A stretch of 18,011 bases of DNA from positions 1 to 18,011 of the IMG/VR virus record IMGVR_UViG_2630968500_000004; one strand, written 5' to 3'. This stretch comes from a virus. Taxonomy: Duplodnaviria; Heunggongvirae; Uroviricota; Caudoviricetes. Of the stretch, positions 1-18,011 are shown in pieces; positions within the stretch are counted from its first letter, which is position 1, and every line of letters starts with the position of its first letter. The position numbers were made by a program, and so were the translations under genes. The notes beneath the pieces were generated by a model, which saw nothing but the letters and a program-made list of their open reading frames with translations, was not told the origin of the DNA and ran no database searches.

Positions 1-635
1 AGGTGGGTCAGAAGGTGTTCGCTATCGGCAACCCCTTCGGCCTGGACTGGACGCTCACCACTGGTATCGTCTCCGCGCTCGACCGCTCGTTGCCGGGAGA
101 AGCGGGCGGCCCGGCCATCGATCACCTGATCCAGACCGACGCCGCCATCAACCCCGGCAATTCCGGTGGCCCGCTGCTCGATTCGGCTGGGCGGCTGATC
201 GGAATCAATACCGCCATCTACAGTCCGTCTGGCGCCTCGGCCGGCATAGGCTTTGCGGTGCCGGTCGATACCGTCATGCGCGTGGTGCCGCAACTCATAA
301 AGACCGGCAAGTACATCCGTCCGGCACTGGGCATCGAGGTGGATGAGCAGATCAACGCGCGTCTGCAGGCGCTGACCGGCAGTAAGGGCGTATTCGTATT
401 GCGCGTGACGCCGGGCTCGGCGGCGCACAGGGCCGGGCTCGTCGGCGTCGAGGTCACCGCAGGCGGCATCGTGCCCGGCGATCGCGTTATCAGCATCGAC
501 GGTATCGCCGTCGACGACGTCACCACATTACAGGCCCGGCTAGACGACAAGAACGTTGGAGATGTTGTGGTCTTGTTAGTGGAGCGGGCCGGCAAGACTC
601 GCGAGATGCTTGTGGAACTACAACCGGGAGTTTGA
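1..635 (+). CDS. HtrA/DegP-family periplasmic serine protease, C-terminal part (5' end lies outside the window)
   Basis: ORF 3..635 is open to the left edge. Translation contains the trypsin-like catalytic serine motif GNSGGPL and a C-terminal PDZ-like region (GIEV...VTPGSAA...GDRVISIDG). Region is GC-rich by eye. Confidence 0.8.
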
Positions 636-637
636 TG

Positions 638-1432
638 GAAAGTGGGTCATGGATCTGCACAGCGAAGCAGCCAAGCGACTTCAGCCTTGCGCCGAACTAC
701 GAGCCCTAGCTAGGGATGGTCTGAAGTAGCCCTGTATTTCCGGCTGACTTCAGCCACTGCTGATTTTGAAAGCGGTGAACCGATCAAAAACGATCGGATC
801 ACCCGCTCATTTCGGTGCTTTCAGCCGTCGCGAGCACCTTGCGACGGCCATTTTCCGCATTACAGGCGCACCTCTCCTGCGCTTGCCAGCAAATGTCGGC
901 GGGCCATCCATAGGTTCGACAGGGCAAACAGCGTCACCAGTTGTGCAGTGTTCCTCACCAGCCCTCGGAAACGTACCTTGGTGTAGCCGAACTGCCGCTT
1001 GATCACGCGAAACGGGGGCTCTACCTTCGCTCGCACTTGCGCCTTGGCCTTCTCGATCTTGCGCTTGGCTTTGTACAGGGCGCTGCGTTTATCGAGCATC
1101 TTGTAGGTGCTGCGGCGTGCTGCGACCTGCCAGATCACTTCTCGGTCGGCATGCTCGGAGCGCTTTTCGACGCCGGTGTAGCCGGCATCGGCGCAGACGA
1201 CGTTCTCGTCGCCGTGCAGCAGCTTGTCGACCTGGGTGACATCCGCCACGGTGGCTGCCGTGCCCACCACGCTGTGTACCAGCCCCGATTCATCATCAAC
1301 GCCGATGTGCGCCTTCATGCCAAAGTAATACTGGTTCCCCTTCTTGGTCTGGTGCATTTTCGGGTCGCGCTTGCCGTCCTGGTTCTTGGATGAACTGGGC
1401 GCGTGGATCAGCGTGGCATCGACGATAGTCCA
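638..1432 (-). mobile_element. IS5-family insertion sequence remnant: transposase C-terminal ~190 codons (860..~1432, minus strand), N-terminal third missing
   Basis: C-terminal half of minus ORF 860..2119 (IVDATLIHAPSSSKNQDGKRDPKMHQTKKGNQYYFGMKAHIGVD ... HPFRVIKRQFGYTKVRFRGL ... LFALSNLW) matches the IS5 transposase DDE domain from about residue 120 onward. No frame upstream encodes the IS5 N-terminal region. GGAAAGTGGGTC at 638-649 loosely resembles IS5-group terminal repeats; this and the exact boundaries are tentative. Confidence 0.65.
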
Positions 1433-2119
1433 TCTTGATAATATCGGGCCGCTCAACGCTTGGGTACGGCACGAAATCCAGCTCGACGATGCGCGTCCAC
1501 TGGATGTCGTTATCCTGTCGTTCGTTGGCTTGTGGCTCCTCGTCGAGCAATGTTGGTGCTTCGATGCGGGTGACGACGAAATCCCGAAACTCTCTACTCT
1601 TGCGATCAAAGGGACGTGCCAGCGCATGCCGGTATCAACCAAAGCAAAGGGCACAATTACCCGCTCGGACTCGCCGCTGCTCATCGAGTAGTAGCGGATG
1701 GCGACGGGTCGCTTAGCGTGGATGCCTCGGCAAATCGTGGCTAACACATCCATCTTGGGAATGCTTAGGGCTGCGGGGGATTCGCATGGTAGCAGCGCCT
1801 GCATTGAGCCGTTCACGCCATCGCCAAAACCGAGAGACAGCGCCGACAGAACGCGCAGCGATGCGTGCTCGAACAACGGTGAGAACTCCTGCCCGATGCG
1901 ATAAATCTTGTTGCTACCATCGAAGGTGATGTTATGCGGCGCAATTTCCCGGTACAAAGCCAAATCGCGTGTCGCCCCTGCCGGAGCCACACCGAAGCGC
2001 TCAATCAGATCAGGGCGTCCGATCTCACCGAAGAAATAGAGCCGAAAATCGATGTAGGCCAACCTCTCGCGCTGGACCAAACTCAAGTCCTCAAGCCGCT
2101 TAGAAAGGGAACCAAGCAT
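1433..2119 (-). pseudogene. Disrupted HTH/WYL-like transcriptional regulator gene, frameshifted and fused to the IS5 remnant
   Basis: N-terminal 175 residues of minus ORF 860..2119 look like an HTH followed by a WYL-type motif (RVIVPFALVDTGMRWHV). After about residue 175 the frame becomes S-rich low-complexity, while an alternative frame (minus ORF 1296..1550) carries protein-like sequence, implying a frameshift between about 1550 and 1600. The junction with transposase sequence is near 1432-1440. Confidence 0.4.
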
Positions 2120-2496
2120 GAATCATCACTATAGGGAAAAAATGAATATTTAATACGGTAATCCATAAAGTGCCATGATTATAATCAAATTGATGATAAT
2201 CAGCATTAATACTTATGTAACAGCAAGAATTTATGTCTTAAACGTAGACAGTCATCGTATGGGCTGATGTTTCTATACCGTTAAATTGATGCCATCCAAC
2301 TATAAAACCTTGCTGCCCAATGCCCTATAGCTCCCTCAGGCAATTTGCCCTTATCCACTGTTCTGGTCTGGGGATGAGGGATATCAGAATAACCTAACGA
2401 CTCAGGGACTGGGATCACAGGCAACCGTGGCTCGTCGCTTACCTTAATTCAAATTATTTTCAGATAGATATCATTCTTCTGAACATACCCGATTAA

Positions 2497-2532
2497 CGGC
2501 AGAATCTCACGATTCTGCCGTTTTTGTATAAT
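2497..2532 (+). promoter_or_regulatory. Perfect 10-bp inverted repeat (CGGCAGAATC-tcac-GATTCTGCCG), T5 tract, then TATAAT -10 element upstream of the GTPase gene
   Basis: Arms at 2497-2506 and 2511-2520, TTTTT at 2521-2525, TATAAT at 2527-2532, GGAG at 2541-2544, ATG at 2551. Could be an operator overlapping the promoter or an intrinsic terminator for a lost upstream gene. Confidence 0.4.
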
Positions 2533-2550
2533 TTTTCAGAGGAGTAGCTA

Positions 2551-3414
2551 ATGAACAATTCTGAAGGTTTGAAGTCGTTTCAGCAATCGCTTGCTGGCCT
2601 GCCACAGTGGGTGTCTGAACGTATATTGCAGCAGATAAATCAGTTAACCCATTACGAGCCAGTAATCGGCATTATGGGTAAGAGCGGTGCCGGTAAATCC
2701 TCACTCTGCAATGCCCTGTTTGCCAGTGAGGTATCACCGGTCAGCGATGTGGCGGCCTGTACACGTGAGCCACTGCGCTTTCGCCTGCAGGTTGGCGACC
2801 GCTATATAACGCTGATGGATCTGCCCGGCGTGGGCGAAAGTGGCGCTCGCGATACCGAGTATGCTGCGCTGTACCGCGAACAGCTTCCTCGCCTCGACCT
2901 GGTACTGTGGCTGATTAAGGCCGATGACCGGGCGCTGACGGTGGATGAACATTTTTATCATCAGGTGATTGGAGAGGTATACCGGCATAAGGTGCTGTTT
3001 GTTATCAGCCAGTCGGATAAGGCCGAACCTACCAGCGGTGGGGGACAGTTGTCCACGGCGCAGAAGCAGAATATCAGCCGCAAAATCTGCCTGCTGCATG
3101 AGCTGTTCCAGCCCGTCCATCCGGTGTGTGCTGTGTCGGTCCGTCTACAATGGGGGCTTAAGGTGATGGCCGAGCGGATGATTAAGTGCCTGCCACGTGA
3201 GGCCACCAGCCCGGTGGTGTCGCAACTCCATCCTTCCTTTCGCACGACGGTAGTCCGGGAACAGGCTCGTAGCGATTTTGGTGAAACCGTCGGGGCCGTA
3301 CTCGATAGCATCAGTGCCTTTCCCCTGATACCCGCCCCTGTGCGGGCCGTCATTCAGGCCGTGCGCACCACCGTGGTCTCTGTGGCCCGCGCCGTCTGGG
3401 ATTTCTTCTTCTGA
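2551..3414 (+). CDS. yfjP: P-loop GTPase of the cryptic-prophage YfjP/YeeP/YkfA family
   Basis: 287 aa. Walker A GKSGAGKSS, G3 DLPG, G4 SQSDK. Length and downstream synteny match CP4-57 yfjP; paralog assignment not verified by alignment. Confidence 0.8.
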   Translation: MNNSEGLKSFQQSLAGLPQWVSERILQQINQLTHYEPVIGIMGKSGAGKSSLCNALFASEVSPVSDVAACTREPLRFRLQVGDRYITLMDLPGVGESGARDTEYAALYREQLPRLDLVLWLIKADDRALTVDEHFYHQVIGEVYRHKVLFVISQSDKAEPTSGGGQLSTAQKQNISRKICLLHELFQPVHPVCAVSVRLQWGLKVMAERMIKCLPREATSPVVSQLHPSFRTTVVREQARSDFGETVGAVLDSISAFPLIPAPVRAVIQAVRTTVVSVARAVWDFFF

Positions 3415-3444
3415 GTATTTAATCCATCCCTGTTATTTCCCCGA

Positions 3445-3484
3445 CCCTGTCGCCGATGCGACGGGGATCCCCTTTATTTGTTTT
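3445..3484 (+). terminator. Hairpin plus T-rich tract between the GTPase and DUF932 genes (possible intrinsic terminator or attenuator)
   Basis: 9-bp stem 3445-3453 / 3458-3466 (one G-U wobble), loop CGAT, followed by the T-rich stretch ATCCCCTTTATTTGTTTT. Confidence 0.4.
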
Positions 3485-3505
3485 CCCGTTATGAGGAGTC
3501 TGCTT

Positions 3506-4327
3506 ATGACCCGTCTGGCTTCGCGCTTTGGCGCTGCAAACATTATTCGTCGTGACCGTCCGTTAACCCGCGAGGAGCTGTTTCGCGTGGTGCCCAGTGT
3601 GTTCAGCGAGGATAAACATGAATCCCGTAGTGAACGCTACACCTATATACCCACCATCTCCTTGCTGGACAGCCTGCAGCGAGAAGGCTTCCAGCCATTC
3701 TTTGCCTGTCAGACCCGTGTGCGTGATCCGGAGCGTCGCGAACACACCAAGCATATGCTGCGTCTACGGCGTGAGGGACAGATAACCGGTAAGCAGGTGC
3801 CGGAAATAATCCTGCTCAACTCTCACGATGGCAGCAGTTCGTACCAGATGCTGCCGGGACTATTTCGTGCGGTTTGTCAGAACGGGCTCGTCTGCGGTGA
3901 GTCGTTTGGCGAGGTGCGGGTGCCACACAAGGGGGACGTGGTGAGTCAGGTGATTGAAGGCGCGTATGAGGTGCTGGGGATTTTTGACCGGGTGGAGGAG
4001 AAACGGGATGCCATGCAGTCGTTGCTGTTGCCACCCCCGGCACAGCAGGCACTGGCAAAAGCCGCCCTCACATACCGCTTTGGTGAAGACCACCAGCCGG
4101 TGACTGAATCGCAGATCCTCTCCCCTCGCCGCTGGCAGGATGAGAGCAATGACCTGTGGACCACGTACCAGCGTATTCAGGAGAACCTGATTAAGGGCGG
4201 GCTCAGTGGCCGTAATGCCAAAGGAGGACGGTCACATACCCGTGCCGTTCGCGGTATCGACGGGGACGTGAAACTTAACCGGGCACTGTGGGTGATGGCG
4301 GAAGCCCTGCTCACGCAACTGCAGTGA
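3506..4327 (+). CDS. yfjQ: DUF932-family protein (YfjQ-like)
   Basis: Frame of ORF 3491..4327. Start placed at the internal ATG 3506 because GAGGAG lies 7 nt upstream, giving 273 aa, the length of E. coli YfjQ. Position directly downstream of the GTPase matches CP4-57. Confidence 0.7.
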   Translation: MTRLASRFGAANIIRRDRPLTREELFRVVPSVFSEDKHESRSERYTYIPTISLLDSLQREGFQPFFACQTRVRDPERREHTKHMLRLRREGQITGKQVPEIILLNSHDGSSSYQMLPGLFRAVCQNGLVCGESFGEVRVPHKGDVVSQVIEGAYEVLGIFDRVEEKRDAMQSLLLPPPAQQALAKAALTYRFGEDHQPVTESQILSPRRWQDESNDLWTTYQRIQENLIKGGLSGRNAKGGRSHTRAVRGIDGDVKLNRALWVMAEALLTQLQ

Positions 4328-4356
4328 CCGTTTAATGTTGCTGCTTTGTTAATATC

Positions 4357-4483
4357 GGACACCACCTGTCCGCATCGCACCGTGCTGACGGTCCTCACTC
4401 ACCGAGGGAAGGCCTGTAACCCCCGCTGCCTCTGGCTTTTGCAGAAATGAAAAATAGTTTCTGTGGTGTCCATACCCTGTCCG
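4357..4483 (+). promoter_or_regulatory. Inverted repeat GGACACCAC / GTGGTGTCC, each followed by a CTGTCCG direct repeat, upstream of the WYL regulator gene
   Basis: GGACACCAC 4357-4365 and its exact reverse complement GTGGTGTCC 4463-4471; CTGTCCG at 4366-4372 and 4477-4483. Lies in the 216-bp gap before the regulator ATG at 4544. Confidence 0.35.
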
Positions 4484-4543
4484 ACCCCCTCTTTAAAGTA
4501 ATCACATCATTTTCAGTCAGTTAACTTTCACGGAGAACGTCTC

Positions 4544-5245
4544 ATGACACAGGCAGAACGCCGCCATGACCGGCTGGCTGTCAGGCTGTCACTGATAATC
4601 AGCCGTCTGGTGGCAGGGGAAACGCTGAGTGTGCGTAAGCTTGCCGCTGAGTTTGGTGTGTCGGTGCGCACGCTGCGGCGTGATTTTCGTGAGCGGCTGA
4701 TGTATCTGGACCTGGAGTATCAGTCCGGATATTGCCGCTTACGCACTGCGGGCAGTGAGACGCAGATGGTGCCCGACGTGCTTATCTTTGCCCACCGCAG
4801 CGGGATGGCCGGTCTTTTCCCTGGCTTTGACCGTCGTCTGGTAAACGCACTGCTGATGTGCGATGAGTCTCCCTGCGTAATCGCACCCGCCAGTCCGGTT
4901 CCTTCGCCATCAGGCGCATTGTCTTTCTGGCGACTGATTCAGGCCATTACCGGGCGCAGGCGGGTGACTCTGATTGCCGAGGGGCAGCGCTGTGAGCGGC
5001 TGGCTCCCTGCCGGTTACTTATCCACCAGCAGGCCTGGTATCTGGTGGCAGAGCACGACGGACATATCGCCGTATTCTCCCTGGATGAAATCCATCTGAT
5101 TCAGCCTTTGCAGGAGACTTTTCGCCGCAATGACAGTCTGTGTCGCCTGGTTGAAGACCCGGTCTTCATTCAGGCCTTACCCCATTTTCGCTTTATCCAG
5201 CATTCACTGCTTACGTTTGTTCCGGCTGACAGCCCACCGGAATAG
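4544..5245 (+). CDS. yfjR: HTH/WYL-domain transcriptional regulator (YfjR-like)
   Basis: 233 aa. N-terminal HTH-like region ([20 protein letters not shown]) and a WYL motif ([22 protein letters not shown]). GGAG 8 nt upstream of the ATG. Length equals E. coli YfjR. Confidence 0.8.
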
Positions 5246-5285
5246 CGCAGGCGTTGTTATCAACGCGGCAACAGGGAGGAGCCCA

Positions 5286-5522
5286 GTGCCCGTTATTGCC
5301 ATTATCGCCATTGTTATCATCGTCATCATTCTGAACAAAACCGGAGTGTCCGACAGCCTCACGGCCTTGACACTTGCAACCGTTGCCGCACTACTGACGG
5401 GAGGTGGCGCAGCCGGTGCTGCCAGTGTCGCGCTGACGCCGTTCGTCGGCGTGCCAGTGGGTATTTTTGTGGGAATTTATGTCTTTGCCAAAGTGGTTCG
5501 TCTGATTTCAGGGAAAAAATAA
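5286..5522 (+). CDS. Small hydrophobic inner-membrane protein (78 aa)
   Basis: GTG start 5286 preceded by GGGAGGA with 5-nt spacing, within the frame of ORF 5130..5522. Translation is almost entirely hydrophobic (VPVIAIIAIVIIVIIL ... GIFVGIYVFAKVV). Stop TAA overlaps the next ATG (TAATG). Occupies the ypjK position of CP4-57; symbol not asserted. Confidence 0.5.
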   Translation: MPVIAIIAIVIIVIILNKTGVSDSLTALTLATVAALLTGGGAAGAASVALTPFVGVPVGIFVGIYVFAKVVRLISGKK

Positions 5523-5965
5523 TGAAACGTAAAACACTACCTCTGCTGGCGCTGGTTGCCACCTCTCTGTTTCTGAGCGCCTGCGATGACAGCAGTGATG
5601 ACCTCAAAGCTATCAGTAAATTTAAGGACCTCACGCCTCCGCGCTTCAGCGATGTGGTCAGTCGGCAGGATGATGTCAGCGAAGAATGGTCACAGGTTGG
5701 CTTTTCATCAGGTCTCACCCTGCAGGTCTTACGTACCCGTGAGTCGCCCGATGGCTGCGAGGGCGGTAGTTACTACTACCTCGTGGATATGCAGGAAAAA
5801 ACCATCCAGCCGCTGATGAATGCGCTGTGTATTGCCGATAACATCAAACTGGAATACCAGGAGGTGACGGACCCGTATACCAAAGAAAAATACTTTGAGT
5901 ACGCCCATGACGGCAAACTGATGGGGCAGCTACTGATACCCTCGAACCCTGACAATCAGGAATAA
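5522..5965 (+). CDS. yfjS: Lipoprotein (YfjS-like)
   Basis: 147 aa. Signal peptide with lipobox LSAC (MKRKTLPLLALVATSLFLSAC). Length and position match E. coli YfjS. Confidence 0.7.
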   Translation: MKRKTLPLLALVATSLFLSACDDSSDDLKAISKFKDLTPPRFSDVVSRQDDVSEEWSQVGFSSGLTLQVLRTRESPDGCEGGSYYYLVDMQEKTIQPLMNALCIADNIKLEYQEVTDPYTKEKYFEYAHDGKLMGQLLIPSNPDNQE

Positions 5966-5987
5966 AACAACGACAAAGGAGACAAGA

Positions 5988-6455
5988 ATGACAATACTTT
6001 CACTAAGTCGGTTTATGCTGGCGGGTGTACTGCTCGCGAGCTTTAATGCCTCTGCTATCCCGGGGTTCTGGCAGCAGGGTTACGGTCAGGGCAATACGGA
6101 ATACAGCGTGACCGAAGCCAGCGGAAAGACGTTTACCATCAACTGCACAGGGAACCCGGACCAGAATGGTTTCTATCAGCATTCAGTCTTTCTTACCCTT
6201 GCCGATGACAAGATGGTCAGTTCGCACGATGACGACACTACTATCACCGTAGTGATGGATCACCAGCAGTACATTATTCCGTCCAGCCTGGGCTGGCGTA
6301 ACGGCGATAACGCCTGGTTTGACTTCATCAGCAATATCTCTGAGGCCGGGCAGTTCGACGTCTACGTCAATGACCACAAAGCAGGGACCTTCACTGCGGA
6401 CCGGAAGAACACTGAGAAAGTTCTGTCCACTCTCGGAGACTGCAGCAACGACTGA
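5988..6455 (+). CDS. yfjT: Secreted/periplasmic protein (YfjT-like)
   Basis: 155 aa. N-terminal signal peptide ([23 protein letters not shown]). AGGAG upstream. Length and position match E. coli YfjT. Confidence 0.7.
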
Positions 6456-6481
6456 TAGTAGTATCTTCCCCAGCAAATCCA

Positions 6482-6516
6482 CCCCGACAGCTAGCAGGCT
6501 GCCGGGGTTTTCTTTT
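6482..6516 (+). terminator. Rho-independent terminator after the yfjT-like gene
   Basis: 10-bp stem CCCCGACAGC 6482-6491 / GCTGCCGGGG 6498-6507 with one A-C mismatch, followed by TTTTCTTTT. Confidence 0.55.
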
Positions 6517-6531
6517 ATCAGGAGCCCGAAA

Positions 6532-6681
6532 ATGACCCAATCCGTGTTGCTGCCACCGGGGCCTTTCACCCGGAGACAAGCGCAAGCGGTCACTACCACG
6601 TACAGCAATATCACACTCGAAGACGACCAGGGCAGTCACTTCCGTCTGGTGGTTCGTGATACTGAAGGCCGGATGGTCTGA
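6532..6681 (+). CDS. Small hypothetical protein (49 aa)
   Basis: ATG 6532 with GGAG 8 nt upstream, directly after the terminator; in frame with listed ORF 6319..6681. No recognisable family. Confidence 0.3.
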
Positions 6682-6868
6682 CGGGCATGGAACTTTGAGC
6701 CGGATGCCGGTGAAGGTCTTAACCGCTATATCCGCACCTCAGGCATCCGTACAGACACGGCCACCCGCTGATCGCGAAGCATTTACCCGCATTCACCTCC
6801 CCGAACACACTTTATATCCCCATACGCCAGCCATCGCCGCTGGCGTTTTTATTGACGGAGACATACCC

Positions 6869-7327
6869 ATGACAACACAGACGCAGCACGACCTCGCACC
6901 CGCTAACCAACCCGAATTTGAACTGACCGTCACGCCGGTCCCCGATGAACAGCGTATCGATTTCTGGCCACAGTACTTTGGCGCTATCCCGCAGTGGCTA
7001 CTCCTGGAGCCGCATATCTTCGCCTGGATGGACCGCTTCTGTGAGGGCTACAGCGGTGGTATCTGGTCGTTCTACACCCTCAGCAATGGCGGCGCATTTA
7101 TGTCCCCCGAGCCTGACAACGATGAGACATGGCGTCTGTTTAACTGCCTGAACGGTAACGATGCCCAAATGAGTGCAGAAGCAGCAGGTATTGCTGTCTG
7201 CCTGATTGCGTATAGCCACCATGCCTGCCGTACAGAATGTGACGCGATGACCGCACACTATTACCGCCTGCGGGAGTATGCCATGCAACATCCAGAGGCT
7301 CACGCCATTCTGCGTATTATCGACTGA
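6869..7327 (+). CDS. yfjX: Antirestriction-family protein (YfjX-like)
   Basis: Frame of ORF 6656..7327. Start set to the internal ATG 6869 (GGAG 9 nt upstream), giving 152 aa, the length of E. coli YfjX; the upstream extension looks non-coding. Family call is by resemblance, not alignment. Confidence 0.7.
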   Translation: MTTQTQHDLAPANQPEFELTVTPVPDEQRIDFWPQYFGAIPQWLLLEPHIFAWMDRFCEGYSGGIWSFYTLSNGGAFMSPEPDNDETWRLFNCLNGNDAQMSAEAAGIAVCLIAYSHHACRTECDAMTAHYYRLREYAMQHPEAHAILRIID

Positions 7328-7342
7328 CCGAAGGAGCAACAG

Positions 7343-7819
7343 ATGAAACAGCTTTCCTTTTTACCCGGCGAGATGACGCCACAGGACCGGCGTCTCATTC
7401 AGCGGGCGCTCAGGGCTCTGGACCGCCACCTGCATGAGCCCGGCGTAGCCTTCACCTCTACCCACGCCGTACGTGAATGGCTGCGACTGCATATGGCCGC
7501 GCTTGAGCGGGAAGAGTTCCGGGTGTTGTATCTGGACAACCAGAATCAGTTGATTGCCCATGAAACGCTCTTCACCGGCACGATTAACCGCACCGAGGTG
7601 CATCCCCGGGAGGTGGTCAAACGTGCTCTGCACTTCAACGCGGCGGCGGTGATACTCGCGCATAACCATCCTTCCGGCGAGACGACACCTAGCCAGGCCG
7701 ACAAAACCCTCACGCAGCGACTGGTTCAGGTGCTTCAGCTGGTGGATATCCGTGTCCCTGACCATCTGATTGTCGGTGGCAGGCAAATCTATTCGTTCGC
7801 AGAACACGGTCTGCTTTGA
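7343..7819 (+). CDS. yfjY: RadC-like JAB-domain protein (YfjY/YeeS/YkfG family)
   Basis: 158 aa with the JAMM-type motif HNHPSG and the conserved PSQAD segment. AGGAG upstream. Confidence 0.85.
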   Translation: MKQLSFLPGEMTPQDRRLIQRALRALDRHLHEPGVAFTSTHAVREWLRLHMAALEREEFRVLYLDNQNQLIAHETLFTGTINRTEVHPREVVKRALHFNAAAVILAHNHPSGETTPSQADKTLTQRLVQVLQLVDIRVPDHLIVGGRQIYSFAEHGLL

Positions 7820-7827
7820 GGTATTAC

Positions 7828-8049
7828 ATGAAAATTATCAGTAAACGCAGGGCAATGACGATATACCGCCAGCATCCTGAGTCCCGAATCTTTCGCTACT
7901 GCACCGGCAAATACCAGTGGCACGGTAGCGTCTGTCATTACACCGGCAGGGACGTTCCGGATATCGCCGGAGTCCTCGCGGTATACGCCGAACGCCGCCA
8001 GGACCGCAATGGGCCCTATACCTGCCTGATGAGCATCACCCTGAACTGA
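7828..8049 (+). CDS. ypjJ: DUF987-family small protein (YpjJ/YeeT-like)
   Basis: Frame of ORF 7816..8049. ATG 7828 preferred (GAGG upstream; 7816 is a TTG inside the RadC stop region). Sequence pattern RIFRYCTGKYQWHGS ... GPYTCLMSITLN is typical of YeeT/YpjJ proteins. Confidence 0.7.
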   Translation: MKIISKRRAMTIYRQHPESRIFRYCTGKYQWHGSVCHYTGRDVPDIAGVLAVYAERRQDRNGPYTCLMSITLN

Positions 8050-8067
8050 CAATAGTGGAGAACTGTA

Positions 8068-8747
<680 letters not shown>

Positions 8748-8811
8748 ACATTGCGTACAACCTTCCCGATTTACATTTCTGAACTTCCTCCCTTGTTTAC
8801 CTATTGCGTAA

Positions 8812-8847
8812 TGCGCCTGCTACTACCCGGCAGGCGCGTTATCTTTT
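8812..8847 (+). terminator. Rho-independent terminator after the toxin gene
   Basis: Perfect 8-bp stem GCGCCTGC 8812-8819 / GCAGGCGC 8829-8836, 9-nt loop, then GTTATCTTTTT. Confidence 0.6.
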
Positions 8848-9275
8848 TACGGACAAACAATCATGCAACCAGAAGTTGAAGTATTAACCGATCATAATGA
8901 GCTAATTTGTTCGAGCTTTATTGAACACATTGCCAACACATTAAATTTAGGAGTGGTGTACAACTAAACCTGCAGCCAAGGATGTATAGTGAGCGAAGCC
9001 CTATCAGGCCTTTTTGGTCAGTAGATAAGATTGATCTTCGTTGATAGAATTTACTTACACCAGCTGTTACATTAAGATAATTTTTTGGTGGGAGAATGAT
9101 AAGATCTTACGTAACAATTTGATTTTAATGGTGCGATAATAGGAACAATACCTAACGATCAATCACCATGATTTAAATGAATTTTTATGCTTTCGATTTT
9201 CTCACATACCCCCAAAAGTACCCCCACATTGTTTTTCGTCTCAATTTTGGGGTATGCGCTTACCAAGAAACACAG

Positions 9276-9464
9276 CTAACGCCGTGGTGATGGTTTGCGC
9301 CAGTGGTACTCTTGCGCGGTCATGCGTTGACGATGGCGCTCTTTTGCTGCGAGTGTACCGGCGACTCTACACCGCAATTCAAGCTTGTCAGCAGCATTTA
9401 GCGTAACCCCCTGCTGAGTTGCCATCTCGACTATAGCAGACTCGATCACTTCTGATTTCAGCAT
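9276..9464 (-). CDS. Small hypothetical protein (62 aa)
   Basis: Frame of minus ORF 9276..9473. ATG 9464 preferred because GAGGTGG lies 8 nt upstream. Last gene of the minus-strand operon. No family recognised. Confidence 0.4.
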   Translation of the reverse strand: MLKSEVIESAIVEMATQQGVTLNAADKLELRCRVAGTLAAKERHRQRMTAQEYHWRKPSPRR

Positions 9465-9515
9465 GAAAACCACCTCGCAAATATTGTTATATGTGACATG
9501 TCACCGAGCACACTA

Positions 9516-9989
9516 TTAGCCCATAAACCGACGATAAGCCTCTCCGGCTTCTTCTGCGGTAAGGCTTGTGGTCTCCGCCCTGATCGGCCCGCCGTCCTTA
9601 CCTGTAGTCTCGACTTTCAGCTTATTGGTGTAAGCATCTCCGCACTCTTTTGCGGCCTGTTCGATCAGCTGCGCCGTCAATGCGTAGTTTTTTATCGCCT
9701 CGGCTCGGTTTGCCATACGATCCAGCATTCGCAACCGGTACGCTTTGTTAGCGATCGGGATATCGGATATTTCACTCTGGAACCGGGCGCGAGTGTGGTT
9801 AAAGAGCTCGACCCACTTTTTGCTAAGATTTTTAGCCATCGAATTTTCAGGGTTGTAGGCCGATATCTGCTGCCGGGTAACAACGATACCAAAATCTTGT
9901 TTTACAAGTTCGACAATTCTTGATGGAGGTTCATAGCAGGCTAAAGATTGAATAATCATCACCTTAGCCATAGTTGGTAATGCTGCCAT
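9516..9989 (-). CDS. Phage small-terminase-like / DUF2280-like protein (tentative)
   Basis: 157 aa. N-terminal segment (IIQSLACYEPPSRIVELVKQDFGIVVTRQQISAY) resembles the HTH-type N-terminus of DUF2280 / small-terminase-like phage proteins as I remember them. Recognition is from memory and unverified. Confidence 0.45.
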   Translation of the reverse strand: MAALPTMAKVMIIQSLACYEPPSRIVELVKQDFGIVVTRQQISAYNPENSMAKNLSKKWVELFNHTRARFQSEISDIPIANKAYRLRMLDRMANRAEAIKNYALTAQLIEQAAKECGDAYTNKLKVETTGKDGGPIRAETTSLTAEEAGEAYRRFMG

Positions 9990-10081
9990 CGCTCACCTTT
10001 TGACAAAGGAAATCAAAGTAGCGCACTGAGTTCTGACCTCCCGCGCCGCTACTTAAAGTTACATATCACGCCATCTGACCG

Positions 10082-10261
10082 TCACCCTACGTTATTTCGC
10101 ATGGTTTCCGCTGTGCGAGATTCTTCGCTGATCGCACTCTCACCGAAGCTGCCAATACCATCTGGTTCCGGCTGCCCGTTGATATCATCCAGCCAGGTAC
10201 GAACCTTACCATTCTGGCTGGCTCCGCTTTCTTCTGGTTTCAGTTTTTCAATATTGCTCAT
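10082..10261 (-). CDS. Small acidic hypothetical protein (59 aa), absent from the ORF track
   Basis: Hand translation of the minus strand: MSNIEKLKPEESGASQNGKVRTWLDDINGQPEPDGIGSFGESAISEESRTAETMRNNVG. Its ATG (10261-10259) overlaps the spike-gene stop TGA (10260-10258) as ATGA, suggesting translational coupling. Confidence 0.3.
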   Translation of the reverse strand: MSNIEKLKPEESGASQNGKVRTWLDDINGQPEPDGIGSFGESAISEESRTAETMRNNVG

Positions 10262-10920
10262 TGTGGTTTTCCTGTGTTGCTGCCGCCTGATTGTACACCG
10301 CCGTGGGTATGGTTAATCTGGCTGATACCGTTGGCCGTTTGGTCGCCAGTGGAAGTGATCGTTCCGTTTACCTGCACGGGCCCGTTAAGGGTGATTTGAG
10401 AGCTGGTAATCGTAATGGCTCCACCAGCGGCCACTTCTACAAATGCCGCGCCATCATCGGTTCGCAGCTGCGCGGCGCTGGTACTGATACCGCTGATTTT
10501 CTTCACCTGCGACTGCGGGCCAGGAATCACGAACGCATCCGACAGATCTAAAACACGCCCGTCAGCTCGCTCCTGCACACCGCCGTTTTGCCACCAGAAA
10601 TCAATCGAACGCGAAGAGAATACGATAAGGCACTCATCACCTTCTTTGATAGGGAAGGTCAGGGTCACGCCACCGCCACGAGGGAACACAACTGGCAAAT
10701 CAACCAGAATAGGATACCTAACTGATTCATACTGATAGTCTTCCTCGACGGTGCCGGGTTTCGTCATTCTGGCAATTATTGCTACGTCGACGTCACAGGT
10801 CACTGTTTCCGGGTCAAATGAACGGATAATGCCTGGTAAGGCATTCTTTACCGCAGCATTGCTATTGCTCTGTATTTGGTTAACCGTATCTTGCTCATTG
10901 GCAGGTCGAATAAATGGCAT
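10258..10920 (-). CDS. Phage baseplate central spike protein, gpV / Gp138-type
   Basis: Frame of minus ORF 10258..10965. N-terminal LPGIIRSFDPETVTCDVDVAI is an OB-fold-like spike signature; C-terminus INHTHGGVQSGGSNTGKP carries the HxH apex motif typical of P2 gpV-type spikes. Start chosen at ATG 10920 (GGGG 5 nt upstream); the alternative TTG at 10965 would overlap the preceding gene. Confidence 0.6.
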   Translation of the reverse strand: MPFIRPANEQDTVNQIQSNSNAAVKNALPGIIRSFDPETVTCDVDVAIIARMTKPGTVEEDYQYESVRYPILVDLPVVFPRGGGVTLTFPIKEGDECLIVFSSRSIDFWWQNGGVQERADGRVLDLSDAFVIPGPQSQVKKISGISTSAAQLRTDDGAAFVEVAAGGAITITSSQITLNGPVQVNGTITSTGDQTANGISQINHTHGGVQSGGSNTGKPQ

Positions 10921-10930
10921 AGCTACCCCA

Positions 10931-11278
10931 TCAACCTGATATACGTTTACAGTCAAACGAGCCAATAATGCGAGGCTCGTCCATATTGCCGCGAATCAAC
11001 TCAACATTAAGCCAGCGTTTATTGCTTCCGTTCGGGTGAATGTATTCAAAGCCGTACATATTCCCATCACGCGCAGGCATCAATGTCATCTCAACTTTGA
11101 GTCCATCATCACCGAGTTCAGTAATTTTTTGAGATGTAACCATTTCCCCGTTAACTCTTGTCATTTCGCCGACTTTGGCAACAAGATTGAAGTTTCCACA
11201 TTGTGAAATTACTGTTCCAGTATTTGCTAAAGCATTAGTGGAAAGTATCACGGATAAGAAAATGAATGTTTTTTTCAT
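10931..11278 (-). CDS. Secreted protein with a cleavable signal peptide (115 aa), low-GC insert
   Basis: N-terminus MKKTFIFLSVILSTNALA followed by NTG: a classic Sec signal with an AxA site and no lipobox cysteine. Codon usage is visibly AT-richer than both flanking genes. Two cysteines in the mature part. Confidence 0.6.
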   Translation of the reverse strand: MKKTFIFLSVILSTNALANTGTVISQCGNFNLVAKVGEMTRVNGEMVTSQKITELGDDGLKVEMTLMPARDGNMYGFEYIHPNGSNKRWLNVELIRGNMDEPRIIGSFDCKRISG

Positions 11279-11282
11279 GCAG

Positions 11283-12374
11283 TTACCACTTATTTAGTGT
11301 TTCGCCAGAATAAATATCAGTAGCGCCCCGAGCTTCACAAGCCAGATCCATATACCATGCCTGCCCTCTGGTATCGCCGGTATAATTTATATACCGAACC
11401 TTATAAACACCGTCAGTTGCAATGCTGGCAGGTTGAGAGGTTGGTGGCGCATCAATCAGGTTTCCATTGGCATCCTTGATCTTCGTTATTGGTACAAGGT
11501 TTCCATCAATATCTTTTTCGACAAATCGCCCACTAAATATATCCTGATTCGACAATGGATTGCGGTACACCGACGCCTGATCCAACTGAATAAGCCCATT
11601 CAGTTGAATACTTGAATTGATTAAACAGCGTACATTAACCCCAGCTCCGATAGTTTGCTGAGGCATGCCCACCAGCCCAGTATTTGAGTTTAATACTACG
11701 GCCTGATGTGCCGCTGTATCTCTGGCAATCATGTCGACCTTGCCGTAACTAAACTGCCAGGTAGCCTTACACTGCGCAGCTACCTCATCAAGATAGTTAT
11801 GCACGTAACCAAAGAAAGCTCGCCCGCGAGGAAATACCGTTGATGGAAAAACCGGAGTGATACCGCGCCCGATACCATAGGGTTCCAAGCTCGTCATGAG
11901 AAGGTTATAGACGTCTTCAGTGGTGTAGCCTTTCTGAATGGTCGTACTGACGAACGCGCTGACAAACGCTTCTTCTGAATCACAGGCCTGCACGAGAATC
12001 CAGGAATCGACGAGATTATCCTTACCGGTCACTGTAAAACGGATATCACCGCTAAAGATCATCCCATAGTTTTGCCCATTGGTTTGACCTACCTGGTCAG
12101 GTGAAATCTCCCGGACGACACCAACTTCACTCTCCTGAACATCCTTAGCCAGGCCATCATATCCCGCTATCAGAACAATCTTGGCAAACTCACGCTGCAT
12201 AATACGGTTCTGAGTGGTCGGTGAAAGGTTGTAGATCTTGACCGTCGCGACAGCTGGCCATTTGTTATCGTTACGCTCTATATCAAAGGTAACTTTGAAA
12301 TCACTAAGGCTAATTCCTTTGCCATTCTCATCGATGAGCTGTAGCTCGAAATGGCGCATCCAGTTATATGACAT
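11283..12374 (-). CDS. Phage tail/baseplate protein, possibly a gpD-like hub (tentative)
   Basis: 363 aa, with an AGGAA ribosome-binding site. N-terminal beta-rich pattern (HFELQLIDENGKGISLSDFKVTFDIERNDNKWPAVATVKIYNLSP) resembles the N-terminal domain of P2 gpD / Mu gp44 hub proteins, and it sits upstream of the spike gene as in Mu-like tail modules. The coding call is solid; the hub assignment is weak. Confidence 0.5.
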   Translation of the reverse strand: MSYNWMRHFELQLIDENGKGISLSDFKVTFDIERNDNKWPAVATVKIYNLSPTTQNRIMQREFAKIVLIAGYDGLAKDVQESEVGVVREISPDQVGQTNGQNYGMIFSGDIRFTVTGKDNLVDSWILVQACDSEEAFVSAFVSTTIQKGYTTEDVYNLLMTSLEPYGIGRGITPVFPSTVFPRGRAFFGYVHNYLDEVAAQCKATWQFSYGKVDMIARDTAAHQAVVLNSNTGLVGMPQQTIGAGVNVRCLINSSIQLNGLIQLDQASVYRNPLSNQDIFSGRFVEKDIDGNLVPITKIKDANGNLIDAPPTSQPASIATDGVYKVRYINYTGDTRGQAWYMDLACEARGATDIYSGETLNKW

Positions 12375-12379
12375 AGTCG

Positions 12380-12547
12380 TTATTCCTGAATTGATGCCAG
12401 CGCTTTCGCCACCAGCCCACGGGCAATTTGATGGACAGACGGCGCTACGCCAATATCGGAGCGCTGACGTTCGCGCTCCTGGATCTTGCAGATTGCGGCG
12501 AACTGGTCGCCAGAGAGTAATACCGGCTTAACGTTTGGCTTTTTCAT
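12380..12547 (-). CDS. Small basic hypothetical protein (55 aa)
   Basis: Frame of minus ORF 12380..12640. ATG 12547 preferred (GGAGTG 6 nt upstream). Overlaps the 3' end of the upstream gene by about 20 nt. Confidence 0.4.
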   Translation of the reverse strand: MKKPNVKPVLLSGDQFAAICKIQERERQRSDIGVAPSVHQIARGLVAKALASIQE

Positions 12548-12716
12548 CCTGTTCACTCCAGAACCGTGCGTTTGCTTCGTTGAGGTTTGCATTGTTGCGA
12601 CACTCGCGATCGAAGTTATTGCGAGCCTTTGCCGCCTCAAGGTCTTGCCGGGTCAGCATCGGACGGCGTGTACTCTGTGGGTTGCCTGCTGCTAATTTTG
12701 GGTTGTATGTAGCCAT
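12528..12716 (-). CDS. Small hypothetical protein (62 aa)
   Basis: Frame of minus ORF 12528..12725. ATG 12716 preferred: strong TAAGGAGTG ribosome-binding site 8 nt upstream. Confidence 0.45.
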   Translation of the reverse strand: MATYNPKLAAGNPQSTRRPMLTRQDLEAAKARNNFDRECRNNANLNEANARFWSEQDEKAKR

Positions 12717-12728
12717 GCTGATCACTCC

Positions 12729-13280
12729 TTACCTTGTGCGGTGCCAGAAGCTGGCATTATCGGTGTTGATCTGGCGGAGAGAGTCGCCAGTGGTGAGAGT
12801 CTTCGGCGTTACGTTATTGGCCTTCATGTAGTCGCCCACCTGCTCCAGCACGTCGATAGCCTGATCCAGCGGGATTTCTGACAGCGGGGTCGGGTGTACG
12901 GCGCTGAACGCCTCAACAGGGGCATAGCGCAGCACATCGAGCGCGACAATGCGCGGGTCGGCGTCGGGCAGCGCTGAATCGTACTTTGGCGCTACGGCGC
13001 GTACCAGCCGCATGAACTCGGCATTCATGGCCGTTGGTGCTGTAGACGTTGGAGAAGCGCCGCTACCACTTCGGGTAATCATGTCACTATCGCGGGTGTA
13101 CATACGACGCAAACGGTCGCCGGTTGCAATGCGTGTAGCGCGTTCCTGTTTAAGCGTTGTTGCAAGATTTGCAATGATAGCCGCTACCTGTGCGTTACAG
13201 GCAAATACGGCTTCGCTTCCATCCGCGAACGTGACCACCCCGCTTTCACCAGATATAGAGATGTTTGAGATTTCTTGCAT
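12729..13280 (-). CDS. Hypothetical protein (183 aa), first gene of the minus-strand operon
   Basis: ATG at 13280-13278; long ORF with no recognisable family by eye. Followed by tightly spaced or overlapping downstream genes. Confidence 0.55.
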   Translation of the reverse strand: MQEISNISISGESGVVTFADGSEAVFACNAQVAAIIANLATTLKQERATRIATGDRLRRMYTRDSDMITRSGSGASPTSTAPTAMNAEFMRLVRAVAPKYDSALPDADPRIVALDVLRYAPVEAFSAVHPTPLSEIPLDQAIDVLEQVGDYMKANNVTPKTLTTGDSLRQINTDNASFWHRTR

Positions 13281-13314
13281 GGTTCAGAACCTTAGTAATT
13301 GCTCGAATTCTGAT

Positions 13315-13333
13315 CATTGCACAAATTGCAATG
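13315..13333. promoter_or_regulatory. Operator-like palindrome CATTGCA-n5-TGCAATG upstream of the minus-strand operon
   Basis: 7-bp arms at 13315-13321 and 13327-13333. ATTGCACA recurs at 13406-13413. Located 35-55 bp upstream of the 183-aa gene start. Confidence 0.3.
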
Positions 13334-13428
13334 TTAGTAAATATCGTTGCGAATATTGAAATAATAAATCAACCTGTTACTATGGATATGAGTCACTATT
13401 GTGTGATTGCACAGCATGGTTAACAAAA

Positions 13429-13462
13429 GCCCGCGCCTCTCCAAGCGTGGGCTTTTTCTTTT
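13429..13462. terminator. Rho-independent terminator, potentially bidirectional
   Basis: 8-bp stem GCCCGCGC 13429-13436 / GCGTGGGC 13445-13452 (one G-U wobble), loop CTCTCCAA, TTTTTCTTTTC downstream and ACAAAA upstream. Confidence 0.5.
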
Positions 13463-13842
13463 CTGGTCAGCAACGTGTCTCTTTCCCTCATCGGTTACTT
13501 AAAAAATCGATTCCACGCCCGGTATACCCTTCAATCCCTCAAGCCATGCGCTTGCCAAGCCCATCATGTATACAAAACCGGGCAAAAATACATTGAGGGG
13601 TATACAGCCATACCCCAGCAGTGGCAGGGGTTAGGAGGCATTGATTATCAATGCGTGGGGTGTGATAACTTTTTGTGGATTTATTCAGCAAAAACACATC
13701 GGTGTATCCGGTGATGCGGTCAGAGATCTGACACGTTCCCCCCCCTGGTGATCGGCGGAAAAGTCCGCCGATGCTGATGCTGGCCTAACCTGCTTTCGAT
13801 GTTTTCGTTTTAGAGAAAACGCTATAGATAAACAAAAACATG

Positions 13843-14133
13843 TTGGTTCAGTCGGTTCAGTTGGTTCAATTTGTAAAGATTGTTGTTTTATAAGGTTTAT
13901 TTATTGATGAGTGAACCAACAAAGCCATGTTTTGAACCAACAATCGCTATTTTCGTGTTGGTTCAGTGGGAAAGATTTACAGGCCAGCCAGAAAAGGGTG
14001 TTGGTTCAATAGCGGTATTTGTTGGTTCAAAATGGGCGTTTGTTGGTTCAGTGTTGGTTCACTTATGAACATATAAGTATATTAAATACATACAGTTATC
14101 TTAATTATGTAGTTACTGAACCAACTGAACCAA
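13843..14133. repeat. Iteron array: 12 copies of the octamer TTGGTTCA / TGAACCAA (one degenerate); candidate origin of replication
   Basis: Forward copies at 13843, 13853 (cGGTTCA, degenerate), 13861, 13958, 14001, 14022, 14043, 14054. Reverse copies at 13912, 13933, 14117, 14126. Irregular spacing, AT-rich context, immediately 3' of the primase-helicase gene. Confidence 0.7.
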
Positions 14134-14158
14134 CAAAAAACAATCTCGTGTGTGTGCT

Positions 14159-16840
14159 TTATTCTTCGCCCTCTATCTCGTCGGGTCGTAGCTGGAGCAC
14201 ATAAACGTTTATCTGGCGTCCATCAATTCGTGGGGATTTACGCTGATACCCCCTTCCGCTGGCTGGCGGTTTCAGCACCCCAGCTCCGGCAAGCACACGG
14301 GCAAACTGTTTAGCATTAAAGCCCTGCGCTATCTCCTTTTCGAACGCAGCCGGAAAGGTGTAGAACACTACGGGGCTTTCGTCATGCTCGCCTTTCTGAC
14401 GGTATCCGGCTAAATCCCGGATAGGCATGTCAGCCGGGCTATACGGGAATGGCGCGAAACGGCTCAGGCCGTAGGCATTAAGAAACGCCTCCGCCTGCTC
14501 AATGATCTGCTTATGCTCACGGTTCCCCGTGCCGAACTCTTTTACCCAGGCGTTAAAGCCATGCTGGATGGCGTCCCGGCTTTCCTGCTCCCCCCAGCCA
14601 GTGACAGGCATCCCGAGCACCAACGCCGCCTCCAGAATAGCGAACCGCTCGCCTACACGATGAACCTGTTCGCCATAATCAGCAGGGATAAGACTACGCC
14701 AGCGCTCCTGCGCCGCTTTGACAGCTTGTTTCGCCTCCTGCTGGTGGCCTGCAAGCCATTTAATCCATTCACGGCCTGCGGCTCCGTGGTTCGTCTGGTA
14801 TGCCTCTTTGAGTGCGTCAGCGTGCTGCTTGCCGTTCTGGTACTCATGGTGCGATACGGATTTCTCCATCGGTAAATTAAGCAGTCGCACCAGTTGCCCG
14901 GCCTTAACTTTCAGCCCACCAGCAGAAAGAAACGTCTCAATGTCCATTTCCCCGGTACTGATCGCCACGGTACGCCAGCGCTTTAACTCGCGGTTGCCTC
15001 CCTCCTTCGCCCCCTGTAGCTTTCCGGCACCGTTAAACAGCGTGTAAGCAGACGTAGCAACGTCTTTCGCGCTGCTACCCTGCCCCACTTCGTCCAGGGG
15101 TAACAGGCTATCGTTATGCGCTTCCGCTTCGTTGGCGATACCCAAAGCAGTACCGTACCAGGTGAGGCGCAGGGCATCAGGTTCACCGTAAAGGCTGCTG
15201 GCTATATTGGCGGTCGTCGTCTTACCAGCACTGGACTGTTCGAAAAGGTGAACGCCGAAACCGTCAGCACCAACAAGCCCGATCAGCGGCGCAGACAGCG
15301 CAGCAGCAACGCCCAGCATCATTGACGGGTTGCCCAGCGCAAGGCGCGCCACCGAATCACGCCAGCTTTCCGGCGTTCCACTGACGGTATAGCCACCAGC
15401 CGCAGCACTCCGACCACTGAATAACAGCGGTATCTCTGGCTCACCAATAACATCACCATCCGGCATGATGTACGCCCCGCTGTGCCAGCCTGTGGTGTGG
15501 CTGATCTGCCATTCCTTGCCGCTACCGGTTCGCTGTAGCCAGTCGGCCAGAATCGCCCGCAACGATGGTTTGGTCGTTACACTGACACCGCCGTTTTTCA
15601 GCGTGCGCCATCCCTCACGGTCGCCAATGTCCTCCCATGGAAGCGCCCGGGTAACTTGCCCCCGGTTGCCGGGGACGTCCCAACGCAGGATCAGAAAGCG
15701 CTGTCTGGCGTTATCACTCCCCGCACCAGCAATCTCCAGCGGAGAGCATAGCCACGCCTCGGTATTGATAATTTCCCCTGTGTCTTTATCCACTTTCGGG
15801 GTGATCCAGTGAATGCCATCCGCACGGCTCTCTACTCGCGGTTTCAGATCGTCGTCGATACCGGGTTTTTTCTTGCCGCCGTCGATAGCTGTCAGTGTCG
15901 CGCCCACTTTCTTACCCTCCGGTTGGTACATTGAGTCGTTAAATGCTGCTGTGGCCGCTTCGAGGCCGTATTGCTGGTGGTAGTCGTTCCAGTCCGCTTT
16001 ATAGTCCACTGGTGGCATGGAAACCCAGCCAGAAACGGCTTTCGCTGCTTTCTCTGCGGCCTCCTTGCCAGTGTTAACTTTCACTCCTCCAATTCCGTCA
16101 CTTTCGCCGCTCTGATCGTTATCTGCGGCAATGATGATCTGCGCGTTCGGGTAGCGCTGACGCATCGCCATAGCAACAGCGGGGAGGTTCCCGGCGTCAA
16201 TTGCGGCCACCGCCAGCGCATCAGGTCGCATATGCTGACCGGATATGACTGTCGCCAGCCCTTCCCCGATCAGCACTACATTCGGCGTATCAACGTTACC
16301 CAGGGCAAAGAAAGATCCTTTTTTTACCGTGCCAGCCACCAGCCGCTTACTACCATCAGGTTTAATGACCTGCGCCCCGGTAATCGCCCCGGCTACGTTC
16401 GTCAATGTGATCAACATCGAGCCATCAGACAGCAGCGGGAAGGGGCGCTGTAGCCCCTTTGATGTGAGGTATTCCGATTGACCTGATACAGCCTTGGCAG
16501 CCAGCGCAGCAACCTTAGCCACGATATCGGTTTGAGGCTTCTCTCTGGCTGGCTGCTGTTCCGGCAGCGGCAGCGCCATCACTTCCGCCACCATCACAGC
16601 TGCCTCACGCGCACCGCACTGCCTGACCTTCATCACCAGATCCAGCCCCGTACCTGCGCCACAATGTGAGCAAAAGTAAGTACCTCGCCCGTCCTTGTCG
16701 TCAAAGCGGTAACGGGTATTGCCACCGCAAGCCGGGCATGGTCCCTCGCTGCGATTGGTTGGAATACCGAGCCGTTCAAAAATTGGCTGCCAGTGGCCGG
16801 TCGCCTTGATGCGCACATCGTTTATAAAATTATCTTTCAC
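14159..16840 (-). CDS. P4-alpha-like DNA primase-helicase (zinc-binding primase domain, Toprim, C-terminal ATPase)
   Basis: 893 aa. N-terminal zinc ribbon CPACGG ... CSHCG, Toprim-like acidic motif IIIAADNDQSGESDG, P-loop-like SSAGKTT in the C-terminal half. Architecture typical of satellite/island primase-helicases. Confidence 0.85.
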   Translation of the reverse strand: MKDNFINDVRIKATGHWQPIFERLGIPTNRSEGPCPACGGNTRYRFDDKDGRGTYFCSHCGAGTGLDLVMKVRQCGAREAAVMVAEVMALPLPEQQPAREKPQTDIVAKVAALAAKAVSGQSEYLTSKGLQRPFPLLSDGSMLITLTNVAGAITGAQVIKPDGSKRLVAGTVKKGSFFALGNVDTPNVVLIGEGLATVISGQHMRPDALAVAAIDAGNLPAVAMAMRQRYPNAQIIIAADNDQSGESDGIGGVKVNTGKEAAEKAAKAVSGWVSMPPVDYKADWNDYHQQYGLEAATAAFNDSMYQPEGKKVGATLTAIDGGKKKPGIDDDLKPRVESRADGIHWITPKVDKDTGEIINTEAWLCSPLEIAGAGSDNARQRFLILRWDVPGNRGQVTRALPWEDIGDREGWRTLKNGGVSVTTKPSLRAILADWLQRTGSGKEWQISHTTGWHSGAYIMPDGDVIGEPEIPLLFSGRSAAAGGYTVSGTPESWRDSVARLALGNPSMMLGVAAALSAPLIGLVGADGFGVHLFEQSSAGKTTTANIASSLYGEPDALRLTWYGTALGIANEAEAHNDSLLPLDEVGQGSSAKDVATSAYTLFNGAGKLQGAKEGGNRELKRWRTVAISTGEMDIETFLSAGGLKVKAGQLVRLLNLPMEKSVSHHEYQNGKQHADALKEAYQTNHGAAGREWIKWLAGHQQEAKQAVKAAQERWRSLIPADYGEQVHRVGERFAILEAALVLGMPVTGWGEQESRDAIQHGFNAWVKEFGTGNREHKQIIEQAEAFLNAYGLSRFAPFPYSPADMPIRDLAGYRQKGEHDESPVVFYTFPAAFEKEIAQGFNAKQFARVLAGAGVLKPPASGRGYQRKSPRIDGRQINVYVLQLRPDEIEGEE

Positions 16841-17055
16841 GGCTTAACCTCATCCACTGATTGAAACTCTGTTAAAAAACGCAAATCCGACTGCATACAC
16901 GGCGATGAGTAGCCATCACGATAAAATGTCACTCTGTTGAATCGGTAGCTTTCCACCGTCACCAGACAACCCCGCTTATCCTTCCATTTATCGCCTTTAC
17001 GAATCACAGGGCGAGCGAAGCCACTGGCAAGAGAGCCAGTTAATTTCTTTTCCAT
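16837..17055 (-). CDS. Hypothetical protein (72 aa) overlapping the primase start
   Basis: Stop overlaps the primase ATG; AAAGG upstream. No family recognised; not AlpA-like by eye. Confidence 0.45.
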   Translation of the reverse strand: MEKKLTGSLASGFARPVIRKGDKWKDKRGCLVTVESYRFNRVTFYRDGYSSPCMQSDLRFLTEFQSVDEVKP

Positions 17056-17057
17056 GG

Positions 17058-17354
17058 TTATTTACCTTTCGTCATCTGACGACACTGATATTCCGCATTG
17101 GCTGCGGTATCAGATAACGCTCGCGCCAGCGGCATTAATTCCATCAGCATCCCACCAATATCTCGGAAATCTGTTGCTGACGGCTCATATTCACCGTTCT
17201 CAGCACCACCAGCGTAGAACATCATCTTACCTACAGCGGCGATCCCATTCAGGATGCTATCGGCGGCGCACTCAGCACGGGAAGACAGCATCTGGAGATC
17301 AGATTTATCGGTATCAGGGAAATCGGTGCGCACAAAATCGTTGTAAAGGTTCAT
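17058..17354 (-). CDS. Hypothetical protein (98 aa) coupled to the recombinase gene
   Basis: ATG overlaps the recombinase stop (ATGA); GGAGGT 5 nt upstream. No family recognised. Confidence 0.45.
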   Translation of the reverse strand: MNLYNDFVRTDFPDTDKSDLQMLSSRAECAADSILNGIAAVGKMMFYAGGAENGEYEPSATDFRDIGGMLMELMPLARALSDTAANAEYQCRQMTKGK

Positions 17355-18011
17355 GCTGTGACCTCCATAGCCAGACGTGACTGGATCGCGGATGCTTTAC
17401 TACCGAGCTGTAAATAGGTGCGGGTAATAGCCGGGTTGCTATGCCCCAGCATTTCAGAAGCCACCAGCAAGCCTTGCTCACCGCCTGCTGACATGAGGTT
17501 AAACGCGGCTATTTTGCGACTGGAGTATGCGCTAAGGCGCAGCTTGGCGTTAATGAAACGGGTGAACCACTGCATAACATCATGCAGCTTGCGCCAGATA
17601 GTCTGGCGAGTAACGCTACCTTCCAGACATTGGCAACGGTTACTTTCGATTTGAGAGCGGGAAAATACCAGGTCGTCCTCTACCAGATTCCGATCCTGAC
17701 GGTCACGCAGCCGCTTGATGATGCCTGGCGGTAACTGCTTGGTGTCGTGTTTGACGTCAGCCTTTGCCACCAGCTCGAATACTATGGCCTGTTCTTCGCC
17801 GTTCATGTCGGCGGCCAGTTCGTCACAACCGATGCTATCCCACTTCATGTAGGCGATATGATCAGCGGCCATCCGGGCGGCATCCTTACGTTGCTGGCGC
17901 ACAATCTCGATACCTTTGCGGGTTGCCCGCGCTTCGGCGGCTTTGGTTTGCTTGGCAACGATAATTGTCGCCTGCCCCGTTTCCCAATTGACGCAGGAAT
18001 AGCGGAGGGTG
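17351..18011 (-). CDS. Tyrosine-type site-specific recombinase/integrase, C-terminal catalytic part (5' end lies outside the window)
   Basis: Reading frame stays open to the window edge; the listed start at 17902 is an internal GTG. C-terminus has a tyrosine-recombinase-like pattern (LGHSNPAITRTYLQ, with an upstream conserved-arginine region). Family call by eye. Confidence 0.55.
   Translation of the reverse strand, partial: TLRYSCVNWETGQATIIVAKQTKAAEARATRKGIEIVRQQRKDAARMAADHIAYMKWDSIGCDELAADMNGEEQAIVFELVAKADVKHDTKQLPPGIIKRLRDRQDRNLVEDDLVFSRSQIESNRCQCLEGSVTRQTIWRKLHDVMQWFTRFINAKLRLSAYSSRKIAAFNLMSAGGEQGLLVASEMLGHSNPAITRTYLQLGSKASAIQSRLAMEVTA

Follow-up and report, generated by a model that had tools for sequence, protein, structure and literature searches.

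The left end of the window, by which we mean the whole stretch of DNA analysed here (18,011 nucleotides), looks like a mosaic, and the question it raises is where its parts were joined and what has become of the genes on either side. The initial annotation placed a breakpoint at 2119 and offered three origins for it: a real scar of foreign DNA, an assembly chimera, or a junction derived from a vector or phage. The first of these holds for the region overall, and the breakpoint itself was misplaced: the real joints lie at 1426-1429, between an IS5-family transposase gene and brxR (IS5'|brxR'), and at about 2395, between tnsE and a GTPase module (tnsE'|GTPase module). Positions 1-1429 are the right-hand edge of the already well-known Escherichia coli heat-resistance island LHR/tLST, to which heat and chlorine resistance are ascribed. 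Taken as a whole, the best explanation, in which we have high confidence, is that this edge, the cut transposase gene and a dead brxR lie within a CP4-6-type island adjoining thrW (Table 1).

Table 1. Features at the left end of the window, with their positions and strands
Feature	Position	Strand	Remarks
degP-GI (orf16), 3' part	1..635	+	Final LHR/tLST gene; the window edge is its only cut
Hairpin GGTGAACCGATC-n6-GATCGGaTCACC	774..803	+	3' of orf16; perfect 12-nt palindrome, at the same place in L005
IS5-family transposase gene remnant	860..1429	-	C-terminal ~190/323 codons (59%); N-terminal ~41% absent
419-codon chimeric ORF	860..2119	-	BrxR N-terminus, 61 out-of-frame codons, IS5 transposase C-terminus in frame
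Actual joint IS5'|brxR', TAGT (4 bp of microhomology)	1426..1429		Interior of IS5 transposase gene / interior of brxR
brxR pseudogene	1430..2119	-	wHTH-WYL-WCX defence-island repressor family; no 3' end
Native AT-rich tnsE-brxR intergenic spacer	2120..2280		31% GC; contains the brxR promoter region
12-mer TCACTATAGGGA	2126..2137	+	Equals T7 promoter -8..+4; 7-18 nt upstream of the opposite-strand brxR ATG
Inverted repeat TGATTATAATCAA-T-TTGATGATAATCA	2176..2202		57-83 nt upstream of the brxR ATG
Tn7-like tnsE remnant	2281..2394	-	Last 37 codons and stop; found by tblastn
Older joint at ~2395, then the DNA ahead of the GTPase gene	2395..2550		CP4-6/CP4-57-type island
ykfA/yfjP-type GTPase gene	2551..3414	+	First gene of the CP4-6-like core; RefSeq annotation

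The assignment of the leftmost DNA rests on its identity (98.7-100%) with the LHR 3' end and the IS5-family transposase gene behind it, as found in numerous genomes and plasmids. The first gene matches the NCBIfam Do/HtrA family (E=5e-60) and has a GC content of 63.9%, in keeping with the LHR, whose ~62% clearly exceeds the E. coli average. It had been described as a truncated protease gene; in the source strain, it is an intact 1152-nt gene, and the window simply begins 517 nt inside it. E. coli C and G5, in which the DNA is identical, carry the intact 1152-nt degP-GI with the whole LHR upstream, and RefSeq annotates there the order hsp20-clpK-...-kefB-GI-psiE-GI-htpX-S1C protease, followed by an 'IS5 family transposase, incomplete', with IS fragments on both sides of the LHR. 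The complete gene set hsp20-clpK-...-kefB-psiE-htpX-degP lies directly upstream of the part seen here, outside the window, in these two strains and in the source genome. As a separate observation, E. coli C carries a frameshift in the ftsH-like gene of its LHR. The published LHR has a GC content of 61.8% and is flanked by mobile elements, one of them at its 3' end (PMC4563881; PMC5514686), and IS5, IS3, and Tn7 elements have been reported as tLST flanks (PMC8290217); a further paper gives no account of the LHR flanks (PMC12603250). The hairpin downstream of orf16 is probably the LHR terminator, and would then correspond to the terminator predicted 177 bp past orf16 (Mercer et al., 2015, PMC4563881).

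An IS5-family transposase gene always trails the LHR, and the remnant at 860-1429 is the '3' mobile element' of that island. It matches Pfam DDE_Tnp_1 (E=2e-34) and covers positions 110-285 of the 285 in profile NF033581 (E=1e-63). Intact 323-aa copies come after the LHR in two other loci (L005 and L009), and measured against the L005 copy the remnant is short of ~133 of 323 codons; the truncation noted by the initial annotation is therefore real, and its extent is ~41% (133/323 aa) rather than the N-terminal third. The same annotation had proposed that intact IS5 copies be used to define the inverted repeats of the element. Both copies were found, and inverted-repeat searches and local alignments in L005 and L009 gave no convincing element ends; both copies lose homology right at the transposase start codon, where they are themselves cut. 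The boundary between the LHR and the IS is bracketed to 713-848, and in the plasmid search an Acinetobacter LHR match stops at window position 713. When plasmids were searched with the IS5-family element, IS1 matches dominated, and the similarity to ISPsy2 was only 82%, over the coding region.

The gene on the other side of the joint is a pseudogene of brxR. It keeps its frame over codons 1-169, carries a 4-bp deletion at ~1613/1614, and has lost its final ~71 codons. Residues 1-169 share 94% amino acid identity with an intact E. coli protein (L003), which in turn matches BrxR of E. fergusonii (PDB 7QFZ, E=2.7e-87) and PDB 7T8K (E=1.4e-23). The intact brxR matches no NCBIfam model, and its identity was settled through PDB and Pfam; the Pfam WYL match in the pseudogene ends at position 47 of 70 in the profile. 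In a strain whose DNA is 99.9% identical, PGAP annotates the gene as 'BrxR family HTH regulator, incomplete'. Proteins of the BrxR/CapW family, with their wHTH-WYL-WCX architecture, are reportedly repressors of phage-defence islands (Picton 2022; Luyten 2022).

The two genes meet at TAGT, an overlap seen in a three-way alignment of the window with the intact IS5 copy (L005) and the intact brxR (L003). In plasmids that carry the LHR, the match to the window ends at 1429, and brxR homologs match from 1426; this is the sole joint in the region that is linked to the LHR. Transposition was considered as its cause and rejected, because the joint falls inside the coding sequence of the transposase rather than at the end of an IS.

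Across this joint runs one 419-codon ORF, in which residues 1-169 are BrxR/WYL-like and residues 223-404 belong to an IS5-family DDE transposase. The description of a frameshifted WYL-like gene read as part of a single 419-codon ORF was borne out, with the frameshift now located at the 4-bp deletion in brxR. The ORF is an accident of two lesions. That it might instead be a selected, functional fusion, in which a DNA-binding wHTH domain heads a DDE transposase core, is highly improbable. Promoter region and start codon have stayed intact, 115 genomes conserve the ORF, and it stays open across both lesions, for which we estimate a chance of ~3% (61 stop-free codons at 56.5% GC, multiplied by 1/3 for the frame). 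However, all copies are at least 99% identical, so their conservation reflects recent common descent and not selection, and the 61 middle codons are brxR sequence read out of frame. The transposase part has moreover lost its N-terminal 41%, the WYL domain breaks off at position 47 of the 70 in its profile, both pieces are called pseudogenes by PGAP, and part of the ORF is deleted in derivatives. Judging from the lesions and the PGAP pseudogene calls, the whole of 636-2550 is expected to be without function, except for a brxR promoter that may still be active and unrepressed.

The compositional change that drew attention to 2119 has an ordinary origin, since 2117-2119 is the brxR start codon. 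The GC content does fall there, from 0.52 (2070-2119) to 0.26 (2120-2169), and in this respect the claim of a change near 2119 stands; a lasting change does not, since 2120-2550 is a 430-nt AT-rich dip (38.5% GC) after which the content recovers to 55.5% (2551-8747), and 300-nt windows farther right reach 61-62%. Greedy likelihood segmentation of the GC content placed no step at 2119 and did not isolate the 430-nt stretch, because it is a dip and not a step. Likewise, the statement that the first 2.1 kb is GC-richer than everything to its right holds only for ~1-600 (64-67%), not for 636-2119 (55-60%). On the drop alone, 2119 could be taken for a recombination joint between foreign DNA of high GC content and AT-rich DNA of the host or the island, a reading we regard as extremely unlikely. 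Three independent loci with an intact brxR, namely L003 at leuX, L008 in a Tn7-like element, and L010 on the Enterobacter plasmid pAR0468_1, align with the window without a break across this position (to 2276, 2394, and 4313, respectively). Each has a spacer of 31-35% GC beside a brxR of 55-57% GC. Because the intact loci align across it with the same drop from 55% to 31%, 2119 is not a joint, and the drop is the boundary between a coding and an intergenic sequence at the start of brxR.

Within this native spacer, a sigma70-like match is found on the minus strand (2221-2193), and the inverted repeat at 2176-2202 is the best-conserved block across L003 and L008. E. fergusonii BrxR binds an 11-bp inverted repeat located between PbrxR and brxR (PMC9122601), and the window, like the E. 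fergusonii pEFER system, has an inverted repeat between the predicted promoter and the gene. By this analogy, the repeat is a putative BrxR operator.

The spacer also contains the 12-mer TCACTATAGGGA, which had been reported as identical to the T7 promoter core, and the identity is exact. The consensus of the T7 class III promoter is TAATACGACTCACTATAGGGAGA (23 nt, -17..+6), and the specificity loop of T7 RNA polymerase reads promoter positions -11 to -9. There is next to no chance that the 12-mer marks a segment derived from a vector or a T7-like phage, or that it works as a T7-type promoter. The twelve consecutive bases from -8 to +4 are indeed expected only 0.002 times in the window, but the full site agrees with the consensus at just 15 of 23 positions, and at 2 of the 9 from -17 to -9. 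Of the recognition bases at -11..-8 (GACT), the window has TCAT, in which -8 alone agrees and -9, -10, and -11 are mismatched. A window search for the 23-mer gave no match within 3 mismatches, and another site in the window scores higher (16/23). About 0.6 exact copies of the 12-mer are expected per 5-Mb genome, as are about 7 matches per genome to any 12-nt sub-window of the consensus. Among homologs, the motif is conserved in L010 and altered in L003 (TCACTATATAGG) and L008, and no blastn match to 2100-2560 was found among 50,697 phage records. A vector- or phage-derived junction is refuted. The T7-like 12-mer is a chance match, as had been allowed for from the outset; it resembles the T7 class III promoter in those twelve bases and differs from it in the rest of the site and in its surroundings, which are the brxR start codon and the spacer and offer no phage context.

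The distribution of the IS5'|brxR' joint settles its reality. A 200-nt stretch across it occurs in 115 of the 5,426 complete E. coli genomes. Positions 1-2160 are found at ≥99% identity over ≥80% of their length in 102 of the complete E. coli genomes, including those of E. coli C and NCTC strains. The joint is also present on a Citrobacter freundii plasmid. In all, its sequence recurs at ≥99% identity in 102-118 complete genomes that span many hosts, countries, and laboratories. Some genomes carry secondary deletion derivatives that have no LHR and retain a 186-nt IS5 stub together with brxR'. An assembly chimera, for which the mosaic appearance and nothing more speaks, is therefore refuted by the recurrence of the joint in these genomes and the Citrobacter plasmid and is contradicted by the distinct derivatives, so that its probability is negligible.

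The joint at ~2395 is of a different age. To its left lies the end of a Tn7-like tnsE, which is 76% identical to the annotated TnsE of pPEC403_1 (tblastn, E=6e-15) and ends exactly at the stop codon. In a plasmid search, 91 records covered at least 80% of the query, and the adjacency of tnsE and WYL/brxR is annotated in nearly all of the plasmid matches listed. TnsE homology ends at 2394-2396, a hairpin with a T-run lies at 2495-2522, and 2452-2560 matches the DNA that precedes GTPase genes in other islands, K-12 included. The ~2395 joint is already present beside the intact brxR of L010 and predates the heat-resistance island. From the GTPase gene onward, the CP4-6-like core, carried by 479 genomes, extends to ykfI at 8747. 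Of thrW, only 16 nt (9129-9144) are in the window; ARAGORN found no tRNA in the window, and no RNA family turned up when its full length was compared with Rfam.

The arrangement before the arrival of the LHR is visible in L010, which matches window positions 1426-4313 as a single block at 91% identity and carries an intact 301-aa brxR together with helicase, DUF4391, endonuclease, and methyltransferase genes. No intact brxR at the exact chromosomal position was found in the E. coli genomes, and the earlier state is read here from this 91%-identical Enterobacter plasmid, which is not a direct ancestor. We propose that the tnsE'-brxR piece once headed an intact phage-defence cluster, divergent from the GTPase gene, as is still the case in pAR0468_1. 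A single illegitimate recombination at the 4-bp TAGT would then have fused the IS5 transposase gene and brxR, each at an internal site, and exchanged the defence genes for the LHR. The 4-bp deletion, which may have come before or after this joint, also puts brxR out of frame, and the two gene stumps happen to form one continuous 419-codon ORF.

As a discovery, the region carries little weight and is ordinary: the LHR/tLST is in the literature together with the IS5 and Tn7 elements that flank it, and each piece is a pseudogene in RefSeq. What its dissection does provide is an exact joint that is diagnostic of one LHR lineage (TAGT, 1426-1429; 115 of 5,426 complete E. coli genomes), and it identifies strains that later lost the LHR yet retain the scar. 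It also offers a case in which a BrxR-controlled phage-defence cluster appears to have been replaced by the LHR where a CP4-6-type island has its variable end, and the Citrobacter plasmid copy indicates that the block is able to move. Neither an abrupt fall in GC content where a gene starts nor 12 nt of identity to a well-known promoter can be taken as evidence for a junction. A very unlikely reading is that, with BrxR inactivated, the promoter predicted at ~2193-2221 has become constitutive and drives leftward transcription, which would cross the chimeric ORF and run antisense into the heat-resistance operon at its 3' end. Were it true, a wHTH-only BrxR fragment might cross-talk with other BrxR-controlled defence islands in the cell, or the expression of degP-GI might be modulated.

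Compared with known systems, the LHR/tLST itself shows no difference: the terminal gene, the high GC content, and the flanking mobile elements agree with the published description, and the right flank of strain FAM21845 is the same as that of the window. What differs is its edge. In Klebsiella and Enterobacter plasmids and in some E. coli, the LHR-trailing transposase gene is intact, whereas here it is cut at 1429 and fused to brxR'. Relative to the BrxR/CapW regulators, the N-terminal 169 codons remain 94% identical to the homolog that matches 7QFZ, but the gene is a frameshifted, 3'-truncated pseudogene in which the WYL and WCX domains are not intact, and the defence genes that it would control, present in L003 and L010, are gone, with IS5' and the LHR in their place. 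As in Tn7-like transposons with defence cargo downstream of tnsE, the last 37 tnsE codons are followed by the spacer and brxR; in contrast to those elements, only 114 nt of tnsE are left, joined at ~2395 to a CP4-type island, and tnsABCD and the transposon ends are absent from the window annotation. Finally, the island shares with the cryptic-prophage-type islands CP4-6 and CP4-57 of K-12 its position by thrW and the gene order GTPase, DUF932, YfjR, YpjK, YafY, YkfB, YkfF, antirestriction, RadC/JAB, YkfH, YafW, and YkfI, the last two being a toxin-antitoxin pair, and differs from them in that its variable end holds the LHR where K-12 has its cargo.

The left end of the window is a genuine scar of horizontal transfer, though an unremarkable one, on the margin of a well-known island, and every piece of the region is already annotated in RefSeq. 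E. coli strain G5 is identical to the window at 100%, and E. coli C matches positions 1-9144 with 97.8% identity. According to the RefSeq annotation, the complete locus of heat resistance (LHR or tLST), already published as an island, lies directly upstream of the window DNA in the order hsp20, clpK, ftsH-like, hsp20-GI, yfdX1/2, hdeD-GI, trx-GI, kefB-GI, psiE-GI, htpX, and S1C protease. It is followed by an 'IS5 family transposase, incomplete', a 'BrxR family HTH regulator, incomplete' (annotated in a 99.9%-identical strain), and the core (GTPase-DUF932-YfjR-...-YafW-YkfI) of a CP4-6-type island that ends at thrW. FAM21845, which shares the window's right flank, has been described with a single 3' transposase gene (PMC5514686), and a review noted IS5, IS3, and Tn7 elements flanking tLST (PMC8290217). 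The protease gene, initially described as truncated, is cut by the window edge alone, the 1152-nt gene being intact in genomes with this DNA. On its left flank (loci L001 and L007), the LHR is bordered by accumulated transposase fragments (IS3, IS110 or group II intron, IS256, and others) that adjoin an mhpA gene truncated at its 5' end, so that thrW and mhp are only ~30 kb apart in these strains, against ~100 kb on the K-12 map.

Features of the window and of the loci compared with it (window coordinates unless a locus is named)
Feature	Position	Strand	Remarks
419-codon ORF	860-2119	-	WYL-like N-terminus, IS5-family DDE transposase C-terminus
IS5'/brxR' joint	1426-1429		4-bp TAGT overlap, three-way alignment
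brxR pseudogene	1430-2119	-	4-bp deletion at ~1613/1614
brxR start codon	2117-2119
AT-rich dip	2120-2550		430 nt, 38.5% GC
T7-like 12-mer	2126-2137		7-18 nt upstream of the brxR ATG, opposite strand, within the brxR 5' leader
Inverted repeat	2176-2202		best-conserved block of the spacer
tnsE remnant	2281-2394		last 37 residues and stop codon of a Tn7-like TnsE (76% identity, E=6e-15)
Hairpin	2495-2522		perfect 12-bp stem, then T-run, 29 nt before the GTPase start codon
yfjR	4544-5245		second WYL-domain gene, intact, island core; distinct from the brxR remnant
ykfF (DUF905)	6532-6771		internal stop annotated in G5; intact in E. coli C
thrW element	9145-18011		separate integrative element inserted in thrW, strain G5
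TOPRIM/DUF927 primase	14159-16840	-	thrW element
L003, leuX island	1426-2276		92.6% identity; SNF2/HKD helicase, DUF4391, type III restriction-modification system
L008, plasmid pPEC403_1	1426-2394		77% identity; Tn7-like element
L010, Enterobacter asburiae plasmid pAR0468_1	1426-4313		91% identity, single block
brxR cluster	L010 1-10124		intact brxR heading SNF2/HKD-type helicase, DUF4391, ATP-dependent endonuclease, DUF2130, DNA methyltransferase
Composite on p6_A	L006 1-17744		LHR, IS5', brxR', tnsE', CP4-type core through CbtA-family toxin; 254-kb plasmid
LHR-less scar	L004 (99COLEC) 7218-8006		also hits H138, H142, H145

The LHR plasmids of Klebsiella, Enterobacter, and others share positions 1-1429 with the window and then carry on through an IS5-family transposase gene that is intact (323 aa), and the match of intact brxR loci starts at 1426 and extends rightwards. 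Both partners are cut internally, which, together with the TAGT overlap, suggests illegitimate, microhomology-type recombination rather than a transposition end, a candidate that was rejected. The transposase is N-terminally incomplete, as the initial annotation had it, although ~41% of the N-terminus is absent instead of a third. The 419-codon ORF is likewise present; it arises from the 4-bp deletion in brxR, 61 out-of-frame codons free of stops, and a transposase remnant that is entered in frame, with an estimated chance of ~3% for such read-through. Because all copies are at least 99% identical, it offers no evidence of selection and is a curiosity.

The breakpoint had been placed at 2119, where GC content indeed falls from 0.52 (2070-2119) to 0.26 (2120-2169). 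However, this breakpoint is misplaced: the position belongs to the brxR start codon, and three independent intact-brxR loci (L003, L008, and L010) align across it uninterrupted. In GC content the left 2.1 kb does not exceed all DNA to the right: only ~1-600 (64-67%) stands out, and windows farther right attain 61-62%. Since GC content is comparable on either side of the dip (55-60% in 636-2119, 55.5% in 2551-8747), the feature at 2119 is the left edge of the AT-rich dip and not a step between two compositions. The equal contrast between brxR (55-57% GC) and its upstream spacer (31-35%) in each of the three loci indicates that the change is native to the gene and its promoter region.

A vector- or phage-derived junction had been proposed from TCACTATAGGGA, which is present and corresponds to T7 promoter positions -8 to +4. 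Against this origin, the full site matches only 15 of 23 consensus positions, the nine bases 5' of the 12-mer give two matches (-9, -10, and -11 are mismatched), and 2100-2560 has no blastn match among 50,697 phage records. A different window site reaches 16/23, and none in the window lies within three mismatches of the T7 promoter. The motif is kept in L010 but altered to TCACTATATAGG in L003 and TAGCTACAAAAT in L008. The exact 12-mer is expected about once per two E. coli genomes, and a genome should contain ~7 matches to one or another 12-nt part of the promoter; we regard the resemblance as a coincidence and the vector/phage option as refuted.

An assembly chimera is refuted by the 200-nt stretch spanning the joint in 115 of 5,426 complete E. 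coli genomes and by window 1-2160, found in 102 genomes and, with the island core, on Citrobacter freundii plasmid p6_A. As the whole composite occurs there at 99.8% identity, the block moves as a unit between chromosome and plasmid and between genera. A 186-nt IS5 stub with brxR' is kept without the LHR in 99COLEC, CP61_Sichuan, RM9513, and 2017-01-4CC, joined to part of an MFS transporter gene beside mmuP/mmuM (PGAP's MFS pseudogene annotation stretches over the stub); EC2641 carries a truncation of another kind. We infer that a tnsE'-brxR-defence module first became the variable cargo lying divergent from the CP4-type island GTPase gene, as it does in L010. Fusion of the LHR, and of the IS5 element behind it, to brxR at TAGT would next have removed the defence genes, and spread of the composite and, in some strains, loss of the LHR through further deletions would have followed.

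The L010 brxR cluster is divergent from the same GTPase/DUF932 module as in the window, and at leuX CFT073-type E. coli (L003) has a related one that includes a type III restriction-modification system. PADLOC contains no model for the DUF4391 protein. At the far end of the island, E. coli C homology ends at 9144, 16 nt into a tRNA-Thr 3' end that looks like an attachment-site repeat; no complete tRNA lies in the window. The thrW element also carries an Icd-like gene and small phage-like genes, with two tyrosine recombinases just past the window.

TnsE homology ends at ~2395, where the GTPase-gene upstream region starts. This joint also adjoins intact brxR in L010, so it would predate the LHR arrival. 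Window 1430-2460 is covered at least 80% by 91 records in the plasmid search, and nearly all of these, among the matches listed, have tnsE-then-WYL adjacency annotated. The hairpin would be a terminator-like element facing the gene start; ~100 nt around it are 88% conserved upstream of another K-12 island's GTPase gene, in an unannotated stretch. The inverted repeat in the spacer overlaps a sigma70-like -10 on the brxR strand, and this putative operator arrangement resembles the BrxR operator layout defined experimentally in pEFER (PMC9122601).

Follow-up and report, generated by a model that had tools for sequence, protein, structure and literature searches.

Three genes lie side by side on the + strand of the window (the whole 18,011-nucleotide stretch of DNA analysed here), coding for an Era/Der-class GTPase, a DUF932 protein and a regulator combining HTH and WYL domains (Table 1). 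These Pfam assignments agree with the RefSeq annotation of the identical locus of E. coli G5, in which the first product is named 'GTPase family protein'. A preliminary description of the sequence had already recognised the three gene identities and their shared direction, and had noted that E. coli cryptic prophages share the set and that it is not known to have an assigned function; all of this was borne out, as island loci share the trio and no function assigned to yfjP, yfjQ or yfjR was found in the literature searched. The trio is yfjP-yfjQ-yfjR, known but uncharacterised backbone genes of the cryptic-prophage-like islands of the CP4-57 type.

Table 1. Position and basis of the genes and predicted signals at the locus.
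Feature	Position	Strand	Basis or remark
-35-like hexamer TTCAAA, predicted sigma-70 promoter of GTPase operon	2448-2453	+	
Conserved promoter core: spacer CAGATAGA, -10 TATCAT (2469-2474), box TCTGAACATA	2459-2488	+	
Predicted intrinsic terminator T1 of the leader (formerly 'palindromic operator')	2495-2526	+	Terminator scan, covariation
Shine-Dalgarno AGGAG of GTPase gene	2540-2544	+	Read from sequence
yfjP/ykfA/yeeP-family GTPase, 287 aa	2551-3414	+	Pfam MMR_HSR1 9e-16
Intercistronic hairpin T2, CCCTGTCGC / GCGACGGGG, loop CGAT	3445-3466	+	Conserved in 59 distinct loci
yfjQ/yafZ-family DUF932 protein, 273 aa	3506-4327	+	Pfam DUF932 1e-52
Terminator-like stem-loop over yfjQ stop codon, putative end of first unit	4321-4344	+	Consensus scan only
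Candidate operator box 1, GGACACCACCTGTCC, inverted repeat GGACA-N5-TGTCC	4357-4371	+	187 nt 5' of yfjR ATG
Candidate operator box 2, TGTCCATACCCTGTCC	4467-4482	+	At -35 position of predicted yfjR promoter
-10-like hexamer TAAAGT of predicted yfjR promoter	4494-4499	+	Position conserved across lineages
yfjR, HTH (DeoR-like) + WYL regulator, 233 aa	4544-5245	+	Pfam HTH_DeoR 8.5e-6, WYL 2.1e-5
ypjK	5286-5522	+	RefSeq
yfjS lipoprotein	5522-5965	+	RefSeq; Pfam YfjS_YafY 2e-66
ykfB	5988-6455	+	RefSeq

The GTPase carries a P-loop (GKSGAGKS, residues 43-50) and a G3 motif (DLPG, 90-93), and we take SQSD at residues 153-156 to be a possible G4. Its C-terminal tail is hydrophobic or amphipathic, and its closest PDB sequence matches are the G domains of Der, Era and TrmE (9e-9). 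The Shine-Dalgarno sequence of the gene retains an aligned GGA core (at least 90% conserved) within variable flanks (AGGAG, GGGAG, TGGAA). The DUF932 gene starts at ATG 3506 according to RefSeq, within an open reading frame spanning 3491-4327 and behind the Shine-Dalgarno sequence GAGGAG (3494-3499). Its product is 85-99% identical across genera and belongs to a family of 5410 clusters at 50% identity; neither a sequence nor a fold search returned a solved homologue. Both the HTH_DeoR and the WYL matches of YfjR are above the Pfam cut-offs, the WYL domain covering residues 131-186. The three genes that follow yfjR (ypjK, yfjS and ykfB) are tightly spaced, with overlaps or short gaps, and probably constitute the remainder of a yfjR operon.

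The order GTPase gene then DUF932 gene is kept in all of 72 enterobacterial loci, and about 60 of them keep the YfjR gene as well; it is missing at L047, L066 and L071, where the GTPase-DUF932 pair remains. The trio spans the Enterobacterales and is confined to islands of this order, with a match to the yfjP-yfjQ-yfjR region in 604 of 5426 complete E. coli genomes (~11%; median 3 copies). The same families in the same order and with the same intergenic architecture are found in CP4-57 of K-12, with paralogues in CP4-6 (ykfA-yafZ) and CP4-44 (yeeP). CP4-57 and the window also have the downstream genes ypjK and yfjS in common, together with those for antirestriction, RadC/JAB and CbeA/CbtA. The two copies differ in what lies next to them: the window copy adjoins a heat-resistance locus and an IS5-family element, where CP4-57 has rnlAB. 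The window proteins were also compared with those of L020, an E. coli locus that has upstream of it abpAB/rnlAB genes matching the K-12 CP4-57 ones at 100% identity; this gave 84% identity for the GTPase and 97% for both the DUF932 protein and YfjR.

Upstream of the GTPase gene, 66 distinct homologous leaders could be compared. A -35 hexamer of the TTnnAA type at 15-bp spacing occurs in 64 of them, and the -10 reads TATCAT in 57/66 and TATTAT in 7/66. The spacer motif CAGAnAnA and a +1 box, cTGAAC, are likewise conserved, an inverted repeat (TTCAGA, 2459-2464, and TCTGAA, 2478-2483) flanks the -10, and G2481, near which transcription is predicted to start, is invariant (53/53). In K-12, RNAP-sigma70 alone binds the spacers upstream of yfjP and ykfA in gSELEX, and the authors of that study predicted a promoter TTGAAA-15-TATCAT there (PMC3946193). 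Because the 15-bp spacer is suboptimal, the assignment to sigma-70 is given here as a prediction. Conservation starts abruptly at this promoter, the sequence farther 5' being unrelated between loci; on its other side, about 20 nt separate the end of the conserved promoter from a hairpin stem.

This hairpin, T1, consists of perfect 12-bp arms, AACGGCAGAATC (2495-2506) and GATTCTGCCGTT (2511-2522), around a 4-nt loop (TCAC), and the stem runs out into TTTTTGT, with the T-run at 2521-2525. By our estimate, about 0.01 inverted repeats of this kind would be expected by chance in 18 kb. The RNA fold has a z-score of -4.05 and the hairpin an energy of -19 kcal/mol, and the terminator scan found it terminator-like on the + strand only. 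Covariation was read from a MAFFT alignment built from sequence only: compensatory double changes are seen at each of the 12 pairs, 88% of alignment cells pair as against 40-49% in slid controls, and none of 500 shuffles reaches this value. The 66 leaders contain 57 distinct hairpin sequences (median 12 pairs and -17 kcal/mol), and in 61 of them at least 5 T follow within the next 8 nt after the stem. In L037, L053, L057, L058 and L060 the stems are wholly different, at an unchanged position and within a conserved surrounding promoter; the K-12 leader, too, has the promoter, hairpin and T-run of the window, its hairpin differing in sequence with pairing kept. A covariance model of the leader matches only directly 5' of GTPase gene starts, remnants included. 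T1 is identified on these grounds as an RNA-level intrinsic terminator of the 5' leader, at which transcripts are predicted to end, because pairing is kept despite sequence change, a T-run follows and the hairpin lies 3' of a conserved promoter. K-12 Term-seq tables (Adams et al. 2021) contain no 3' end at the corresponding site 5' of yfjP, where an RNA of ~45 nt or a scarce one could escape.

The preliminary description had seen this inverted repeat with 10-bp arms, shorter than they are, and had taken it for an operator abutting the -10 element of the GTPase gene. As a palindromic protein operator it was rejected: the half-sites vary while pairing is kept, a U-tract follows, and no functional promoter element is overlapped. 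The presumed -10, TATAAT at 2527-2532, is present in the letters of the window but in only 1 of the 66 homologous leaders, the consensus scan offers no -35 partner for it, and initiation from it would land within the Shine-Dalgarno AGGAG. It was therefore discarded as a promoter element and belongs to the T-rich stretch that follows the hairpin.

A short transcript that ends at T1 could be a product in its own right. According to such a reading, which we judge unlikely, the ~45-nt leader RNA (about 2481-2526) would be a functional trans-acting sRNA whose 5' seed, GAACAUACC..., is single-stranded and whose terminator and U-tail bind Hfq, GTPase expression being a by-product of read-through. The layout, in which a promoter is followed by a short leader and a terminator, is indeed conserved, as is the 5' box cTGAACAtAC, beyond the apparent needs of a leader, and a precedent exists in StxS, made from the PR' promoter of Stx phages (PMC7547250). 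Against this, the conserved 5' box finds no complementary target within the window, the leader element corresponds to no Rfam family, the Term-seq tables lack the expected end, and the position of the element, always immediately 5' of the GTPase start codon, fits a role in cis. An sRNA of this kind would be compatible with the explanation that we favour.

It is also conceivable, though rather improbable, that the hairpin is an insulator at the module boundary, blocking read-through from variable cargo 5' of the conserved module, or an element that stabilises the mRNA or tunes its translation, with constitutive partial read-through and no antitermination switch. The abrupt onset of conservation noted above would suit an insulator, and the co-directional rnlAB operon of K-12 ends only 355 bp upstream; such an element is, however, expected 5' of the promoter and not between promoter and gene. 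One may also point to a weak outer pairing of 2475-2483 with the Shine-Dalgarno region (2535-2543), but homologues pair at only 63% in this outer helix, and the predicted start site is 3' of its 5' arm. Moreover, a 12-bp stem followed by U5 should terminate efficiently, so that any 'constitutive' expression would be very low.

Intercistronic hairpins commonly set differential expression, and T2, a hairpin of this class, separates the GTPase gene from that for DUF932, which also counts in favour of this third reading of T1, as an insulator or mRNA element. In most loci T2 has the form GAGCCCTGTCGC...GCGACAGGGCTT with a T-run immediately after it, and compensatory changes affect 4 of its 9 pairs. 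The window lineage differs, as does the window from K-12 CP4-57, in having lost the adjacent U-tract: ATCCCC stands between the stem and the T-rich tract (3473-3484). With its stem thus parted from the T-run, T2 may be a weakened terminator in this lineage. The stem-loop over the yfjQ stop codon is poorly conserved in other lineages, and only tentatively do we place the end of unit 1 there.

The second set of repeats reported in the preliminary description, inverted and direct and preceding the regulator gene, is present at 4357-4483. It consists of an inverted pair, GGACACCAC (4357-4365) and GTGGTGTCC (4463-4471), and a direct repeat, CCTGTCCG, with copies at 4365-4372 and 4476-4483. When loci were compared, what proved to be conserved was a pair of boxes, GGACACCACCTGTCC and TGTCCATACCCTGTCC, and the 9-bp long-range complementarity is a lineage-specific extension of them. 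Box 1 is the sole match to GGACA-N5-TGTCC in the window, and its centre lies ~111 bp from that of box 2. YfjR has a recognition-helix motif, RTLRRD, with R at residue 45, and box type co-varies with this residue (R or Y): 50 of 51 R45-type loci have GGACA-N5-TGTCC at -183 to -190, and all 8 Y45-type loci have TGACA-N5-TGTCA in its place. In every lineage box 2 lies between -72 and -78, and it reads nGACA-N5-TGTCA in Y45-type loci. The adjoining -10-like hexamer, TAGAAT in other lineages, was missed by the consensus scan and is a predicted element. The co-variation of the boxes with residue 45 suggests that YfjR autoregulates through the two boxes 5' of its own gene. The R/Y45-operator correlation may stem from few independent events. 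In K-12, a gSELEX summary table gives the 'yfjR operon' as a YfjR target (PMC8249747), and DNA binding by YfjR was not found by ChIP-exo (PMC8464067).

Some WYL regulators, BrxR and CapW among them, control defence loci. Like WYL-domain transcription factors of the BrxR, CapW, PafBC and DriD kind, YfjR has an N-terminal HTH followed by a WYL domain; it further resembles BrxR and CapW in having inverted-repeat boxes 5' of its own gene, which makes autoregulation likely. It is shorter than they are (233 aa), no Pfam match to a WCX domain was detected past residue 186, where 47 residues remain, and it has no significant sequence match to solved WYL regulators. The genes 3' of yfjR encode small envelope proteins (ypjK, yfjS, ykfB) and, unlike those of BrxR and CapW, no recognised defence system.

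Within the 170 nt 5' of the GTPase gene, no YfjR-type box occurs in any of the 66 leaders. The trio is thus not one regulator-controlled cassette and comprises two transcription units; of the cassette proposed previously, the gene set stands and the single regulatory unit does not. Likewise, binding of the WYL protein to palindromes is plausible for the boxes of its own gene, in view of the residue-45 covariation, and is unsupported at the GTPase palindrome.

These results bear directly on the proposal that 2495-2522 is a DNA operator on the GTPase promoter, bound by YfjR, and that the trio is an inducible anti-phage or stress module de-repressed by damage or infection. The adjacent, co-directional WYL and HTH regulator, the precedent of BrxR and CapW, the defence-rich neighbourhood in K-12 (abpAB and rnlAB lie directly 5' of yfjP) and a weak PADLOC match of the GTPase to LeoBC (2e-5) lend it some appeal. 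Yet a stem that keeps its pairing and not its sequence, with a U-tract after it, is the opposite of how an operator behaves, the adjoining TATAAT recurs so rarely that a single leader of the 66 has it, the boxes that co-evolve with YfjR are of another sequence, and GTPase-DUF932 persists at some loci devoid of YfjR. PADLOC, furthermore, assigned no defence system to the trio: the DUF932 protein had no match, and YfjR matched a generic WYL accessory model only (2e-32). Four relatives of the DUF932 protein were examined, from Pseudomonas, Massilia, Acidovorax and a metagenome contig, and none adjoins a GTPase or WYL gene; three are surrounded by ICE or plasmid genes (ParB_N, relaxase, KorA/KorB, T4SS, integrase) and the fourth is in an array of small ORFs. 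Co-occurrence of the trio as a unit across distant taxa, by which a defence system might be recognised, was not found. We consider the proposal very improbable as a whole; a defence role as such is conceivable and has gained no positive evidence. In the best model, the trio represents island backbone genes, and nothing in this analysis argues for a defence system.

DUF932 or TIGR03299 'phage/plasmid-like' proteins belong to ICEs, plasmids and phages; the proteobacterial ICE and plasmid copies are 50-61% identical to that of the window, and no member of this family with a known function or solved structure was found. Only in the enterobacterial island copies do a GTPase gene and leader terminator precede DUF932.

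Taken together, the region probably opens the conserved backbone found in integrative islands of the CP4-57, CP4-6 and CP4-44 type in Enterobacterales, organised as two transcription units, of which the first would be gated through termination or its bypass by read-through and the second autoregulated by YfjR. In the first, the sigma-70 promoter TTCAAA-15-TATCAT would start a transcript near 2481 that, ~14 nt on, would meet the 12-bp hairpin and UUUUU of T1, placed between promoter and GTPase gene. By default most transcripts would stop as a ~45-nt RNA, and synthesis of the GTPase and DUF932 proteins would depend on read-through by RNA polymerase, T2 adding a second terminator-like hairpin between the two genes. 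An antiterminator encoded by the island or a phage, or another read-through signal, would switch the unit on. In the second unit, YfjR would bind two GGACA-N5-TGTCC boxes ~111 bp apart, the proximal one over the -35, and so autoregulate yfjR-ypjK-yfjS-ykfB.

The predicted arrangement of the first unit resembles that of lambda Q at PR'-tR' and of Pseudomonas aeruginosa AlpA at PalpB-tB, in which a promoter active by itself is followed by a terminator before the first gene. These antitermination systems and the window also have in common that a conserved element sits inside the promoter, in the stretch from -35 to -10, and that the operon has additional terminators. P. aeruginosa AlpA has its binding element in this part of the promoter, with terminators immediately 5' of the first gene (PMC7969949); its ABE motif, GGGACG-N5-GGTA, is absent here. 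The terminator of the window is only ~14 nt from the predicted start, and the likeness is one of layout. Island AlpA would be the first suspect for the read-through factor: alpA is present in CP4-57 and L016. No link between AlpA and the promoter was found at the sequence level, and the GTPase promoter motif occurs once only in CP4-57. That promoter, T1 and T2 together form a processive-antitermination switch, through which an AlpA-like or other mobile-element factor activates GTPase-DUF932 and perhaps the whole backbone, is advanced tentatively, as a doubtful possibility. Excision, transfer or phage attack are examples of possible triggers.

Placement of the GTPase-DUF932 unit behind a conserved terminator would explain the apparent silence of these genes, and suggests why knock-out and ChIP screens gave little. 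The question moves from what YfjR represses to what reads through T1. The analysis corrects two tempting mis-annotations, in which a terminator passes for an operator and a backbone module for a defence system, and provides an uncharacterised WYL regulator with a concrete candidate operator, GGACA-N5-TGTCC, and a candidate specificity residue, R45/Y45. If the switch reading is true, it would offer a first regulatory handle and a functional assay for two widespread proteins without an assigned function, including DUF932, whose fold is without a solved counterpart, and would apply to a very large family of enterobacterial islands.

The yfjP-yfjQ-yfjR region (K-12 names for the GTPase, DUF932 and HTH+WYL regulator genes) is part of a backbone common to the K-12 cryptic prophages CP4-57, CP4-6 and CP4-44. 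Over positions 2200-5300 the window and the chromosome of E. coli strain G5 have the same sequence (100% identity). Matches to this stretch occur in 604 out of 5426 complete E. coli genomes, at a median of three sites per genome. After yfjR, the same direction is kept by ypjK, yfjS, ykfB and a ykfF pseudogene, then by genes coding for an antirestriction protein, a RadC/JAB protein, DUF987 and the CbeA/CbtA-type pair yafW/ykfI (RefSeq and Pfam). The end of a heat-resistance locus and an IS5-family transposase gene (minus strand) lie upstream of the GTPase gene, and a P4-like element (minus strand) lies downstream of the co-directional series. The island backbone in the window adjoins both the IS5 element and the heat-resistance locus, whose genes are clpK, sHSP20-GI, yfdX1/2, hdeD-GI, trx-GI, kefB-GI and psiE-GI. 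Icd-like and HTH genes are located just past the window end.

Features of the window and the basis of their assignment
Feature	Position	Strand	Remarks	Basis
S1C serine protease gene, 3' end	3-635	+	last gene of the heat-resistance locus	
Intact ORF, 419 aa	860-2119	-	C-terminal part, IS5-family DDE transposase; N-terminal part, WYL-domain match (3.9e-7); 860-1435 alone annotated in RefSeq, as partial IS5 transposase	Pfam, RefSeq
TTCAGA/TCTGAA copies 1 and 2	2459-2464, 2478-2483		inverted repeat around the -10, 13-bp gap	
Outer helix	2475-2483 / 2535-2543		rejected as conserved structure	
Leader hairpin	2495-2506 / 2511-2522	+	perfect 12-bp arms, 4-nt loop	
TATAAT	2527-2532		-10 of the preliminary description	
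TTCAGA/TCTGAA copy 3	2535-2540		just 5' of the GTPase Shine-Dalgarno	
GTPase family protein gene	2551-3414		co-directional series	RefSeq, Pfam
Intercistronic hairpin core	3445-3453 / 3458-3466		element 3445-3484	
DUF932 protein gene	3506-4327		co-directional series	RefSeq, Pfam
Box 1, GGACA-N5-TGTCC	4357-4371		187 nt upstream of yfjR ATG	spacer alignment
Box 2, TGTCCATACCCTGTCC	4467-4482		77 nt upstream of yfjR ATG	spacer alignment
TTTCAG	4511-4516		yfjR 5' UTR	
yfjR	4544-5245		co-directional series	RefSeq, Pfam
Antirestriction (ArdB/KlcA-like) domain ORF	6656-7327	+	223 aa open from GTG; RefSeq start at 6869 gives 152 aa; directly downstream of the ykfF (DUF905) pseudogene, which has an internal stop	
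P4-like integrative or satellite element	about 9500-18011	-	separate element; TOPRIM+DUF927 primase (14159-16840), DUF4222 gene, tyrosine recombinase from 17351	

Comparison of leaders indicates that the inverted repeat preceding the GTPase gene is an RNA terminator and not a protein operator. Loci with a GTPase relative were collected from species-representative genomes across Enterobacterales (73 loci), and 66 distinct sequences of 170 nt preceding the GTPase gene were compared. The repeat itself is real, and longer than the 10 bp first attributed to it. The hairpin keeps a fixed position, 14-24 nt past the -10, and is trailed by a T-run (in 61 of the 66 leaders, at least 5 of the 8 nt that follow are T), while its stem sequence changes from lineage to lineage: GGCAGC/GCTGCC in locus L037, GCAGTCT/AGACTGC in L053, CCCCAC.TCC/GGA.ATGGGG in L057 and CTCGCCTGAAT/ATTCAGGCGAG in L061. 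When 53 distinct leaders were aligned with MAFFT from sequence alone, compensatory double changes occurred at all 12 stem pairs, and 88% of cells were paired. Sliding the 3' partner lowered the paired fraction to 40-49%, and the observed values were not reached in any of 500 shuffles. The median stem among homologous leaders has 12 pairs and -17 kcal/mol, the fold of the window leader has a z-score of -4.05, and a consensus scan reads the repeat with its trailing TTTTTGT as an intrinsic terminator on the plus strand. The K-12 yfjP leader carries the same hairpin, and matches to a covariance model of the leader, decayed copies included, are confined to sites immediately 5' of GTPase start codons. 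An operator bound by a regulator, as had been proposed from the palindrome, is unlikely, because the pairing is conserved while the sequence runs free and the U-tract follows on one strand; the YfjR box pattern described below was found in none of the 66 leaders. No Rfam family was matched in a gathering scan of the entire window, and the K-12 Term-seq supplementary tables list no 3' end upstream of yfjP.

Two other structural readings were considered. The outer helix, which could sequester the Shine-Dalgarno sequence, was rejected since pairing in homologues reaches just 63% and the 5' arm of the helix precedes the predicted start. An oriT-like or single-stranded DNA hairpin was set aside because the 3' flank, though rich in T, shows no conserved nic-like motif, and because another hairpin of the same terminator type comes after the GTPase gene.

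Degenerate copies of the leader were also observed. The K-12 locus (L075, 22471-22817) contains the pseudogene ypjI, in which the surviving 5' part of a second yfjP-like GTPase gene is joined to a DUF905-like 3' part. The pseudogene has a promoter, leader and terminator of its own, scoring 76 bits against the leader model. Decayed hairpins are found in loci L045 (4926-5003) and L068 (4927-5003), at -2.2 and -5.2 kcal/mol respectively; the GTPase gene of L068 is frameshifted and the Shine-Dalgarno of L045 is degenerate too. This combination of weak hairpins with a damaged gene or Shine-Dalgarno suggests that leader and GTPase gene decay together.

The predicted promoter lies upstream of the hairpin. 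Its -10 is TATCAT in 57 of the 66 leaders and TATTAT in 7, with a TTnnAA hexamer 15 bp upstream in 64; the spacer CAGAnAnA, a cTGAAC box right behind the -10 and an invariant G2481 are conserved as well. In K-12, RNAP-sigma70 alone binds the yfjP and ykfA upstream spacers in genomic SELEX, where the authors predicted a TTGAAA-15-TATCAT promoter (PMC3946193); these data would place the GTPase promoter before the hairpin. The TATAAT abutting the repeat, earlier taken as the -10, is present in a single leader of the 66, has no -35 partner, is not the basis of any sigma-70 match in the consensus promoter scan, and would start transcripts inside the Shine-Dalgarno sequence. Genes and repeats of the preliminary description stand, and the abutment of repeat and -10 does not. 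When the window and K-12 CP4-57 were searched for repeats of the promoter motif, each had a single occurrence. The TTCAGA/TCTGAA copies may be the binding site of some factor.

In most loci the GTPase-DUF932 spacer contains GAGCCCTGTCGC-loop-GCGACAGGGCTT followed by a T-run. The core of this second hairpin was recovered in 59 distinct sequences with compensatory changes at 4 of 9 core pairs, and most other genera have it in textbook terminator form; it is absent altogether in L062, L063, L065 and L073, where the spacer is 52 nt. The window keeps the core, with ATCCCC intervening between stem and T-tract, and the hairpin may be weaker in this lineage because the U-tract is displaced. As no space for a promoter is left between it and the DUF932 start, DUF932 expression would also need read-through.

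A first transcription unit would most likely comprise promoter, leader terminator, GTPase gene, second hairpin and DUF932 gene; most transcripts of it should be only about 45 nt long, and expression would depend on read-through. The same architecture is known from lambda Q at PR'-tR' and from Pseudomonas aeruginosa AlpA at PalpB-tB: RNAP binds the promoter on its own, the promoter contains a conserved element, and one terminator directly precedes the first gene, with a second one lying within the operon. The AlpA binding element is between -35 and -10, and the terminators are just upstream of the first gene (PMC7969949). An alpA gene is present in CP4-57-type islands; as no sequence link between AlpA and the GTPase promoter was found, it is by analogy that we infer an antitermination factor at this promoter. 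Two alternatives are compatible with such a read-through unit. The leader transcript could be a trans-acting sRNA, for which StxS offers a precedent (PMC7547250), but a search of the window for the complement of the conserved leader 5' box found its own site alone. The hairpin could also be a plain insulator or attenuator, with the genes expressed by constitutive leak.

A second unit would consist of box 1, box 2 with its promoter, and yfjR-ypjK-yfjS-ykfB. The repeats reported before yfjR are present (GGACACCAC/GTGGTGTCC, plus two copies of CCTGTCCG), and so is the 9-bp long-range complementarity, which turns out to be a lineage-specific extension of two boxes seen in the yfjQ-yfjR spacer alignment of about 55 loci. 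Box 2 occupies the -35 position relative to a conserved -10-like TAAAGT (TAGAAT in other lineages), and GGACA-N5-TGTCC occurs once in the window. In eight loci both outer bases are altered symmetrically to TGACA-N5-TGTCA, and in exactly these loci position 45 of the YfjR helix RTL(R/Y)RD is Y instead of R (R45 with GGACA/TGTCC in 50 of 51, Y45 with TGACA/TGTCA in 8 of 8). Such co-variation is the pattern expected if a YfjR dimer binds the boxes, and agrees with a gSELEX summary naming the yfjR operon as the YfjR target (PMC8249747); a ChIP-exo study saw no YfjR binding (PMC8464067).

Pfam bears out the first description of the three genes and their domains. The order GTPase-DUF932 is kept in all 72 enterobacterial loci, about 60 of them also with a YfjR gene, which several lack (L047, L066, L071). 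The GTPase has an Era/Der/TrmE-class G domain and a hydrophobic C-terminal tail, which in K-12 was recovered among membrane proteins in a two-hybrid screen (PMC13232886). DUF932 proteins make up a very large family, forming 5410 clusters at 50% identity. Four contexts outside enterobacterial islands were inspected for relatives 50-61% identical, and all four lack a neighbouring GTPase or WYL gene: a P. aeruginosa ICE (beside a 675-aa ParB_N protein, DUF736 and a replication protein), a Massilia ICE (between relaxase, KorA/IncC/KorB, T4SS genes and integrase), an Acidovorax plasmid (near DUF3560 and relaxase) and a metagenome contig (an array of small ORFs). Among relatives 50-97% identical, the invariant polar residues H83, R86, R88, E100, N105-G109, C124, N126, H141, R209, D212 and E226 suggest an active or binding site. 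A first AF2 model, built on a shallow alignment, was of poor quality (pLDDT 63); no PDB relative of DUF932 was found by sequence, nor a PDB counterpart of its confidently predicted fold, and BFVD matches were uncharacterised DUF932, DUF945 and TIGR03299 phage proteins only. Weak RmlC-epimerase matches, spanning some 60 residues, were discounted as spurious.

The proposal of an operator-controlled defence cassette found little support. PADLOC gave a weak LeoBC match for the GTPase, a generic WYL accessory model for YfjR and nothing for DUF932, NCBIfam and PHROGs offered no functional names, and neither these searches nor the gene contexts indicate defence. Antirestriction, RadC, toxin-antitoxin and ICE transfer genes are found around these genes, which points towards a role in the backbone of mobile elements. 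The literature searched on yfjP, yfjQ, DUF932 and yfjR contained no functional study beyond screens. The function and mechanism proposed for the region are inferred.

The K-12 y-genes, the regulator class and the logic of termination and antitermination were already known. We found no description of the conserved leader terminator in the papers searched, Rfam or the K-12 3'-end tables, nor any description of the intercistronic hairpin, the YfjR operator or the R/Y45 specificity pairing. Our results correct an easy mis-annotation of the GTPase leader repeat and offer a regulatory model, open to testing, for an island module that is unexplained despite being very common.

Follow-up and report, generated by a model that had tools for sequence, protein, structure and literature searches.

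A short open reading frame in a CP4-6-type prophage remnant of Escherichia coli G5 is very probably a nonsense pseudogene allele of ykfF

The window, i.e., the whole stretch of 18,011 nucleotides that was analysed, corresponds to positions 3700964-3718971 of the genome of Escherichia coli strain G5 (NZ_CP060065.1), which was isolated from the faeces of a healthy person in Germany. Among 5426 complete genomes, no other reaches a coverage of 80% of the window. The locus is a CP4-6-type prophage remnant beside the tRNA-Thr gene thrW and proA, with the gene order GTPase, DUF932, yfjR, ypjK, yafY/yfjS, ykfB, ykfF, yafX, ykfG, ykfH, yafW, and ykfI. The succession ykfB-ykfF-yafX, within a CP4-type island at thrW, was found in G5, S43, E. 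coli C, K-12, and other strains. At the left end of the window, positions 1-635 hold the 3' end of an S1C serine-protease gene; in G5, a heat-resistance island (hdeD-GI, trx-GI, kefB-GI, psiE-GI, htpX) ends with this gene, and an IS5 transposase fragment (860-1435, minus strand) abuts the CP4-6 remnant. This junction of serine protease, IS5, and CP4-6 (L003, 1-7435) is present at ~98% identity in dozens of other genomes among the matches listed. At the other side, the similarity to other strains ends at position 9144, inside a 16-nt imperfect copy of the 3' end of thrW (TGGTGC-GATAATAGGA, with one base missing), and positions 9129-18011 are occupied by a second integrative element, which forms a tandem with the CP4-6 remnant and separates it from the real thrW. 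This element encodes a TOPRIM-DUF927 primase (14159-16840, minus strand), DUF4222, DUF2280, a spike-like protein, and a tyrosine recombinase, the gene for which starts at 17351 (minus strand) and extends beyond the end of the window; a second tyrosine recombinase and an Icd-like protein are encoded just past this end. It looks like an element of the phage-satellite type, and its arrangement was seen in G5 only among the 5426 complete genomes.

Within the remnant, ykfB (YfjT/YkfB family; 5988-6455, plus strand; taken from the list of open reading frames (ORFs) and from the PGAP annotation of G5 and of identical loci) is followed by a terminator-like structure at 6481-6516 (plus strand), in which a hairpin (6481-6508) runs into TTTTCTTTT (6508-6516). 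RNA folding gives the hairpin 11 pairs, with one internal mismatch and a centroid energy of -18.7 kcal/mol; its z-score relative to shuffled sequences is modest (-1.4). It was absent from the output of a simple consensus terminator scan of 5900-7400, probably on account of the internal mismatch, and therefore had to be confirmed via folding. A Shine-Dalgarno sequence, AGGAG (6520-6524, plus strand), can be read 7 nt 5' of an ATG at 6532-6534, which opens the ORF reported in the earlier note (6532-6681, plus strand): 49 sense codons in translation, closed by a TGA at 6679-6681. A second terminator-like hairpin, this time returned by the consensus scan (6824-6846, with 8 pairs, 6 of them G-C, and a T-run to 6851; plus strand), lies between ykfF and the antirestriction gene yafX (6869-7327, plus strand; Pfam Antirestrict, E 1.8e-39; also annotated by PGAP). 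The earlier note had described a 49-codon ORF with a good ribosome-binding site, placed between a terminator and the antirestriction gene, and all of this is borne out. The two hairpins bracket ykfF as though it were a small transcription unit of its own, and the consensus scan of 5900-7400 found no sigma-70-like promoter. Thirty ORFs of at least 40 aa overlap the region 5000-8500, so that a length of 49 codons is not by itself above chance; the ORF was counted as real because of its match to DUF905.

This match (Pfam PF06006) reaches 82.4 bits for the 49-aa product (E 2.3e-23) and covers profile positions 2-45 of 70. The TGA is followed, in the same frame, by 29 further sense codons (RAWNFEPDAGEGLNRYIRTSGIRTDTATR) and then by another TGA at 6769-6771. 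If a Trp is assumed at codon 50, the resulting 79-aa product scores 145.6 bits (E 4.4e-43) over positions 2-70 of 70; both products exceed the Pfam gathering threshold of 22.3 bits. The 49-codon ORF thus holds an incomplete DUF905 domain, profile positions 46-70 being encoded 3' of the TGA, in the 29 in-frame codons that the earlier reading had overlooked. The repaired 79-aa sequence is 100% identical to that of PDB entry 2HJJ ('hypothetical protein ykfF', E. coli). On sequence grounds, the 49-codon ORF is best identified as the 5' part of ykfF (Pfam DUF905 / UPF0401), a known gene of 79 codons. The whole of it spans 6532-6771 (plus strand), i.e., 79 codon positions and the original stop, interrupted by the TGA at codon 50; the former codons 51-79 and the original stop (6682-6771, plus strand) are in frame and unmutated, and they encode the invariant residues R51, W53, and E56 together with helix alpha2. 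RefSeq/PGAP describes 6532-6771 in G5 as 'ykfF, DUF905 domain-containing protein, pseudogene, internal stop' (H4P49_RS17885), with coordinates and interpretation that do not differ from ours. It gives the same 'internal stop' for ykfF in S43, CFSAN064036, CP61, 2017.01.04CC, LD39-1, Z142-6, 2017.17.01CC, and GmM062. The allele, which we call W50*, is thus already known, in that RefSeq flags its internal stop.

An intact ykfF of 79 aa (WP_000194654.1) occupies the same position in E. coli C, K-12 MG1655, and 1008S13. The contention that in K-12 this position is taken by degraded genes is wrong for the orthologous locus, at which MG1655 has the intact 79-codon gene between ykfB and yafX; the statement may, we presume, reflect a confusion with the paralogous CP4-57 island. 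The YkfF of K-12 (b0249; UPF0401 / PF06006; NMR structure 2HJJ; CP4-6) is likewise encoded in the order ykfB-ykfF-yafX by thrW and is identical to the repaired protein, whereas in G5 codon 50 is TGA instead of TGG and the product ends after residue 49. The suggestion of a 'surviving small gene' was therefore right in one respect, as this is the genuine coding sequence of a small gene with its own ribosome-binding site, and wrong in another, as the gene is a truncated ykfF of 79 codons and not a gene of 49. Relative to the K-12 island, that of the window is more decayed at ykfF and less decayed at yfjR: the yfjR-like WYL/DeoR regulator (4544-5245) is intact in the window (233 aa), and the CP4-6 copy of K-12 is annotated as a truncated pseudogene.

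The lesion itself is a single base. The premature stop at codon 50 (6679-6681, plus strand) stands in the context GGATGGTC-TGA-CGGGCATGG, where base 6681 is A (G in the intact allele, which has TGG for Trp50) and the next base is C. An alignment of 6456-6880 with E. coli C (425 bases) shows no difference except this G>A at 6681, and codons 51-79 are identical to those of the intact allele, which shows the mutation to be young. An in-frame stop is found where the orthologs have a sense codon, and the ancestral frame is still recognisable 3' of it, as in a nonsense pseudogene. We consider it very probable that the locus in E. coli G5 is a nonsense pseudogene allele of ykfF that results from the single G>A at 6681.

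The conservation of the family shows what is missing from the shortened product. We retrieved 66 DUF905 loci from genomes of Enterobacterales, and 51 unique copies of near-full length went into a codon alignment, in which codon 50 is TGG in 49 and TGA in none. Mean amino-acid conservation is higher at codons 50-60 (WRAWNFEPDAG; 0.91) than at codons 1-49 (0.73). In an alignment of 31 proteins, W50, R51, W53, and E56 are invariant, and the 49-aa product lacks all four, i.e., 4 of the 12 invariant residues, as well as the best-conserved motif. The median pairwise dN/dS (Nei-Gojobori) is 0.21 for codons 1-49 and 0.31 for codons 51-79, values that are descriptive, since the pairs are not phylogenetically independent. 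From these alignments, both halves of ykfF, and so all 79 codons, appear to be under purifying selection. The analysis of conservation and synonymous substitutions that had been proposed for this ORF hence finds the frame conserved in related islands, as a frame of 79 codons. The best 120 of 332 homolog clusters contain mostly proteins of 76-79 aa, and no form of ~49 aa is among them.

The structure of the family tells where the protein is cut. We used an AlphaFold (AF2) model of a full-length homolog that is 97% identical (P0001; mean pLDDT 81.5), together with an alignment. The model has a helix at 14-23, strands at 27-31, 37-42, and 48-53, and a second helix at 59-70, and it agrees with the NMR structure 2HJJ with an rmsd of 1.9 A (TM 0.74/0.87). 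According to model and alignment, the stop at codon 50 falls within strand beta3 (48-53) and deletes helix alpha2 (59-70). The fragment retains helix alpha1 and strands beta1 and beta2, and its beta3 is reduced to two residues, the first ones of the strand. If the model is a good guide, such a fragment would be unable to form the small single-domain alpha-beta3-alpha fold.

Decay of DUF905 genes is commonplace in CP4-like islands, where we found many broken copies (L023, L036, L055, L058, L060, L070-L075). These other decayed copies from Enterobacterales share the family and the type of island, with other lesions at other positions: a stop at codon 24 in Citrobacter freundii (L023), a stop at codon 15 in Rahnella (L036), N-terminal truncations (L055, L058, L070, and L071), and C-terminal remnants (L072-L075). 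Unlike them, the W50* lesion is specific to a sub-population of E. coli. YkfF proteins with 99-100% identity (L010, L012-L016) are encoded in assemblies labelled Mixta tenebrionis, Erwinia aeris, Citrobacter murliniae, and Kluyvera intermedia, and in a 2.8-kb contig of a 'Bacillota' MAG, with near-identical reading frames upstream. Either the CP4-6-type island has been transferred horizontally very recently, or the assemblies suffer from contamination and mis-binning.

How frequent is the allele, and how did it arise? The locus is present in 472 complete E. coli records, 21 of which match a 61-nt query centred on the stop exactly. The remaining 451, K-12 included, have at least one mismatch within the 61 nt, and the non-exact records that were opened (E. 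coli C, K-12, and 1008S13) all have TGG at codon 50. The exact 49-aa product is encoded on at least 1000 public contigs, under the names 'hypothetical protein' or 'DUF905 family protein'. W50* is a real and common allele, and a minority polymorphism in E. coli. Its carriers fall into two groups: group A (G5, S43, and seven others) has 6481A/6795A/7953C and a distinct upstream block at 4225-5605, and group B (ten records) has 6481C/6795C/7953T and an upstream block that resembles that of E. coli C. Between ~5820 and 9144, group A equals E. coli C except for the TGA, and G5 adds one private SNP at 8142. GmM062 has an intermediate haplotype (TGA, 6481A, 6795C, 7953T), which argues that the group-B SNPs accumulated after the TGA had arisen on a segment like that of E. 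coli C. A search of all complete genomes with a group-B haplotype restored to TGG returned no record with group-B flanks and TGG. To judge from these haplotypes, a single origin of the TGA followed by recombination upstream would be sufficient, and two independent G>A events are also possible. The frequency of W50* and its presence on two haplotypes of the island suggest that it is not strongly deleterious; a selected loss of ykfF, or an independent recurrence of the mutation, is conceivable.

Variation around the allele has some further features. Among the 12 strains compared, SNPs at 4225-5605 form a few block patterns (67, 29, and 16 sites), which reveal a mosaic, recombinant upstream half of the island, and the segment 5820-9144 is nearly invariant in most strains. 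The group-B change A>C at 6481 (L004-L008), which was seen in TGA carriers only, costs the hairpin 5' of ykfF its outermost A-U pair, probably without consequence. One of the 11 aligned TGA carriers, 2017.17.01CC, has a further change within the gene, the non-synonymous A>G at 6736 (T69A) in the part after the stop, in a sample too small to judge whether constraint is relaxed.

We can thus propose a simple scenario. A G>A transition at 6681 would have turned the Trp50 codon of ykfF (TGG) into TGA. For ribosomes that start at the intact Shine-Dalgarno sequence and ATG, translation would mostly end at codon 50 and give a fragment of 49 residues, which would be unable to adopt the YkfF fold and would presumably be non-functional, making the locus a recent nonsense pseudogene allele. 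A single mutation on a segment like that of E. coli C, with the usual gain of SNPs and recombination upstream thereafter, would account for the allele. Nothing in the data that we gathered contradicts a nonsense mutation. Low-frequency read-through of the UGA-C may still make W50* a severe hypomorph rather than a null allele, and this deserves consideration first among the alternatives.

If the stop is leaky, the UGA-C of codon 50 would occasionally be decoded by the near-cognate Trp-tRNA, and the allele would be a hypomorph making YkfF at a few percent of its normal level at most. As the ancestral residue is Trp, read-through would yield exactly the wild-type protein, and ykfF would be a down-tuned gene, possibly selected as such. 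The perfect integrity of the 29 downstream codons and of the original stop would fit such a gene, as would the wide distribution of the allele; the intact codons are, however, equally expected after any recent nonsense mutation, and 2017.17.01CC already has its amino-acid change in the part after the stop. UGA-C is also reportedly the weakest stop context of E. coli, according to Poole, Brown and Tate in 1995. The efficiency of read-through is a further matter. Trp-tRNA competes with RF2 at UGA, and reporters in K-12 BW25113 gave ~2% read-through at 37 C and ~4% at 25 C (PMC10570021), but these figures come from K-12, whose RF2 is a variant of reduced function, and with the RF2-B variant, NudL and PheL, which are natural products of read-through, were no longer seen (PMC5373646). 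If these observations extend to wild isolates, read-through in a strain such as G5 would probably be much lower than in K-12. The case does resemble the natural UGA read-through of nudL and pheL, with an in-frame UGA that Trp-tRNA can decode and an open frame behind it (PMC10570021, PMC5373646). Yet the stops of nudL and pheL are native and their extension products were demonstrated in K-12, whereas the UGA of ykfF is a recent mutation inside a domain, and its read-through is expected to be weak with a fully active RF2. Moreover, no stimulatory RNA element was found with Rfam at 6300-7000. On balance, we regard a leaky stop as unlikely. A stronger version, in which W50* is maintained, and possibly selected, as a leaky allele that supplies wild-type YkfF at ~1% of the normal dose, seems to us very unlikely; were it true, the spread of the allele (two haplotypes, at least 1000 contigs) would reflect selection for reduced YkfF and not neutral drift.

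It is highly improbable that the 49-residue fragment is a functional small protein, i.e., a shorter isoform consisting of helix alpha1 and strands beta1-beta2. Such a protein could be made, given the intact start codon and Shine-Dalgarno sequence, it persists in many strains, and several annotation pipelines have deposited it as a 49-aa protein. These points are to be set against the loss of a third of the invariant residues, of the best-conserved motif, of most of beta3, and of helix alpha2; against the homolog clusters, where the short form has no counterpart among the best 120; and against the purifying selection on the C-terminal codons of the family.

Hardly any credence can be given to the other suggestion of the earlier note, a leader peptide or attenuator that would control the downstream antirestriction gene yafX. 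The layout is evocative, with a short ORF between two terminator-like hairpins (6481-6516 and 6824-6851) upstream of yafX, but the suggestion is unsupported: the family of the ORF encodes a folded protein, the structure of which is solved (2HJJ), and is under purifying selection at the amino-acid level over all 79 codons, and in most genomes the ORF has 79 codons, not 49. Between its end and the hairpin at 6824 lie 143 nt (53 nt in the intact allele), so that a ribosome on the ORF could not modulate this hairpin. Finally, that the TGA is a sequencing error or a programmed selenocysteine codon, for which there is nothing beyond the presence of an in-frame TGA, can be dismissed, as the same base occurs in 21 independently assembled complete records and the product on at least 1000 contigs, and as the region 6300-7000 has no SECIS or other Rfam family at E<=10 (only sub-threshold chance matches, far below gathering scores), the homologous codon is Trp and not Cys or Sec, and TGA is the minority, derived state.

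Among the uncharacterised genes of K-12, ykfF figures on the 'y-ome' list (PMC11551758), and our literature searches found no functional study of ykfF or DUF905. It matches phrog_8779 in PHROGs ('unknown function') and no family in NCBIfam. A fold search of the PDB with the model gave 2HJJ itself as the only significant hit; its weak similarities (E>=0.2) to small phage proteins (Xp10 P7, T7 Gp1.2, and SPO1 Acb4) constitute no evidence. On conjugative plasmids, DUF905 genes reportedly lie close to psiB and psiA, which are anti-SOS genes (PMC12826799). In the island, ykfF lies directly upstream of the antirestriction gene, after which come genes for RadC/JAB, DUF987, and a type IV toxin-antitoxin pair. 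Purely by guilt by association, this neighbourhood suggests a role in the establishment of incoming mobile DNA.

What had been a candidate for a new small gene or a leader peptide is, according to our study, the known gene ykfF with a premature stop, and the removal of the candidate matters little in itself. It provides a worked example of why one should read through an in-frame stop before calling a short ORF a small gene. For the biology of E. coli, W50* would represent a natural knock-out or knock-down of the uncharacterised gene ykfF. E. coli C, which has TGG at codon 50, and GmM062, the nearest TGA carrier that was compared, differ at 6 sites over 4.85 kb, and near-isogenic TGG/TGA pairs such as these could serve in the search for a phenotype of DUF905.

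What the first reader, a model, noticed from the sequence alone, without database searches (positions are those of the whole stretch)
9276..13280. Orphan tail-tip operon (hub-like, gpV-type spike, small-terminase-like) inside a P4/CP4-57-like island
Nine co-directional, tightly packed or overlapping genes encode a gpD-like hub candidate, a gpV-type spike with an HxH apex motif, a small-terminase-like protein and several small unknown ORFs. There is no tape measure, sheath, tube, wedge, fibre or large terminase. It sits between a primase/iteron replication module and a CP4-57-type accessory block. That is not a normal tail module, nor the known P4 sid-delta-psu set. Three readings are possible: a decayed myovirus remnant; satellite genes that modify a helper phage's tail tip and redirect its packaging; or a tail-derived defence or decoy function. 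This is the best candidate in the window for an undescribed system.
Basis: partly seen in the sequence, partly recalled or inferred. Interest (0 to 1): 0.7.

Follow-up and report, generated by a model that had tools for sequence, protein, structure and literature searches.

The report
Phage satellite carrying its own tail tip
The nine genes are the helper-exploiting "late" operon of a 12.9-kb phage satellite in E. coli; it encodes its own small terminase plus its own copy of the hub and puncturing spike of its helper's contractile tail, a kind of gene that satellites were thought almost never to carry.

Summary
Nine tightly packed minus-strand ORFs (9276-13280) include a baseplate hub, a gp138-type spike with an HxH apex and a DUF2280 small terminase. 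They are not a decayed prophage. They form the last module of an intact 12.9-kb integrative element (integrase, AlpA, Ash, primase, iteron origin) inserted in thrW of E. coli G5. It is separate from the neighbouring CP4-6-type block.

The same block (hub, secreted 115-aa protein, spike, small protein, then a terminase-like gene) recurs in related islands from at least eight enterobacterial genera. There the satellite hubs and spikes form their own clade, distinct from phage copies, and evolve under purifying selection (dN/dS 0.05-0.17).

Many relatives sit inside structural genes (baseplate J, major capsid) of SEN34/Omnitron-type temperate myovirus prophages, which identifies the helper. The terminase carries the same C-terminal tail as the helpers' own small terminases.

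Best reading: a PICI-type satellite that redirects helper packaging and re-tips helper tails. Why it needs its own tip is not known.

Helper-embedded PICIs and late-gene capture were published in 2023. A conserved satellite tail-tip module was not found in the literature searched. Verdict: new variant of a known kind, interest about 0.6.

The parts
9127..9146 (.). Distal att copy: the displaced 3' end of tRNA-Thr (thrW), with a 1-nt deletion. It marks the end of the 12.9-kb island. The other end (intact thrW plus integrase) lies outside the window, at about window coordinate 22051.
   Evidence: Homology to K-12 stops at window 9144, inside thrW. The sequence AATGGTGC-GATAATAGGA compares with AATGGTGCCGATAATAGGA at the intact tRNA.
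9207..9226 (.). Doubled motif TACCCCC-N5-TACCCCCA. It is repeated in the same orientation next to the integrase end and is a probable integrase arm-type site.
   Evidence: also found at L001 27918-27937. Function is inferred.
9276..9473 (-). Last gene of the operon: a 65-aa protein (phrog_7271) of unknown role. A terminator-like hairpin lies at its end (9286-9271).
   Evidence: E 1.6e-19. Conserved at the island end in L003, L009-L013, L017-L021 and L023-L025. Terminator scan.
9516..9989 (-). Small terminase (DUF2280 type, 157 aa) carrying the C-terminal tail that docks onto the helper-type TerL.
   Evidence: It is 64% identical to the Omnitron gene that sits directly upstream of TerL. The C-terminal tail ...TTSLTAEEAGEAYRRFMG is shared with SEN34 TerS, phage L045 TerS and the Rahnella satellite Terminase_2.
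10082..10261 (-). 59-aa acidic protein that overlaps the spike stop codon by 4 nt. It is conserved downstream of the spike in related satellites.
   Evidence: 43-98% identity in L009-L013, L016-L018, L020, L025.
10258..10920 (-). Central spike (220 aa from the ATG): gp138-type OB-fold N-domain, a short beta-helix and an HxH apex.
   Evidence: It is 66-98% identical to the spikes of other satellites and 48-53% to phage or resident-helper spikes. The satellite spikes form one clade. dN/dS 0.05-0.12.
10931..11278 (-). Secreted 115-aa protein (phrog_3443): Sec signal peptide plus an 8-stranded beta-barrel, with invariant Cys27 and Cys110. Role unknown. It always lies between hub and spike in the helper phages.
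11283..12374 (-). Baseplate hub (363 aa), E217 gp41 / Pam3 gp19 type.
   Evidence: It is 65-99% identical to satellite hubs and 54-60% to phage hubs. The satellite hubs are monophyletic. dN/dS 0.07-0.17.
12380..12547 (-). 55-aa protein lying immediately upstream of the tail block in most related satellites. A ribbon-helix-helix-like regulator is suggested by reading the sequence only.
   Evidence: 61-100% identity in L003, L016-L020, L022-L024. No family hit. The regulator idea is inference.
12528..12716 (-). 62-aa protein of unknown role, conserved with p183 and p55.
12729..13280 (-). First gene of the operon: a 183-aa protein that heads the late zone in this satellite lineage. Many homologues are named 'XRE family transcriptional regulator' by NCBI. 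Fold not resolved.
   Evidence: Model pLDDT 64, with no fold or PDB match. It also heads late zones that lack hub and spike.
13281..13456 (-). Operon control region: a strong bidirectional hairpin terminator (13425-13456), then about 145 nt with repeated TGTGCAAT(C/G)A motifs ahead of the p183 start codon.
   Evidence: The last 196 nt are 82% conserved in L049, L020 and L016. Promoter function is inferred.
13845..14140 (.). Iteron array (TGAACCAAC / GTTGGTTCA, more than 10 copies in both orientations): the presumed replication origin downstream of the primase gene.
   Evidence: Conserved 92% in L049 and L020.
14159..16840 (-). Primase (zinc ribbon, TOPRIM, DUF927; 893 aa): the replication zone of the same island.
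   Evidence: It is 58% identical to the Rahnella island primase.

Best explanation
The block is the 'late zone' of a 12.9-kb PICI-type phage satellite integrated at thrW.

Its helpers are SEN34/Omnitron-like temperate myoviruses of Enterobacterales. These have lambdoid early genes and E217/Pam3-type virion genes.

Shown here:
- The island is an intact integrative element with the order integrase, AlpA, Ash, second recombinase, primase, iteron origin, late operon.
- The operon holds satellite-lineage copies of the helper's central baseplate (hub, a secreted 115-aa protein, spike, a small protein) followed by a small terminase.
- That terminase's C-terminal tail is the one used by the helpers' own small terminases.
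- The block is kept as a unit, in its own clade and under purifying selection, across satellites with different integrases and replicases.
- Many relatives are embedded in late genes of exactly this phage type.

Inferred:
- When a helper grows lytically, the satellite excises and replicates from its own origin.
- Its TerS recruits helper TerL to satellite DNA. About three 12.9-kb copies would fill one roughly 41-kb head.
- Its hub and spike are built into the centre of helper baseplates, so the transducing particles carry a satellite-specified puncturing tip.

The most likely benefit is at cell entry. One example would be getting past entry blocks in cells that already carry the helper; for the embedded relatives, helper prophages hold the only normal integration target. 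That last step is speculative.

The block probably arose by capture of the genes lying just upstream of the baseplate-J insertion site (tape measure to spike), followed by stepwise loss down to hub-spike.
For: Element and its boundaries.

Gene identities.

Conservation as a unit:
- Rahnella island: hub 81%, sp115 62%, spike 67%, while the primase is only 58%.
- Klebsiella, Enterobacter, Raoultella, Pectobacterium, E. coli and metagenomic islands.

Separate clade for satellite hubs and spikes. dN/dS 0.05-0.17, with intact ORFs everywhere.

Helper identity:
- Islands split baseplate J at about codon 19, with 17-bp att repeats 12.3-12.9 kb apart.
- Islands split the major capsid gene at about codon 134.
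- An island sits between the scaffold and cement genes.
- All three helper contexts have SEN34-type virion genes.

TerS:
- DUF2280 sits immediately upstream of TerL in Omnitron.
- Three unrelated N-terminal TerS families share one C-terminal tail.

Reduction series: long, mid and short forms of the block.

Precedent for late-gene capture and helper embedding: PMC10111431.
Against: - No experiment shows induction, packaging or incorporation of the satellite hub and spike into particles.
- Strain G5 has no SEN34-type TerL/portal at megablast sensitivity, so no resident helper is evident.
- Some close relatives with the same p183-led late zone carry a 222-aa HExxH protein in place of hub-spike. 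The tip genes are therefore dispensable for the lineage.
- The hub keeps most positions that are conserved in phage hubs, with few satellite-specific residues, so no altered function is visible in sequence.
- The role of the secreted 115-aa protein is unknown. Its fold matches are generic.
- A tail tip shared by helper and satellite particles gives the satellite no obvious private advantage.
Confidence: 0.6

Rival explanations
1. Interference or defence. The satellite hub, spike and/or secreted protein act against phages rather than being parts of the satellite's own particles. They might poison baseplate assembly of the helper or related myoviruses (dominant-negative hub/spike). Alternatively, the periplasmic protein might exclude superinfecting phages, as T4 Spackle does.
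For: - Known satellites typically lower helper yield.
- A prophage protein that blocks tail assembly of invading phages is documented (PMC10884400, listed).
- The slot is dynamic and holds a different, non-structural gene (a HExxH protein) in some relatives, as cargo slots do.
- sp115 is exported and has the same general barrel architecture as periplasmic lysozyme inhibitors and a T6SS immunity protein.
Against: - No PADLOC match for any of the nine proteins above noise.
- Hub and spike are full length and keep the residues conserved in functional phage hubs, including the apex motif. Poison subunits would be expected to show targeted changes.
- The satellite itself needs working tails.
- The block is inherited as a unit over long periods, rather than swapped as defence cargo usually is.
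Confidence: 0.2
2. Passive capture. The genes were picked up by aberrant excision from the baseplate-J insertion site and are simply on their way to being lost, with no adaptive role for the satellite.
For: - The captured set (tape measure to spike) lies immediately upstream of the J insertion site.
- A long-to-mid-to-short-to-none series exists.
- PMC10111431 proposes cycles of large capture followed by loss.
Against: - Short-form hubs and spikes differ by up to 35-43% in protein sequence, and synonymous sites are saturated.
- Even so, every copy examined is intact, with dN/dS 0.05-0.17.
- They form one clade across at least eight genera and several backbones.
- This indicates long-term selection, not transit.
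Confidence: 0.08
3. Decayed myovirus prophage remnant.
For: Only a few tail genes are present, next to a cryptic-prophage-like block.
Against: - The genes lie inside a bounded 12.9-kb element with integrase, AlpA, primase, origin and att repeats.
- The adjacent CP4-6-type block lies outside that element.
- The same compact arrangement recurs in many genomes.
- Purifying selection acts on the genes.
Confidence: 0.02

Closest known systems
Gram-negative PICIs and helper-embedded PICIs (HE-PICIs; Tommasini, Mageeney & Williams 2023, PMC10111431)
   Same: - The same four-zone layout: inward-facing integrase plus AlpA, an Ash/Bro zone, primase plus origin, then a co-oriented late zone holding genes captured from the helper.
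- Size about 12-13 kb.
- Relatives are embedded in helper late genes without a replacement sequence, co-oriented with helper late transcription.
- Some relatives carry an extra integrase in the late zone.
   Different: - The published sites are cognates of lambda late genes in siphovirus-type helpers. Here the helpers are contractile-tailed, and the sites are baseplate J, a DUF2184-type capsid gene and the scaffold/cement junction.
- The paper's text and held supplements do not mention hub, spike, baseplate or DUF2280.
- Here the captured tail-tip block has become a long-lived, monophyletic satellite module.
- The G5 copy sits in thrW, not in a prophage.
Capsid-forming PICIs (cf-PICIs)
   Same: Satellites that encode part of the virion themselves and take the remaining parts from a helper.
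   Different: cf-PICIs make the capsid, portal, connectors and TerL, and take only tails. This element does the converse: it encodes only the central tail tip plus TerS, and would take heads, sheath, tube, wedges and fibres from the helper.
SaPI-type TerS packaging redirection
   Same: A satellite-encoded small terminase that pairs with the helper's large terminase to package satellite DNA (established knowledge of SaPIs). Here this is supported by the shared TerL-docking tail.
   Different: The family is different (DUF2280). No capsid-size redirection genes were found. The pac site and the packaging mode are unknown.
Satellite P4
   Same: Integrase, AlpA, Ash/Icd-type protein, large primase, tRNA-adjacent integration, and a contractile-tailed helper.
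   Different: No sid, delta or psu, and no Rfam C4/IsrK immunity RNA in the 18-kb window (the island's integrase-proximal ~4 kb lies outside the window and was not scanned). The helper is not P2-like. The island carries tail-tip genes and a TerS, which P4 lacks.
Central hub-spike complex of simple myoviruses (E217 gp41/gp43, Pam3 gp19/gp20, phi92 gp137/gp138)
   Same: Direct sequence matches of the 363-aa and 220-aa proteins to these solved virion parts. The gene order hub - small gene(s) - spike is the same as in SEN34-type phages.
   Different: They are encoded on a satellite, without tape measure, plug, Dit-like protein, wedge or sheath genes. The copies belong to a clade separate from all phage copies sampled.

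Membership tests
Gram-negative PICI / HE-PICI superfamily | Inward-facing tyrosine integrase with an AlpA gene at one end | tested here: met
   Integrase has Arm-DNA-bind_3, Phage_int_M and Phage_integrase domains. AlpA PF05930 E 1.4e-17.
Gram-negative PICI / HE-PICI superfamily | Bro/Ash-type regulatory zone between the integration and replication genes | tested here: met
   Phage_ASH domain protein, E 6e-21. Bro-N itself is seen only in the Pectobacterium relative.
Gram-negative PICI / HE-PICI superfamily | Own primase and replication origin | tested here: met
   893-aa TOPRIM/DUF927 primase followed by an iteron array. Origin activity was not tested.
Gram-negative PICI / HE-PICI superfamily | Downstream late zone with helper-derived late genes, co-oriented with the other zones | tested here: met
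   Hub, sp115, spike and TerS have homologues in SEN34/Omnitron-type phages.
Gram-negative PICI / HE-PICI superfamily | About 10-15 kb, bounded by att repeats, and lacking lysis genes and most virion genes | tested here: met
   12.9 kb between the thrW fragment and intact thrW. Annotation.
Gram-negative PICI / HE-PICI superfamily | Induction, packaging and transfer depend on a helper phage | not testable with these tools
   Requires infection or induction experiments.
P4-like satellites | sid-delta-psu capsid-remodelling and transactivation genes | tested here: not met
   No Pfam or PHROG match of that kind for any island protein.
Capsid-forming PICI | [quoted passage not shown] | tested here: not met
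   None annotated or detected in the island.
Baseplate hub, E217 gp41 / Pam3 gp19 type | Sequence membership in the hub family | tested here: met
   phrog_196 E 1.9e-77 and NF047561 171.3 bits against a 170 cut-off. PF22759 26.3 bits against a 27 cut-off, which is just below. Pam3 gp19 E 2.8e-7.
   The only Pfam match is PF22759. The same structural role is filled by a different sequence family.
gp138 / gpV-type central spike | OB-fold N-domain, trimeric beta-helix and a metal-binding HxH apex | tested here: met
   N-domain E 1.8e-37. Apex E 3.4e-8 (NHTHGG). The beta-helix domain is below its cut-off (21.5 against 27). Matches solved spikes.
Small terminase subunit | Gene sits directly upstream of TerL in phages, and the C-terminal segment matches that of the TerL partner's own TerS | tested here: met
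   Omnitron DUF2280 at 19831-20301 with TerL starting at 20307. C-terminal tail shared across three TerS families.
Small terminase subunit | Binds a pac/cos site and stimulates TerL | not testable with these tools
   No pac site was identified.
PliC/MliC periplasmic lysozyme inhibitors (considered for the 115-aa protein) | Family sequence profile and an 8-stranded barrel | tested here: inconclusive

The most novel reading that the evidence does not exclude
These are 'tail-tip-forming' satellites, the mirror image of capsid-forming PICIs. They replace the cell-puncturing centre of the helper's contractile tail (hub, spike, and in some relatives also the tape measure, Dit-like ring and plug) with their own lineage-specific version. 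That gives satellite particles a distinct entry phenotype. One example would be entering helper lysogens, which hold the integration target of the embedded relatives, despite helper-encoded entry exclusion. In that scheme the co-inherited secreted 115-aa protein would act as the matching periplasmic exclusion factor.
Probability: 0.25. Interest if true: 0.8.

Novelty: new variant of a known kind. Interest (0 to 1): 0.6.

Why it matters
[quoted passage not shown] Elements like this one would be expected to be rejected or mis-called as prophage fragments.
- This lineage shows a satellite keeping a tail-tip module for a long time, across many enterobacterial genera.
- It extends the helper-embedded lifestyle to contractile-tailed helpers.
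- If the tip is built into particles, satellites can change how a helper's tail enters cells. That bears on the host range of transduction and on the design of phage-based delivery vehicles.
- The shared TerS tail is a simple sequence marker for matching satellites to their helpers.

Tried and rejected
- Defence-system reading: a PADLOC scan of all nine proteins and of other island proteins gave nothing above noise.
- P4 membership: no sid, psu or delta. An Rfam scan of the window found no C4/IsrK-type immunity RNA or any other family.
- p183 as a diverged helper Dit-like protein: no similarity. AlphaFold model poor (pLDDT 64). Foldseek and PDB profile searches were uninformative.
- att search by long direct repeats failed. 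The boundary was found instead by comparison with K-12.
- Resident helper in G5: a chimeric query showed no SEN34-type TerL/portal at megablast level. More divergent helpers were not excluded.
- Circular or virion-derived satellite contigs: no terminal repeats in L016, L017, L019 or L022, so there is no metagenomic evidence of encapsidation.
- Literature searches for satellites encoding hub, spike or DUF2280 found none. The HE-PICI paper was found.
- Satellite-specific residues in the hub: few, apart from a variable insertion near residues 281-300.

Full report
**Where the window comes from.** The window is identical to the chromosome of E. coli strain G5 (NZ_CP060065.1). Of 5426 complete E. 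coli genomes, only that one carries the whole 9000-14000 stretch. RefSeq annotation of the surroundings shows, reading from proA-thrW: a tyrosine integrase, a 294-aa protein, an AlpA-type regulator, a 144-aa protein, an Ash/Icd-like protein, a second tyrosine recombinase, a 98-aa protein, DUF4222, an 893-aa TOPRIM/DUF927 primase, and then the finding's genes. Beyond those lies a CP4-6-type block (ykfI-yafW and others).

**Observation check.** The nine minus-strand ORFs are present and tightly packed. Profile searches give the following.
- The 363-aa protein is a baseplate hub: phrog_196 E 1.9e-77, NCBIfam NF047561 above its cut-off, and PF22759 'E217 gp41' just below its cut-off.
- The 220/235-aa protein is a gp138-type spike: N-domain E 1.8e-37 and Apex E 3.4e-8, with the sequence NHTHGG.
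- The 157-aa protein is DUF2280, E 2.9e-39.
- The 115-aa protein is phrog_3443.
- The unannotated 65-aa ORF is phrog_7271.
- The 183-, 62-, 55- and 59-aa proteins have no family.

The hub also matches solved hubs (Pam3 gp19, phi92 gp137). The spike matches solved spikes (E217 gp43, phi92 gp138, Pam3 gp20 and others).

**Boundaries.** Homology to K-12 runs from the CP4-6-type block up to window 9144 and ends inside thrW. Window 9127-9146 is a copy of the thrW 3' end with a one-base deletion. The intact tRNA lies next to the integrase. The operon therefore sits at the far end of a bounded 12.9-kb element, and the CP4-type block is a neighbour. A doubled TACCCCC motif lies near both ends. Between primase and operon there are three features: an iteron array, a strong hairpin terminator, and a roughly 145-nt region with repeated TGTGCAAT motifs ahead of the first gene.

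**The genes come from a defined phage type.**
- The hub is 54-59% identical to hubs of roughly 40-kb temperate myoviruses: Citrobacter Omnitron, Yersinia YP3, Salmonella SEN34 (Brunovirus), Klebsiella Mulock and E. coli vB_EcoM-689R2.
- Omnitron also holds homologues of the 115-aa protein, the spike and the DUF2280 protein.
- In SEN34 the gene order is tape measure, Dit-like protein, plug, hub, small genes, spike, W, J, wedge.
- A marker-protein scan of 49 fetched loci found the order tape measure - gp17 - gp18 - hub in every phage locus that covers that region. Nearly all also have one to four copies of the 115-aa gene between hub and spike.

**The block is conserved as a unit in satellites.**
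- A Rahnella island has primase (58% identity), hub (81%), the 115-aa protein (62%) and spike (67%). It then has a Pfam Terminase_2 small terminase that shares only its last 33 residues with the G5 DUF2280 protein.
- Hub homologues of 65% identity or more in Klebsiella, Enterobacter, Raoultella, Pectobacterium, E. coli and metagenomes all sit in islands with integrase, recombinase, DUF4222 and primase. In each, hub - ~114 aa - spike - ~55 aa is followed by a terminase-like gene: DUF2280, DUF5681, or a phrog_57-like HTH protein.
- Some relatives also carry the Dit-like and plug genes (E. coli EC2001, K. pneumoniae).
- Some carry the tape measure as well (L022-L025).
- In neighbour-joining trees the satellite hubs and spikes each form one clade, separate from all phage copies sampled. 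The 115-aa proteins nearly do so too.
- Where synonymous change is not saturated, dN/dS is 0.05-0.17 for hub, spike, the 115-aa protein and p183. Every copy is intact. This rules out random decay.

**Helper identity from embedded relatives.**
- In several genomes the island sits inside a SEN34-type prophage, co-oriented with its late genes.
- One site is within baseplate J at about codon 19, flanked by a 17-bp repeat 12,901 bp apart.
- A second site is within the DUF2184-type major capsid gene at about codon 134.
- A third is between the scaffold and cement genes.
- Resident and island spikes in one such composite are only 48% identical.
- Strain G5 has no SEN34-type TerL/portal at megablast level, whereas 397 other E. 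coli genomes do. The thrW copy therefore appears to be waiting for an incoming helper.

**The terminase.**
- In Omnitron the DUF2280 gene lies directly upstream of a TerL that is 95% identical to SEN34's. SEN34 itself uses a small terminase from a different family.
- Even so, the following all end in the same tail, T(T/N)LTxxxAxExYxxxMG: G5 DUF2280, Omnitron DUF2280, SEN34 TerS, a phage Terminase_2 TerS and the Rahnella satellite Terminase_2.
- I read this as the TerL-docking peptide (inference). It supports a satellite TerS that plugs into the helper motor, as established for SaPI TerS.
- Island sizes of 12.3-12.9 kb are about one third of the 40.7-41.9-kb helper genomes.

**Prior knowledge.**
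- Tommasini, Mageeney and Williams (PMC10111431) described helper-embedded PICIs, the four-zone PICI layout, and a dynamic late zone that captures clusters of helper late genes and then loses most of them.
- The G5 island fits that layout.
- Their sites are cognates of lambda late genes. Hub, spike, baseplate, DUF2280 and DUF2184 do not occur in their text or held supplements.
- SatelliteFinder uses tail profiles as forbidden components (PMC10085698).
- Other literature searches found no satellite with hub or spike genes.

**Interpretation.**
- The block is best read as a satellite late operon with three parts: regulators, a satellite-lineage puncturing device, and a TerS.
- The captured set (tape measure to spike) lies just upstream of the J insertion site in the helper. 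This suggests an origin by aberrant excision followed by reduction (inference).
- Incorporation of the satellite hub and spike into helper-built tails is inferred from three things: their full length, their retention of residues conserved in phage hubs, and their long-term selection.
- The benefit is unknown. Entry into helper lysogens despite exclusion is attractive for the embedded relatives, but it is speculative.

**Caveats.**
- Some close relatives carry a 222-aa HExxH protein in the same slot, so the tip genes are not essential to the lineage.
- An anti-helper or exclusion role cannot be excluded.

**Verdict.** It is a new variant of a known kind (PICI late-gene capture), with an unexplained and testable feature: a satellite that keeps its own tail tip.

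Noticed in passing
window 1-2100 (L001 38-7436): The window starts in the end of a locus of heat resistance (an S1C protease; upstream are HdeD-GI, Trx-GI, KefB-GI, PsiE-GI). It is followed by a truncated IS5 transposase.
   Followed up: no
window 2551-8750: A CP4-6-type block: GTPase, DUF932, yfjR, ypjK, yfjS, ykfB, a ykfF pseudogene, antirestriction protein, JAB/RadC, DUF987 and the yafW-ykfI toxin-antitoxin pair. It is a separate element that was already next to thrW, as in K-12. The satellite inserted between it and the tRNA.
   Followed up: partly
window 9207-9226 and L001 27918-27937: A doubled motif TACCCCC-N5-TACCCCCA near both ends of the island, in the same orientation. It probably marks integrase arm sites. 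The HE-PICI paper reports a different doubled motif around attP.
   Followed up: partly
window 13477-13812: About 335 nt of non-coding DNA between the origin and the operon terminator. It is shared only with the closest relatives (L017, L018). It has no Rfam match, and no ORF is annotated there.
   Followed up: partly
L051 8788-9456; L053 8910-9581: Close relatives of this satellite lineage carry a 222-223-aa protein with a HEAGHAV (HExxH) motif in the slot where hub-spike sits. It has no Pfam-precomputed, PHROG or PADLOC family. It is a candidate for a different helper-interaction or defence cargo.
   Followed up: partly
L005 11092-15950: A Serratia prophage of the helper type has four paralogues of the secreted 115-aa protein between hub and spike. 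This suggests diversifying use of the protein by the phages.
   Followed up: no
window 17351-18011 (L001 23352-24227): A second, short tyrosine recombinase (291 aa) is 96-98% conserved across islands whose main integrases and primases differ widely. It is one of the most conserved proteins compared across the satellite backbones, and its role is unknown.
   Followed up: no
L014 9143-9693: An abundant E. coli SEN34-type prophage (its hub cluster has 1840 member sequences) appears to lack sheath, tube and tape measure genes between the tail terminator and the plug. It may be a common deleted derivative.
   Followed up: no
L010/L011 13156-14181: Some embedded islands carry an extra 341-aa integrase inside the late zone. 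The HE-PICI paper notes the same for PICI late zones.
   Followed up: no

What the first reader, a model, noticed from the sequence alone, without database searches (positions are those of the whole stretch)
10931..11278. Low-GC secreted protein wedged between the hub-like and spike genes
The 115-aa ORF has a textbook Sec signal peptide and markedly AT-richer composition than both neighbours, and it sits exactly between two structural-like genes with only 4-10 nt gaps. This looks like a moron insertion. Periplasmic morons in prophages often act in superinfection exclusion or as envelope-acting effectors.
Basis: partly seen in the sequence, partly recalled or inferred. Interest (0 to 1): 0.55.

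Follow-up and report, generated by a model that had tools for sequence, protein, structure and literature searches.

The report
Exported accessory protein beside baseplate hub
This small gene encodes an uncharacterised protein that is exported to the periplasm, always sits just after the tail baseplate-hub gene in a group of enterobacterial prophages and their satellites, is clearly not a tail building block, and most plausibly acts at the cell envelope against incoming phage tails, although that function is untested.

Summary
There is a 115-aa ORF on the minus strand at 10931-11278, with a Sec-type signal peptide and GC of 0.40 against 0.47 (hub) and 0.52 (spike). The gaps to its neighbours are 4 and 10 nt.

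The "moron insertion" reading is only partly right. The gene belongs to a small Enterobacterales-only family (PHROG 3443, no Pfam). In about 120 surveyed loci it directly follows the hub gene. These loci are SEN34/Mulock-like myovirus tail modules and PICI-like satellites that carry a captured hub-X-spike cassette. The window's copy lies in such a roughly 12.7-kb satellite at tRNA-Thr.

- Low GC is family-wide, so it does not mark a recent insertion.
- I found no promoter or terminator of its own.
- dN/dS is about 0.1, so the gene is under purifying selection.

It is nevertheless accessory, not structural:
- Close relatives lack it or carry a lipoprotein at the same spot.
- One prophage has about seven paralogues.
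- It is the gene least co-evolved with the baseplate core.
- All 91 unique copies keep a signal peptide and a cysteine pair.

The predicted fold is a generic 8-stranded beta-barrel.

Best guess, inferred only: a periplasmic binder that blocks tail-tip penetration, giving superinfection exclusion or resistance to lysis from without, in the manner of T4 Spackle.

The parts
10931..11278 (-). Gene X: 115-aa exported protein (PHROG 3443 family). Signal peptide is residues 1-18 (nt 11225-11278). The mature 8-stranded beta-barrel is residues 19-115, with invariant Cys27 and Cys110.
11283..12374 (-). Baseplate hub gene (363 aa), 4 nt upstream of X.
   Evidence: phrog_196 baseplate hub E 1.9e-77; PF22759 E217_GP41 weak; NF047561. 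55-59% identical over its full length to the hubs of SEN34, Mulock and Omnitron.
10258..10920 (-). Membrane-puncturing tail spike (220 aa), 10 nt downstream of X.
   Evidence: PF18352 (name masked in the output) E 1.8e-37 plus PF18946 Apex motif; RefSeq annotation.
10082..10261 (-). 59-aa ORF after the spike. It is satellite-specific and conserved in related satellites.
9516..9989 (-). DUF2280 protein, the last gene of the satellite. It may be terminase-small-subunit-like: its C-terminal 23 aa resemble the SEN34 TerS C-terminus, but only weakly.
   Evidence: PF10045 E 2.9e-39; recurs at the end of related satellites.
12380..12547 (-). 55-aa ORF that always directly precedes the captured tail-tip genes in related satellites, whatever the extent of the cassette.
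12528..12716 (-). 62-aa satellite ORF.
12729..13280 (-). 183-aa satellite ORF of unknown function, conserved in related satellites.
13841..14151 (.). Iteron-like TGTTGGTTCA repeats next to the primase gene, a candidate replication origin.
   Evidence: families D4, D6, D10; L001 24442-24752 equals window 13841-14151.
14159..16840 (-). Primase/helicase (Zn-ribbon, Toprim, DUF927) of the satellite replication zone.
9203..9226 (.). One copy of a 24-nt imperfect direct repeat. The partner lies 12,710 nt away, outside the window, between the integrase gene and tRNA-Thr. This is the candidate att boundary of the satellite.
   Evidence: (family D3)

Best explanation
Shown. Gene X encodes a Sec-exported, soluble periplasmic protein. 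After cleavage at A-L-A|N, the mature ~97-aa domain is an 8-stranded beta-barrel stapled by an invariant Cys27-Cys110 pair, with highly conserved loops (NGExVTSQK, MPARDGNMYGF).

It is a long-standing accessory gene that rides directly behind the baseplate-hub gene. It occurs in SEN34/Mulock-type temperate myoviruses of Enterobacterales, whose baseplates are of the E217/Pam3 type. It also occurs in PICI-like satellites that captured the tail-tip cassette.

In this window it lies in the late zone of a ~12.7-kb satellite at tRNA-Thr of E. coli G5. There it is translated from the same transcript as hub and spike, with no promoter or terminator of its own. It is not a virion part.

Inferred. Once in the periplasm it binds a conserved partner met by an incoming tail tip. 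Candidates are the spike or hub tip, the lytic-transglycosylase domain of the tape measure, or a host envelope factor needed for penetration. Binding would block penetration or DNA delivery. That would give superinfection exclusion or resistance to lysis from without, as T4 Spackle does for the gp5 tail lysozyme.
For: Export:
- Signal-peptide features are present in 91 of 91 unique homologues, with an invariant Cys pair and no lipobox.
- The AF2 model has pLDDT 86 with an all-beta mature domain.
- A natural fusion places the X domain behind a lipoprotein anchor at the same locus position.

Fixed position:
- In 83 prophage loci and 28 satellite loci, X follows the hub within a few nt.
- 28 of 32 loci chosen through the hub, not through X, have it.

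Not structural:
- It is absent from yong1 (hub 55% identical) and PSTCR3.
- It is replaced by a ~233-aa lipoprotein in L140/L142/L144, whose flanks are 86-90% identical in DNA to the X-bearing L141.
- About 7 tandem paralogues occur in L032.
- Its distance correlation with every tail gene is the lowest (0.52-0.69), while Dit, plug, hub and W correlate at 0.86-0.91 across it.
- In the E217 structure the hub gp41 anchors the tip gp43 directly, and gp42 is not among the proteins built (PMC10329688).

Functional: dN/dS is 0.11-0.14 in both clades.

Envelope theme at this junction:
- Unrelated exported or membrane proteins occupy it in Magia, L140, SEN34, Mulock and E. coli prophages (DUF4282).

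Possible target:
- The tape measure of these phages carries an SLT domain.

Precedent: T4 Spackle (PMC7677548).
Against: - No experiment or expression data bear on function.
- The fold match is generic. Avidins and other barrels score as high or higher, and Foldseek against PDB and BFVD gives nothing significant.
- The PliC/MliC signature motifs are absent from the family alignment.
- There are no PADLOC, Pfam, NCBIfam or PDB sequence hits.
- No promoter was detected, which implies late co-expression with the tail genes. That is an unusual timing for an exclusion protein of a lysogen.
- X assorts independently of the spike: 65 pairs have near-identical X with spikes more than 20% different. 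A strict X/own-spike pairing is therefore not supported.
- The strongly conserved loops fit a conserved host target or ligand as well as a phage target.
Confidence: 0.4

Rival explanations
1. X modifies or masks a host envelope component, such as a receptor, a periplasmic or inner-membrane entry factor, or a lipid or peptidoglycan ligand held in the barrel. Under this reading it is a host-directed conversion or receptor-masking factor in the manner of Cor or Llp, and it does not bind phage parts.
For: - The loops are very conserved across two old clades and more than 15 genera, which fits a conserved host target.
- X is unlinked from spike type.
- The calycin-like barrel fold is typical of small-ligand binders such as avidins, lipocalins and FABPs.
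- A lipoprotein replaces X in close relatives.
Against: - X itself is not a lipoprotein (0 of 91 with a lipobox), unlike Cor and Llp.
- Its strict position beside the hub, and its retention in minimal hub-X-spike satellite cassettes, suggests a tie to the tail tip.
- No ligand or target was identified.
Confidence: 0.25
2. X is a classical moron: a recently inserted, autonomously transcribed lysogenic-conversion gene.
For: - GC is lower than in the neighbours.
- It sits between genes that are adjacent in some relatives.
- The hub-spike junction is a cargo hot spot.
Against: - No promoter or terminator lies in the 4-nt and 10-nt gaps, and none is embedded upstream.
- Low GC is shared by essentially all 103 loci.
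- Satellite and prophage clades are separate for X, hub and spike, which implies old co-inheritance.
Confidence: 0.1
3. X is a tail-tip structural or assembly protein, and its hydrophobic N-terminus is a membrane-insertion or anchoring segment, not a cleaved signal peptide.
For: - It is always in tail modules.
- The tight spacing suggests translational coupling with hub and spike.
- It is retained in every satellite cassette.
Against: - It is absent or replaced in close relatives with intact tail modules.
- It is amplified to about 7 copies in one prophage.
- It shows the weakest co-evolution with the baseplate proteins.
- The conserved AXA-type site and Cys pair point to the periplasm.
- The related E217 baseplate needs nothing between hub and tip.
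Confidence: 0.07
4. In this particular satellite, X is a passenger carried along when hub and spike were captured. It has no role of its own in the satellite.
For: - PICI late zones capture helper late-gene clusters en bloc (PMC10111431).
- E. coli G5 has no matching helper tail module.
Against: - The satellite copies are intact and form an old clade of their own. They remain under purifying selection (dN/dS 0.14).
- The variable cargo that lies between X and spike in prophages has been lost in satellites, yet X is kept in all 28.
Confidence: 0.1

Closest known systems
T4 Spackle (gp61.3), the periplasmic inhibitor of the gp5 tail lysozyme
   Same: It is a small Sec-exported periplasmic phage protein. 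It acts on the tail-tip apparatus of incoming phage and gives superinfection exclusion and resistance to lysis from without (PMC7677548). The phages studied here also carry a tail-borne peptidoglycan hydrolase, the SLT domain in the tape measure.
   Different: From my own knowledge, Spackle is helical and early-expressed, and it is not encoded in the tail module. X is an all-beta barrel with no sequence or fold relation to it, sits inside the late tail operon, and has no demonstrated target.
Exclusion genes embedded in tail modules: the HK97 gp15 moron, and the Cor (T1/phi80/N15) and Llp (T5) lipoproteins
   Same: These are non-structural, envelope-located proteins encoded among tail or receptor-binding genes that block entry of related phages. 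This description rests on my own knowledge, with the T5 Llp paper listed. As with X, their position is a swap site for such genes.
   Different: gp15 is an inner-membrane protein with its own transcription signals. Cor and Llp are lipoproteins that mask an outer-membrane receptor. X has no lipobox (0 of 91), no transmembrane anchor after cleavage, and no detectable promoter of its own.
PliC/MliC and PhiA periplasmic inhibitors of peptidoglycan hydrolases, and T6SS periplasmic immunity proteins
Gram-negative PICI and helper-embedded PICI satellites with a 'late zone' of captured helper late genes (PMC10111431)
   Same: The window element has a P4-type integrase, AlpA, an Ash-family protein, a DUF927 primase with iteron-like repeats, and then late genes. 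This is the four-zone layout. Relatives lie inside prophage late operons.
   Different: The published set centred on lambdoid helpers and capsid or terminase genes. Here the captured cluster is the myovirus tail-tip complex (hub-X-spike, sometimes with tape measure, Dit and plug), and it forms an old satellite-specific clade.

Membership tests
Sec (SPase I) secreted protein | Positively charged n-region, hydrophobic h-region, small residues at -3/-1, no lipobox, no twin-arginine | tested here: met
   The N-terminus is MKK-TFIFLSVILSTN-ALA|N. 91 of 91 homologues have K/R in the first 8 aa and a hydrophobic 10-mer with KD >=2.0, and 0 of 91 have a lipobox. These are rule-based checks only; no SignalP was available.
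Sec (SPase I) secreted protein | Experimentally demonstrated export and cleavage | not testable with these tools
   This needs a PhoA fusion, fractionation or N-terminal sequencing.
Moron (extra autonomous gene in a phage late operon) | Present between two genes that are adjacent in related phages | tested here: met
   PSTCR3 hub and spike overlap by 4 nt. yong1 and L140/L142/L144 lack X.
Moron (extra autonomous gene in a phage late operon) | Own promoter and terminator | tested here: not met
   No minus-strand promoter-like site lies upstream of X and no terminator follows it. The gaps are 4 and 10 nt. Across 91 loci, 5% have an upstream site against 4% in control windows. These are consensus scans only, so weak promoters cannot be excluded.
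Moron (extra autonomous gene in a phage late operon) | Base composition distinct from neighbours | tested here: met
   GC is 0.40 against 0.47 and 0.52. The difference is family-wide, in 98 to 103 of 103 loci, so it does not date the insertion.
Moron (extra autonomous gene in a phage late operon) | Expressed from the repressed prophage | not testable with these tools
   No transcript data.
Baseplate or tail structural protein | Present in all related tail modules and co-evolving with its contact partners | tested here: not met
   X is absent or replaced in close relatives. It has the lowest distance correlations of all 11 tail genes. It occurs as paralogue arrays.
Cor/Llp-type exclusion lipoproteins | Lipobox and lipid anchor | tested here: not met
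   0 of 91 homologues have [LVI][ASTVI][GAS]C. Only the rare fusions P0100 and P0126 carry a lipoprotein N-terminus.
PliC/MliC lysozyme inhibitors | 8-stranded beta-barrel fold | tested here: inconclusive
PliC/MliC lysozyme inhibitors | Family sequence signature or profile match | tested here: not met
   There is no Pfam or NCBIfam hit and no PDB profile hit at E<=10. The conserved motifs of X (NGExVTSQK, MPARDGNMYGF, WLNVELIR) are its own.
Known anti-phage defence proteins (PADLOC) | Match to a PADLOC model | tested here: not met
   0 families for X and for its nine neighbours.
Gram-negative PICI-type satellite (context of the gene) | Integrase + AlpA + primase with adjacent ori + late zone; no full set of virion genes | tested here: met
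   P4-type integrase, Phage_AlpA, Ash, and Toprim/DUF927 primase. Iteron-like repeats. Only hub, X and spike among the tail genes. The element is 12.7 kb between 24-nt repeats beside tRNA-Thr. Induction and transfer were not tested.

The most novel reading that the evidence does not exclude
Hub-X-spike is an exclusion-and-escape cassette. Under this reading, X in the periplasm disables incoming tail tips of a given hub/spike type. Satellites carry their own diverged hub and spike so that their particles can enter cells already protected by the helper prophage's X. That would include entering cells in order to integrate into the helper prophage itself. Their own X would then shut out rival satellites. 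Prophage arrays of X paralogues would be a counter-move that widens the range excluded.
Probability: 0.08. Interest if true: 0.8.

Novelty: new member of a known kind. Interest (0 to 1): 0.45.

Why it matters
If X blocks tail-tip penetration from the periplasm, it would be a second, structurally unrelated example of the Spackle principle. It would also be widespread in prophages of Klebsiella, Salmonella, E. coli, Serratia, Photorhabdus and Yersinia, which bears on phage-therapy host range.

Its retention in satellites that carry only hub, X and spike raises a further question: why should a satellite bring its own membrane-piercing tip? Even without a function, the result defines a new exported protein family. 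It also marks the hub-spike junction of E217/Pam3-type myoviruses as a swap site for envelope-targeted cargo.

Tried and rejected
- Family searches. Pfam, NCBIfam and PADLOC give nothing for X, and PHROGs gives only phrog_3443 with no function. A profile of 71 homologues against PDB sequences gives no hit at E<=10.
- Profile search of 1.8 billion representatives. The family is small. The hits to giant Ig-repeat surface proteins cover only profile positions ~30-92 and fall in Ig/PKD repeats. I treat them as motif-level resemblance, not homology.
- Cognate pairing of X with its own spike. Rejected as a strict rule, because many pairs share X but not spike.
- An embedded promoter in the hub 3' end. 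No enrichment was found, and the 3' end of the hub is not AT-richer across the family.
- Lipoprotein reading. Rejected.
- Prophage reading of the window. Rejected in favour of a satellite.
- Exact att repeats from the tRNA. None of 14 nt or longer; only a 24-nt imperfect repeat.
- Rfam on the window. No hit.

Full report
**1. The observation**

The window matches E. coli G5 chromosome NZ_CP060065.1 at 100% identity. The ORF at 10931-11278 lies on the minus strand and encodes 115 aa, beginning MKKTFIFLSVILSTNALANTG.

- Upstream, 4 nt away, is a 363-aa baseplate hub gene (phrog_196, E 1.9e-77; weak PF22759 E217_GP41).
- Downstream, 10 nt away, is a 220-aa membrane-puncturing spike (PF18352 plus the Apex motif).
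- GC is 0.402 for the ORF, 0.466 for the hub and 0.519 for the spike. GC3 is 0.379, 0.473 and 0.525.

I call the gene X.

**2. What the protein is**

X matches PHROG 3443 (unknown function) end to end. It matches nothing in Pfam, NCBIfam, PADLOC or PDB sequences.

A search of 5.8 billion proteins gave 79 clusters, and every one that carries an organism name is from Enterobacterales. An exhaustive profile search of 1.8 billion representatives found 63 clusters at E<=0.001, of which 30 reach E<1e-10.

Alignments show three things:
- an N-terminus that varies in sequence but always looks like a signal peptide;
- an invariant cysteine pair (C27, C110);
- very conserved stretches: NGExVTSQK, MPARDGNMYGF, WLNVELIR and IIGSFDC.

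After start codons were corrected, 91 of 91 unique homologues have K/R in the first 8 residues, a strongly hydrophobic 10-mer and at least two cysteines. None has a lipobox.

AlphaFold2 with 71 sequences gives pLDDT 86. It predicts an N-terminal helix at low confidence, which is the signal peptide, followed by an eight-stranded beta-barrel.

- periplasmic hydrolase inhibitors: PliC 7.0, PhiA 6.8, MliC 5.6;

Foldseek against PDB and BFVD is not significant. The fold therefore says "small periplasmic binder" and no more.

**3. Where the family lives**

I fetched 36 genomic and 80 viral loci through X. I mapped tail and satellite genes on them by tblastn.

*Prophages.* Eighty-three loci are complete myovirus tail modules with this order: sheath, tube, tape measure (with an SLT lytic-transglycosylase domain), Dit-like, plug (Pam3_gp18), hub, X, a variable stretch (median about 1.2 kb, up to 4 kb), spike, sheath initiator, baseplate J, wedge (Pfam names). 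SEN34 and Mulock are named examples.

*Satellites.* Twenty-eight loci, including the window, are satellite-like. Their order is integrase, AlpA, Ash, a second recombinase, DUF4222, DUF927 primase, small ORFs, then hub-X-spike, a 59-aa ORF and DUF2280. Some also carry Dit and plug, or tape measure, Dit and plug, before the hub. None has sheath, tube or wedge genes. In satellites X abuts the spike, with a gap of about 10-30 nt.

In every case X starts within a few nucleotides of the hub stop codon.

To remove the bias of selecting loci through X, I also fetched 32 loci through the hub. Of these, 28 have X directly after it.

**4. Not a recent or autonomous insertion**

- X has lower GC than the hub in 98 of 103 loci and lower than the spike in 103 of 103. 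The AT-richness is therefore an old family trait.
- In the window, no sigma-70-like promoter precedes X on its strand and no terminator follows it.
- Across 91 loci, promoter-like sites occur upstream of X in 5%, against 4% of control windows inside the hub.
- Satellite and prophage copies form separate clades for X, hub and spike alike. The nearest neighbour is of the same class in 21 of 22 satellite and 68 of 69 prophage copies.
- dN/dS is 0.11 in prophages and 0.14 in satellites. The hub is at 0.05-0.065 and the spike at 0.14-0.16.

**5. But accessory, not structural**

- Providencia phage PSTCR3 has the hub overlapping the spike. Hafnia phage yong1 (hub 55% identical) has other ORFs there and no X.
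- L140, L142 and L144 carry a ~233-aa lipoprotein exactly where X would be. For L140 I compared the flanking DNA with the X-bearing L141 and found 86-90% identity.
- Burkholderia phage Magia has an unrelated secreted 123-aa protein between hub and spike. PSTCR3 has a secreted 157-aa protein just before the hub.
- A Serratia aquatilis prophage has about seven X paralogues of two subtypes in a row.
- A natural fusion, P0100, puts the X domain behind a lipoprotein anchor, again directly after the hub.
- In a correlation matrix of pairwise distances for 11 tail genes, Dit, plug, hub and sheath initiator co-vary at rho 0.86-0.91, even across X. X has the lowest values with everything, 0.52-0.69.
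- In the cryo-EM structure of the related E217 baseplate, the hub gp41 anchors the tip gp43 directly. The ORF between them, gp42, is not among the proteins built (PMC10329688).

The hub-spike junction is thus a swap site for envelope-targeted cargo. X is its most common and most stable occupant in Enterobacterales.

**6. The element in the window**

The genes from 9516 to the window's end, together with those beyond it, form a ~12.7-kb island beside tRNA-Thr. It is bounded by a 24-nt imperfect repeat and has iteron-like repeats next to the primase gene.

It carries a P4-type integrase, AlpA, an Ash-family protein and a primase. This is the four-zone Gram-negative PICI layout, and the late zone of such elements is known to capture helper late genes (PMC10111431).

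Relatives lie inside prophage late operons. In L058 the satellite sits between the prophage W and J genes. In L042 and L051 it sits directly before a head-gene run, g6 then the major capsid gene, whose capsid protein is 97% identical to that of SEN34. This matches the published helper-embedded PICIs.

E. coli G5 has no second hub/spike-like place at the sensitivity of blastn, so no matching helper tail module was found there.

**7. Mechanism**

*Shown.* X is an exported, disulfide-stapled barrel with conserved loops. It is co-transcribed with hub and spike, is non-structural, and is under purifying selection.

*Inferred.* It binds a conserved partner in the periplasm and interferes with the penetration step of incoming tails. 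That would give superinfection exclusion or resistance to lysis from without, as T4 Spackle does for the gp5 lysozyme (PMC7677548). The SLT domain on the tape measure is a candidate target.

*Against.*
- The fold evidence is generic.
- The apparent late timing is unusual for an exclusion protein.
- X does not track the spike: 65 pairs share X but differ by more than 20% in spike, and 124 pairs share the hub but differ in X.

A host-directed role, such as masking a receptor or entry factor or binding a ligand, is the main rival. I put the tail-directed exclusion model at about 0.4.

**8. Verdict**

X is a new, uncharacterised member of a known kind: phage-borne exported accessory proteins lodged in tail modules. 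It sits in an interesting setting, a satellite that carries its own tail tip. Interest is 0.45.

Noticed in passing
window 9203-18011 (continues beyond the window; L001 19804-32537): The finding does not lie in a prophage. It lies in a ~12.7-kb PICI-like satellite at tRNA-Thr whose only virion genes are hub, X and spike. Related satellites carry graded versions of the tail-tip cassette: hub-X-spike alone, with Dit and plug added, or with tape measure added as well. They never carry sheath, tube or wedge genes. I did not find this satellite type, one that brings its own membrane-piercing tip, in the papers I read.
   Followed up: partly
L058 1-15200; L042 and L051 about 11200-20300; L004 plus L007 (Pantoea stewartii NZ_CP046558, 3.434-3.473 Mb): Relatives of the satellite are embedded in, or abut, the late operon of SEN34-like prophages. 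In L058 the satellite is between baseplate genes W and J. In L042 and L051 it lies directly before a head-gene run (g6, then the major capsid gene), with a capsid protein 97% identical to SEN34. This matches the published helper-embedded PICI configuration (PMC10111431), but with myovirus helpers.
   Followed up: partly
window 17351-18011 (gene cut by the window end; L001 27952-28827): A second, 291-aa tyrosine recombinase inside the satellite is 87-98% identical across otherwise diverged satellites. That is far more conserved than any other satellite gene. Its role is unknown.
   Followed up: no
window 12380-12547: A 55-aa ORF always sits immediately upstream of the first captured tail gene in related satellites, whether that gene is the hub, Dit or the tape measure. 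It may be a small regulator of the cassette.
   Followed up: no
L032 9440-14328 (Serratia aquatilis NZ_CP173186): About seven X-family paralogues lie between hub and spike. They fall into two subtypes, each copy has its own signal peptide, and one is truncated.
   Followed up: partly
L140 7047-7748, L144 7047-7748, L142 3976-4677: A ~233-aa lipoprotein (MKLKTIFLPLLCIVMLNGC..., no Pfam match) replaces X directly after the hub. For L140, the flanking DNA is 86-90% identical to the X-bearing L141.
   Followed up: partly
window 9516-9989: The DUF2280 protein closes the satellite. Its last 23 residues resemble the C-terminus of the SEN34 small terminase (weak). This hints that it redirects helper packaging.
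   Followed up: no
window 1-9200: The rest of the window is a CP4-6-like island: GTPase, DUF932, YfjR, antirestriction, a JAB-domain protein (RefSeq name), and the YafW/YkfI toxin-antitoxin pair. In the genome it adjoins the locus of heat resistance (clpK, hsp20-GI and others), so thrW carries tandem islands.
   Followed up: no
proteins P0098, P0103, P0111 and others: The X profile (positions ~30-92) hits repeated Ig/PKD-type modules of giant surface proteins at E down to 3e-14. This is probably motif-level resemblance (GRNGYQYRC against RDGNMYGFEY). It remains unexplained.
   Followed up: partly

What the first reader, a model, noticed from the sequence alone, without database searches (positions are those of the whole stretch)
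13843..14133. Twelve-copy octamer iteron array next to the primase-helicase gene: candidate replication origin
TTGGTTCA or its complement recurs 12 times in about 290 bp, in both orientations and with irregular spacing, in an AT-rich stretch ending 26 bp from the stop of a P4-alpha-like primase-helicase gene. Established knowledge: P4 alpha binds reiterated octamers at the P4 ori and crr sites. By analogy this array is the likely ori bound by the adjacent protein, which would mean the element can replicate autonomously.
Basis: partly seen in the sequence, partly recalled or inferred. Interest (0 to 1): 0.6.

Follow-up and report, generated by a model that had tools for sequence, protein, structure and literature searches.

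The report
Replication origin of a phage satellite
The repeated octamers are almost certainly the replication origin of a small phage-parasitic island (a PICI-type satellite), read by the tail end of the neighbouring primase-helicase; this is a known kind of origin in a lineage where it had not been mapped.

Summary
There are 11 exact TTGGTTCA plus one TCGGTTCA, all within 13843-14133, against 0.57 expected in the whole window. The true unit is the 9-mer GTTGGTTCA. The array ends 25 nt from the stop of an 893-aa gene.

The array has two inverted modules. Each has tightly spaced (9 bp) and loosely spaced (11-21 bp) iterons converging on a 20-21% GC spacer.

The neighbouring protein resembles P4 alpha only in its primase part (residues 1-307). 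Its helicase and C-terminal winged helix match the SaPIbov1 Rep / SCCmec Cch self-loading initiators (DUF927).

In 66 homologous loci from Enterobacterales, 64 carry a repeated 7-9-mer array starting about 25 nt after the stop, most with the same layout. One has a decayed array and one follows a truncated gene. About 11 different repeat sequences occur, and each tracks a short C-terminal segment of the protein (865-YQRKSPR-871 for this iteron). Boxes are 95-100% conserved while the DNA between them is only 49-62% conserved.

The element is a roughly 13-kb Gram-negative PICI at tRNA-Thr (int, AlpA, Pri-Rep, ori), related to EcCIMP1. I conclude it is a SaPI/PICI-type origin: a new member of a known kind.

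The new detail is that in at least six relatives the distal module lies 4.6-9 kb away, with cargo genes in between, which recalls P4 ori/crr.

The parts
14001..14133 (-). Proximal ori module, read in the direction of the pri-rep gene: a tight iteron pair (14126-14133, 14117-14124; 9-bp spacing), a 55-bp spacer of 20% GC (14062-14116), then four iterons in the opposite orientation (14054, 14043, 14022, 14001; spacing 11, 21, 21).
   Evidence: the same layout at the same offsets from the stop in most of the 66 homologous loci
13966..14000 (.). Linker between the two modules (51% GC). It contains CCAGCCAG (13984-13991; CTGGCTGG in gene orientation), which is conserved across loci with different iterons. 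In relatives with a split origin, cargo genes are inserted just beyond this motif.
13843..13965 (-). Distal ori module, inverted relative to the proximal one: a single iteron (13958), a loose pair (13933, 13912; 21-bp spacing), a 43-bp spacer of 21% GC (13869-13911), then a tight triple (13861, 13852 variant TCGGTTCA, 13843; 9-bp spacing).
   Evidence: the same module lies 4.6-9 kb away in L003/L004, L010, L020, L028, L038 and L072
13822..13838 (-). Conserved flank just beyond the last iteron (TTTTTGTTTATCTATAG in gene orientation). It is present in loci of several iteron classes. Its function is unknown; it could be a promoter element or a host-factor site.
14159..16840 (-). pri-rep gene, 893 aa: Zn-ribbon (residues 32-66), Toprim primase (189-292) and DUF927 MCM-like self-loading helicase/initiator (342-620 and beyond).
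   Evidence: Pfam; phrog_1139 full length, E 2e-186; PDB by sequence 8tch E 3e-15, by profile 1e-18, and 5dgk 6e-11; predicted fold matches 5dgk (E 3e-23) and 8tch (E 5e-22)
14189..14371 (-). Coding region for the C-terminal winged-helix-like domain (residues about 824-884: strand, helix 830-837, helix 843-853, strand, long wing, strand 878-884).
   Evidence: AlphaFold model, pLDDT about 80-86 in this region; profile alignment runs through the C-terminal domain of Cch
14207..14257 (-). Codons for the wing GRGYQRKSPRIDGRQIN (residues 862-878), the segment that co-varies with the iteron sequence. It is the proposed specificity determinant.
9121..9144 (.). Candidate attR of the element: a 24/27 match to the 3' end region of tRNA-Thr at the integrase end, which lies outside the window at L001 28642-28668. 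This would make the element about 12.9 kb.
   Evidence: weak, E 0.003; gene map

Best explanation
The array is the replication origin of a roughly 13-kb PICI-type phage satellite integrated at tRNA-Thr (thrW). It consists of two inverted modules. In each module, a tightly spaced and a loosely spaced set of GTTGGTTCA iterons point towards a spacer of about 20% GC.

The proposed mechanism is inferred by homology to SaPI Rep. After helper-phage induction and excision, the adjacent Pri-Rep protein binds the iterons through the wing of its C-terminal winged-helix domain (865-YQRKSPR-871 and neighbouring residues). It assembles as hexamers on both sides of a spacer and melts the AT-rich DNA without DnaA. 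It then loads itself as an MCM-like helicase, and its N-terminal Toprim domain lays down the primers.

Shown here: the repeats, their non-random clustering, their conserved position and layout, selection on the boxes, co-variation with the protein's C-terminal segment, and the protein's homology. Inferred: binding, melting, and origin firing.
For: 1. Statistics: 11 exact copies against 0.57 expected.

2. Position and layout: in 64 of 66 homologous loci a repeated 7-9-mer array begins about 25 nt after the stop. In most, the offsets are the same: >25 >34 (>44), AT spacer, <95 <106 <127, linker, <170 <191 >215, spacer, <257 <266 <275.

3. Selection on the boxes: between loci with the same iteron, box columns are 95-100% identical while non-box columns are 49-62% identical.

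4. Co-variation: about 11 iteron sequences occur. All 29 loci with GTTGGTTCA have an invariant YQRKSPR. Loci of equal background identity (0.70-0.75) but with other iterons have this segment changed: GTTGTCTCA with YQGRV-RE, GTCGGTTCA with QRKTPR..QIT, and ACGGGTTA with YKRKALKRIG. At 0.7-0.8 background identity, wing identity is 0.83 for same-iteron pairs and 0.46 for different-iteron pairs. In L017 versus L025, all 12 boxes carry the same 2-nt change at homologous positions.

5. Protein: the helicase and C-terminal domain are homologous to SaPIbov1 Rep and Cch by sequence and by predicted fold.

6. Literature: SaPI Rep binds 6-12 iterons immediately downstream of rep through a C-terminal winged helix, with at least two iterons on each side of an AT-rich region pointing in opposite directions (PMC9371898, PMC7581432). 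Gram-negative PICIs have the same ori organisation, and the EcCICFT073 pri-rep-ori segment drives plasmid replication (PMC6092414). I saw the same layout in that verified ori.

7. Element context: P4-type integrase, AlpA, Ash, DUF4222 and Pri-Rep are all co-oriented next to tRNA-Thr.
Against: There is no experimental evidence for binding or replication in this lineage. The paper on the related EcCIMP1 shows excision and transfer but does not map an origin or measure replication.

The wing-coding codons lie only 45-100 bp from the array, so some of the co-variation could come from co-transfer of linked DNA. However, the changes are confined to the boxes and the wing while the flanking DNA stays alignable, and this argues against pure linkage.

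One homolog (L033) has a decayed array next to an apparently intact gene.

The experimentally verified E. coli PICI ori belongs to a non-homologous (D5-type) Pri-Rep.
Confidence: 0.85

Rival explanations
1. The repeats are Pri-Rep binding sites whose main role is regulatory rather than initiation. Possible roles are autoregulation, control of the downstream late or accessory operon, or copy-number handcuffing. The true origin would then lie elsewhere.
For: The array lies between pri-rep and the next co-oriented operon, which starts at 13280. A conserved TATA-rich motif follows the last iteron. In split relatives the distal module sits directly upstream of perC. The co-variation shows binding, not firing.
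Against: The 20% GC spacers flanked by convergent iterons are the layout of verified SaPI and PICI origins (PMC9371898, PMC6092414). No other iteron cluster exists in the element. The promoter scan shows no excess of sigma-70-like sites.
Confidence: 0.07
2. The element is a P4-family satellite and the array is a P4-type ori/crr bound by a P4 alpha orthologue.
For: The N-terminal primase is 36% identical to P4 alpha. P4 crr also lies immediately 3' of alpha. It has two modules of octamers in both orientations, each with a tight 9-bp pair. The integrase is P4-type.
Against: The helicase and origin-binding parts are not homologous: DUF927 here against D5_N/DUF5906/Pox_D5 in P4 alpha. The iteron differs (GTTGGTTCA against TGTTCACC). 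No psu, sid, delta or epsilon genes are annotated or detected.
Confidence: 0.03
3. The array is a packaging (pac/cos-like) site read by the element's DUF2280 protein, a possible small-terminase-like protein, or by helper terminase.
For: Satellites need packaging signals, and a DUF2280 gene lies at the end of the operon.
Against: The repeat sequence tracks the Pri-Rep wing. The EcCIMP1-like element (L003/L004) has identical iterons but no annotated DUF2280 gene.
Confidence: 0.03
4. The inverted repeats are target sites of the second tyrosine recombinase inside the element, forming an invertible switch or resolution site.
For: A 291-aa tyrosine recombinase lies three genes upstream of pri-rep. 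The repeats occur in both orientations.
Against: The recombinase is absent from L003/L004, which carry the same iterons. No inverted variants of the spacers appear among close homologues. Twelve short sites with helical phasing do not look like a recombination core.
Confidence: 0.01
5. The region encodes the 53-aa protein annotated in RefSeq (WP_159105817.1, window 13907-14068 +).
For: PGAP annotated it in strain G5.
Against: The ORF is a read-through of iterons (repeated VGS). It lacks its ATG in L005, is interrupted in L002 and L006, and is not annotated in L002.
Confidence: 0.01

Closest known systems
SaPIbov1 Rep and its ori (Staphylococcus aureus pathogenicity islands)
   Same: The helicase/initiator is homologous: PDB 8tch by sequence E 3e-15, by profile 1e-18, and by predicted fold E 5e-22. 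The origin lies immediately 3' of the gene. It has 6-12 short iterons in two opposed sets around an AT-rich region. Recognition is by a C-terminal winged helix, and there are no DnaA boxes.
   Different: Here the Rep is fused to a P4-alpha-like Zn-ribbon/Toprim primase. The iterons are 9 nt rather than 5-6 nt. There are two complete modules in inverted orientation, and these can be kilobases apart in relatives. The host is Gram-negative.
EcCICFT073 pri-rep-ori (Gram-negative PICI, experimentally verified origin; PMC6092414)
   Same: The element type and gene order are the same: int, AlpA, Icd-like, DUF4222, pri-rep, ori. The ori starts a few nt after the stop and has about a dozen 8-mers (TGTCTACC type) in both orientations around an AT-rich spacer.
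   Different: Its Pri-Rep is D5_N/DUF5906/Pox_D5 (SF3) and not homologous to the DUF927 helicase here. The iteron and the attachment site also differ.
EcCIMP1 (E. coli MP1 PICI mobilised by phage Kapi1; PMC11773190)
   Same: The integration locus is the same (next to proA, at tRNA-Thr). The element in L003/L004 fits the published description of EcCIMP1. Its Pri-Rep is 61% identical to this one, and its iterons and wing are identical.
   Different: The EcCIMP1-like elements are about 20 kb and carry P22-like ejection-protein genes and perC. Their two ori modules are 8 kb apart. The paper does not describe an origin.
Phage P4 alpha protein with ori and crr
   Same: The N-terminal primase is homologous (36% identity). 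Octamer iterons occur in both orientations. A two-module cis element (crr) lies immediately 3' of the gene, and a second iteron site lies 4.5 kb away. This resembles the split arrangement seen in relatives.
   Different: The helicase and origin-binding domains are not homologous. The iteron is TGTTCACC. P4 has sid, psu, delta and epsilon and can live as a plasmid.
SCCmec Cch helicase (DUF927, PDB 5dgk)
   Same: It is the best structural match to the model (Foldseek E 3e-23, TM 0.61/0.66). The profile alignment extends through the C-terminal domain.
   Different: Cch has no fused primase. In the papers read here, an iteron origin was shown only for Cch2, which belongs to a different helicase family (PMC7581432).

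Membership tests
SaPI/PICI-type replication origin | Lies immediately 3' of the rep (pri-rep) gene | tested here: met
   The first iteron starts 25 nt after the stop. The same holds in 64 of 66 homologous loci.
SaPI/PICI-type replication origin | Multiple short iterons in two sets flanking an AT-rich region, with at least two on each side pointing in opposite directions | tested here: met
   The proximal module has 2 + 4 iterons around a 55-bp, 20% GC spacer. The distal module has 2(+1) + 3 around a 43-bp, 21% GC spacer. The criterion is from PMC9371898 and PMC6092414.
SaPI/PICI-type replication origin | The cognate initiator is a self-loading Rep helicase with a C-terminal winged-helix domain | tested here: met
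   Sequence and profile homology to 8tch and 5dgk. The predicted fold matches both best, over the full length. The C-terminal domain is modelled as helix-helix-strand-wing-strand.
SaPI/PICI-type replication origin | Rep binds its own iterons specifically | tested here: inconclusive
   The evidence is indirect but strong: iteron sequence co-varies with wing residues 865-878 across about 11 specificities. No binding assay is possible with these tools.
SaPI/PICI-type replication origin | The rep-ori segment drives autonomous replication | not testable with these tools
   This needs a conditional-replicon assay like the one done for EcCICFT073 (PMC6092414).
Gram-negative PICI (phage-inducible chromosomal island) | int, alpA and pri-rep are co-oriented, with ori downstream of pri | tested here: met
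   Gene map of strain G5; Phage_AlpA E 1.4e-17 and P4-type integrase domains; Pri-Rep.
Gram-negative PICI (phage-inducible chromosomal island) | Small size (about 10-20 kb) with defined att sites and no complete set of virion or lysis genes | tested here: inconclusive
   The candidate attR at 9121-9144 gives about 12.9 kb, but the match is weak. Only a hub-like gene, a spike-like gene and DUF2280 were found; no capsid, terminase large subunit or lysis genes.
Gram-negative PICI (phage-inducible chromosomal island) | Induction, excision and high-frequency transfer by a helper phage | not testable with these tools
   This has been shown for the related EcCIMP1 with phage Kapi1 (PMC11773190), not for this element.
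P4-like satellite / P4 alpha-ori-crr system | An alpha-type protein: Zn-ribbon/Toprim primase plus D5-type SF3 helicase plus a Pox_D5 origin-binding C-terminus | tested here: not met
   Only residues 1-307 align with P4 alpha. P4 alpha has D5_N, DUF5906 and Pox_D5. This protein has DUF927.
P4-like satellite / P4 alpha-ori-crr system | Type I iteron TGTTCACC at ori and crr | tested here: not met
   The iteron here is GTTGGTTCA. The P4 repeats were read.
P4-like satellite / P4 alpha-ori-crr system | P4 hallmark genes (sid, psu, delta, epsilon) | tested here: not met
   None was annotated or detected in the element's genes.
Classical plasmid iteron origin (pSC101 / R6K / RK2 type) | Direct repeats of about 17-22 bp bound by a RepA-type initiator, with DnaA boxes and host DnaB loading | tested here: not met
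   The repeats are 9 nt and occur in both orientations. There is no DnaA box with no mismatch and no IHF consensus in the array. The initiator is itself a helicase.

The most novel reading that the evidence does not exclude
In this Pri-Rep lineage the origin is bipartite. It has two complete iteron modules in inverted orientation that cooperate, for example through Rep-mediated looping or double-hexamer assembly, even when 4.6-9 kb of variable cargo genes lie between them. This would be a PICI counterpart of the P4 ori/crr long-range arrangement. In addition, the 865-878 wing carries a simple, naturally sampled recognition code of about 11 specificities that could be re-programmed.
Probability: 0.3. 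Interest if true: 0.55.

Novelty: new member of a known kind. Interest (0 to 1): 0.35.

Why it matters
It gives a testable origin and a testable initiator-DNA recognition determinant for a widespread Enterobacterales satellite lineage. More than 1,600 homologous Pri-Rep proteins (E <= 1e-10) were found, and EcCIMP1-like islands belong to this lineage. No origin for it is described in the literature I could search.

The family offers a natural series of matched initiator-wing and iteron variants on an otherwise conserved scaffold. This is useful for studying how replicon specificity and incompatibility evolve between competing satellites, and for engineering orthogonal replicons.

The recurrent separation of the two modules by cargo genes raises a mechanistic question about long-range origin cooperation. 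The result also corrects a spurious RefSeq CDS.

Tried and rejected
- Megablast of the region against the phage collection found nothing.
- An Rfam scan of 13000-14400 at a permissive threshold gave only sub-threshold chance hits, so there is no sign of an RNA gene.
- The promoter/terminator scan found no more sites than shuffled sequence. The only notable hairpin (13425-13456) lies outside the array.
- DnaA-box and IHF consensus scans found nothing meaningful inside the array.
- An exact-match search (14 nt or longer) for att repeats found nothing. A short-word blastn gave only a weak attR candidate.
- Per-column mutual information between residues and iteron class is confounded by phylogeny. 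I replaced it with comparisons matched for background identity and with box versus non-box identity.
- A full-text search for the iteron sequence returned only unrelated papers.
- I asked whether the 2018 reference E. coli PICIs share this Pri-Rep. EcCICFT073 does not (D5-type by Pfam). EcCIRM13514's Pri-Rep is annotated 'DNA primase family protein' (607 aa) rather than TOPRIM/DUF927 and was not scanned. ED1a was not in the collection, and O42 was not checked.
- Two alignment calls failed because of frame errors and were redone.
- The recombinase-site, packaging-site and coding-ORF readings were considered and rejected, as set out under the rival explanations.

Full report
**Observation**

The window is E. 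coli strain G5 chromosome NZ_CP060065.1, positions 3700964-3718974.

TTGGTTCA occurs 11 times exactly, and every copy lies in 13843-14133. The expectation is 0.57, with a maximum of 3 in 200 shuffles. A twelfth copy with one mismatch (TCGGTTCA, 13852) sits in register within a 9-bp-spaced triple.

Every copy is preceded by G, so the unit is the 9-mer GTTGGTTCA, and 9 of 12 copies read TGTTGGTTCA. Spacing within each set is 9, 11 or 21 bp.

The array is 35% GC against 53% for the window. Two internal spacers (13869-13911 and 14062-14116) are 21% and 20% GC.

The array ends 25 nt from the stop of the 893-aa ORF at 14159..16840 on the - strand.

**Anatomy**

Read in the direction of the neighbouring gene, the array has two modules in inverted orientation:

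- **Proximal module (14133 down to 14001):** a tight pair of iterons, a 55-bp AT-rich spacer, then four iterons pointing back at spacings of 11, 21 and 21.
- **Linker (13966-14000):** 35 bp and GC-normal, containing CTGGCTGG.
- **Distal module (13965 down to 13843):** one iteron, a loose pair, a 43-bp AT-rich spacer, then a tight triple.

The whole array is therefore a large imperfect palindrome: tight, AT, loose | linker | loose, AT, tight.

**The neighbouring protein**

Pfam finds Zn_Ribbon_Prim (32-66), Toprim_3 (189-292) and DUF927 (342-620).

BLASTP against P4 alpha aligns only residues 1-307 (36% identity, E 5e-42). The rest of P4 alpha is D5_N, DUF5906 and Pox_D5, which this protein lacks.

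The helicase part instead matches solved structures:

| Structure | Search | Result |
|---|---|---|
| SaPIbov1 Rep (8tch) | single sequence | E 3e-15 |
| SaPIbov1 Rep (8tch) | 26-sequence profile | E 1e-18 |
| SCCmec Cch (5dgk) | 26-sequence profile | E 6e-11, alignment runs through Cch's C-terminal domain |

An AlphaFold model of residues 330-893 (mean pLDDT 84, pTM 0.73) has Cch and SaPIbov1 Rep as its top PDB matches by a wide margin. The values are E 3e-23 and 5e-22, with TM 0.5-0.66 over the whole length. MCM, D5/E5 and other AAA+ helicases follow far behind.

The last about 60 residues are modelled as strand, helix (830-837), helix (843-853), strand, a 20-residue wing (858-877), and strand (878-884). 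This is a winged-helix-like domain.

The protein is thus a fusion of a P4-alpha-like primase with a SaPI-Rep/Cch-type self-loading helicase-initiator.

**Comparative test**

A scan of one genome per species returned 80 loci encoding relatives (96% down to about 41% identity). Of these, 66 had a readable gene end and enough 3' flank.

In 64 of the 66, the most frequent 8-mer in the 700 nt after the stop is a clustered repeat found on both strands (3 to 13 exact copies of that 8-mer), starting about 25 nt after the stop. The two exceptions are L033, which has a decayed array, and L059, which has a truncated gene.

The layout is conserved at the level of offsets. A typical pattern is >25 >34 >44, spacer, <95 <106 <127, linker, <170 <191 >215, spacer, <257 <266 <275.

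The repeat sequence, however, differs between lineages. These forms occur:

- GTTGGTTCA
- GTTGTCTCA
- GTCGGTTCA
- GTCGGTTTT
- GTCGGGTA
- ACGGGTTA
- GTTGTACCA
- TGTGGTTCA
- TGACACACT
- (C/T)GGGATAA

A multiple alignment of the origins shows the boxes replaced en bloc at homologous positions. The AT spacer core (TTTATAAGG), the linker motif (CTGGCTGG) and a distal flank (TTTTTGCTTATCTATA) remain recognisable across iteron classes.

Between loci sharing an iteron, the 108 box columns are 95-100% identical while the other columns are 49-62% identical. Between loci of similar background (65-67% non-box identity) but different iterons, box identity drops to 71%, because the same two bases are changed in every box. 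This is selection on the boxes as a set, which is what is expected when one protein reads all of them.

**Co-variation with the protein**

All 29 loci with GTTGGTTCA carry an invariant YQRKSPR (residues 865-871 here), even though the preceding 267 residues (594-860) are only 64-100% identical to this protein across these loci.

Loci with equal background identity (0.70-0.75) but other iterons have exactly this segment changed:

| Iteron | Wing segment | Loci |
|---|---|---|
| GTTGGTTCA | YQRKSPR | 29 loci |
| GTTGTCTCA | YQGRV-RE | L012, L023, L025, L026 |
| GTCGGTTCA | YQRKTPR...QIT | L031 |
| ACGGGTTA | YKRKALKRIG | L034 |

More distant clades have further variants.

At 0.7-0.8 background identity, identity over residues 860-880 averages 0.83 for same-iteron pairs and 0.46 for different-iteron pairs. 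The columns that best separate iteron classes while staying constant within a class are 866, 867, 870, 871, 869, 875, 877 and 878. That ranking alone is confounded by phylogeny.

Physical linkage is a caveat, because the wing codons lie 45-100 bp from the array. It does not explain why the changes are confined to the boxes and the wing.

**What the element is**

The gene lies in an island next to tRNA-Thr and proA. All genes on one strand, the order is: P4-type integrase, a hypothetical gene, AlpA (Pfam E 1.4e-17), a hypothetical gene, an Ash/Icd-like gene, a second tyrosine recombinase, a hypothetical gene, DUF4222, Pri-Rep, the array, five small hypothetical genes, a baseplate-hub-like gene, a gpV-like spike and DUF2280.

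A weak candidate attR at 9121-9144 would make the element about 12.9 kb.

This is the Gram-negative PICI architecture: int, alpA and pri co-oriented, with the ori downstream of pri (PMC6092414, PMC10111431).

Two relatives are informative:

- **L003/L004.** This relative is at the same site in E. coli APEC E19025. Its Pri-Rep is 61% identical, and its wing and iterons are identical. It fits the published description of EcCIMP1, a PICI shown to excise and to be transferred by phage Kapi1 (PMC11773190). That paper does not describe an origin.
- **L002.** This near-identical copy, in strain ECONIH5, lies inside prophage late genes. This is the helper-embedded PICI configuration (PMC10111431).

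**Comparison with known origins**

SaPI origins lie directly downstream of rep. They have 6-12 iterons with an AT-rich centre and at least two iterons on each side in opposite orientation. They are bound by the Rep C-terminal winged helix without ATP (PMC9371898; PMC7581432).

Gram-negative PICIs were reported to have the same organisation, and the EcCICFT073 pri-rep-ori segment supports plasmid replication (PMC6092414). I read that verified ori (L086 6997-7284). It shows the same plan with TGTCTACC-type boxes, but its Pri-Rep is D5-type and unrelated to the helicase here. EcCIRM13514's Pri-Rep is annotated 'DNA primase family protein' rather than TOPRIM/DUF927; I did not scan it.

P4 crr also lies immediately 3' of alpha and has two modules of octamers, each with a tight 9-bp pair. 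P4 ori lies 4.5 kb away.

The array therefore belongs to the SaPI/PICI type of origin, and it is paired with a SaPIbov1-type Rep rather than with the D5-type seen in the reference E. coli PICIs or in P4. No DnaA box or IHF consensus occurs in the array, which is consistent with a self-loading initiator.

**Rival readings**

- **Annotated 53-aa CDS.** The CDS inside the array is a translation of iterons and is not conserved.
- **Recombinase sites.** The second recombinase is absent from L003/L004, which have the same iterons.
- **Packaging site.** DUF2280 is likewise not annotated in L003/L004.
- **RNA gene or promoter.** No RNA family reaches its threshold, and there is no excess of promoter-like sites.
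- **Regulatory Rep-binding sites.** A purely regulatory role cannot be excluded by computation, but the AT-rich unwinding spacers argue for initiation.

**An unexpected detail**

In L003/L004, L010, L020, L028, L038 and L072, only the proximal module follows the gene. A complete distal module, in the same orientation and with the same internal structure, lies 4.6-9 kb downstream.

The intervening genes vary:

- L003: P22-like ejection proteins and an SLT protein.
- L072: a P4 beta-like protein and an SLT protein.
- L010: SSB, ProQ, SLT and Fic.

In L046 the two modules are separated by about 370 bp, and both keep that lineage's own iteron. Sixteen further E. coli genomes match only the distal module of this window.

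Whether the two modules cooperate at a distance, as P4 ori and crr do, is unknown.

**Verdict**

The correct family is the SaPI/PICI Rep-ori module rather than P4 alpha-ori.

It is a new member of a known kind and of modest interest overall. Two leads are worth following: the bipartite and sometimes split architecture, and the natural series of wing/iteron specificities.

Noticed in passing
window 13907-14068 (+): The RefSeq CDS WP_159105817.1 (53 aa, hypothetical protein) lies wholly inside the iteron array and is a translation of the repeats (VGS motifs). It has no ATG in L005, is broken in L002 and L006, and is not annotated in L002. It is probably a spurious gene call.
   Followed up: yes
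L003 9021-9139 and 17189-17297; also L010, L020, L028, L038, L072: In several relatives the two origin modules are 4.6-9 kb apart, with variable cargo between them: ejection-protein genes, SLT, P4 beta-like, SSB, ProQ and Fic. The distal module always keeps the same orientation. This recalls P4 ori/crr.
   Followed up: partly
window 13984-13991 and 13822-13838: Two non-iteron motifs are conserved across loci with different iterons. One is CTGGCTGG in the linker. The other is TTTTTG(C/T)TTATCTATA just beyond the last iteron. Their function is unknown; they could be a host-factor site or a promoter element.
   Followed up: no
window 13425-13456: A strong 12-bp-stem hairpin with T-runs on both sides (bidirectional terminator-like) lies in the 560-bp gap between the array and the next gene. 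It is also present in L002.
   Followed up: no
window 9112-9144 and 9203-9226: Candidate attR: a 24/27 match to the tRNA-Thr 3' end region and a 22/24 match to sequence near the integrase end, with an IHF consensus (9112-9124) alongside. This would make the satellite about 12.9 kb and separate it from the adjacent CP4-6-like segment.
   Followed up: partly
window 9516-12374 (-): The satellite's late region encodes a baseplate-hub-like protein (phrog_196, E 2e-77), a gpV-like membrane-puncturing spike and a DUF2280 protein. EcCIMP1-like relatives carry P22-like ejection-protein genes at the equivalent place. These PICIs seem to carry tail-tip or ejection genes rather than capsid genes.
   Followed up: partly
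L002 (E. coli ECONIH5, NZ_CP026202.1 741770-760648): A 95%-identical copy of the satellite sits between prophage late genes (DUF2213 and Gp24/DUF2184). This is a helper-embedded PICI configuration. It also has an IS5 insertion.
   Followed up: partly
L001 23952-24827 (just beyond the window end; its 3' part is window 17351-18011): A second, short (291 aa) tyrosine recombinase is encoded inside the satellite between the Ash/Icd-like gene and DUF4222. It is absent from the EcCIMP1-like relative. Its role is unknown.
   Followed up: no
L007 (Yersinia pekkanenii), L063 (Photorhabdus temperata), L033 (Citrobacter sp.): Three atypical loci. L007 has three iteron arrays and an interrupted pri-rep, which may reflect recombination between origins. 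L063 has ten tandem GGGATAAC copies at 8-bp spacing. L033 has a decayed array next to an apparently intact gene.
   Followed up: no
window 1-9100: The satellite is followed by a CP4-6-like segment (GTPase, DUF932, YfjR, antirestriction, JAB, YafW/YkfI toxin-antitoxin), a WYL-DDE/IS5-family transposase ORF (860-2119) and the end of the heat-resistance locus (S1C protease). This is a tandem array of islands at thrW.
   Followed up: no
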